A DNA stretch of 24,000 bases from Paracoccaceae bacterium (lineage in GTDB: Bacteria > Pseudomonadota > Alphaproteobacteria > Rhodobacterales > Rhodobacteraceae). The translations under genes were made by a program, and so were the position numbers. This document shows positions 1 to 24,000 of this stretch, piece after piece. The stretch spans positions 1 to 24,000 of the forward strand of contig JBHJIZ010000069.1 of assembly GCA_050043005.1 (NCBI GenBank), given 5' to 3'. Below the pieces are notes generated by a model. That model was given only the letters and a program-made list of their open reading frames with translations, did no database searches and was not told the origin of the DNA. The first letter of the stretch is position 1; every line of letters starts with the position of its first letter.

Positions 1-2
1 CG

Positions 3-221
3 GGATCGCCCTGGGAGAACGGATACTGTGAGAGCTTCAACGCCCGGTTCCGCGATGAACTTCTGAACGGCGAGATCTTCTATTCGCTCCGCGAGGCTCA
101 GATCCTGATCGAACAATGGCGGCGTCACTACAACACGGTCCACCCGCACAGCGCGCTTGGCTACCGACCCCCAGCTCCAGAGAGCATCATCCCGATGGAC
201 CACACACCCCTCATGCAATAA
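3..221 (+). mobile_element. 3' end of an rve/integrase-core DDE transposase gene (IS3-like); the 5' part lies outside the window
   Basis: Frame 3 reads GSPWENGYCESFNARFRDELLNGEIFYSLREAQILIEQWRRHYNTVHPHSALGYRPPAPESIIPMDHTPLMQ, with TAA at 219-221. The PWENGY.ESFN...YN..HPHS.LGY tail is the conserved C-terminus of rve-domain IS transposases. It is absent from the ORF track because it has no start codon in the window. Confidence 0.8.
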
Positions 222-371
222 CATTCTGTTTGGGCCACTCAGTGGGGGCTCTCCAAATTTGGCGCACACCGGCCGACGGAATATCTCTTCAAGGTGGGCT
301 ATAGTAAAGTCGGATTTTCGATGCTGCGATCGCGAAGATGAAGACGTCGACCGATAGCATTTCTGGGCCGT

Positions 372-602
372 TCAGCCCTGCAACGCCTTCCAGATCCTCT
401 CTGGCGTCGCGGCGCCGTCGAACTGGCGCGCTCCATATGGCCATAGCGCTTCGACGACTGCATTCGCGAGCGCAGCGGGGGCGCCGACAACTGATGCTTC
501 TGCCGCGCCCTTCACGCCTAGTGGATTTGTCGTGCAACGCGTCCGCAAATAGCTGACATCCAAGGAAGGTAGGTCATCGGCCCGCGGCATTGCATAGTCC
601 AT
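372..602 (-). pseudogene. C-terminal stub of a molybdopterin-binding dehydrogenase large subunit (xanthine dehydrogenase / CoxL / aldehyde oxidase family)
   Basis: The 76-aa ORF DYAMPRADDLPSLDV...NPLGVKGAAEASVVGAPAALANAVVEAL...TPERIWKAL matches the extreme C-terminal signature of this family (DY.LP...D.P...NPLG.KG.GE....GAP.A.ANAV.DAL...TPE..W.AL). These proteins normally have more than 700 aa, so only the tail is present. Confidence 0.65.
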
Positions 603-1042
603 GAAGGAGGCCGCAAGAGGCTAGCCGCTGCTCGGGTCTACCGCAACACCCAGGAACGATCTTCAATGCCTCCGCCACAATATCTTCCACCTGCCGAGGC
701 ACCGGGCTGTCTGCAAACGCTTTATGATCCCATTGTCCTGTTTGCCAAGCATATGCTTTGATCCACAGTTCTTCGTAGGTGTCGGGGCTGAACGGCGCGA
801 TTAGCTCAGCAGCTTTGCCCCCGCAGCTCACTAACCGAGTGGGTGTTGATCTTTCCATCCAAGGCAGCGTCTTGACCCTTATCCAACGCCTGGGTCAGCA
901 GCCTCGTCGCTGTACAGGCTTCAATGATCGCCTTGGCTCCACTCTGGCGCTCAGCAAGACGATTACGTTCAAATCCAACGAGATTGCGTAGAAGCTTACC
1001 AAGCTGTTCGGCGATATTGCCGAAACCAAGAACATCATTCAT
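574..1042 (-). pseudogene. Unknown gene that appears split by a frameshift (ORFs 806-1042 and 574-858)
   Basis: The start at 1042 has a strong RBS (GAGGAGAAATAAATG). The reading frame ends at 806 while a second ORF in another frame overlaps it (806-858) and continues to 574. I recognised no family. The 3' end runs into the dehydrogenase stub. Confidence 0.3.
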
Positions 1043-1104
1043 TTATTTCTCCTCAAAATTTTTCTCATTTTACCACAATCCTTATCCGCAACATAATCTG
1101 CTTT

Positions 1105-1499
1105 ATGGGGCGGATAAGTCAGGAATGTCCGGAACTCCGAAACAATGTCATCCATCATTCGGCCCAGGGTTCTCAATACACGTCCGTAGCCTATGGGTTG
1201 AGGTGCAAGGAAGCACAGGTTCGGCCAAGCATGGGGTCGGTCGGCGATGCCTACGACAACGCCATGTGCGAGAGTTTCTTCGCCACGCTCGAATGCGAAC
1301 TGCTCCAGCGCCGGTCGTTCCGCACCAAGGCTGAGGCTCGCATGACGATCTTCACGTTCATCGAAGGATGGTACAATCCCGCCAGACGCCATTCGACGCT
1401 TGGCTACAAGTCACCGGTCGAATACAAAAGAACCAACCCCGGAGGGCTTCAAACTGTAAGCCTATAGCAGTCCACCAAACCGGGGGAACTCCCACTCCA
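1105..1499 (+). mobile_element. 5'-truncated IS3-family OrfB (DDE transposase) with its right terminal inverted repeat
   Basis: HHSAQGSQYTS...SMGSVGDAYDNAMCESFFATLECELL...EARMTIFTFIEGWYNPARRHSTLGYKSPVEY is the classic IS3 OrfB catalytic C-terminus, and the N-terminal two thirds are missing. After the stop (1465-1467), the sequence cagtccaccaaaccgggggaactcccactcCA ends in CA at about 1499, like an IS3 right IR (reverse complement TGgagtgggag...). Confidence 0.85.
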
Positions 1500-1596
1500 A
1501 AAGGCGATCATCGACCCGCGGCACGCCCCGCACCTTCGTTGGCAGCAACGGCTGCATGATCGCCCATTCTTCGTCGGTCAGTTCATGGCGCAGCAT
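1465..1596 (-). mobile_element. N-terminal stub of an IS5-family (DUF4096-type) transposase, cut off by the IS3 end
   Basis: From the ATG at 1596 (RBS GCAGGAGGTTTCA) the frame reads MLRHELTDEEWAIMQPLLPTKVRGVPRVDDR. This is the conserved N-terminus of IS5/IS427-group transposases. Similarity stops at the IS3 inverted repeat (about 1499). Confidence 0.7.
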
Positions 1597-1730
1597 TGAA
1601 ACCTCCTGCTCGGTTGCAGATGTGAAGAAGATAAACGCAGCGTCGCGAATCCCATCTATGGGCACAGAACGTAGAGAATGATACTTTTCGGCTGTCGCAG
1701 CGAGAGCGAATCGTAACCATCTAAAATCAT

Positions 1731-3002
1731 TCACAATAATTTTCGTTTGGGCTCTATGCTTACTGGGAAATCTTCGCCGATGCGATAAGATACAGGTCGC
1801 TCAGGATCAGAGAGATTTTCAAGAGCAAACTTCGCGACTCTGCGCTTGAATTCGTCATGATGAGATGCCCATCTAATATCTTCGGGAACGATAAATGCTT
1901 TGAGGCGCCGATTAGCGCGATCATTCGTTTGCCGGACAGCAACTCTAGCGACGCCAGGCGCTGTCCGGAGAACCTGCTCAACATAATTTGTAAAGACGTT
2001 CACACCGCCGATCTGTATTGCACTATCTTTACGACCCAGAACCTGAAAACTATCTTCACTAATACTTTTAATCTGATCCGGTGGCTCAATTACTCGACGA
2101 GTCAGCTGAGTAACCGGGATTGTATCACCAGACCGCTCGACCGGTCGCACATGCGGCAAGAATTCGAAGGGAGCGTCGGGCGCATCACGCAACCCGACCC
2201 CGAGCGTTTCGGTGGAGCCATACACCTCGACGAGGCGTCCAAGCCCACTTTGCTGCACTTGAGGCCAAAGCTCAGACGGCGCAGGCGCCGTAGAAGTCAC
2301 ACCGGTACACCCAGCCGGGATTGATGCCCCCGACTTCAGATGCAAACCCCAAGTGAAAGGGGTGCCGATGATCAAATCTCCTGCGTGGCCTTCACGTGCC
2401 AGCGCGCCCGGAGACTTTGAGGCAAGATCAAGCACCAGCCAATCATTGACAAGCGGCGACAAGACGGTGAACAGAAATCCATAGATGTGATGTGCTGGCA
2501 CCTGCGCAACCGCGCGCGAAACCTCCCCGAAGATTTGAGGATGAGTTGACACTTCCTCGACCAGGTCTTCTACGCTGTGCACTATCTGCTTTGGCACACC
2601 GGTAGAACCTGAGGTTTCGAAGACGATTTGCTCGGGCTCGGCATCTGGAAGCTGGCGGAACCCGTTCGCAATGATCTCGCACCACTCTCCAAGTTGGCGA
2701 TGAATTAACAAGTAATCCTCGACCCCGGTACGGTGTAGCAAAAATATTCGATTGATCGCGGCGACGAGTTCGAGCAGCGCAAGGCTGTCGACACCCATTT
2801 CATCGTCGTTGACGGCAGTCTTACTCGTCCAACTGTTAGTCTCGGCTACCGGAACGGCCTGTCCGCGAATCCGCCCGAGTTCGCGCGCCAGTAAAGCAGT
2901 AACTGGGCGGAAAAGGGCATTCTCGCGTCCCTTCAGAAGCATTCCTAGTCTCGGTTGCAACGGCGTGGGCACTTCATCACCCAATAGACGGGTCTCAATC
3001 AT
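1731..3002 (-). CDS. pcl: p-coumarate ligase-like adenylate-forming enzyme (ANL superfamily) with a carrier-protein-like N-terminal region
   Basis: 423 aa. ANL core motifs are present: ETSGSTGVPK (A3), EVYGSTETLG (A5), GRKDSAIQIGGVNV (A8). The short N-terminal part carries MGVDSLALLELV. The gene sits in a pyp/tal context, as for Rhodobacter pCL. RBS GAGG lies 5 nt before the ATG. Confidence 0.8.
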   Translation of the reverse strand: MIETRLLGDEVPTPLQPRLGMLLKGRENALFRPVTALLARELGRIRGQAVPVAETNSWTSKTAVNDDEMGVDSLALLELVAAINRIFLLHRTGVEDYLLIHRQLGEWCEIIANGFRQLPDAEPEQIVFETSGSTGVPKQIVHSVEDLVEEVSTHPQIFGEVSRAVAQVPAHHIYGFLFTVLSPLVNDWLVLDLASKSPGALAREGHAGDLIIGTPFTWGLHLKSGASIPAGCTGVTSTAPAPSELWPQVQQSGLGRLVEVYGSTETLGVGLRDAPDAPFEFLPHVRPVERSGDTIPVTQLTRRVIEPPDQIKSISEDSFQVLGRKDSAIQIGGVNVFTNYVEQVLRTAPGVARVAVRQTNDRANRRLKAFIVPEDIRWASHHDEFKRRVAKFALENLSDPERPVSYRIGEDFPVSIEPKRKLL

Positions 3003-3037
3003 AGCGCCTCAATGCTTCACGATTGGATCGAAAGAAG

Positions 3038-3060
3038 CCGGCGCGTACGCAGCGCGCCGG
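3038..3060 (-). terminator. GC-rich hairpin between the unknown paralogue and pcl (possible intrinsic terminator or attenuator)
   Basis: ccggcgcg (3038-3045) pairs with cgcgccgg (3053-3060) around a 7-nt loop. On the minus strand the hairpin is followed by CTTCTTTCGA. Confidence 0.4.
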
Positions 3061-3082
3061 GTTAGCTGTACGTCCTGAATGA

Positions 3083-3565
3083 TCAGTGGACATCAACTTC
3101 GTGAAGGATCTCGCCCAGAAGACCTGCGTACTGGTCACGCGCCGCCTTCGCTCTGGCCATTAGCGAATATCCCAAAGCCGCCAGTTCGACCGCGCTGAGG
3201 GAAGCGTCGTCTGCAAAGCTGTCGACCCGCATATCCGCTGCCGCATCATAGCTCTCGAGAGTCTCCATGACCTCGTCGAAAGAAGCGAACTCCCACGCTT
3301 TCGCGCGATCACGAGCATTCTCGTCGGCGAAGAAGATTTTCACTGCGGCTACAAAGGTCTGATTAGCTGTCCGATAGATGTTAATTTCGAACCAATACGG
3401 GGCGCCAGGGATGAAGTTCATGGCCATGCAGAGCTCGGTTCCGTCAAAGATCAACGGTCGTTGCCCAGTGCGCATGATTTTGTACTGCATTGGCGGCATG
3501 GTCATCGGAATGGAGTCATTCTCCATCGTGGTGTCCTGCATTTCAAATGGAGACATCTGATTCAT
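3083..3565 (-). CDS. Unknown protein, paralogue P1 of a three-member family in this window
   Basis: The ORF track entry is 3083-3610. I prefer the ATG at 3565 (MNQMSPF...), which has GGGAAG 7 nt upstream and lies just after the P2 stop. It shares three colinear sequence blocks with P2 (3582-4202) and P3 (10642-11082). No known domain recognised. Confidence 0.6.
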   Translation of the reverse strand: MNQMSPFEMQDTTMENDSIPMTMPPMQYKIMRTGQRPLIFDGTELCMAMNFIPGAPYWFEINIYRTANQTFVAAVKIFFADENARDRAKAWEFASFDEVMETLESYDAAADMRVDSFADDASLSAVELAALGYSLMARAKAARDQYAGLLGEILHEVDVH

Positions 3566-3581
3566 GTGAGAACTTCCCGTA

Positions 3582-4202
3582 TCATGAGTGAAGATGGATG
3601 GGCCCAGCACCCAGCGCAGCAGTCAGGAGCCGGCTGAAGTCCAAGCGCAGAGATGCTAGCATCTCGTTGTGTGAGCTAGCAGAAGAGACGGTGTCGAAGG
3701 CCAGCCATGACCAACCTTCAGCGGGTTCGTAGCGTGCAATAAACTGATCAAGATCAGCTGCCGACGATAGGGCTGCTACTTTGTGCAACGGACACGCGGT
3801 GACGCCGTCGGGTACGAGCATTGCTATCCTCGCATAAACCTTACCAGCCGAGGTAAGATAGATCGAGAATTCCTGACGAATTGGCACGGATCCGCTGCTC
3901 ACCAAGGTGTCGATCGATCGATCCACCAACAGTATTCCCTCGAACACTATTGGCCGTTTGCCGTCGCAGCGTAGCCGATAACGAGTATAGGCACCTGACA
4001 ACAGGTTGGTTCCATCATCGACCACGTCTGCCTGAGCAGACAGAAGCATTACCTCATCTGAATTCGGCGTAGCTGGCACAAACGGAATGCGGGAGAGCGC
4101 GTGGGCAACAGGAGCACCCGATGGGTGCCCCCCCCGCCGTGCCCGGAACAAAACGCGCAGATCGTCGTGGATGAACACGCTGCTAGACTGTTGTCCGGTC
4201 AT
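3582..4202 (-). CDS. Unknown protein, paralogue P2, immediately downstream of pyp
   Basis: 206-aa ORF, 44 nt after the pyp stop. The core YRLRCDGKRPIVFEG ... EFSIYLTSAGKVYARIAML ... HKVAALSSAADLDQFI parallels P1 (YKIMRTGQRPLIFDG ... FEINIYRTANQTFVAAVKI ...). Confidence 0.6.
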   Translation of the reverse strand: MTGQQSSSVFIHDDLRVLFRARRGGHPSGAPVAHALSRIPFVPATPNSDEVMLLSAQADVVDDGTNLLSGAYTRYRLRCDGKRPIVFEGILLVDRSIDTLVSSGSVPIRQEFSIYLTSAGKVYARIAMLVPDGVTACPLHKVAALSSAADLDQFIARYEPAEGWSWLAFDTVSSASSHNEMLASLRLDFSRLLTAALGAGPIHLHS

Positions 4203-4246
4203 TTCTCTGAACCCACCCGAAAGTGTTGATCGTCAGGTCACTTAAT

Positions 4247-4618
4247 TCAAGTGCGCTTGACGAATATCCAACAGTTGCCATCATTTGATGCTTTTAAGTG
4301 GATTCTTACTTTGACATTGGCACCCTTGTAAGCAAACTGATAGTCAAACAGCGTGTTGACCTGGCCCGTCTTCGCGAACTTGATGAACTCGCTATGGAAC
4401 CGTTTGCCCTTCGCGCAGGGCGCGATGTCGTTGAAGAAGTTCTTGCCCATCACGCTGGAAGGATCTCGACCAGCAATAAGACCTTCAGCCTTGTTGTACT
4501 TCAGGATTTTGCCGGTGCGATCGACCATGACGGCACCGAAGGGAAGATATTCTGCGCGTCGCGGCTCGGCCTGCAGAATATTGTCGATATCGTTCGTACC
4601 AAAAGGAATGACGTCCAT
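4247..4618 (-). CDS. pyp: Photoactive yellow protein (PAS-fold p-coumaric acid photoreceptor)
   Basis: 123 aa, collinear from memory with Halorhodospira and Rhodobacter PYPs: IPFGTNDIDNIL, PFGAV, YNKAEGLIAGRDP (equivalents of Tyr42, Glu46, Arg52), GKNFFNDIAPC (chromophore Cys codon at 4415-4417) and a WIFVKR C-terminus. RBS GAGGA lies 9 nt upstream. Confidence 0.95.
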   Translation of the reverse strand: MDVIPFGTNDIDNILQAEPRRAEYLPFGAVMVDRTGKILKYNKAEGLIAGRDPSSVMGKNFFNDIAPCAKGKRFHSEFIKFAKTGQVNTLFDYQFAYKGANVKVRIHLKASNDGNCWIFVKRT

Positions 4619-4641
4619 TTACCCAGTCCTCTACTTCGGAA

Positions 4642-5079
4642 TTAGTCGTTTGGAGCGCGATCGTAAGCGCCGTCCACGTTCTGTTGGAATGTATCGTTAC
4701 GGGTCGCCGATTGATCTATCAGGCGCTCCATACTGTTTCGGCTCGCAGGGTTATCGTCTGAGACCTCGCGACCCTCGGGCGCGATCCAGCGATAGTCCAT
4801 ATCGCCCATTGACACCACGCATTGCGGCATTCGCTCAAACCGCGATTGATGTTCGTCCTTCAGAATGTCGAGGTCGATTTCATCGGCCTCACCCATCTCC
4901 ATCAGGGCTTCAATCTCACTGATCTGACCTTCCATGTCAGCTTGATTGGCCTGAGTGATAATTTCTGTTGCCGCTTCGAGCACCCATTCAGCATGGGCGC
5001 CGCGAACGACCAGATTCAGCTCGTCAAAGCTGAATTCATACCGTCCATTCGCCTTCTTCAGGCGACCGATATCATCCAT
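4642..5079 (-). CDS. Acidic unknown protein (145 aa), first gene of the pyp operon
   Basis: The ORF track entry is 4642-5163. The ATG at 5079 (MDDIGRLKK...) has AGGAG 7 nt upstream, and the 28 codons before it look non-coding. The stop lies 23 nt before the pyp start. No domain recognised. Confidence 0.55.
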   Translation of the reverse strand: MDDIGRLKKANGRYEFSFDELNLVVRGAHAEWVLEAATEIITQANQADMEGQISEIEALMEMGEADEIDLDILKDEHQSRFERMPQCVVSMGDMDYRWIAPEGREVSDDNPASRNSMERLIDQSATRNDTFQQNVDGAYDRAPND

Positions 5080-5321
5080 TGCGCATCTCCTGTTGCCTAT
5101 GGGTCCTACCGAATCCGGAGCGCGAACCCACGCAAAGGGCTTTTGGCATATGCCCCTTAACAAACCTTCGCTGCAGTCATTCCAAACCAGTATTGAATTC
5201 TTAGACTTTGCTTAAATCTCCAAAAAAACTGTGCTCTCAGACGTCAGTTGATGTGCTGTTAACCAAGGCACCCGCAAACGTGGGTTTGAAACGAACTGAG
5301 CGGAGTGCGGGAGACCACTGA

Positions 5322-6905
5322 ATGCTCGAAAACACCGCGGGCTTTGCCGATCCAGGATCCGCTTCCAAGATCGTCGAGATCACCGGAACCCTATCGATTT
5401 CAGATTCCATAGCGGTTGCGGAAGGTCGTGCGGTACCGGTTCTTAGCTCTGACGCGTCCGAACGTATCGTGGCCGCGCACGGGAGGTTGCGAACCTGCGT
5501 GCGTCAGGCCCGTCTGGTTTATGGGGTTACGACGGGTTTCGGACCATTGGCGAACCGCCAGGTCGGCACGCACGACATTCAACTTCTGCAACGCAACCTA
5601 ATCTACCATCTAGCAACTGGGGTCGGAGACGTCGCGGACTGGGTGACGGCCAGGATGATCGTCGTAGCCCGGCTATCCTCTATCGCGCAGGGCGTATCAG
5701 GCGCTTCTCCCGAACTGGTCGCACGATTGCTTGGCTTGCTCGGCAGCCCGTACGCCCCGAGAATCCCGATGAAAGGCACTGTGGGAGCCAGCGGAGATCT
5801 CACGCCGTTGGCGCACATGGCCTTGGCGCTCCTCGGTGAAGGCAACTTTATTGACCGCGACGGAAGCGAGGTTTCGTCAGAGAAGGTTCTCGGGACCATT
5901 GGCGGGCCGTTCTCTCTGGAAAGTCGCGACGGTCTGGCATTGGTTAACGGCACGTCGGTCATGACGGCATTGGCCGTGTTGGACGTACGCAGAGCTGAGC
6001 GGTTGATCGAGATGGCCGAACGCTTGACCGTGGGTATGGCAGAGATCCTGAACGGTCGAGCCGAGGCTTGGCATGACGCATTCGCGCGACATCGCCCCCA
6101 TCCGGGACAAGTCGAGACAGCCAAAAGGTTGCGCTTGTTTGCGAAGGGGTCGGCCATGTTGGTCGAGGCATTGGCGGCAGAAACGCTGTTAAACCCGGCT
6201 TTGGCAGCGCAAGTGGTCGAGCGCCCCTTACAGGACGCGTACACGTTGCGGTGTGCGCCACAAGTGATCGGCGCCGCGCGGGACATGCTGGCAACTCATT
6301 TGGAAACAACCCAGCGCGAGTTGAATAGCGCGACGGACAATCCACTGTTCCCAGAGGATGCTCCGGCATTGCACGGTGGGAACTTCATGGGGCAGCATAT
6401 CGGCTTTGCGTCGGACCTGCTGTCAAATGCGACTCTAACCCTTGCCGCCTTCGCGGAGCGGCAAATCGCACGTCTGACGGACGAGCGTCTGAATGAGGGT
6501 CTGCCCGCATTCCTGCATCAGGGAAGCTGCGGCTTGAACAGCGGTTTGATGGGCGCACAGGTCACAGCGACCGCCATTCTGGCCGAAATGCGCTCTCGTT
6601 CTGTTCCTGCATCAATGTTGTCGATCTCCACCAACGGGGCCAATCAGGATCATGTCTCGATGGGGACGATTGCCGCGCGCAACGCTCGAGACCACCTCAA
6701 GGATTTCTCAATGGTGCTGTCGATACTGGGTCTTGCCGTGGCGCAGGGTATCGATTGTCGGGGACAGTCGAACAGGTTCGCTTCGGCTACGCTGGACCTG
6801 TACCGCTTCGTCAGAGATCATAGCGAGACGCTGACTGAAGACCGCCCTCTCTCGCCTGACATTCTGAGGCTGGCCGATGCGATACTCAACACCGATCCAT
6901 TCTGA
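5322..6905 (+). CDS. tal: Tyrosine ammonia-lyase (HAL/PAL/TAL family, MIO cofactor)
   Basis: 527 aa with GVTTGFG, the MIO-forming GASGDL (Ala-Ser-Gly at 5787-5795), LVNGT and NQDHVSMG. The substrate-selectivity position reads YHL (His codon 5607-5609), which is the His-Leu switch described for Rhodobacter TAL. The gene is divergent from the pyp operon. Confidence 0.9.
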   Translation: MLENTAGFADPGSASKIVEITGTLSISDSIAVAEGRAVPVLSSDASERIVAAHGRLRTCVRQARLVYGVTTGFGPLANRQVGTHDIQLLQRNLIYHLATGVGDVADWVTARMIVVARLSSIAQGVSGASPELVARLLGLLGSPYAPRIPMKGTVGASGDLTPLAHMALALLGEGNFIDRDGSEVSSEKVLGTIGGPFSLESRDGLALVNGTSVMTALAVLDVRRAERLIEMAERLTVGMAEILNGRAEAWHDAFARHRPHPGQVETAKRLRLFAKGSAMLVEALAAETLLNPALAAQVVERPLQDAYTLRCAPQVIGAARDMLATHLETTQRELNSATDNPLFPEDAPALHGGNFMGQHIGFASDLLSNATLTLAAFAERQIARLTDERLNEGLPAFLHQGSCGLNSGLMGAQVTATAILAEMRSRSVPASMLSISTNGANQDHVSMGTIAARNARDHLKDFSMVLSILGLAVAQGIDCRGQSNRFASATLDLYRFVRDHSETLTEDRPLSPDILRLADAILNTDPF

Positions 6906-6994
6906 TTCATTGAAGATCATCACGTAGATAAGGAACGCCGCCAATAACTCTTTCTTAAGAAACTGGCTCGAACTCCTGATATGCGTTATCGTAC

Positions 6995-7013
6995 CTCCCG
7001 TGAGAAACGGGAG
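6995..7013 (+). terminator. Small hairpin downstream of tal (weak terminator candidate)
   Basis: ctcccgt (6995-7001) pairs with acgggag (7007-7013) around a 5-nt loop, followed by TATCTTAAAT. The stem is short and the U-tract poor. Confidence 0.25.
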
Positions 7014-7215
7014 TATCTTAAATGGACACAGTGCAGGGTTGTGGGGCAGTACGTTTAATCGTCGAAAATGATGGCAAGATTGAGCTTTCGTATCATTTTG
7101 GAACGCTGAATGAGGCGATGGAAATATTCGACTTCATTCGTGATTTCTTTCCCAATGCTAGATACGTCATCGAACCAGCGCTTCACTAAAGCCACAGCAT
7201 AGAACCGCCGGGTCC

Positions 7216-9516
7216 TCAGACTGCCGTGCGTGGTTCTTCGGACTCTGAAGGCATCGTGAAGTCCTCTGCGGTTTCGGAACTTGATTGTGCTTCGGCTTCC
7301 CATTGCGCCAGCATCGCTTCGATATCGTCATCTGCTGGCGTCTCTGTGTCGTTCGAGTCCGGATCGTTTGAGGACAAGTCACCTTCCAAGCCGCCGGGAT
7401 CCTGTTCGCCAAAGCTGTCGTCGGCAGGAGGCGACTCAGGATCTTCGACCGCCCATTCGGTAGAAAACTGGTGCGCGTCATTCTCCTTGGACGGAACTTC
7501 ACCGTGTGTCGTGATGTCTTCGATCGCGGATGCGTCGACAGTGAAGTGCGCCATCGATGCACTCATTTCCTGAGTGAGGACGGACATTTGTTCTACGCCC
7601 TTCGACAAACGTTCACCGCCTTGAGACAGTTCTGCAACCACGCTCTGCAGCTCAAACAGTGAAGAGTTCGTATCTTCAGTCTGTGCGGATTGCGCAGCAA
7701 TACTATACGAAATCTGCTGAATCAGGCTGGCAGATTCGGTGATCATCTGAACCATCCGATCAAGCTGAGCACTCGCCGATTGAGCCTGGTTCGCCGTCTT
7801 GGCCGAGAGTTGCTCTATCTCTGCTGCGGCGAACATCGAGCGATCGGCAAGCTTGCGGACTTCCTGAGCGACAACCGCAAAGCCACGACCATGCTCGCCC
7901 GCTCTCGCCGCCTCGATCGAGGCATTCAAGGCCAGAAGGTCAGTTTGGCGAGATATCTCCTGCACGACTGTAACTCTTTGAAGAATCTCCTGGATCGCGC
8001 TCACGGCGTCCTTGACGATTTTCCCACATTCCTGAGCTTGGCTTGCAGCTTCGCTGGCACGCGACTCCGTCGTTGCGGCCTGATCCGCGCTAGCGTTCAG
8101 TTCCTCGCTGATCGTGTTCAGTGACGCGACGGCGGTATCCATCGCGGCGGCTTGAGAACGCATCGAACTGAAGAAGGTCTGAGAGAATGCGCCCAGGTTG
8201 CCGGAAAGATCCGTCAATTGCTCCAGCGTGACACGACCATCGCCAACGACCCGTTGCAGCGTCCTGGTCATGTCCTCGAATGACTGTCCGAGCGCATCCC
8301 TCTCCGAAACAGTTTCGATACTGATCCGCAAATCGCCAGCGGCGACTTGTCCGGCCAGCCGGGACATGGCTACGAACGACAGCCTGAGAAACCCGACTGT
8401 GTCAAGGATACGGCCAAACTCGTCTTTCCGGTCGGACCCGCACACAGGTATGTCCGTGCCGCCCTGCAAACATAGGTCCAATGCCTCGGTGGTGGCTTTC
8501 ATACCCGAAGCAAACCGACGCATCGCCAGAATGGCAAGAAGCAGAACCAGCAAGATTGAGAGCGCGGCAATCGTCGCACCAACCGAAGCGCTGAAGTCAG
8601 CACTGCTAACCATAGCGTCGACCCGGGCCCGCGTAGCAGCGCGGTGTTCTATGATTGCAGTGTGAAACGCATCAATCGGTTGAGCTGTATCCGCAAACCA
8701 TTCGGCAACTGTGACCGACCTTCCCGGATCGCGCGCCGATAAGTCGGTGATCGCTTGGGACATCCCACCTAGCCAGTCGGCTCGAAGATCTCTGAGCGCA
8801 ATTGCGTCGGCTGAATGAACACGGTCCCGGCGGATGGTATCAAGTTCGTCCATCGTGAACCGAACGTTGTCACGTACACTCTCAAAGAGTTGAGATGCGA
8901 TCCGTACTGATACGCCTGATTTGTCTTCCGATGCGTTTTGTACCACCAATCCACCGACAGTCCGGAGCTGCCCAATTTGATCCTTGGCACGTTCCAAGAG
9001 CGCCAAGCCCATCAAATCGCGTCCCAGTTCCGACCCACTTGCGAAGTGTTGCGCTGCCGCTATCTGGCCGATCAAACCGTGAATGATCGATGTGTACTCA
9101 CTGCGAACGTAGATGCCGTCTGCGGGCGTTCCATCCAACGCGCCACGTAGCTTCGAGAGCCGCGAAACAATGGTCTTGATTGCCTCCGCGTGTTTCGTTG
9201 CTTCGCCCTCTTCAACGGGACCTTTTGCAAGGAGTTCGTTGATGGCGACGTCAACCGCACCGCGTTGCGAACGCAGCTCCTGCCTGCTGGGCCGGTCATC
9301 AGTGGAGATCAAAACCAGGTGCGCGAGGCTTCGTTCCTTCTGTAGTTCATGTATCAGGCTGGAAGCATTGGCATTGATCTGGAGCGCTTCACTCAGTTTG
9401 CCCAGAACTGCGCGATCCGCCATCGAGTTCGACGTGACGTAAGCCGCCAAGGCCAACATCATCAAGAATGGCACAATGATCGCGGCCCCGATCAGCGCTT
9501 TTAATGACCTATGCAT
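7216..9516 (-). CDS. Methyl-accepting chemotaxis protein with a NIT-like periplasmic sensor, HAMP domain and acidic C-terminal tail
   Basis: I prefer the start at 9516 (MHRSLKAL; RBS GAGGGGAG) over the track start at 9543. There are two TM segments. The sensor region contains [12 protein letters not shown]..., typical of nitrate/nitrite-sensing (NIT) domains; this call is tentative. The canonical MCP hairpin tip [38 protein letters not shown] is present. The last ~110 aa are Asp/Glu/Ser-rich. Confidence 0.9.
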
Positions 9517-9610
9517 GATTGCGCTCCCCTCACAGTGGCGCATCTCATAGAACAGATCTTCTTAAAAAGGGCTAACGAACCAGTCTATTTCAGGCACTTA
9601 TCTAAAATTA

Positions 9611-9638
9611 TTGAAGTTTCTATAGTGTTTTATATTTA
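9611..9638 (+). promoter_or_regulatory. Candidate sigma70-type promoter for the gas vesicle operon
   Basis: TTGAAG (9611-9616), 16 nt spacer, TATTTA (9633-9638), inside the AT-rich 224-nt divergent intergenic region about 130 nt upstream of the 9768 start. Pattern match only. Confidence 0.3.
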
Positions 9639-9767
9639 ACGAGACCTTGATGGGATACTTGAATGGGTAGCTCTGATGCGTCGCCTCAATAATTTATCCA
9701 AAAATCCTCGCAACAGCGTAACCGGAAATTTAACCAAGTATTCAAGTACAACAGGCTACGGAGCGAT

Positions 9768-10613
9768 ATGCTCCTGTCAATAGCTCTAGCCATAACGATC
9801 GCAGCTGGCATAGCGCTCGGCGTTCAGTTTCGACGGCGTTTGGTTGCCGTCTGTGTAAGACTTGAACGTCTCGAGGCGAACGGAGAGCACGACGCCACCA
9901 CACGGGCAGAAGACAGAGAGACGCAAACCCTTCGCGTTGAAGAGATTCTCTCTTCTCTTGCGACGCGTATTCGCACCGCCGAGCAAGGTTGGACGGAGCG
10001 GATCGAAGTTCTTGAGAACACAATCTCTGCGCGCCTGATCAATATGGATGCCATCCGTGAGGACTCCGAAGATCGCCGCGATCAGACCCTAATCGACAGC
10101 CGGTTGCAGGAATTTGAAAGGCGGATCACCGAAATCGCGCAACAGTTGGATGCGCTCTCGATCCAGATAAATAACGTCCCACGAAGCGGAGTCTTTGAAG
10201 ACCTGGAACAGAAATTGAACGAGGTCTCAGCCCGGTTTGATGGTGCCGAAGCAAGTTTGACGCAATATCGATCGATTGAAGATCATATCGCCACGTTGCA
10301 ATCCAAAATCTCGGAAATCGAGACAACGGCTGCCTCCCATGCATCAGCGCAAGCTGATCTGAGGACTGATGTGCAGCGGGAGAAGTCCAGTCTCAGCTCC
10401 CGAGTAGATGCCTTTGAAAGAGAGCTCCGACAATTCGCGGAGCGACTGCAAGGACAAACCGAAACCAGCGGTTTGGCATCTCAGCCAGCGACCGCGCCGC
10501 ACAAATCGACTGAAAAAGCAGGACGTATCGGCGACGTGTCTGACACGCGCGCCGCCAGCTTGGACAACACGATCGCATTGCCGGATCGCGTCGTCACAAT
10601 CCTAAACTCATGA
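9768..10613 (+). CDS. Membrane-anchored coiled-coil protein, first gene of the gvp operon
   Basis: 281 aa, RBS GGAG 5 nt upstream. The N-terminal hydrophobic segment LLSIALAITIAAGIALGV is followed by long heptad-like helical sequence rich in E/R/Q/L. No known family recognised. Confidence 0.6.
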   Translation: MLLSIALAITIAAGIALGVQFRRRLVAVCVRLERLEANGEHDATTRAEDRETQTLRVEEILSSLATRIRTAEQGWTERIEVLENTISARLINMDAIREDSEDRRDQTLIDSRLQEFERRITEIAQQLDALSIQINNVPRSGVFEDLEQKLNEVSARFDGAEASLTQYRSIEDHIATLQSKISEIETTAASHASAQADLRTDVQREKSSLSSRVDAFERELRQFAERLQGQTETSGLASQPATAPHKSTEKAGRIGDVSDTRAASLDNTIALPDRVVTILNS

Positions 10614-10641
10614 CCGATGCGCCAACCTTCGGAGGAAACAA

Positions 10642-11082
10642 ATGACTGAAATCAATCGCGATAAGATGACTGGGACGGACTGCAGCATCGTCGCTATTGG
10701 TAGGACGGGAACGGCTCCGCTACGCTTCAAAGGCATGCGGCAAGTCGCACGCCGTTACGAGACTGATTTTTTGCAAGCCAACTTAGCGCTATGGCGTTGT
10801 GCGACGGGCGGCTACGTTGCTCATCTCGAGCTGATGGAGGCCGGTCAGAGGCAAAGCCACGCGCACCGCGTTGGAACTGTTTCCGAAGCGTTATCCTTCT
10901 TCGCATCCCTGCGCTCGAGCATGCCGGATGTGCCTGAACCGCAGCCGGGAAAGAAAAAACGTCAGTCGATTGATGCGGTTGCGAAGGTTCTCCTGAAGCG
11001 ATCGCGAACCCTGAGCGCGCGGGACGCCTTGGAACAATTGATCGAAGATTTCTCGGACACCCTCATTGTAGGGGCGCTTTGA
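10642..11082 (+). CDS. Unknown protein, paralogue P3 of the P1/P2 family
   Basis: 146 aa, RBS GGAGG 6 nt upstream. The blocks GTAPLRFKG ... ANLALWRCATGGYVAHLEL ... HRVGTVSEALSFF are collinear with P1 and P2. Confidence 0.6.
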   Translation: MTEINRDKMTGTDCSIVAIGRTGTAPLRFKGMRQVARRYETDFLQANLALWRCATGGYVAHLELMEAGQRQSHAHRVGTVSEALSFFASLRSSMPDVPEPQPGKKKRQSIDAVAKVLLKRSRTLSARDALEQLIEDFSDTLIVGAL

Positions 11083-11187
11083 TCGCCATCACCGTTATCA
11101 AACGGATCCGCGCGGGCGAGTTTAGATATCGCTAACGAACTGCCGATACACCCAAGGTTGGCTCCTGTTAGAATTGCGAGGAACGCC

Positions 11188-12219
11188 ATGCCGAGAAAAG
11201 CGCATGCACCTGCCCGATCCAAGCCCGCTGCCTCGGCAAAGGGTGGCGTGGAAACGCCCGCTGCGGAAACTTCCACCGCAGAGAGAACGCCGCCAAGCCT
11301 GGCTGACGATGGACTCGACCTTTACGAAGATAGCGAAATCTCGTCGCTGCGCAGCCGGGCACATCTTTACTTGAGCCTCGGCATACCAGTGCACTTTCGC
11401 GGCCGTGCCGGGATGGGCAAAACAACACTCGCCCAAAGGGTCGCTCAAGAAGCTGGCCGCCCGGTCTCGATGATAACCGGCGATCACGCGCTCGTAGCGG
11501 CTGACTTGGTCGGCCGCGAGATCGGCTATGATTCTCAGCGGGTGCGCGATCGCTACGTACACTCTGTCAGCCGGTCAGAAGAGAAAGTCCGTGCCGTTTG
11601 GGCCGACGGCGTACTGACCAAGGCGATGCTGGAGGTCCATACGCTCATTTATGATGAGTTCACCCGCACGCCACCCGAGACAAACAACGTATTGCTTTCA
11701 GCACTTGAAGAACGGGTGCTCTATCTGAACCGCCCGTTGCGCGAGAGCGCGCAAGTGCGGGCGCATCCCTCGTTCAAGGTGATCTTCACCTCTAATCCGG
11801 ATGAGTATTCTGGCGTCAAAGCGGCTCCCGATGCACTTTTCGACCGCATGGTTTCGGTCGATGTCTCGCTCTGCAGCCCGGAGACTGAGGCGGGCATTGT
11901 TGCTTTCCGGACCGGCATTGGTCAGCCGGAGGCGACGGGGATCGTGACCCTGCTTCGCGCGATCCGGGACAAGCTTCCGGCGGCCAACCCACCCTCGATC
12001 CGTACCGCGATCATGATCGGCAAGATCGTCCGGACACTGGGCATGGCAACCAGCGCAAGTGATGAGCGGTTTGTTCAAGTCTGTTTGGATGTGTTGGAGT
12101 CGCGTTGTCCGAGCGACACAAACCGCGCCGAACGGGATCGTTATCTTGACGGATTGCGAAAAGAAATCCTGCGAACCGGTAGCAAACCCCGGACCGCAAA
12201 ACAGGAGGCGGCTGCGTGA
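11188..12219 (+). CDS. gvpN: Gas vesicle protein GvpN (MoxR/CbbQ-like AAA+ ATPase)
   Basis: Walker A GRAGMGKTT and Walker B LIYDEFTR are present, along with NVLLSALEE and FKVIFTSNP..Y.G...A.DAL.DR, as in GvpN. I prefer the ATG at 11188 (GAGGA 6 nt upstream) over the TTG at 11158 in the track. There is an Ala/Pro/Lys-rich N-terminal extension of ~60 aa. Confidence 0.9.
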   Translation: MPRKAHAPARSKPAASAKGGVETPAAETSTAERTPPSLADDGLDLYEDSEISSLRSRAHLYLSLGIPVHFRGRAGMGKTTLAQRVAQEAGRPVSMITGDHALVAADLVGREIGYDSQRVRDRYVHSVSRSEEKVRAVWADGVLTKAMLEVHTLIYDEFTRTPPETNNVLLSALEERVLYLNRPLRESAQVRAHPSFKVIFTSNPDEYSGVKAAPDALFDRMVSVDVSLCSPETEAGIVAFRTGIGQPEATGIVTLLRAIRDKLPAANPPSIRTAIMIGKIVRTLGMATSASDERFVQVCLDVLESRCPSDTNRAERDRYLDGLRKEILRTGSKPRTAKQEAAA

Positions 12220-12461
12220 AGCAACCAGTCCACCGATTACCGCGCCGAAGCCCTGTGCGCCCGCGCTCAACCGCCCGTTCCGGTGTGGAGATCGCTAAGG
12301 AACTCGTCCGCGCGGAGTTCGAAAAGCAGCGCCTTCGGCGTGAGCTTGATCGGCTCGAGCGCCGGGTCGCGCAAAGCCAGGCTGAATACATCGCGAACTC
12401 TGAGCGTGCCGTGCACTGTTGCGCCAAAATTCTAGACGATGAAACCAGGGAGTGGTCATGA
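12216..12461 (+). CDS. Small basic coiled-coil protein (81 aa), unknown
   Basis: The GTG start has an excellent RBS (AGGAGG 7 nt upstream) and overlaps the gvpN stop (GTGA). Its own stop overlaps the gvpO ATG (ATGA). An Arg-rich N-terminus is followed by EFEKQRLRRELDRLERRVAQSQAEY. Confidence 0.55.
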   Translation: MKQPVHRLPRRSPVRPRSTARSGVEIAKELVRAEFEKQRLRRELDRLERRVAQSQAEYIANSERAVHCCAKILDDETREWS

Positions 12462-12751
12462 CGACCGCGGATCGCAGCAAGAAGACATCGCCGCTGGGCG
12501 TCTCGCAGGTCATCGCGATCGCGCGCGACAATGTTGCTTTGTTTGCTGACATGCAGGTTGACCAAATCGTCTCGTGCAAGCGCTCGGGCGAGGATTGGCA
12601 AGTCGAGGTCGATCTGATCGAGGCACGTGCGAGGCTTGGCGACAATGACCTGATCGCAACATTCTCCATGACCGTCTCGCCAGATGGCAGTGTCCTCGGG
12701 ATCGAGCGATTGCGACGGTACACGCGGGACGATCTGAGGGCGACCGGCTGA
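12458..12751 (+). CDS. gvpO: Gas vesicle protein GvpO
   Basis: SQVIAIARDNVALFADMQVDQIVSCKRSGEDWQVEVDLIEARARLGDNDLIATFSMTVSPDGSVLGIERLRRYTR fits the GvpO pattern (..W.V.VE..E..R.P...D....Y.V.....G......R..RY.R). The ATG at 12458 is preceded by GGGAG. Confidence 0.8.
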   Translation: MTTADRSKKTSPLGVSQVIAIARDNVALFADMQVDQIVSCKRSGEDWQVEVDLIEARARLGDNDLIATFSMTVSPDGSVLGIERLRRYTRDDLRATG

Positions 12752-13065
12752 TGGGCAGCGATATTCAAAGTTCGATCCAATCCGATGGGCTGGCCGACAT
12801 CCTGGAACGGATCATCGACAAGGGCGTGGTGATCGCGGGCGATGTCACGGTTTCTCTCGTCGGGATTGAGCTGCTCTCGATAAAGCTGCGTTTGCTGATT
12901 GCCAGCGTCGATAAAGCAAAGGAACTCGGGATCAATTGGTGGGAGCATGATCCGATGTTGACGGCGCGCCCCGCCGCGGCCCTTGACGGTCCCGACATGA
13001 CCCGCTCCGAGATCCTCGAGCGAATCGCCGAGCTGGAAAAACAACTCGCGAGTTCGAACGCGTGA
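12751..13065 (+). CDS. gvpJ: Gas vesicle protein GvpJ (GvpA/J/M family)
   Basis: [51 protein letters not shown] is the hallmark GvpJ core. The ATG overlaps the gvpO stop by 1 nt (TGATG). Confidence 0.85.
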   Translation: MGSDIQSSIQSDGLADILERIIDKGVVIAGDVTVSLVGIELLSIKLRLLIASVDKAKELGINWWEHDPMLTARPAAALDGPDMTRSEILERIAELEKQLASSNA

Positions 13066-13081
13066 TGCGGAGACACATACA

Positions 13082-13648
13082 ATGACCCGAGACCGTAAGG
13101 ACCCAAGCGGGCGTGAGGCGCTTGAAGAGATCGAAACGCGACTGGGCGATCTGTTCGGTACGCTCGGCACGGCGCTCAACAGCGTGATTGATCTGGCCAA
13201 TGATGCAGAGTCTCGCAAGGGCGCCGGTCTGGAGCGGAGTTTCGATGTATCGAATGGTGCGTTTCGTGCGCAGTCCAGCGTGCGCGTGCGGGTTGGTGGA
13301 CTGGACGGTGGTTCCACGCGCGAAACCCGAGATGTGAGCAAACCGGTCAACCAACCGAAATCCAAAAGCACTCAAGATGCCAAGCCATCCACCAGAGAAC
13401 CGGTCATCGACACCTTTACCGACGAGGGTTATTGGGTCTTGACTGCTGAGATGCCGGGAATCCCGGAGGATGCTGTTTCGATCAAGGTCGATGGGAATAT
13501 GCTGATCTTGAAGGCTGAGGGCAGCCAGTCCTACCGGACCGAGGTCAACATTCCGCCAGAGCTTGATCCTGAAAGCCTGGAACATGCAGTTACCAATGGG
13601 ATACTCGAAATGCGCGGGCGCCTGCGCTCGACAGGTGAAGATCAGTGA
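13082..13648 (+). CDS. gvpH: GvpH-like protein with a C-terminal Hsp20/alpha-crystallin domain
   Basis: The C-terminal ~85 aa (VIDTFTDEGYWVLTAEMPGIPEDAVSIKVDGNMLILKAEG...HAVTNGILEM) follow the small-heat-shock ACD pattern. The N-terminal half is low-complexity. Its position matches gvpH-type genes in other gvp clusters. Confidence 0.7.
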   Translation: MTRDRKDPSGREALEEIETRLGDLFGTLGTALNSVIDLANDAESRKGAGLERSFDVSNGAFRAQSSVRVRVGGLDGGSTRETRDVSKPVNQPKSKSTQDAKPSTREPVIDTFTDEGYWVLTAEMPGIPEDAVSIKVDGNMLILKAEGSQSYRTEVNIPPELDPESLEHAVTNGILEMRGRLRSTGEDQ

Positions 13649-14436
13649 GTGTCTATCTCGTCGCCCTCTCAAACAGCGCCGCGGCACCGGCGCTTCGGTC
13701 CGTCCTTGCAGAGGTCGAGACCGGTCGTGATCTGTCTGCCGCCGAGGTGCTGTCGCTCGGACCACTGACGGCGATCGCATGCAACGTTGTCGCGCCCGAA
13801 ATCCGGCCCAACCGACGCAATCTGCTCGCGCACATGCGTCTCTTGGAAACAGCACAAAAAGTTGCAGAGGTACTGCCTGTTCGCTTCGGTCAGGTATTCG
13901 AAGATGCAGATGATCTTGCCGAAGGCATTGCCCCGCGGGTGGGCGCGATCCAGTCCGAGATCGCACGTTTGTCCGGAAAATCCGAGATCGCAGTCCGTGT
14001 ATCGGCGAACCGCGATCGGACCATCGCCTCGTTGGCACAGAGCCATCCAGATCTTAAGTCGCTTTACGGCACCATCTCAGCGAAGGGTGCCGCTGGACAT
14101 TTCGAGCTTATTGAGTTGGGGCGCAAAGTTGGCCAACACCTCAAGGGCTGGCGCGACGCGGCAGAAGACCACCTTCTCGATTTCCTCCGTCCAGCGGCCG
14201 ACGAATGTCAGGTCGATCCGCCGGCAGAAGACATTGAGATACTGCGTGCGGACTTTCTGATTCCAACGACTGGTCTTGAGGCCTTCGAAGCGGTTCTCTC
14301 CGAGGCCCTTTTGGAGCTTCCGCATACTTCATCAGAAGACGTCGTGGCTCGGATAGTCGGTCCAGTACCAGCCTGTCGCTTCGTGAAGTTGGAGTTTTCG
14401 CAAGGCGCTGCTCCTGTCCTTGGTAGCGCTGCCTAG
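13645..14436 (+). CDS. GvpF/GvpL family gas vesicle protein (copy 1)
   Basis: VYLVAL..., LLAHMRLLETAQKVAEVLPVRFGQVFED, LSGKSEIAVRV, ILRADFLIPT and GPVPACRF match the GvpF/L layout (Y.Y.., H..VL......LP.RFG.V, G..E..VKV, ...FLV.., GP.PPY.F). The GTG start overlaps the gvpH stop (GTGA). Confidence 0.85.
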   Translation: MSVYLVALSNSAAAPALRSVLAEVETGRDLSAAEVLSLGPLTAIACNVVAPEIRPNRRNLLAHMRLLETAQKVAEVLPVRFGQVFEDADDLAEGIAPRVGAIQSEIARLSGKSEIAVRVSANRDRTIASLAQSHPDLKSLYGTISAKGAAGHFELIELGRKVGQHLKGWRDAAEDHLLDFLRPAADECQVDPPAEDIEILRADFLIPTTGLEAFEAVLSEALLELPHTSSEDVVARIVGPVPACRFVKLEFSQGAAPVLGSAA

Positions 14437-14445
14437 AGGTTCGCG

Positions 14446-14682
14446 GTGCTTCTGAAACTCCTATCTTTGCCGCTGACTGCCCCGGTTCACGCGACGGTAT
14501 GGCTGGCGGGCGAAATCCACGGTGCAGCGGAAAGAGAGCTGAATGATCCGGCGCGGCTGAGGGCTGAACTGACGCAGCTAGAGCGTGCTCTAGAGGCCGG
14601 TGAGATCGATGAAACGACCTTCGAAGAGCGCGAGGAAGTGCTGATCATTGCGCTACAAGCTGCGCGGCGGGGAGAAACCTGA
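14446..14682 (+). CDS. gvpG: Gas vesicle protein GvpG
   Basis: 78 aa. LLKLLSLPLTAPVHATVWLAGEIHGAAERELNDPARLRAEL..LE.ALEAGEIDETTFEEREEVL is the typical GvpG pattern. GTG start with GAGG 7 nt upstream. Confidence 0.8.
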   Translation: MLLKLLSLPLTAPVHATVWLAGEIHGAAERELNDPARLRAELTQLERALEAGEIDETTFEEREEVLIIALQAARRGET

Positions 14683-14684
14683 GA

Positions 14685-16784
14685 ATGCCGGTTGCCGCTG
14701 AGTACCCGTCGCTCAAAGTCCAGGCGGTCGACGCACCCGATGCCCATCACAATCTTGCTCGCATGACGTCAGGGGCGCTGCGCCGTATGGGGCTACGTGC
14801 TGGGTCGACCATTGCCGTTCACGGTGATCGAGTAAGCTATGCCCGGGTACTTCCCGGTCGCTCGGGCGCGCTGACCGAGACCGACATTGCCTTACCAGAG
14901 CTGGTGATCAGCAACTGCGGGGCAGGCATAGGACAGTCGATCCGGATTGAGCCGGTCGAGTTGCCGATCTTAGACAGCGTCAACATCGAAGTCGAAGATG
15001 GTCGCCCATTCCGCCACAATGAGTCGAAGTCCGGCTTGCTTGACCAACCGATCCGGATCGGCGATCGCGCGCTGCTCGTTCTGCCGACCAAAGAAGTTCG
15101 CTCCATCCGAATTCGCGATTGCGCTCCGGTCGAGGCGGGCTTGATCGGCCATCAGACCGATGTCGAGATCCTGGAAACCAAGCAGCCGCGAGCTTATCCG
15201 ACGGTCGGAGGGCTTTCGGCACAGATTGCGCGTGTTCGCGAGATGGTGGAGTTGCCGATCCGTCAGCCTGAGCTGTTCGCGCACCTCGGGATCGTCCCTC
15301 CGCGTGGCATCCTGTTCACCGGCCCGCCCGGCAGTGGCAAAACCCTGCTCGCCCGTGCTGTGGCTGAGCAAACCGACGCGCACTTCTACCACATCAACGC
15401 GCCCGAGATCGTCTCGAAGCATTATGGCGACTCAGAGAAGAAACTGCGCGACGTTTTCCAGGAAGCCGAGCGCAATGCGCCATCAGTGATCTTTATCGAC
15501 GAAATCGATGCAATTGCTCCCAAACGCGACAGCGTCTCTGGTGAAAAGCAGCTTGAGAAACGTGTGGTTGCGCAACTCCTGACGCTGATGGATGGACTGT
15601 CGGACCGTGGACAGGTTGTCCTGATGGCGGCGACGAACCTGCCGCACATGCTTGATCCCGCCCTGCGTCGACCTGGTCGCTTCGACCGCGAGGTGCCGTT
15701 CACCGCCCCGGATCGCGAAGCCCGTCAGGAAATTCTCTCGGTTCATACTGCAATGATGCCGCTGGCGGACGGCCTGGATCTGGCATCTGTCGCCGCCAAG
15801 ACCGATGGATTTGTCGGTGCGGATCTCGCCGCTGTAGCGCGGGAAGCTGCGATGGCGACGCTCCGGCGTTCGGGCGCCTTGGAGAGGTCAGTGGATGTTA
15901 CCCGACTTCAGGTCACACCCAATGATTTTACCGCCGCGCTCGCTGCCACGGGGCCGAGTGCGCTGCGCGAGACGCAGGTTCAAACGCCCGAAACCGCCTG
16001 GGCAGACGTTGGTGGCTTGGATGATACCAAGCAGATGCTCACCGAGGCCATCCTTTGGCCACTCAATCAACCACAACTTGCGCAGCAGCTCGGTCTTTCA
16101 CCAGTCTCGGGAGTGCTTCTGCATGGACCACCCGGTAGCGGCAAGACGCTCCTGGCGCGTGCACTGGCGTCAGAGAGCGGGCTGAACTTCATTCCAGTGC
16201 GCGGCGCACGGATTTTATCTCAGTATCTCGGCGAAGCCGAACGGATGATTGCCGAACTGTTTGCCCGGGCGCGCCATGCAGCGCCCTGCCTTATGTTCTT
16301 CGACGAGATCGACTCTCTGGCACCCAGCCGGGTAGCAGGGGACACGAACATCGCGCGCGTCGTTGCGCAATTGCTGATCGAGATTGATGGCATAGAAGGG
16401 CGAGGCGGGACGATCTTACTTGGTGCCACCAACCGGATTGAAGCAATCGATCCAGCCTTGTTGAGACCCGGCCGTTTCGATCTGACCGTCGAGATTGTGC
16501 ATCCCGACGCAACGGCCCGGACCAAGATTTTGGACGTTCACTGCCGCGGTAAGCCGCTGGCGGATGATGTGGACTTAAGTGCGTTGGCCGATGCATCCGA
16601 GGGTTGGAGTGGGGCCGAACTCGCCGCTCTTTGCCAGGGTGCCGCACGGCAGGCACTTCGGCGCACACTGCTTGCCGAGGTAGATGCTACCACGCCGAAC
16701 ATTACCTGTGCGGACTTCGATCGAGCCTTCGCGGAGCGGGTCGAAAGTGATGCGATCAGAAAGGGACCCAATCAATGCCTGTAG
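14685..16784 (+). CDS. CDC48/VCP/VAT-like ATPase with an N-domain and two AAA+ modules
   Basis: 699 aa. The N-terminal part looks like a CDC48_N barrel. D1 has GPPGSGKTLLARAVA and VIFIDEIDA, with pore loop SKHYGDSE. D2 has GPPGSGKTLLARALA and LMFFDEIDS, with pore loop SQYLGEAE. PALLRPGRFD-type second-region-of-homology motifs occur in both modules. Confidence 0.9.
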   Translation: MPVAAEYPSLKVQAVDAPDAHHNLARMTSGALRRMGLRAGSTIAVHGDRVSYARVLPGRSGALTETDIALPELVISNCGAGIGQSIRIEPVELPILDSVNIEVEDGRPFRHNESKSGLLDQPIRIGDRALLVLPTKEVRSIRIRDCAPVEAGLIGHQTDVEILETKQPRAYPTVGGLSAQIARVREMVELPIRQPELFAHLGIVPPRGILFTGPPGSGKTLLARAVAEQTDAHFYHINAPEIVSKHYGDSEKKLRDVFQEAERNAPSVIFIDEIDAIAPKRDSVSGEKQLEKRVVAQLLTLMDGLSDRGQVVLMAATNLPHMLDPALRRPGRFDREVPFTAPDREARQEILSVHTAMMPLADGLDLASVAAKTDGFVGADLAAVAREAAMATLRRSGALERSVDVTRLQVTPNDFTAALAATGPSALRETQVQTPETAWADVGGLDDTKQMLTEAILWPLNQPQLAQQLGLSPVSGVLLHGPPGSGKTLLARALASESGLNFIPVRGARILSQYLGEAERMIAELFARARHAAPCLMFFDEIDSLAPSRVAGDTNIARVVAQLLIEIDGIEGRGGTILLGATNRIEAIDPALLRPGRFDLTVEIVHPDATARTKILDVHCRGKPLADDVDLSALADASEGWSGAELAALCQGAARQALRRTLLAEVDATTPNITCADFDRAFAERVESDAIRKGPNQCL

Positions 16785-17776
16785 AGCTGATCGCGATCCT
16801 CGATCCTGAAAGCGCTGAAAATGTGCTTGAAGCGATACCCGATCCTTCCGCTCGGCTGATCACCACCGCAGGGTTAAGCGTGTGCGTGATTGAACCGCAG
16901 CGCCCACCGGGCGTGCTGGCGCGCTTGCTCGCAAATGCAAAAACCCTCACCGCGCCCATGATCGCAAGACAACAACTTTTCGAGCATCTTCTGCGATGCG
17001 GTGACGTGTTGCCGGTAAAGCCAGGAACGGTTCTGTCGGACCGTGACGTTCACACTTTCTTACGCACGAACGCAGAACTCCTGCGCGAAACGCATTGTAC
17101 GTTCACTGGACATGTTCAGTATCAGCTGAGCGTTCGGTGGAACCCGGCCCAGGCGTTGCAAAATTTTCGAGATGCACCAGAACTAGAAGGCTGTCATTCG
17201 GCTCAGGCAATTGCCGCAGCAGCGGAAGCGCTGCGTTCGCGCCTTGGACATTCGTTCGGAGAGGAACTCGACTCTGCGATCTCAAACCGGATTGCATTGC
17301 CAATCGACGGGATCGACACCGTTCTCAACACCGTATTGCTGGTTCATCGGGACGACACCAACAAGCTCGATCAGGCTCTCGAAAGGATCGATGCCATCTG
17401 GACCGAAGGATTGCAGCTCAAGCTGACTGGCCCCTTGCCGCCCATGAGTTTCGCGCTGGTTACACTGCGAAACATCAGTCCATCGGATCGGGATGAGGCG
17501 CGGGCGCTGCTCGGTGGCGTTGATGGTACTGACGCGGCTTCGATCGACCGAGCCTTTCGCGCTCGTGTGAAGCAGTCGCATGCGGATCTTGGTGGTGACG
17601 GCGACGACTTGAGCCCGCTTGTTGCAGCGCGCAATCTGCTTAAGCGGCTGCTCGAGGTCGACGCGGCGCTCGGCAGTTCAGTACCTAAAACTGCGATGCT
17701 TGCGGAGATTCGGTCAGACGACAAAGCCCAGCCCAAGCAGCCAGTTCCAGAACCTTCGATCGAGGCGGTCAGTTGA
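16775..17776 (+). CDS. GvpF/GvpL family protein (copy 2) with a C-terminal J-domain-like extension
   Basis: Residues 1-230 follow the GvpF/L layout (LFEHLLRCGDVLPVKPGTVL, VQYQLSVRW, NTVLLVHRDD, LTGPLPPMSF). Residues ~236-295 read EARALLGGVDGTDAASIDRAFRARVKQSHADLGGDGDDLSPLVAARNLL. The ATG overlaps the AAA gene end by 10 nt. Confidence 0.8.
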   Translation: MPVELIAILDPESAENVLEAIPDPSARLITTAGLSVCVIEPQRPPGVLARLLANAKTLTAPMIARQQLFEHLLRCGDVLPVKPGTVLSDRDVHTFLRTNAELLRETHCTFTGHVQYQLSVRWNPAQALQNFRDAPELEGCHSAQAIAAAAEALRSRLGHSFGEELDSAISNRIALPIDGIDTVLNTVLLVHRDDTNKLDQALERIDAIWTEGLQLKLTGPLPPMSFALVTLRNISPSDRDEARALLGGVDGTDAASIDRAFRARVKQSHADLGGDGDDLSPLVAARNLLKRLLEVDAALGSSVPKTAMLAEIRSDDKAQPKQPVPEPSIEAVS

Positions 17777-18495
17777 GCTGGATGCTGAATGGAATTGCCT
17801 GGGCCGAACCAGGCCGCCCAGACGGGGCCCCAGAACACAACCGGATCGTGAAAGATCGGCTGTGTGCCTTGGTGACCCAAGCCCATGGCCTTGGCGACCT
17901 CCTAGCGTCACGGATCCTAGACCAGTCAGTTGAGCAGGAGCTGCGGTCTTATGATGGTTTGTTGCAAAGCTACGCAGACGAACAAGACATAATGCCGATG
18001 CGGTTTGGCACGTGCGTTGCCACGCTTGACGATGTCCAAGATCTGCTCGGACGGCACGAGGTCACCTCCACTAACTGGCTGCGGTCGTTCGCGGGTCGGC
18101 GGGAGTTTGCGGTGCGCGTGCAACGCGAAACCGATCCGTCACTTCAGGTCGAGCCGCATGCAGATGGAGGACGAAATTACCTCGCGCGGCAGTTAGCATC
18201 GCGCAAGGCGGTCGAGCAGTCGCGCGAACAAACACAACAGTTTCTGTTCCGCACGCAAATGACCCTGGAAAGCTATGGTGTGCTTCAGAAACTCGCGAAG
18301 GTCCCCTCGGCCGAACACCGGATCGCGGGATGGGCATGTCTGATCAGCAGAGTGCGCATTGAGGCCCTGTGCCAGGCAGTTGAAACTCTGAACAGCGACG
18401 CCCAGGCGCTTGGCCTTTCTGTGACTGTTTCGGGTCCGCACGCGCCGTTTGCTTTCGCCGCGTTAGAGATTGGCTGTAAGGATCCGATCCAGTGA
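17773..18495 (+). CDS. GvpF/GvpL family protein (copy 3)
   Basis: DGLLQSYADEQDIMPMRFGTCVATLDDV, GRREFAVRV, NYLARQLA, WACLISR and VSGPHAPFAF are present. The TTG start overlaps the previous stop (TTGA); an alternative ATG lies at 17782. Confidence 0.8.
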   Translation: MSWMLNGIAWAEPGRPDGAPEHNRIVKDRLCALVTQAHGLGDLLASRILDQSVEQELRSYDGLLQSYADEQDIMPMRFGTCVATLDDVQDLLGRHEVTSTNWLRSFAGRREFAVRVQRETDPSLQVEPHADGGRNYLARQLASRKAVEQSREQTQQFLFRTQMTLESYGVLQKLAKVPSAEHRIAGWACLISRVRIEALCQAVETLNSDAQALGLSVTVSGPHAPFAFAALEIGCKDPIQ

Positions 18496-18692
18496 GTTGC
18501 ACCGCACCAACTGCTTCGCAAGGCGATGGGACTCGTTTGATCGAAGTGCTTGATCGTTTGCTCGACCGTGGTGTCGTGATTCGCGGTGAACTTTGGTTGA
18601 CGGTGGCCGACGTCGAGCTTGTGTTCATCGGTGCCGATCTGGTCATCGCCTCGGCTGAGCGCATGCGCCTCGCCCGCGAAGAGATCGCGTGA
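18492..18692 (+). CDS. gvpS: Small GvpA/J/M-family protein (GvpS-like)
   Basis: 66 aa. LIEVLDRLLDRGVVIRGELWLTVADVELVFIGADLVIASAE carries the GvpA-family core (L...LDR.LD.GVVI.G...........L......L.IAS). The GTG start overlaps the previous stop. Confidence 0.7.
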   Translation: MSCTAPTASQGDGTRLIEVLDRLLDRGVVIRGELWLTVADVELVFIGADLVIASAERMRLAREEIA

Positions 18693-19300
18693 TGAGCTCG
18701 CACTGCCTCGGGCTGTCGAGTGATGTCTCTGCGCTGCCGCAGAGCTTTGGGAGCTCGCGGATCGATGCGGACTTGCACCTGATAACAGGCGACGCAGCCT
18801 CTCGAGCTCAACACGCTGAACAGACGGGACTCCTGTCTCGCGGGCTTGAAGCGTTTCTACCATTCGGGCCCGGTATGTCCGATACGGAAGTGGTCTGCGA
18901 AGCGGTTCGCAAGGCACCGCACCTTTGGCAACGTGCTTTGAAACGTATTGCTGGCTGCATCGAGATCGTCGCCACTGCGACTTGGTCGCATCGAGACAAA
19001 AACGAAGACACTGTGGGCGCAGAGAACTGGTTGCGTCATCGATCTGATGAACTGCGGCAGCAGCGCGTCATTCAAGACCGTGCGCAGCAAGCCGTGCTCG
19101 ACGCTGCGCGCCGCGGTTCGATTCAGGTTCGTGGGAGCAACCTTGCCCCTTTCCAGGGCGGTCTGGACATCGCCCTGCTTATCCCGCGCAGGCAAGATGG
19201 TCTTGCACTTGATCGACTGAACGTTTCAGACTCGGGGATCAATCTCACAACTTCTGGTCCTTGGCCCTGTTTCAGTTTCGCCAGCCCCGTGGCTGGATAA
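18689..19300 (+). CDS. Divergent short GvpF/GvpL-like protein (copy 4)
   Basis: 203 aa. FLPFGPGM (compare LP.RFG), CIEIVATATW, ENWLRHRSDEL, LDIALLIPRRQ and the C-terminal TSGPWPCFSF (compare GPWPPY.F) follow the family order, but the N-terminus is atypical. Confidence 0.55.
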   Translation: MMSSHCLGLSSDVSALPQSFGSSRIDADLHLITGDAASRAQHAEQTGLLSRGLEAFLPFGPGMSDTEVVCEAVRKAPHLWQRALKRIAGCIEIVATATWSHRDKNEDTVGAENWLRHRSDELRQQRVIQDRAQQAVLDAARRGSIQVRGSNLAPFQGGLDIALLIPRRQDGLALDRLNVSDSGINLTTSGPWPCFSFASPVAG

Positions 19301-19316
19301 GCGATAGGAGCGCAGT

Positions 19317-19652
19317 GTGATTGAAACACTCAACACCCCCGAGACGCAGAACCGGATCAACAGCTTGCTTGAGGAACACTGCGACGCAAAGGGGCGGTTG
19401 GCGCTCGACCCCAAAACACTGGAACGCGATCTCGCTCGCTTGGTCCTAGCGATCATGGAGATGCTGCGCGAGTTGATGGAACTGCAGGCCATTCGGCGGT
19501 TCGAGGCAGGTAGCTTGACACCCAAGCAAGAAGAAGATCTCGGCGAGGCTCTGTTCAGGTCGCGGGCAAAGCTGCGAGAAGTCGCACAATCCTTTGGTCT
19601 CTCAGAACAGGATCTCAACCTTGGGCTGACACTGAACACTGACAGCCTTTGA
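19317..19652 (+). CDS. gvpK: Gas vesicle protein GvpK
   Basis: LARLVLAIMEMLRELMELQAIRRFEAGSLTPKQEEDLGEALFRSRAKLREVAQSFGLSEQDLNLGL matches the GvpK signature (L..LVL...E.LR.L.E.QA.RR.E.G.L......LG......). GTG start with AGGAG 6 nt upstream. Confidence 0.85.
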   Translation: MIETLNTPETQNRINSLLEEHCDAKGRLALDPKTLERDLARLVLAIMEMLRELMELQAIRRFEAGSLTPKQEEDLGEALFRSRAKLREVAQSFGLSEQDLNLGLTLNTDSL

Positions 19653-19666
19653 GAACGGAGTGATTC

Positions 19667-21133
19667 ATGAACGAACTTGTTAGCAAGCTCTGCCGTGCCG
19701 AGCTGATCACGCATTTGCTTGAGATCGACGAAGAGACCGCGTCCGAGAAAGAAGCCGCAGCATGCGTACTGAACGTTCTCGATGCACAGGTCTTTCGAAT
19801 TGCTCCGTACCTTTACGGCGTTAACTTGTCTTCGATGACAGATGCCACTGACGCGGAGAGGGTCGAGAACATCTCGGAGGCCTTAACTGCACGCCTGGGG
19901 CCGGGTTCGGTCGGCGTCACAACACTCATACTGGATCCTCAACAGGACGATGCCGCCACCGGTGAGGTCGAGGAAAACACGCTGCTATTGATGCAGGCCG
20001 TCGCAACCGCAGCCGACCAGGTCACGTCAGAGGACGGCCCCGAAAGGGGCGCAATACTCAGCGCCGAATTCGCTGTTCGTGCAGCGGAGCTGACCGCCCG
20101 TGGATTGGCGGAACTCGCCGTTTCGGCACCGCCTGCTGGCGAGGAAATCGCACCTGCTCTTGAAGCAACGACGAACGCATTGCACGCGCTCGAGTTGCGT
20201 CTCGACCATTTGGAGTTGCGGTTCGGTGAAATTTCCGAGGCCAGTAGGGAAAAGATGCAGGACTGGGCGGATTCGAGTTTGCGCAAACCGCTACGAGATG
20301 TTGAAAGTCAGCTCGCTGGCATCCGTTCTGTTCAATCCGAGACCATCGATGACTGGGGTGCTCGGATCGGCACACGGCTCGATACTCTTGAGCAGGGGCA
20401 GATCCCGGCCGAGTGGTTTCTTGGCCAGATAATGTCGCGGATCGGAGATCTTGACGAGCAACTCTCAGGCAACGAGCAAGAGCAGCGTCAAACAGCATTG
20501 GAATGGGCTCGCCGCCTCGATAGTCGGATCTCGGCTGTGGCGGATCAACTCATACCACCCGAGTGGTTCCTGGGCCGCGTCATGGCTCGTATAGGTGAAT
20601 TGGACCAGCAGCTTTCCAGTTCTCAGCGCGATGCGGAAACAGCAGCGATCGACTGGGCTGAACGTTTGGACGACCGCGTCACGACGATCTCCGGCAGTCT
20701 TGCCCCGCCCGAATGGCTGGTGGGACGCATAATTGAAAGGATCGACGCTCTCGAGGTTCAACTTTCGCCTGCCGAGAGAGAACCGCACGCGGATCGGGAC
20801 GCGCTGATGTCTGACTTCTCCCACAAGCTCGAGCCGTTGGCGTCTACAATCGATGAGATGAATGGGCGCCTTGCTGCCCTTGTGACTCGAGAACCAGCCA
20901 CCGAAGGCAAAATCGATACACCACAGATTGCCGAGTTGGCTTTGAGTCATGAGCGCTTGAACAAGTCATTCAGCAAACTGAAGACCGAGGTATCAACACT
21001 CGCGAAAAGACATACTCAATCTGCCAACGAAACCAGTAAATCTCTGGATTTGATCCGCTGCGGATTGGCCGAAATTTTAGCTCAGATTCAAATAAAAAAT
21101 GATAATAATCATAGTATAGAGCAATATACTTGA
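19667..21133 (+). CDS. 488-aa helical protein with three exact-period 50-aa tandem repeats; unknown family
   Basis: RBS GGAG 7 nt upstream. The repeats start at W230, W280 and W330: DWGARIGTRLDTLEQGQIPAEWFLGQIMSRIGDLDEQLS / EWARRLDSRISAVADQLIPPEWFLGRVMARIGELDQQLS / DWAERLDDRVTTISGSLAPPEWLVGRIIERIDALEVQLS. Degenerate half-units flank them. This is the last gene before gvpA. Confidence 0.7.
   Translation: MNELVSKLCRAELITHLLEIDEETASEKEAAACVLNVLDAQVFRIAPYLYGVNLSSMTDATDAERVENISEALTARLGPGSVGVTTLILDPQQDDAATGEVEENTLLLMQAVATAADQVTSEDGPERGAILSAEFAVRAAELTARGLAELAVSAPPAGEEIAPALEATTNALHALELRLDHLELRFGEISEASREKMQDWADSSLRKPLRDVESQLAGIRSVQSETIDDWGARIGTRLDTLEQGQIPAEWFLGQIMSRIGDLDEQLSGNEQEQRQTALEWARRLDSRISAVADQLIPPEWFLGRVMARIGELDQQLSSSQRDAETAAIDWAERLDDRVTTISGSLAPPEWLVGRIIERIDALEVQLSPAEREPHADRDALMSDFSHKLEPLASTIDEMNGRLAALVTREPATEGKIDTPQIAELALSHERLNKSFSKLKTEVSTLAKRHTQSANETSKSLDLIRCGLAEILAQIQIKNDNNHSIEQYT
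20354..20803 (+). repeat. Three tandem 150-bp coding repeats (diverged at the DNA level, conserved at the protein level)
   Basis: Codons 230-379 of the 19667-21133 ORF. The unit length is exactly 50 codons, judged from the conserved Trp positions and the PPEW(F/L)(L/V)GR motif. Confidence 0.8.
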
Positions 21134-21175
21134 CGGCTCTTGCGAGTTTTGGCGGATCTGATATGATTTATAATA
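21075..21175 (+). promoter_or_regulatory. AT-rich candidate promoter region for gvpA
   Basis: There are two sigma70-like pairs: TTAGCT (21077-21082), 18 nt spacer, GATAAT (21101-21106, preceded by T to give TGATAAT); and TTGCGA (21140-21145), 16 nt spacer, TATGAT (21162-21167), with TATAAT at 21169-21174. The first pair lies in the AT-rich last codons of the repeat-protein gene. Pattern match only. Confidence 0.35.
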
Positions 21176-21265
21176 TGGTAATTCATGATCGTTACGCATA
21201 GTTGCGCTTCCACGCGAATCTTGGGGAAGCGTGTTTGGTGAACTCTACGTGGAGAGGAAAGCATT

Positions 21266-21478
21266 ATGGCGATCGAGAAGAGTGTCGCGTCCACCAGCCT
21301 GGCCGAAGTCGTTGACCGGATTCTGGACAAGGGCGTCGTTATTGACGCCTTCGTTCGCGTTTCCCTGGTCGGCATCGAACTCCTGGCTGTTGAAGTTCGT
21401 GCCGTTGTGGCGTCCGTTGAGACTTGGTTGAAGTACGCCGAGGCAATTGGCTTGACGGTCGACCCGCAAGCGGCCTGA
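21266..21478 (+). CDS. gvpA: Major gas vesicle structural protein GvpA
   Basis: 70 aa. [63 protein letters not shown] matches canonical GvpA along nearly its whole length. RBS GGAGAGGA. Confidence 0.95.
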
Positions 21479-21485
21479 CGAAAAA

Positions 21486-21512
21486 CGGTCAGGTCTTCCC
21501 GAGACCTGACCG
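21486..21512 (+). terminator. Strong hairpin terminator after gvpA
   Basis: An 11-bp perfect stem, cggtcaggtct (21486-21496) with agacctgaccg (21502-21512), has a 5-nt loop and starts 7 nt after the gvpA stop. It is preceded by an A-run and followed by TATATCGA, so the U-tract is weak. Confidence 0.65.
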
Positions 21513-21685
21513 TATATCGACTGGTCATACGATTTACTGACTGACCCCAAGACGCCTGATCAACCGGTGATGGCTGTGGAAGTCTAATTGCCTGTTCCCG
21601 ACAGTTCCCTCGCGTCCTCACCATCGCGCAGCGCAACCATGGTAGCAGTCAGTGGACATCGCCGTTAGCAGAGTGGTGTGAGAGA

Positions 21686-22351
21686 ATGACGAAAAACTTT
21701 CGATCAGAAGCGCAATCGGTCCGGGCGGCAGCACAAGCCAAGCTGAGCGAGCTGCGTATGCAGCGTCGTGACAAGCGTCTCGCTGCGCAATCTAATCCAT
21801 CTGTCGACCAGGCTTCAGAAGTAGCAACGCCAGTCGAAGCGTCTGCGAAACCAGAAAGCGTGTCGAAAAAAACGACGACGTCGACAGCGAAACGGCAGAC
21901 AAAGAAAGCTGAGGGTGACGTACCTGCCAAGCGACCCAAGCGACGCACATCAGCACGCAAGGCCACCGGAGGTGAAAAAACTACCGAGAACGCACGTTCA
22001 GATAAGCAGTCGATTCAAGTTTCTGCGGCAGCGCAATCGATCTCGAGCGAAGTCTCACATGAGACAAAGAAACAAACCGAGCGGTCCAAATCAGCAAGAC
22101 CATCCTATAAGAAAGCGAGCGCAGTACCAAAGGCTGTGCAACAGGAGCGCGCATCCGACTCAGACCTTGGAACCCTTCCGGGTGTAGGAGAAGGTCTGGT
22201 GCGCCTATTCCAGAATTGCAATGTCAACTCTTTGCAAGATCTCGCTAATGCCGATCCAACGAAATTGAGAAAAAAGATGGGATTGCCAGGCGAGCTTCTA
22301 AATATAGAATCTTGGATAGAAGTTGCGAAAACTTCTGACCACGCCCCTTAG
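21686..22351 (+). CDS. Lys/Ala/Ser-rich basic protein with a C-terminal helix-hairpin-helix (DUF4332-like) module
   Basis: 221 aa. About 150 aa are low-complexity and basic (KRQTKKAEGDVPAKRPKRRTSARK...). They are followed by DLGTLPGVGEGLVRLFQNCNVNSLQDLANADPTKLRKKMG, an HhH-type pattern (L..(I/L)PG(I/V)G......L...G(I/V)....DLA). The RBS is weak. Confidence 0.55.
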   Translation: MTKNFRSEAQSVRAAAQAKLSELRMQRRDKRLAAQSNPSVDQASEVATPVEASAKPESVSKKTTTSTAKRQTKKAEGDVPAKRPKRRTSARKATGGEKTTENARSDKQSIQVSAAAQSISSEVSHETKKQTERSKSARPSYKKASAVPKAVQQERASDSDLGTLPGVGEGLVRLFQNCNVNSLQDLANADPTKLRKKMGLPGELLNIESWIEVAKTSDHAP

Positions 22352-22662
22352 TTCAGATAATCCAAGTGTAGAGTTTGTTTAAACCCGCTCTGAATTTCAT
22401 TTTCTTGAGAAAATTGATAGAAAGTCCCAATCTGTATTCAGCATGGTGTCCAGTTATGCTGGATCAGGTAACGAGCGTTACGTTCGCGTCTCGCTCTTCC
22501 CGCGGAGTCACTCATCAGACGCGCTGATATCCTCACAGGACGAAGGTCTCGCAGGTCTACGCGATAGGTTTTCACTGTTTGCAGTGCTTGATGATGAACG
22601 CTTTACATTCGTCCTCAAGTTCGGTGCGTTCATCTCTTTCCATTGCTAACCGGGAAAACGTT

Positions 22663-22697
22663 AGAGAGCCCTCTTAGATGTGGCCGGAAGGCTCTCT
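22663..22697 (-). terminator. Possible terminator hairpin downstream of glcG
   Basis: agagagcc (22663-22670) pairs with ggctctct (22690-22697). On the minus strand the hairpin is followed by AACGTTTTCC. The 19-nt loop makes it weak. Confidence 0.25.
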
Positions 22698-22731
22698 GAG
22701 CAACGGCTATGATCTGGCGCCTTGGGTTGCC

Positions 22732-23160
22732 TCACCCCGCATCAGCGGTCAATCCAGCCAGTTCGATCCCTGCTATTGCGGCCAGTTCGTCATTGTCCGA
22801 GTTATCGCCCGAGATACCGACTGCGCCCAGCAGAGCGCCTTTCTTGTCGCGGATCAGGACGCCGCCCGGCACAGGTACCAGTGCGCAACCCTCGAGCCCG
22901 TTCACGGCGGTGACGAAATAGGCCTGCTGCTCGGCGCGCGCGTGGAGCGCTCGCGAGCCCATTCCCATTCCGAGGGCACCGGAGGCCTTCCCATGCGCGA
23001 TCTGGAAACGGTAGTTCGATGTGCCATCTTCGCGCTCGAACGCCTTCACATTGCCGCCCGCGTCGAGCACGCAGACTGCAAGAGGTTTCATCTCCTTCTC
23101 GCGTCCCTTGGCCAGCGCGCCCTTGATGATGGTTTTTGCTCTGCGCAACGTTATGGACAT
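22732..23160 (-). CDS. glcG: GlcG/HbpS-like (DUF336) protein
   Basis: 142 aa. A..II..A.AKG.E......V.V.D.GG......R.DG, IA..KA and GG.(L/P)I...G...GA(I/V)G(I/V)SG are the typical GlcG family pattern. The ATG overlaps the malate synthase stop by 1 nt. Confidence 0.85.
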   Translation of the reverse strand: MSITLRRAKTIIKGALAKGREKEMKPLAVCVLDAGGNVKAFEREDGTSNYRFQIAHGKASGALGMGMGSRALHARAEQQAYFVTAVNGLEGCALVPVPGGVLIRDKKGALLGAVGISGDNSDNDELAAIAGIELAGLTADAG

Positions 23161-24000
23161 CAGGCTGCCTCCCCTTTTTTCTCCAGTCTGCGCCGATGCA
23201 AGACCGGTTCCGTATATCCCGACGGCTGAGCCGTCCCTTCAAAGACCAAATCACAAGCCGCGTTGAACGCCGGGCCATCGAATGTCGGCGCCATCGGCTC
23301 ATAAGCCGCATCGTCGGCATTTTGTCGGTCGACGACTTCGGCCATTTCCTTCATCGCAGCCATCACCTCGTCCTTGCTGACCACCCCGTGACGCAGCCAA
23401 TTGGCGAGGTGCTGCGACGAGATCCGGCAGGTCGCGCGGTCCTCCATCAGTCCGACATCGTTGATGTCCGGAACCTTGGAGCAGCCGACTCCAGCATCCA
23501 CCCAGCGCACGACGTATCCTAGGATACCCTGTGCGTTGTTGCGGATCTCGGACCGGACCTCTTCGGGAGTCCAGTTCACATTGTCGGCCAGCGGTACCGT
23601 CAGAATATCCTCGATCGATGCGCGCGCGCCGCCATACTTGATCGACGCCTGGCGGGCGTGAACGCTGACGCGATGATAGTGCAGGGCATGCAGTGTCGCT
23701 GCCGTCGGCGAAGGCACCCATGCGCAATTCGCACCGGCCTGAACATGGCCAATCTTCTGATCAAGCATCGCGCCCATCAGGTCTGGCATCGCCCACATGC
23801 CCTTTCCGATCTGTGCGCGGCCCATGAGCCCGCAAGAGAGACCGACATCGACATTCCAGTCCTCGTAGGCCTGGATCCAGGCGGCACCCTTCATGTCCGC
23901 CTTGCGGATCATCGCGCCCGCTTCCATGGCGGTGTGCATCTCGTCGCCGGTACGATCCAGGAAGCCCGTGTTGATGAAGCACACGCGAGCCTTCGCGGCC
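23160..24000 (-). CDS. glcB: Malate synthase G, C-terminal ~280 aa (the 5' part lies outside the window)
   Basis: [13 protein letters not shown](I/M)[39 protein letters not shown]...[21 protein letters not shown] and EP.LH..R are all hallmark GlcB sequences. The frame stays open to the window edge. Confidence 0.95.

What the first reader, a model, noticed from the sequence alone, without database searches (positions are those of the whole stretch)
3083..4202. Two tandem paralogous unknown genes sit inside the pyp operon, between pyp and pcl: candidate PYP partners
P2 (3582-4202) starts 44 nt after pyp, and P1 (3083-3565) starts 14 nt after the P2 stop (the P2 stop codon ends at 3582, the P1 ATG is at 3565). 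They share three collinear blocks. Block 1: Y(K/R)(I/L)(M/R)..G(Q/K)RP(L/I)(I/V)F(D/E)G. Block 2: a strand-like segment, FEINIYRTANQTFVAAVKI versus EFSIYLTSAGKVYARIAML. Block 3: a helical C-terminal region. I recognise no domain family. The downstream signalling partner of PYP has never been identified in any organism, so small proteins translated from the same mRNA as pyp are prime candidates.
Basis: partly seen in the sequence, partly recalled or inferred. Interest (0 to 1): 0.8.

Follow-up and report, generated by a model that had tools for sequence, protein, structure and literature searches.

The report
Paralog trio linking PYP, gas vesicles
The two unknown genes between pyp and pcl are real paralogs, and a third copy sits next to gvpN. 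They belong to an undescribed protein family that travels with gas-vesicle gene clusters, with or without the blue-light sensor PYP, so they are testable candidates for how light controls buoyancy but not universal PYP partners.

Summary
P2 (3582-4202, -) and P1 (3083-3565, -) are real, tightly linked genes between pyp and pcl. They are paralogs: BLASTP E 3e-4, profile-profile E 1e-6 and 2.8e-14, and the same AlphaFold topology. A third paralog, P3 (10642-11082, +), lies just upstream of gvpN.

The family has no Pfam, NCBIfam, PHROG or PDB relative. The only trace is a sub-threshold link from one distant member to the EXLDI family. It has 271 representatives among 1.8 billion proteins.

In 83 loci carrying the main clade, members usually come as three paralogs. 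Among the well-flanked loci they always lie next to gvp genes and/or pcl. I found four layouts:
- orfX-pyp-P2-P1-pcl-(P3)-gvpN-gvpA, as in this window. By gene order and size this is also the layout in Rhodobacter capsulatus and Yangia pacifica.
- P-pyp-P-P-gvpA.
- P-P-P-gvpA, with no pyp or pcl.
- mcp-P-P-P with a pcl-like gene and gvp genes.

The pyp operons of Halorhodospira, Idiomarina and Halomonas have no such genes. P2 and P1 are translationally coupled, and natural P2-P1 fusions exist.

Best reading: a hetero-oligomeric module specific to gas-vesicle clusters, onto which PYP is grafted in some lineages. It is plausibly the link from PYP to buoyancy. This is inferred, not shown.

The parts
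3083..3565 (-). P1: 160 aa, acidic (pI 4.4). It is the best-conserved member of the new family (motifs RxGxRPLxFxG, WFEINIYR, LExYDA, C-terminal GEILHE).
   Evidence: ORF and start. 14 close homologues at 49-98% identity. 271 family representatives. AF2 model with pLDDT 80. pI.
3582..4202 (-). P2: 206 aa paralog. The N-terminal ~70 residues are disordered and carry a short conserved helix motif (HDDLRxLFR). The family core spans residues 70-200. It evolves fast.
   Evidence: Paralogy. AF2 model. In other loci the P2 stop is typically overlapped by or lies within 26 nt of the P1 start.
10642..11082 (+). P3: 146 aa, basic (pI 9.6). Third paralog of the same family, immediately upstream of gvpN.
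   Evidence: hhalign against the family profile gives 95.7% probability and E 9e-9. Family HMM E 1e-22. Conserved between pcl and gvpN in related loci.
4247..4618 (-). pyp: photoactive yellow protein, 123 aa, unusually basic (pI 9.6).
   Evidence: TIGR02373 E 3e-50, above cut-off. 71% identical to R. capsulatus PYP. pI.
4642..5079 (-). orfX: 145 aa, very acidic (pI 4.25). First gene of the pyp unit. Conserved upstream of pyp in all window-like loci. Not a member of the P family.
   Evidence: tblastn hits in L001-L018 and many scan loci. No family relation. No Pfam, NCBIfam or PHROG hit.
1731..3002 (-). pcl: 4-coumarate-CoA ligase, for PYP chromophore activation.
   Evidence: TIGR02372 E 1e-92, at 310 bits and slightly below the 334.7 cut-off. 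Also matches PF00501.
3038..3060 (-). GC-rich hairpin (8 G-C pairs) followed by CTTCTTT, between the P1 stop and the pcl start. Possible terminator or attenuator.
   Evidence: Consensus scan only. Not conserved in position, because the P1-pcl gap is only 8 nt in L001.
5322..6905 (+). tal: aromatic amino-acid (tyrosine) ammonia-lyase, divergent from the pyp unit.
   Evidence: PF00221 E 1e-140. The same divergent position is seen in L005, L009-L011.
7216..9543 (-). Methyl-accepting chemotaxis protein (NIT sensor domain plus MCP signalling domain).
   Evidence: PF08376 and PF00015. MCP genes recur next to these clusters, and in L019-L021 one directly precedes the paralogs.
11158..12219 (+). gvpN-type AAA ATPase, first recognisable gas-vesicle gene.
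   Evidence: PF07728 E 6.5e-17. Orthologues lie next to GvpO and GvpA in L001-L018.
12751..13065 (+). gvpA-type gas vesicle structural protein.
   Evidence: PF00741 E 1e-16.
1105..1734 (.). Two IS remnants: an rve_3 integrase core fragment at 1105-1467 (+) and a DUF4096 IS4/5 transposase N-terminus at 1462-1734 (-). They lie directly distal to pcl, where the other loci continue into the gvp cluster.
   Evidence: PF13683 E 7e-15 and PF13340 E 4e-4, the latter below cut-off. Layout comparison.

Best explanation
P1, P2 and P3 are three paralogs of an undescribed small alpha/beta protein family. The family forms a module specific to a subset of bacterial gas-vesicle (gvp) gene clusters.

The paralogs most likely assemble into a hetero-oligomer. 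P2 and P1 are made from coupled reading frames, and in some bacteria they are a single polypeptide. I propose that the module acts at the head of the gvp cluster as a regulatory or gating factor for gas-vesicle formation. It is not a core structural protein.

In the Rhodobacter-type clusters the photoreceptor gene pyp, with its chromophore genes pcl and tal, has been placed directly in front of P2-P1. In this subtype the trio is therefore the most probable point where the blue-light signal from the basic PYP enters the buoyancy pathway. The likeliest route is direct binding to the acidic P1/P2 complex and/or orfX.

**Shown:** paralogy, common predicted fold, gene coupling, natural fusions, three copies per cluster, and strict association with gvp and/or pcl.

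**Inferred:** complex formation, a regulatory rather than structural role, and any contact with PYP.
For: **Paralogy and fold:**

**Coupling and fusions**
- The gap from the P2 stop to the P1 start has a median of -1 nt. It overlaps in 15 of 28 loci and never exceeds 26 nt.
- Two independent natural P2-linker-P1 fusion proteins exist, P0020 and P0022. Each has two family domains.

**Copy number:** usually three paralogs per cluster, in 27 of 40 loci of at least 5 kb.

**Association with gvp and pcl**
- All 21 main-clade loci with at least 2 kb on both sides carry gvp genes and/or pcl (Pfam annotation of L020 and L021).
- Ten of the 83 main-clade loci show neither pyp, pcl nor gvp. All ten are truncated within about 850 bp downstream of the paralogs.
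- The paralogs lie immediately 5' of gvpA or gvpN, on the same strand, in all layouts.

**Links to light sensing**
- pyp sits directly upstream of a divergent paralog followed by a P1-type paralog in two distinct layouts.
- In L024 and L037 a ferredoxin-dependent bilin reductase (PF05996, E 2e-24) sits inside the paralog array instead. Chromophore and photoreceptor genes have thus been recruited repeatedly to this module.

**Charge:** PYP is basic (+6.7) here, while P1 (-13) and orfX (-19) are strongly acidic.

**Not a core gvp protein:** the family matches no Pfam or NCBIfam Gvp model.

**Cultured hosts:** the same operon appears in R. capsulatus (hypothetical 142 aa, PYP 124, 219, 163, 4CL 384) and Yangia pacifica. 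It also occurs in Rubrimonas cliftonensis DSM 15345 (locus L014).
Against: - No experiment or complex prediction links these proteins to PYP or to gas vesicles. Everything rests on gene neighbourhood.
- Many clusters have the trio without pyp, so a PYP-independent function must exist.
- The fold has no significant solved relative. The best Foldseek E-values are 0.013 and 0.037, to levivirus coat proteins and Pur-alpha. This gives no support for a regulatory mechanism over a structural one.
- P1 is strongly acidic, which argues against direct DNA binding.
- In this window the pyp block is inverted away from the gvp cluster and flanked by IS remnants. A terminator-like hairpin follows P1.
- The metagenome sample was drawn with a motif pattern and is not unbiased.
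- Orthology between the positions in the different layouts could not be resolved. Between-cluster identities are all 17-27%.
Confidence: 0.5

Rival explanations
1. The trio are accessory assembly or structural proteins of the gas vesicle itself, for example lineage-specific nucleation or chaperone factors for GvpA. They have no direct contact with PYP. PYP would control the cluster through other partners such as the MCP, orfX or a transcription factor elsewhere.
For: - The paralogs always lie next to gvpA or gvpN and on the same strand.
- They are present in gvp clusters without any photoreceptor gene in the available flank.
- Tight stoichiometric coupling is typical of complex subunits.
- The C-terminal amphipathic helix and beta-sheet architecture are compatible with a scaffold.
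Against: - No match to any Pfam or NCBIfam gas-vesicle protein model, although it sits among genes that do match them.
- From my own knowledge, not tested here: the well-studied gas-vesicle clusters of Anabaena, Bacillus megaterium, Halobacterium and Serratia contain no protein of this description. It cannot then be generally required for assembly.
- Insertion of pyp or a bilin reductase inside the paralog array is easier to explain if the paralogs take part in signalling.
Confidence: 0.27
2. P2 and P1 help make holo-PYP. They would be chaperones or adaptors that present apo-PYP or p-coumaroyl-CoA to pCL during chromophore attachment, which would explain their position between pyp and pcl.
For: - They lie between pyp and pcl in every window-like locus.
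- In one contig (L081) P1 and pcl form a single open reading frame.
- L019-L021 keep the paralogs next to a pcl-like ligase even without pyp nearby.
Against: - Fifteen loci have the paralogs with gvpA but without pyp or pcl in the DNA held.
- P3 sits with gvpN.
- pyp-pcl operons of H. halophila, Idiomarina, Halomonas and Salinisphaera lack them.
- According to PMC12826048, TAL and pCL are the activities that yield holo-PYP.
- The only cysteine conserved in close P1 homologues (C46) is alanine in most of the family.
Confidence: 0.07
3. They are generic members of a mobile-element-associated small-protein superfamily (EXLDI-like). They have no specific relation to PYP or gas vesicles and are neighbours by chance or hitch-hiking.
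For: - A distant member (P0168) hits TIGR04342 EXLDI at E 3.5e-4.
- Fourteen low-scoring single-copy relatives have no gvp or pyp neighbours. By reading their neighbouring ORFs only, with no Pfam check, two of them look as if they sit in integrase/HTH-like surroundings.
- One phage protein is a structural match at E 3e-4.
Against: - The main clade is sharply separated by score, at 115 bits or more against 66-86 bits.
- Every adequately flanked locus of the main clade is associated with gvp and/or pcl, across several layouts and habitats.
- Synteny is conserved down to 43% P1 identity.
Confidence: 0.03

Closest known systems
Unnamed hypothetical genes in the Rhodobacter capsulatus pyp operon (RCAP_rcc01066 region) and the Yangia pacifica CEW88_08595 operon, as tabulated in the supplement of Dohmen et al. 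2025 (PMC12826048)
   Same: - Gene order and sizes match. R. capsulatus has hypothetical 142 aa, PYP 124, 219 aa, 163 aa, 4-coumarate-CoA ligase 384. Yangia has 144, PYP 124, 209, 134, 4CL 389, then gvpN and the gvp genes.
- The window PYP is 71% identical to R. capsulatus PYP.
   Different: - The sequences of those hypothetical proteins were not available to me. Orthology is inferred from order and size only.
- The paper does not discuss them, their paralogy or gas vesicles in its main text.
EXLDI protein family (NCBIfam TIGR04342), function unknown
   Same: Small proteins of similar size. One distant family member (P0168) matches the N-terminal beta-hairpin region of the model at E 3.5e-4.
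   Different: - P1, P2 and P3 give no hit even at E up to 1.
- The match is below the curated cut-off (20.9 against 32 bits).
- The C-termini of P1 (EILHEVDVH) and P2 (GPIHLHS) carry no EXLDI motif.
- The genomic context (gvp and pyp) is different.
Accessory and regulatory genes of gas-vesicle clusters (GvpF/L, GvpG, GvpK, GvpO, GvpN; regulators such as haloarchaeal GvpD/GvpE or Serratia GvrA/B/C). The regulators are named from my own knowledge.
   Same: They are encoded inside or at the 5' edge of gvp clusters, and several small proteins are co-expressed.
   Different: - No sequence relation to any Pfam or NCBIfam Gvp model.
- Present in only a subset of bacterial clusters.
- Organised as three paralogs.
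- Often interleaved with photoreceptor or chromophore genes.
Leviviridae coat proteins and Pur-alpha (Whirly-like) repeats
   Same: The topology is alike: an antiparallel beta-meander followed by C-terminal helices. These are the top Foldseek hits for both the P1 and the P2 model.
   Different: The matches are not significant (E 0.013-0.08, TM 0.2-0.3 on the query, rmsd up to 14 A). This is a shape resemblance only, with no evidence of nucleic-acid binding.

Membership tests
One common family for P1, P2 and P3 | Significant sequence or profile similarity over the whole core | tested here: met
   - BLASTP E 3e-4.
- hhalign E 1.1e-6, E 2.8e-14 and E 9e-9 for P3.
- Family HMM: P1 3e-62, P2 1e-20, P3 1e-22.
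One common family for P1, P2 and P3 | Same predicted fold | tested here: met
   AF2 models of P1 and P2 both give beta1-5 meander, two short helices and a long C-terminal helix. P3 was not modelled.
EXLDI protein (TIGR04342) | HMM score at or above the curated cut-off (32 bits) | tested here: not met
   No hit for P1 or P2 at E up to 1. Only the distant relative P0168 reaches 20.9 bits.
EXLDI protein (TIGR04342) | C-terminal EXLDI motif (as I recall the family definition) | tested here: not met
   P1 ends ...GEILHEVDVH and P2 ends ...GAGPIHLHS.
Known gas-vesicle protein families (Pfam Gas_vesicle, GvpL_GvpF, GvpG, GvpK, GvpO; NCBIfam gvp models) | Match to a family model | tested here: not met
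   Zero Pfam and NCBIfam families for P1 and P2 at E up to 1. The neighbouring genes do match.
Known gas-vesicle protein families | Encoded within or adjacent to a gvp cluster | tested here: met
Known gas-vesicle protein families | Required for, or physically part of, gas vesicles | not testable with these tools
   Needs deletion mutants or proteomics of purified vesicles.
Direct signalling partner of PYP | Co-operonic with pyp | tested here: met
   pyp lies immediately upstream of P2-P1 in the window and in all window-like loci, and inside the paralog array in the second layout. pyp was detected in 44 of the 83 main-clade loci.
Direct signalling partner of PYP | Phylogenetic profile follows pyp | tested here: not met
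   - The trio occurs with gvpA but without pyp or pcl in 15 scan loci.
- pyp operons of H. halophila, Idiomarina, Halomonas and Salinisphaera have no such genes.
Direct signalling partner of PYP | Physical, light-dependent binding to PYP | not testable with these tools
No multimer tool is available.
Leviviridae coat protein / Pur-alpha-like fold | Significant structural superposition | tested here: not met

The most novel reading that the evidence does not exclude
The P2-P1(-P3) complex is the long-missing direct effector of a single-domain PYP. Under this reading, the light-activated Rhodobacter-type PYP, which is basic here, binds the acidic P1/P2 hetero-oligomer, perhaps through the conserved N-terminal HDDLRxLFR helix of P2. 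That binding switches gas-vesicle formation on or off, giving a new photoreceptor-to-buoyancy pathway built from a protein fold with no characterised relative. Other lineages would plug different photoreceptors into the same output module, for example a bilin-based one next to the bilin reductase in L024 and L037.
Probability: 0.3. Interest if true: 0.85.

Novelty: new variant of a known kind. Interest (0 to 1): 0.62.

Why it matters
PYP is one of the most intensively studied photoreceptors. The literature still calls the signalling chain of the single-domain protein an important gap (PMC12826048).

The link between pyp and gas-vesicle genes in R. capsulatus has been noted since 2004 (cited in PMC3646047). 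No molecular connection has been proposed in the papers I could search.

This work defines a conserved three-paralog family that sits exactly at the junction between pyp and gvp. It shows that the family is a property of the gas-vesicle cluster, with PYP as an optional input. It also finds that an operon of the same gene order and sizes is listed for R. capsulatus (sequences not compared). The question thus becomes a handful of deletion and pull-down experiments.

The family also deserves a name in the protein-family databases. It is a new accessory module to consider when gas-vesicle clusters are transplanted for imaging or biotechnology.

Tried and rejected
**Family and structure searches that found nothing**
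- Pfam, NCBIfam and PHROGs scans of P1, P2, P3 and orfX gave no hits.
- A family profile against PDB sequences gave nothing below E 0.35.
- Foldseek against PDB for both models gave nothing significant.
- Foldseek against viral structures gave one unnamed phage protein at E 3e-4 and nothing informative.

**Sequence searches**
- tblastn of P1 and of a distant member against 72,556 plasmids found no match.
I replaced it with a hand-made degenerate DNA pattern of two family motifs at fixed spacing. 75 of the 83 returned stretches were true members.
- The look-up of ten representatives gave no names or organisms.

**Complex modelling**
- An allowed unpaired alignment was unusable because MAFFT placed the P2 homologues on the P1 half.

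**Hypotheses dropped**
- orfX as a fourth paralog: rejected (hhalign probability 0.1%).
- A conserved chromophore-binding cysteine in P1: rejected. C46 is invariant only among close homologues and is Ala elsewhere.
- PYP hidden in L019-L021: tblastn at E up to 0.01 found none within 8 kb.
- Assigning P2 and P3 to specific positions of the other layouts failed. All between-group identities are 17-27%.

**Literature**
- Searches for EXLDI, for the R. capsulatus locus tags and for PYP plus gas vesicle found nothing on these proteins.
- Kyndt et al. 2004 is not held in the library.
Full report
**1. What is at the coordinates**

On the minus strand the window carries, in order:
- orfX (4642-5079)
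- pyp (4247-4618)
- P2 (3582-4202)
- P1 (3083-3565)
- pcl (1731-3002)

tal is divergent at 5322-6905, an MCP gene lies at 7216-9543, and a gas-vesicle cluster starts at about 9768 on the plus strand. pyp matches TIGR02373 above its cut-off (E 3e-50). pcl matches TIGR02372 (E 1e-92, just under the cut-off). tal matches PF00221 (E 1e-140).

The gap from P2 to P1 is 16 nt, not 14. The P1 start at 3565 is fixed by the conserved N-termini of its homologues.

A consensus scan finds a GC-rich hairpin followed by a T-rich tail at 3038-3060 (-), between P1 and pcl. In this genome pcl may therefore not be on the same transcript. The scan is not evidence of function.

**2. Are P1 and P2 paralogs?**

Yes. 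Profile-profile comparison of 15 P1 homologues with 7 P2 homologues gives 91% probability and E 1.1e-6 over 119 columns, including the C-terminal helix. The P2 alignment against a 126-sequence family profile gives 98.2% and E 2.8e-14.

The AlphaFold2 models agree. P1 has mean pLDDT 80 and P2 has a core above 90. Both show a five-stranded antiparallel beta-meander, two short helices and a long C-terminal helix. P1 adds about 24 disordered N-terminal residues. P2 adds about 70, containing a short conserved helix, HDDLRxLFR.

Two independent database proteins, P0020 (350 aa) and P0022 (300 aa), are natural P2-linker-P1 fusions with two family domains.

**3. A third paralog**

The ORF at 10642-11082 (+), immediately upstream of gvpN, belongs to the same family. 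hhalign gives 95.7% and E 9e-9, and the family HMM gives E 1e-22. It is conserved between pcl and gvpN in related loci. orfX is not a member.

**4. What the family is not**

P1, P2, P3 and orfX hit nothing in Pfam, NCBIfam or PHROGs. The family profile hits no PDB sequence. Foldseek finds no significant solved structure for either model. The best E-values are 0.013 and 0.037, to levivirus coat proteins and Pur-alpha, and this is a resemblance in shape only.

**5. Size and distribution**

The word-indexed search finds only 14 close P1 and 4 close P2 homologues among 5.8 billion proteins. An exhaustive profile search finds 271 representatives at E up to 1e-3, of which 106 are at E up to 1e-10. 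All belong to tiny, unnamed clusters.

**6. Genomic context**

I examined four sets of loci:
- Seven contigs around P1 homologues.
- Eleven species genomes, including Rubrimonas cliftonensis DSM 15345 and Pikeienuella, Limibaculum and Paracoccaceae MAGs.
- Four contigs around distant members.
- 83 metagenome stretches recovered with a degenerate two-motif DNA pattern, of which 75 hold true members.

Scores are bimodal. Fourteen loci hold single-copy, low-scoring members (66-86 bits). They have no pyp, pcl, gvp, tal or mcp neighbour. By reading the neighbouring ORFs only, without a Pfam check, some of them appear to sit in mobile-element-like surroundings.

The other 83 loci hold main-clade members (115 bits or more), usually as three paralogs (27 of 40 loci of at least 5 kb). 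All 21 main-clade loci with at least 2 kb on both sides carry gvp genes and/or pcl. The ten loci with no such neighbour are all cut off within about 850 bp downstream of the paralogs.

Four layouts recur:
- **A:** orfX>pyp>P2>P1>pcl>(P3)>gvpN>gvpA. This is the window's type.
- **B:** pcl< P>pyp>P>P1-type>gvpA.
- **C:** P>P>P>gvpA with no pyp or pcl in the DNA held (15 scan loci). In L024 and L037 a ferredoxin-dependent bilin reductase sits inside the array (PF05996, E 2e-24).
- **D:** mcp>P>P>P< with a pcl-like ligase and gvp genes, and no PYP within 8 kb.

The P2 stop and P1 start overlap or lie within 26 nt of each other in all 28 pairs measured. The median gap is -1 nt.

**7. Literature**

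A 2025 survey of 984 PYPs and 113 predicted pyp operons names histidine kinases, MCPs and GGDEF/EAL proteins as candidate partners. Its main text never mentions gas vesicles or hypothetical proteins (PMC12826048).

Its supplementary table nevertheless lists the R. capsulatus operon as hypothetical 142 aa, PYP 124, 'conserved domain protein' 219, hypothetical 163 and 4-coumarate-CoA ligase 384. It lists a 20-gene Yangia pacifica operon with the same head followed by gvp genes.

The same table shows pyp directly next to pcl in H. halophila, Idiomarina, Halomonas and Salinisphaera, with no intervening genes.

The proximity of pyp and gvp in R. capsulatus is known (Kyndt 2004, cited in PMC3646047). 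Gas-vesicle genes are CtrA- and RegA-controlled in Cereibacter and Rhodobacter. I found nothing on these proteins themselves.

**8. Interpretation**

The family tracks gas-vesicle clusters, not pyp. It exists with gvpA where no pyp is seen, and it is absent from pyp operons that are not gvp-linked.

Yet pyp, where present, is always placed directly against or inside the paralog array. A different chromophore enzyme occupies a similar place in other clusters.

The most economical reading has three parts. The trio is a hetero-oligomeric module, supported by coupling, fusions and three copies. It acts at the head of the gvp cluster. Photoreceptors have been attached to it repeatedly. For the Rhodobacter-type PYP this would be the route from light to buoyancy.

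The charge pattern is compatible with direct binding but proves nothing. PYP is basic here (pI 9.6), P1 is acidic (pI 4.4) and orfX is acidic (pI 4.25).

I give this reading 0.5. A purely structural or assembly role without PYP contact gets 0.27. A role in PYP chromophore loading gets 0.07; it is contradicted by the pyp-less clusters and by P3. Chance association of an EXLDI-like mobile family gets 0.03.

**9. Verdict**

These are not general PYP partners, but they are the best available candidates for the link from PYP to gas vesicles.

They define a new family. An operon of the same gene order and sizes is listed for R. capsulatus, a genetically tractable host; I could not compare those sequences. 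Function and any contact with PYP remain untested.

Noticed in passing
window 10642-11082 (+): Third paralog of the P1/P2 family (146 aa, basic), directly upstream of gvpN.
   Followed up: yes
window 4642-5079 (-): orfX: a very acidic 145-aa protein (pI 4.25) with no family hit. It is conserved as the first gene before pyp in all window-like loci, including by size in R. capsulatus (142 aa) and Yangia (144 aa). It is an equally plausible PYP partner and was not analysed structurally.
   Followed up: partly
window 1105-1734 and overall layout 1731-12219: The block mcp-tal-orfX-pyp-P2-P1-pcl is inverted relative to the gvp cluster when compared with L005, L010 and other loci. There pcl runs straight into P3-gvpN. 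Two IS remnants (rve_3 fragment, DUF4096 fragment) lie exactly at the pcl-distal end, which suggests an IS-mediated rearrangement.
   Followed up: partly
window 3038-3060 (-): Perfect 8-bp GC hairpin followed by CTTCTTT, between the P1 stop and the pcl start. It is terminator-like. It is not positionally conserved, because the P1-pcl gap is 8 nt in L001.
   Followed up: partly
L024:2048-2788 (-) and L037:2136-2882 (-): A ferredoxin-dependent bilin reductase gene (PF05996, E 2e-24) sits between the paralogs of a pyp-less P-P-P-gvpA cluster. This hints at a bilin-based photoreceptor input. No photoreceptor gene was visible in the short loci.
   Followed up: partly
P0020, P0022 (database proteins); L081:1822-3552 (-): P0020 and P0022 are natural P2-linker-P1 fusion proteins. 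In L081, P1 and pcl form one open reading frame. That could be a real fusion, a lost stop codon or an assembly error.
   Followed up: partly
window 4247-4618 (-): This PYP is basic (pI 9.6, net +6.7). Its operon neighbours P1 and orfX are strongly acidic.
   Followed up: no
L019:420-1952, 4079-5653, 6106-7554; L020:5987-7429: In the distant layout an MCP gene ends right at the first paralog. In L019, a PAS-MCP and a PAS-histidine kinase-receiver flank tal, yet no PYP-like sequence is detectable. The photoreceptor that would use tal and pcl there is unidentified.
   Followed up: partly
window 14685-16784 (+): A CDC48-like double-AAA ATPase (699 aa) is embedded between gvpF-type genes. It is conserved in many of the related clusters (52-66% identity).
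   Followed up: no
window 9768-10613 (+) and 19667-21133 (+): Two coiled-coil-like proteins with only weak Pfam hits lie at the edge of and inside the gvp cluster. The first has no tblastn counterpart in the related loci.
   Followed up: no
window 1731-3002 (-): pcl scores 310 bits on TIGR02372, below the 334.7 cut-off. The pcl-like genes next to the paralogs in L019-L021 are only about 35% identical to it, so the substrate of this ligase subgroup is not certain.
   Followed up: no

Follow-up and report, generated by a model that had tools for sequence, protein, structure and literature searches.

The window, by which we mean the whole stretch of 24,000 nucleotides that was analyzed, carries a photoreceptor operon with the gene for photoactive yellow protein (PYP), a blue/UV-light sensor, and a cluster of gas-vesicle (gvp), or buoyancy, genes, and at the entry to the latter lies a small gene, P3 (10642..11082, + strand). 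Its product, as called from the ORF and the family-level tests described below, is a basic protein of 146 aa (pI 9.6), and the sequence GGAGGA (10629..10634, +), which stands 7 nt before the ATG, reads as its Shine-Dalgarno element. Downstream, after a spacing of 105 nt in the window, comes gvpN (11188..12219, +), the first recognized gas-vesicle gene, which codes for a AAA+ ATPase (AAA_5, E=6.5e-17) and whose start at 11188 follows the gene call of 343 aa made for L001, a relative that is 94% identical. No terminator-like site or hairpin was found on the + strand of the gap between P3 and gvpN, and the two genes are probably co-transcribed. Beyond gvpN the cluster comprises gvpO, gvpJ/A-type genes, an Hsp20 gene, copies of gvpF/L, gvpG, a CDC48-type AAA gene, gvpK and gvpA. 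Directly 5' of P3 is a gene (9768..10613, +) for a protein of 281 aa, which has a membrane segment at its N-terminus and a coiled coil, and whose Pfam matches are weak and of the coiled-coil type only; its counterparts are 178-357 aa long in some related loci and absent from others, marking it as a variable member of this junction.

The photoreceptor operon lies on the opposite strand. Here, a gene for an acidic, PBP-like protein of 144 aa (4642..5076, -; pI 4.25), whose position upstream of pyp is conserved, is followed by pyp itself (4247..4618, -; PAS fold, E=2.6e-8), the product of which is ~90% identical across the related loci. Next come P2 (3582..4202, -), coding for a protein of 206 aa with an extra N-terminal region and the family domain at residues ~70-200, and P1 (3083..3565, -), coding for an acidic protein of 160 aa (pI 4.4). 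For P1, 14 homologues begin at the Met encoded by the ATG at 3565, which is therefore the true start in preference to the GTG at 3610. The last gene, pcl (1731..3002, -), specifies a p-coumaroyl-CoA ligase-type AMP-binding enzyme, as judged from the AMP-binding Pfam matches of its orthologues and from phmmer. Divergent from this operon is the gene for TAL, a tyrosine/aromatic ammonia-lyase (5322..6905, +; Lyase_aromatic Pfam match in orthologues), and beyond it lies an MCP gene (7216-9543, -). The left part of the window also holds two IS remnants, an rve domain (1105-1467, +) and a DUF4096 domain (1462-1734, -). The expression of gvpN in C. sphaeroides depends on CtrA. As an account of the window, CtrA control was rejected: near-consensus TTAA-N7-TTAA boxes occur in both of its regulatory gaps at a frequency barely above chance (5 observed versus 1.8 expected, with 5 reached in 4 of 100 shuffles), and are largely absent in relatives.

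The original prediction, made from the window by itself, assigned P3 to the family of P1 and P2, as its third member. Pairwise BLASTP is insufficient on its own for the homology of P3 with these proteins (P3-P1, E=0.023 over 13 residues; P3-P2, E=57; P1-P2, E=3e-4). A word-indexed protein search returned 14 homologues of P1, 4 of P2 and 1 of P3, and the shallow early homologue sets were suggestive only, with P3 placed third at E=0.14 and hhalign E-values of 0.006-0.14. The signal became clear once the P3 set was deepened from two sources, namely the positional homologues in related loci, in which a 145-165 aa protein with the P3 motifs occupies the same position 5' of gvpN, and an exhaustive phmmer search of 1.84 billion representative proteins, which recovered 12 true P3 relatives and no other credible match. 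When an HMM was made from P1 and P2 sequences only (39, non-redundant), it retrieved P3 with E=3.9e-7 (24 bits) out of the window's 268 stop-to-stop ORFs, the runner-up ORF having E=0.21; with 19 loci added to the window, giving 3733 ORFs in all, this HMM ranks every P3 ahead of any unrelated ORF. This was the very check suggested along with the prediction, and the retrieval, well above noise, bears out the membership of P3. Reciprocally, an HMM of the P3 family (13 sequences) retrieves the P1 of the window with E=2.2e-6 and the P1s of other loci with E-values down to 1e-12.

Profile-profile comparisons with hhalign are consistent with these searches: the P3 and P1 families align over 125 columns, near full length, with a probability of 93.6% (E=2.1e-7), P1 and P2 align with a probability of 89% (E=2.1e-6), and P3 and P2 align over 114 columns in an unchanged register (E=1.6e-3). 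The corresponding scores of 48.5, 44.7 and 27.4 stand against shuffle maxima of 30.3, 27.4 and 20.8, with all of the 100 column-shuffled and 100 block-shuffled templates, and the reversed templates too, being beaten. The family of the PBP-like protein, used as an unrelated control, gives E-values of 0.67, 0.38 and 0.47 against the P1, P2 and P3 families, respectively. That the three-block likeness arose by chance, with no kinship between P3 and either P1 or P2, is scarcely credible: the non-significant BLASTP comparisons and the first shallow profiles would suit this reading, but it is refuted by the reciprocal HMM retrievals (E ~1e-6 to 1e-13, without any false positive above them), the hhalign probability, the clean shuffle and unrelated-family controls and the like order of elements in the predicted models. 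P3 is a real, expressed-looking gene, with P1 as its closer paralogue and P2 as a more distant one. In a neighbor-joining tree P1 and P3 form sister clades with P2 outside (bootstrap support of 74% for the monophyly of P3 and only 40% for that of P1), and the P3 branches are much longer.

The sequence features on which the prediction had been founded, three blocks shared in the same order, are all present in P3, namely GTAPLRFKG, ANLALWRCATGGYVAHLEL and HRVGTVSEALSFF, and stand in a common register with P1 and P2 in an alignment of 62 sequences. The first block (residues 17-31, VAIGRTGTAPLRFKG; 10690..10734, +) is an R-x-G-x-x-P-L-x-F-x-G hairpin, within which GTAPLRFKG spans residues 23-31; it is the best-conserved motif over the P1, P2 and P3 subfamilies and conforms to the N-terminal hairpin motif of the whole family, h-h-h-R-x-G-x-x-P-[LV]-x-[FV]-x-G. 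Eight residues, R21, P26, L27, R28, G31, L50, W51 and G57, are invariant in the P3 family, and the R, G, P and L of block 1 are common to P1 and P2. The second block (residues 46-64; 10777..10833, +) is a β-hairpin, corresponding to model strands 44-53 and 58-66, which aligns to EINIYRT..FVAAVKI of P1 in the hhalign register and in the alignment, where it shows the pattern E-h-x-h-[YWF]...G-x-h-V-h-x-h. The third block (residues 75-87; 10864..10902, +) covers the last strand (69-77 in the model) and the first helix (80-91), with the aligned pattern ...A-x-x-h-x-S-h-x-x-h-x-x-h-h-E. To these the 62-sequence alignment adds a fourth element common to P1, P2 and P3, a C-terminal helix with the motif A-R-x-x-[FY]-x-x-L-[IV]-G-E. 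In P3 this is a long helix (residues 110-145; 10969..11076, +) with an ARxx[FY]xxL[IV](G)E-like motif, which hhalign aligns to the P1 helix AARDQYAGLLGEIL. The version in the window, ARDALEQLIED, without the terminal Trp, is less canonical than those of most relatives.

Reasonably confident AlphaFold2 models were obtained for P3 (pLDDT 82.4, pTM 0.72) and P1 (pLDDT 80.4, pTM 0.70). Both have, in the same order, five antiparallel strands (15-21, 24-40, 44-53, 58-66 and 69-77 in P3; 26-30, 38-50, 57-66, 71-79 and 87-93 in P1), a helix of ~10 residues (80-91 and 96-105), a less ordered linker and a C-terminal helix of ~35 residues (110-145 and 125-159). The predicted folds thus agree, as the original prediction would have it, in secondary-structure order, the order of elements being all that was compared between the two models. 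Foldseek searches with both models against the PDB returned no significant match (best E=0.013-0.04, TM 0.2-0.5); the weak matches are sheet-plus-helix modules, several of them dimeric or nucleic-acid-binding, and in the case of P3 include a p32 (MAM33-type) homologue and the substrate-binding domains of DnaK/Hsp70. At the sequence level, too, the family stands apart from those already described. Neither P1, P2, P3 nor the PBP-like protein has a match in Pfam or NCBIfam at E<=10, whether searched singly or member by member, and 13 P3 and 15 P1 members likewise have no Pfam match at this threshold, PurA and WGR included. Against the same two libraries P3 hits zero families at E<=1, including all the Gvp families they hold, so that it matches none of the recognized ones (GvpA/J/M, GvpO, GvpG, GvpK, GvpL/F and GvpN), whereas its neighboring genes do match their own Gvp models. 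A sequence search of PDB chains found no relative of the P-family, and tblastn of P1 and P3 against 72,556 plasmids gave no match.

The genomic context of these genes was examined in loci retrieved via P1, P3 and their relatives. Several MAGs and a cultured bacterium, Rubrimonas cliftonensis DSM 15345, contributed such loci, and those relatives that bear a name are Pikeienuella, Limibaculum and Paracoccaceae; the loci returned did not include R. capsulatus or C. sphaeroides. More than 12 of the related loci have their pyp and gvp genes in a single uninterrupted cluster, all pointing the same way, and P3 marks the junction. The conserved order is TAL (divergent), followed by the genes for the PBP-like protein, PYP, P2, P1, pcl, the variable coiled-coil protein, P3, gvpN, an ~80-aa ORF, gvpO and gvpJ onward. 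The ancestral order is accordingly PBP-like, pyp, P2, P1, pcl, (coiled-coil protein), P3, gvpN and the other gvp genes, which puts P3 at the seam of the photoreceptor and gas-vesicle genes. One inversion, of the stretch that runs from the MCP gene to pcl, accounts for how the window departs from this order, with the IS remnants adjoining pcl at its left breakpoint; hence, the pyp and gvp 'modules', which appear split here, were ancestrally one cluster. It had been claimed that a single family spans the two modules, with P3 directly upstream of gvpN, and this stands. The further claim, that the family is the only obvious link between them, does not, since pyp and gvp are themselves contiguous in the above loci.

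Where a contig carries gvpN, P3 is immediately 5' of it, and so are four further members of the P3 family that were checked separately; a fifth extra contig has P3 after pcl and a gene for a 222-aa protein, and ends before gvpN. The spacer between P3 and gvpN goes down to 18 nt in relatives. The exception to this placement is the locus L014, which has a divergent P3-like ORF (16819-17358) far downstream within its gvp cluster. P3 is missing from the junction in five of ~15 distinct clusters (L014-L018), in which pcl is directly followed by gvpN. This implies that the pathway works without P3, and an obligatory relay through P3 is excluded by these five clusters. The original prediction named three functional options, a relay, competing paralogues and a shared gas-vesicle function, and each of them is possible. 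The P-family lies in pyp-gvp superclusters wherever its context was checked, and its named sources are Rhodobacterales of the Paracoccaceae type.

The members of the family differ strikingly in charge and rate of evolution. P1 is acidic in 23 of 23 sequences (pI 4.3-5.0, net charge -8 to -16), the charge of P2 varies, and P3 is basic in 12 of the 13 family members (pI 8.6-11.9), with an Arg/Lys-rich linker. P3 is also the fastest-evolving and least conserved protein of the cluster: relative to three relatives its identity is 29-39%, as against 57-65% for P1, 57-73% for GvpN and ~90% for PYP, with P1 having a mean column identity of 71%. Such low conservation could equally fit a peripheral accessory role for P3. 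In relatives the genes for P2 and P1 overlap by 4 nt, and in Rubrimonas cliftonensis they are a single ORF of 366 aa with a Pro-rich linker and no stop between the two parts; as the two genes abut or even overlap, and one genome has them fused, P2 and P1 probably pair. The P1s from clusters without P3 have the top scores with the P3 HMM, 42-46 bits versus 16-34 elsewhere, and are still acidic.

Several known systems provide points of comparison. Kyndt 2004 (as cited in PMC3646047) is on record for pyp lying next to gvp genes in Rhodobacter capsulatus SB1003 and in Loktanella sp. SE-62, where pyp and the chromophore genes adjoin a gvp cluster of the same type (gvpN, gvpO, gvpA/J and others); a role for PYP in buoyancy has also been proposed in the literature. 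The P1/P2/P3 family was not described in the PYP and gas-vesicle literature that we examined, and the PYP-neighborhood surveys of 2022 and 2025 list pCL, TAL, GGDEF/EAL, kinases and MCPs, with neither gas vesicles nor the P-family among them. The only partner of PYP so far shown by experiment is PBP (RCAP_rcc01067) of R. capsulatus, a 142-aa protein of pI 3.9 encoded adjacent to pyp, which binds the UV-induced/light-activated state of Rc-PYP. The product of 4642..5076 (-) is probably its counterpart, a correspondence drawn from length, pI and position only. PBP has its helices first and then its strands, the opposite order, and the PBP-like family of the window is not homologous to P1, P2 or P3, which rules out the PBP-like protein as a fourth P-family member (hhalign E=0.4-0.7). 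Small or regulatory genes within gvp clusters likewise have precedents. The known regulators and accessories include GvpD and GvpE of haloarchaea, GvrA-C of Serratia and GvpR of Bacillus megaterium; these resemble P3 in being small or regulatory genes inside gvp clusters, and GvpR is, like P3, encoded just upstream of gvpN.

In terms of shape, an antiparallel sheet followed by a helix recalls the β(4)-α units of the Pur-α/Whirly type. A single PUR repeat does not make a domain but has to pair with another, in the same chain or in a second one, and this would find a parallel in the separate or fused P2 and P1. Foldseek matches both models to Borrelia Pur-α with a probability of 0.5-0.9 and a TM-score to the target of 0.42-0.55, though at a non-significant E>=0.08; the repeats of Drosophila Pur-α are also among the weak matches, the probability for the Borrelia and Drosophila repeats taken together reaching 0.94, as are the WGR domains of PARP1 and PARP3 (probability 0.6-0.8, E=0.086-0.36, TM 0.25-0.27, both models). 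Its five strands, and the additional long helix at the C-terminus, set the P-family apart from Pur-α and WGR. The best Foldseek match of P1 is a levivirus coat protein (6yfi_B; E=0.013, probability 0.77, 120 columns, TM-score 0.23-0.28), in which a meander sheet is likewise followed by two C-terminal helices. The dimer of such MS2/PRR1-type coat proteins binds an RNA hairpin with its sheet face. This likeness is an analogy of shape only, the coat protein being absent from the top Foldseek matches of P3 and having no sequence similarity.

Based on these observations, we tentatively posit a model, which we regard as possible though short of probable, in which P3 is the gas-vesicle-side partner of P1 and P2 in light-to-buoyancy signaling. 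The members of the family would act as dimers, with P2 and P1 likely constituting one such pair. P3, as the basic and fast-evolving member on the gas-vesicle side, might act on the expression of the gas-vesicle genes or on assembly, with its sheet and basic linker binding either nucleic acid or an acidic partner; GvpN, too, might be contacted by it. The acidic P1, possibly together with P2, might engage or titrate P3 via the common fold and the C-terminal helix, while light, by way of PYP and the protein that binds it, would determine how available P1 and P2 are. In this scheme P3 would serve as an optional branch, for output or for setting the gain, and gas-vesicle formation would be under the control of PYP. 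We infer this mechanism from synteny, charge and the shape of the predicted fold. By analogy, the basic P3 and acidic P1 would mirror the pair of basic PYP and acidic PBP, and this charge complementarity may be counted in favor of the model. One might also see in the P-family a new class of relay, in which light-activated PYP and PBP would alter an acidic P2-P1 unit, and the basic P3 would be captured or released by it, thereby switching gas-vesicle production, and with it buoyancy, as a novel nucleic-acid-binding regulator with a sheet platform that is co-transcribed with gvpN. The PYP pathway would thus be completed; we consider this rather improbable.

Other roles for P3 have to be weighed against this partnership. 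It could be a non-regulatory accessory of gas-vesicle assembly, for instance an adaptor or substrate-presenting partner of GvpN, with P1 and P2 being similar factors that travel with pyp. Small size, fast evolution and variable presence are typical of accessory gvp genes, and P3 has all these traits; it adjoins gvpN without a terminator in between, and no DNA-binding domain was found in it with Pfam or NCBIfam. However, P1 and P2 sit between pyp and pcl in every locus rather than among the gvp genes, P1 is more highly conserved than would be expected of a peripheral accessory, and P3 itself matches no known Gvp family, with a third of the clusters having gvpN without it; on balance, we see this role as somewhat doubtful. 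An autonomous regulator of the gvp operon is an unlikely alternative identity for P3: here, it would bind nucleic acid by means of a homodimeric sheet platform, make no contact with P1 or P2, and owe its paralogy with them to descent only. Its basic charge (pI 9.6, up to 11.9 in the family) and Arg/Lys-rich linker, the weak resemblance of both models to Pur-α and WGR modules, and the monophyly of the P3 clade, which long branches separate from P1, are all in keeping with such a function. Yet, the fold matches are all non-significant and come with no Pfam match to PurA or WGR even at E<=10, no conserved operator-like motif was identified, and the spacer of just 18 nt between P3 and gvpN in relatives leaves no conserved promoter there on which P3 might act.

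A reading of P3 as a functionless copy of P1, neutral or in decay, is, finally, very improbable, though one might surmise it from the gene being the fastest-evolving in the cluster and lost from several clusters. Against this, an intact ORF of 145-170 aa is retained in 13 of 13 lineages with the family motifs invariant, it holds a fixed place 5' of gvpN, the move to a basic charge is consistent across lineages, and the copy in the window has a good ribosome-binding site. A partnership with P1 and P2 in light-to-buoyancy signaling is the reading of P3 that we retain, with the reserve stated above.

PYP is among the most studied photoreceptors, and the one partner reported for it so far is PBP from R. 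capsulatus. P1, P2 and P3 are an undescribed protein family in an already known type of gene neighborhood, and, being found in clusters that join PYP to gvp genes, its members are candidates for the wiring between the two. The family carried by the pyp-gvp clusters is conserved and has three members, of which two belong to the pyp operon and the third stands where the gvp genes begin, and the HMMs of the P-family can be used for annotating these genes. The differences in charge, together with the natural fusion of P2 and P1, offer a short list of candidates and pairings for a link from light to buoyancy. Should the family be an assembly accessory only, it would still provide new parts for the gas-vesicle toolkit of acoustic reporter engineering.

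The gene content between pcl and gvpN varies across the related pyp-gvp loci that we retrieved for comparison. Five of these clusters (L014-L018) lack, at this junction, P3, the paralogue of P1 and P2 that is encoded 5' of gvpN in the window (10642-11082, +). One of the five, L014, has a divergent P3-like ORF with a near-neutral pI (16819-17358; E=4.5e-11 with an HMM of 13 P3-family sequences), which is located within the gvp cluster, far 3' of the pcl-gvpN junction. In another, that of the cultured species Rubrimonas cliftonensis DSM 15345 (L015), there is no P3 and pcl is followed by gvpN; here, P2 and P1 are fused into a single 366-aa ORF (9389-10489), with a proline-rich linker and no stop codons between the two halves.

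In the window the arrangement also differs in orientation: the MCP-TAL-PBP-like-pyp-P2-P1-pcl block (924-9543) is flipped relative to the co-directional arrangement of the relatives, as seen by comparison with L005 (3977-11126). Remnants of transposases, namely an rve_3 remnant (1105-1467, +) near pcl and a DUF4096 IS4/5 fragment (1462-1734, -), adjoin pcl at the left breakpoint of the flipped block, which suggests that an IS-mediated inversion broke the link between the pyp and gvp genes. We scanned two regulatory gaps, those between the pyp operon and TAL and between the MCP gene and the coiled-coil gene, for CtrA boxes (TTAA-N7-TTAA) and recovered four one-mismatch copies (5201-5262 and 9636-9744). 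Matches in the whole window numbered 5 as against 1.8 expected. Only 2 of 12 equivalent gaps in the relatives contain one-mismatch boxes and, accordingly, those in the window probably arise from the AT-richness of the spacers.

In the window, directly 5' of P3 lies a gene for a 281-aa protein combining a hydrophobic N-terminal segment with a long coiled coil (9768-10613, +); in some relatives this slot holds counterparts of 178-357 aa with poor sequence conservation, and in others it is empty. An 81-aa ORF between gvpN and gvpO (12216-12461, +) overlaps both of these genes and returned no family matches. Most relatives carry an ORF of 79-82 aa at the corresponding place, and the gene looks like a further component, as yet unnamed, of gvp clusters of this kind. 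Further along, between gvpG and a gvpF/L gene, we observed a 699-aa CDC48-type double-AAA ATPase (14685-16784, +), which is also present in L005 and L006 (705 aa); L015 apparently has a candidate counterpart of 731 aa (15779-17974), following an 84-aa ORF. L002 and L008 have no such ATPase at this position, and the gene is thus an addition that varies between clusters. Between gvpK and gvpA is a 488-aa protein (19667-21133, +) with no significant matches in Pfam, which contains three tandem 50-residue repeats with the motif P-[AP]-E-W-[FL]-[LV]-G-[QR]-[IV]-[MI]-x-R-I at residues 247, 297 and 347; this repeat-built protein may be an analogue of GvpC on the outside of the gas vesicle. The 221-aa protein encoded 3' of gvpA (21686-22351, +) has a long Lys/Ser/Thr/Ala-rich N-terminal part, which is probably disordered, and a C-terminus with a weak helix-hairpin-helix match that misses the Pfam cutoff (IMS_HHH_1, E=4.7e-4).

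On the photoreceptor side, an acidic 144-aa protein (4642-5076, -; pI 4.25) is encoded directly 5' of pyp in the window and in all related loci. It has no matches in Pfam, NCBIfam or PDB and matches what has been published on the PYP-binding protein of R. capsulatus, which is 142 aa long (pI 3.9), adjoins pyp and has helices followed by strands; the 173-aa ORF listed for it (4642-5163, TTG start) is probably overlong. PYP itself (4247-4618, -) shares about 90% identity with its counterparts in L002, L005 and L008, as against 30-70% for the remaining cluster proteins. PYP is under unusually strong constraint relative to the neighboring proteins of the cluster.

Follow-up and report, generated by a model that had tools for sequence, protein, structure and literature searches.

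The gas-vesicle cluster and open reading frame X

The window, by which the whole stretch of 24,000 nucleotides analysed here is meant, carries a gas-vesicle (gvp) cluster whose first gene encodes a 281-residue protein with a hydrophobic anchor, and in which an open reading frame, termed X, lies between gvpK and gvpA (Table 1). The preliminary description of this DNA had placed X as the last gene before gvpA in a cluster without recognisable gvpC, and both statements are borne out: the neighbours were identified by the domain families PF05121 (gvpK) and PF00741 and NF006874 (gvpA), and the cluster reading frames that were scanned gave zero PF01304 matches. The stop codon of gvpK occupies positions 19650-19652, and the ATG of X begins 14 nt later; by this close spacing X is predicted to be part of the accessory operon. 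On the other side, an AT-rich gap of 132 nt separates X from gvpA, which adjoins the members of the X family downstream in most loci. The copies of X on three metagenome contigs are identical. A chance reading frame is ruled out by the conservation of X.

Table 1. Features of the X gene, its neighbours and the proposed partner gene (positions in the window).
Feature	Position	Strand	Description
Proposed partner, 281 aa	9768..10613	+	N-terminal hydrophobic anchor, coiled coil, C-terminal ...ALPDRVVTILNS motif
gvpK	19317..19652	+	PF05121, E 6.8e-24; invariant upstream neighbour of the X family (synteny)
GGAG, putative Shine-Dalgarno	19657..19660	+	6 nt 5' of the X ATG; read from sequence
X, whole reading frame	19667..21133	+	488 aa, acidic, helical, gvpK-linked; undescribed family
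N-terminal globular domain	19667..20122	+	aa 1-152; ferredoxin-like; defines the family
Helical linker	20123..20353	+	aa 153-229; poorly conserved; pN 0.50 vs L004
Degenerate DW half-unit, within linker	20258..20353	+	aa 198-229; 6-7/50 identity
Repeat unit 1	20354..20503	+	aa 230-279: WGARIGTRLDTLEQGQIPAEWFLGQIMSRIGDLDEQLSGNEQEQRQTALE
Repeat unit 2	20504..20653	+	aa 280-329: WARRLDSRISAVADQLIPPEWFLGRVMARIGELDQQLSSSQRDAETAAID
Repeat unit 3	20654..20803	+	aa 330-379: WAERLDDRVTTISGSLAPPEWLVGRIIERIDALEVQLSPAEREPHADRDA
Degenerate post-repeat helix	20804..20884	+	aa 380-406: LMSDFSHKLEPLASTIDEMNGRLAALV; kept in P0004 and P0005
Long C-terminal helix	20918..21127	+	aa 418-487; pLDDT 83-92
LAEILAQ motif in C-terminal helix	21065..21085	+	aa 467-473
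Promoter-like site TTGCGA-16-TATGAT, extended TG	21140..21167	+	consensus match only; in X-gvpA gap
gvpA, major shell protein	21266..21478	+	PF00741 and NF006874, E 3e-36

The product of X is a mostly helical, acidic protein, as had been stated: its AlphaFold2 model, read with DSSP, is mostly helical, 86 acidic residues stand against 46 basic ones, and the pI is 4.5. The N-terminal domain has a predicted beta-alpha-beta-beta-alpha-beta core with two long helices, modelled at a pLDDT of about 90 within the full protein and of 85.6 (pTM 0.76) alone, and the family alignments give H16, E27, F43, R44 and Y50 and an alanine stripe (A129/A133/A136/A140) as its conserved residues. Its fold matches are limited to Cas2, CutA and RRM and are weak (E >= 0.12); the Foldseek search of the PDB with the domain and full models reached no match below E 0.1, the folds returned being generic ferredoxin-like ones, and a PDB sequence-profile search gave zero matches. 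Kinship with GvpF/L was considered and dropped, the hhalign probability between the N-terminal-domain and GvpF/L alignments being 0.2%, with no PF06386 match in X. Every family member keeps the N-terminal domain, whereas the helical middle differs between members in both length and sequence. Conservation returns at the C-terminus of the gas-vesicle-linked members: a helix of the LAE(L/I)(L/I)AR type occurs in 10/10 of these and in none of the four members outside gvp clusters (L011, L012, P0015, P0029).

The X family and its genomic context

By sequence comparison, X defines an undescribed and rare family. Its members, about 20 in number, are annotated as hypothetical throughout, and their hosts are Paracoccaceae or other alphaproteobacterial MAGs; in phmmer searches over residues 1-185 the family spans E-values of 1e-109 to 1e-3. 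X can be placed in none of the families of Pfam, NCBIfam or the PDB, the scans of X and of all 18 family members against the first two yielding only sub-threshold coiled-coil noise (Dynactin_p22, CLZ, PspB, Apolipoprotein, Baculo_PEP_C), and it is nowhere described in the literature searched. The broad family alignment was too divergent for the locus search and was dropped, while a narrower one recovered only three loci in genomes and one in a metagenome; a word-indexed profile search returned mostly unrelated coiled-coil proteins, and a tblastn search of 72,556 plasmids with X had zero matches. The single strong match, to RdfA (E 1e-15), was confined to P0011, the first 156 residues of which are those of P0018, with divergence after them; it was treated as the product of a chimeric or rearranged contig and not as a family feature.

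A family member lies directly 3' of gvpK in 10 independent gas-vesicle clusters (including the window, P0002, L004, L008, L006, L010, L013/L018, L014/L017 and L016), and the close relatives of X have 3 or 1 repeats. Three or four members with the same N-terminal domain lie outside gvp clusters. As observed in its anatomy, conservation, synteny and co-occurrence, X is a genuine conserved component of one rare alphaproteobacterial type of gvp cluster, and its family is almost confined to that type.

The invariant position directly after gvpK, with its tight spacing, would suit a scaffold or chaperone that acts transiently at the assembly stage, is absent from the mature vesicle and is unlinked to the membrane, with the nucleation proteins GvpK, GvpF/L, GvpJ/S or GvpG, or the AAA+ machines GvpN and the Cdc48-like ATPase, as its partners. 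GvpK has been implicated in initiation (PMC10903477), and the modelled combination of a globular domain with a coiled coil is typical of scaffolds. However, in Octadecabacter, which has been called a gas-vacuolate genus, the gvp cluster shows the same core gene content and order and yet no X; moreover, such a scaffold would leave the pairing of non-gvp paralogues with an anchor protein (see below) unexplained and would account for the gas-vesicle-specific C-terminal helix no better than a tether does, and we consider it rather unlikely.

The surroundings of the cluster would suit another role, that of a regulatory or signalling adaptor that connects the neighbouring photoactive-yellow-protein and chemoreceptor genes with the production or turnover of vesicles. 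Genes for a PAS/PYP-like protein, a TAL-like lyase, a pCL-like ligase and an MCP are found on the flanks of the cluster in the window as well as in L006, L010, L014 and L018, and the linkage of PYP with gvp genes has been noted in the literature (PMC3646047). Against this, Pfam and NCBIfam detect in X neither a DNA-binding, kinase or receiver domain nor any other domain for signalling, the match to the ferredoxin-like fold is generic, and X sits among structural and accessory genes rather than sensory ones, which makes the adaptor highly improbable.

The 50-residue repeats and the question of a GvpC analogue

The three units (nt 20354-20803) stand in strict register with zero indels, and the self-comparison of X has its sole main peak at offset 50, offset 100 being second; the best off-diagonal window of 50 residues scores 155 (BLOSUM62) against 23.8 +/- 6.2 (maximum 48) in 100 shuffles. 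The three exact repeats announced earlier are exact in period, but the units share only 17-20 of 50 residues (34-40%) and 48-55% at the DNA level, and Tandem Repeats Finder gave no report over the region. The consensus of 11 units from five proteins reads.Wa.RLd.R........iPpEWFLG.I.sRIgeLd.qlsg, with a half-unit of 25 residues. Degenerate half-repeats had also been claimed on both flanks; these are weak (4-7/50 identities), the upstream one depending mainly on a DW...L..L motif 30 residues ahead of unit 1.

Units in the same position match across P0001-3 at 27-40 of 50 residues, against 13-25 between paralogous units, and are orthologous by position; unit 2 is the best conserved among orthologues (33-40/50). 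The flanking helices have a pN of 0.50-0.52, twice that of the repeats (0.25). Because the constraint on the repeats equals that on the N-terminal domain (0.24), because the units are orthologous by position and because they number three or one, they are functional modules rather than filler in the subclade of the window. The notion of the repeat as a mere spacer was rejected on its conservation. The 50-residue PPEW repeat is, at the same time, confined to this closest subclade: the distant homologues have weak self-similarity only, at offsets 31-34, and orthologues further afield that occupy the gvpK-gvpA slot are without the repeat despite a GvpA that is 92-93% identical, so that the PPEW repeat, judged from these comparisons, cannot be a general GvpA-binding element of the X family.

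These results bear on the proposal that X is a non-homologous analogue of GvpC, in which case the repeated amphipathic helices of X would bind the exterior of the GvpA shell and stiffen it, with the repeat number tuning strength or width. The non-homology is confirmed, X being homologous neither to GvpC nor to any other family that has been characterised. As to the analogy, a conserved gvp component with tandem helical repeats, under purifying selection and variable in number among relatives, is in keeping with it, and so are the conserved Arg, Leu/Ile and Trp/Phe of the unit on amphipathic helices, the residue types of the R/L/F motif that is clustered on one side of the GvpC repeat helix (PMC10903477), though their spacing of 3-4 in the X consensus fits an ordinary coiled coil too. 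The 33-residue repeat of GvpC spans four GvpA subunits (PMC10903477), and on this scale 50 residues would equal 6.06 subunits and the half-unit 3.03; such commensurability is numerology, however, as a random period has a chance of about 1 in 7 to show it. Haloarchaeal GvpC likewise joins repeats to a compact terminal domain, and X adjoins gvpA in a cluster that lacks gvpC. The AlphaFold2 model nevertheless breaks the helices, 20-47 residues long, at every PPEW, with a pLDDT of only 50-75 in the repeat region, the period of 50 lies outside the 32-38 of GvpC, and neither X nor the 18 family members match PF01304 at E <= 1 or GvpC in NCBIfam. To our knowledge, the gvp clusters of Bacillus megaterium and of actinomycetes have no gvpC, and the missing gene is therefore by itself no gap that needs a filler. 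The gene position tells against the analogy as well, because a place in the accessory operon, upstream of the promoter-like site for gvpA, argues for low abundance of X. The absence of the repeat from the same-slot orthologues, the paralogues outside gvp clusters and the Octadecabacter cluster without X speak against the analogy too. The conserved association with gvp genes, the number variation and the constraint stand, but the shell stiffener derived from them seems unlikely.

A candidate membrane-anchored partner

An anchor at the N-terminus, a coiled coil and, at the C-terminus, a (L/M/Q)P-x-(R/G)-V-(V/I) motif are combined in a protein that is encoded in the window and in L006, L010, L017, L018, L011 and L012, that is, in all 7 loci with enough flanking sequence where such a protein was found. 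The motif of the P-x-R-V-(V/I) type occurs once per locus, invariably at the C-terminus of the anchor protein. It is a short motif. In the non-gvp loci L011 and L012 the anchor-protein gene lies immediately upstream of the X paralogue, and the Octadecabacter cluster is without both X and the anchor protein. The non-gvp member L015 has no anchor-type neighbour within 6 kb, and pairwise BLAST of anchor proteins from gvp loci with those from non-gvp loci gave no significant similarity (E 0.08-0.6) except for the C-terminal motif. The sample comprises about 11 independent loci, and only L011 and L012 are informative on a partnership, because genes that share a conserved operon may co-occur through common descent.

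X as a possible modular adaptor

The reading that we prefer, tentatively and at less than an even chance, is that of X as a lineage-specific adaptor or tether with a membrane-anchored partner, rather than a shell stiffener. X is an accessory protein of the Paracoccaceae type of gas-vesicle cluster, with which photoactive yellow protein is associated, and consists of three parts: the ferredoxin-like N-terminal domain common to the whole family, a helical middle of variable length with short amphipathic helices of the R-L-D-x-(I/L)-E type, and the amphipathic LAE(L/I)(L/I)AR helix at the C-terminus of gas-vesicle-linked members only. In the subclade of the window, the middle has been regularised into the three helix-PPEW-helix modules of 50 residues. 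The C-terminal helix, perhaps together with the repeats, would contact a gas-vesicle component, and the N-terminal domain or the helical region would engage the membrane-anchored coiled-coil protein, so that the two proteins may determine where vesicles, or their nucleation, lie with respect to the cytoplasmic membrane; reach or valency would be set by the repeats. All the physical interactions in this scheme, and the tethering role itself, are what we infer. The assembly ruler or scaffold that had been offered earlier as the alternative to a GvpC analogue comes close to the adaptor, and the literature searched has no report of gas vesicles tethered to a membrane.

A periodic binding surface, such as a GvpA rib, would account for the strong constraint on the repeats at least as well as a spacer, which runs counter to a tether. 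The two ideas may be combined, with X and the anchor protein forming a membrane-vesicle tether the modules of which are multivalent rib binders, each for about six GvpA, so that X would be both a GvpC analogue and an anchor; this combination we hold to be quite improbable. If it is true, the neighbouring light- and chemo-sensory genes might control the site or persistence of vesicles.

Significance

Gas-vesicle clusters are being mined as a source of acoustic reporter genes, and only a minority of their accessory proteins have a settled role. What is new here is an unannotated family with a fixed place in one type of cluster, as well as its candidate membrane-anchored partner and a C-terminal element specific to gas-vesicle-linked members. 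Binding of X to the shell, if it occurs, would mean that evolution has solved the problem of GvpC a second time and independently, with another repeat length, and would be useful for the engineering of vesicle mechanics; a tether between vesicles and membrane, if X is one, would be without precedent and relevant to how vesicles are nucleated and positioned. Because the family is so rare, with its about 20 sequences among billions, the general importance is limited unless the mechanism is new.

Comparison with known systems

Cyanobacterial GvpC (PF01304; Anabaena, Microcystis, Calothrix) resembles X in being helical, with tandem repeats of variable number, with Arg, Leu and aromatic residues conserved on one helical face and with its gene beside gvpA. 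It is accessory and not essential to vesicle formation, and the same probably applies to X, judging by the Octadecabacter cluster. However, the two are without sequence similarity, the period is 50 residues (half-unit 25) in X and not 33, and the X units differ by the Pro-Pro interruption and by Trp and Gly; X has a globular N-terminal domain of 150 residues, its repeat is not kept across its family, and its gene lies upstream of gvpA in the gvpK operon, whereas cyanobacterial gvpC lies downstream. A long, essentially continuous alpha-helix is typical of GvpC; the repeat region of X may or may not share it, as the helix breaks there are modelled with low confidence. GvpC is further characterised by its place on the outer face of the vesicle, from which detergent or urea can strip it, by the higher critical collapse pressure that it confers, and by co-expression of its gene with gvpA. 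Haloarchaeal GvpC shares with X the acidic character and the helical repeats joined by a linker to a compact terminal domain (PMC10903477), but its repeats have 32-38 residues, this domain is C-terminal, the gene position is different and no homology to X is detectable.

GvpX of Serratia sp. ATCC 39006 (gene order gvpK-gvpX-gvpA3-gvpY) occupies the same slot as X, between gvpK and a gvpA-family gene; its function is unknown and it is dispensable to vesicle formation (PMC4982088, PMC10344784). The likeness is one of gene position and description, and the search of 1.84 billion representatives with X gave no match from a source named as enterobacterial, the identifiable sources being alphaproteobacterial or Paracoccaceae MAGs. 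The repeats of the apolipoproteins A-I, A-IV and E (PF01442) are, as in the X family, amphipathic helices in tandem with prolines between them; sub-threshold matches to PF01442 occur in five members of the X family, the best at 28 bits (P0002) against a gathering threshold of 90 bits, and the protein of the window has no match. The unit length is different, and the resemblance is one of composition and periodicity only.

GvpU of B. megaterium is not known to have a membrane partner. This protein acts via phase separation, unlike the role proposed for X, and no sequence relationship between the two was detected; in governing the clustering of vesicles (PMC10903477), however, GvpU would be like X in its preferred reading, as a protein of spatial organisation and not of shell building.

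Gene organization of the gas-vesicle cluster

A complete gvp cluster is carried by the window, with the gene of X, the 488-aa repeat protein, placed in its distal part (table below; L and P handles denote contigs bearing X-family members and the individual proteins, respectively, P0001 being X itself). The X gene begins with an ATG located 14 nt past the gvpK stop and preceded 6 nt upstream by GGAG, while an AT-rich promoter-like site separates it from gvpA. The GvpC model PF01304 matched no ORF of the cluster in the Pfam scan, which agrees with the preliminary description, where no recognizable gvpC had been seen. The Cdc48/p97-type ATPase gene between gvpG and gvpL is present in L010, L013/L018 and L014/L017 and absent from L006 and the Octadecabacter cluster; therefore, as a second AAA machine next to GvpN, it is optional. 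A perfect 12-bp stem-loop, ACGGTCAGGTCT TCCCG AGACCTGACCGT, found 7 nt past the gvpA stop with its T-run on the minus strand only, could act as an attenuator or as a hairpin that stabilizes the mRNA of the highly expressed gvpA. The 221-aa protein encoded downstream, rich in Lys, Ala, Ser and Thr and with weak HHH_5 and IMS_HHH_1 matches at its C-terminal helix-hairpin-helix (HhH), is kept immediately 3' of gvpA in L004, L006, L010 and L014; its gas-vesicle operon thus carries a motif of the DNA-binding type.

The cluster is flanked by genes of a PAS protein, a ligase, a lyase and a chemoreceptor (1731-9543), of which the lyase and an MCP are found again next to the gvp genes of L006, L010 and L014, and the ligase in L006 and L018. 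The stretch resembles the chromophore set of photoactive yellow protein (TAL, pCL and PYP), for which a position adjoining gvp genes is reported from Rhodobacter capsulatus and Loktanella (PMC3646047, citing Kyndt 2004).

Features of the window and the anchor-type proteins of related loci
Feature	Locus	Position (nt)	Strand	Remarks
pCL-like AMP-binding ligase	window	1731-3002	-	
PAS/PYP-like protein	window	4247-4618	-	123 aa
Aromatic amino-acid lyase	window	5322-6905	+	tyrosine/histidine ammonia-lyase-type
NIT-MCP chemoreceptor	window	7216-9543	-	
Anchor protein	window	9768-10613	+	281 aa, coiled coil; first gene of cluster
146-aa protein	window	10642-11082	+	no family assignment; homologues in L006, L017, L018
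gvpN	window	11158 (start)	+	
81-aa coiled-coil protein	window	12216-12461	+	no family assignment; homologues in L006, L017, L018
gvpO	window	12452 (start)	+	
gvpJ-like	window	12751 (start)	+	
Hsp20-like	window	13082 (start)	+	
gvpF/L	window	13645 (start)	+	
gvpG	window	14446 (start)	+	
Cdc48-type ATPase	window	14685-16784	+	699 aa; CDC48_N, two AAA domains
gvpL/F, two genes	window	16775, 17773 (starts)	+	
Small GvpA-family gene	window	18492 (start)	+	
Short gvpF-like gene	window	18689 (start)	+	
gvpK	window	19317 (start)	+	
X	window	19667-21133	+	
X repeat units	window	20354-20803	+	aa 230-279, 280-329, 330-379
X tail	window	21079-21133	+	last ~15 codons
Promoter-like site	window	21140-21167		
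gvpA	window	21266-21478	+	
Stem-loop	window	21485-21513		
Basic HhH protein	window	21686-22351	+	221 aa
Tandem repeat, 2 x 9 bp	window	21927-21944		within HhH protein gene
Anchor-type protein	L006	2096-2632		
Anchor-type protein	L010	245-829		
Anchor-type protein	L017	ends at 998		partial
Anchor-type protein	L018	410-1015		
Anchor-type protein	L011	9107-9880		non-gvp
Anchor-type protein	L012	6530-7258		non-gvp

Architecture of X and its 50-residue repeat

X is acidic (86 D+E vs 46 K+R; pI 4.5) and, in the AlphaFold2 prediction, mostly helical, as first described. No family of Pfam or NCBIfam was found above threshold, and no PDB sequence matched. The family alignment distinguishes three zones: an N-terminal region of ~150-185 aa, conserved in every member, with L8, A11, H16, E27, F43, R44, Y50, G78, L108 and the stripe A129/A133/A136/A140 invariant or nearly so; a middle region variable in length and sequence, rich in short amphipathic helices of the R-L-D-x-(I/L)-E type with Pro/Gly between them; and a short conserved C-terminal helix, LAE(L/I)(L/I)AR. 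In the model, the N-terminal region forms a compact beta-alpha-beta-beta-alpha-beta domain with two long helices behind it (pLDDT ~90; pTM 0.76 for the domain alone), for which Foldseek returned only generic ferredoxin-like folds (Cas2, CutA, RRM, ACT-like; E of at least 0.12). Profile comparison of this domain with GvpF/L was negative. The remainder was modelled as long helices broken at each PPEW (pLDDT 50-75), ending in a confident 70-residue helix. Homologues terminate at ...ILAR(Q/I), and the AT-rich coded tail of X, QIQIKNDNNHSIEQYT, has no counterpart in them; the reading frame seems to run on into the AT-rich stretch before gvpA.

Self-comparison of X gave one strong offset only, of 50 residues, the best off-diagonal 50-residue window scoring 155 vs 23.8 +/- 6.2 in shuffles. 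The three units described initially as exact repeats indeed align without indels at an exact period, but the copies are old and diverged (17-20 of 50 residues and 48-55% of nucleotides in common), and they escaped Tandem Repeats Finder in the window DNA; the flanking degenerate half-repeats are weak. The proposed survey of homologues for repeat-number variation revealed that the PPEW-containing unit is limited to the closest subclade, with three units in P0001-P0003 and one in P0004 and P0005. Units of the same position match between proteins at 27-33 (unit 1), 33-40 (unit 2) and 19-24 (unit 3) of 50 residues, and paralogous units at 13-25; the units are thus orthologous by position, and the triplication is older than these species, which have kept it. 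In the comparison of the window with L004, where synonymous sites are saturated, non-synonymous divergence is 0.25 in the repeats, 0.24 in the N-domain and 0.50-0.52 in the flanking helical parts; in this subclade, the units are thus constrained functional modules rather than filler. Orthologues at greater distance lack the repeat, although they fill the same gvpK-X-gvpA slot next to a GvpA 92-93% identical; therefore, the function shared by the whole family cannot rest on the 50-aa unit itself.

Distribution of the family and its co-occurring anchor protein

Close relatives of X are very scarce: a search of 5.8 billion clusters yielded four, and exhaustive phmmer scanning of 1.84 billion representatives yielded 15 matches at E <= 1e-3, annotated, where the source was named, as 'hypothetical protein' from MAGs of Paracoccaceae or other Alphaproteobacteria. 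In ten independent loci, the gene is the direct 3' neighbour of gvpK (the window, with identical copies on three contigs; P0002; P0003/L004; P0018/L008; P0009/L006; L010, a Limibaculum MAG; P0017/L013; P0008/L014; L016; and, rearranged, P0004/L005), followed in most of them by gvpA and the basic HhH protein. That X is a transient assembly scaffold working with GvpK and its neighbours is a rather doubtful option. Three loci are not gvp-linked: the paralogues of L011 and L012 have RTX-type secreted proteins and proteases as neighbours, and P0029 (L015) has metabolic genes. The LAExxAR helix is present in all gas-vesicle-linked members and missing from the non-gvp L011, L012, P0015 and P0029, which suggests that the N-domain is the general module of the family and the C-terminal helix the gas-vesicle-specific one. 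The metagenomic P0011 (269 aa) is identical to P0018 over its first 156 aa, which are fused to a segment matching Pfam RdfA (rod-determining factor A, E 1e-15); a rearrangement or an assembly chimera is the probable cause.

The anchor protein has a hydrophobic N-terminal segment with RRR after it, a long coiled coil, a stretch rich in Ser and Pro, and the C-terminus ...ALPDRVVTILNS. Proteins of the same architecture, ending in (L/M/Q)P-x-(R/G)-V-(V/I), more fully (L/M/Q)P-x-(R/G)-V-(V/I)-x-(L/I/V), occupy the same cluster place in L006, L010, L017 and L018, and in the non-gvp L011 and L012 such a gene immediately precedes the X paralogue. In these two regions (L011 2919-10924; L012 73-8312), the pair is enclosed by RTX-type proteins of very large size with calcium-binding repeats; one of them carries a trypsin-like protease domain and one resembles a metalloprotease. 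Across ~200 kb translated in six frames, each locus has the motif once, always at the anchor C-terminus, with the sole exception of one irrelevant antisense match; outside it, pairwise similarity is not significant, and no Pfam or NCBIfam family was assigned. The plasmid cluster of Octadecabacter arcticus, of a genus described as gas-vacuolate (PMC3646047), has the same core order, ...gvpL-gvpL-gvpS-gvpF-gvpK, ends at gvpK and contains neither X nor the anchor protein. Mainly because of this joint absence and the co-occurrence inside and outside gvp clusters, in a small sample, X and the anchor protein are favoured as a two-protein module.

Our preferred, still tentative, reading is that X serves as an adaptor between a vesicle component and a membrane-anchored partner. 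The gas-vesicle-specific C-terminal helix, possibly aided in the window subclade by the repeated amphipathic modules, would contact the vesicle, the family-wide part would engage the anchor protein, and the pair would position vesicles or their nucleation site, with the repeats setting reach or valency. A signalling adaptor is highly improbable.

Comparison with known proteins

X is real and represents a previously undescribed family of accessory proteins within a known system; the literature search found no paper describing it. It is a clear-cut candidate, amenable to testing, either for a tether between vesicle and membrane or for a shell-binding repeat protein of a second, independent type. 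However, the family is restricted to a very small clade, and both roles are putative. Sub-threshold apolipoprotein matches reflect proline-punctuated amphipathic helices, and homology was rejected.

Membership in the GvpC family was rejected by sequence model, repeat length and gene position. X may nevertheless act like GvpC: R, L/I and W/F are conserved on the amphipathic helices of its units, as reported for GvpC (PMC10903477), a pattern also compatible with an ordinary coiled coil; the repeat number varies; and, if 33 aa span four GvpA subunits as published (PMC10903477), 50 aa correspond to 6.06. However, such an analogue is unlikely, since the repeat is not kept across orthologues, paralogues occur outside gvp clusters, Pro-Pro is predicted to break the repeat helices, and the gene belongs to the accessory operon, upstream of the promoter-like site for gvpA instead of behind gvpA. 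By gene position only, X resembles Serratia GvpX, which stands in the corresponding slot (gvpK-gvpX-gvpA3) and without which vesicles still form (PMC4982088, PMC10344784).
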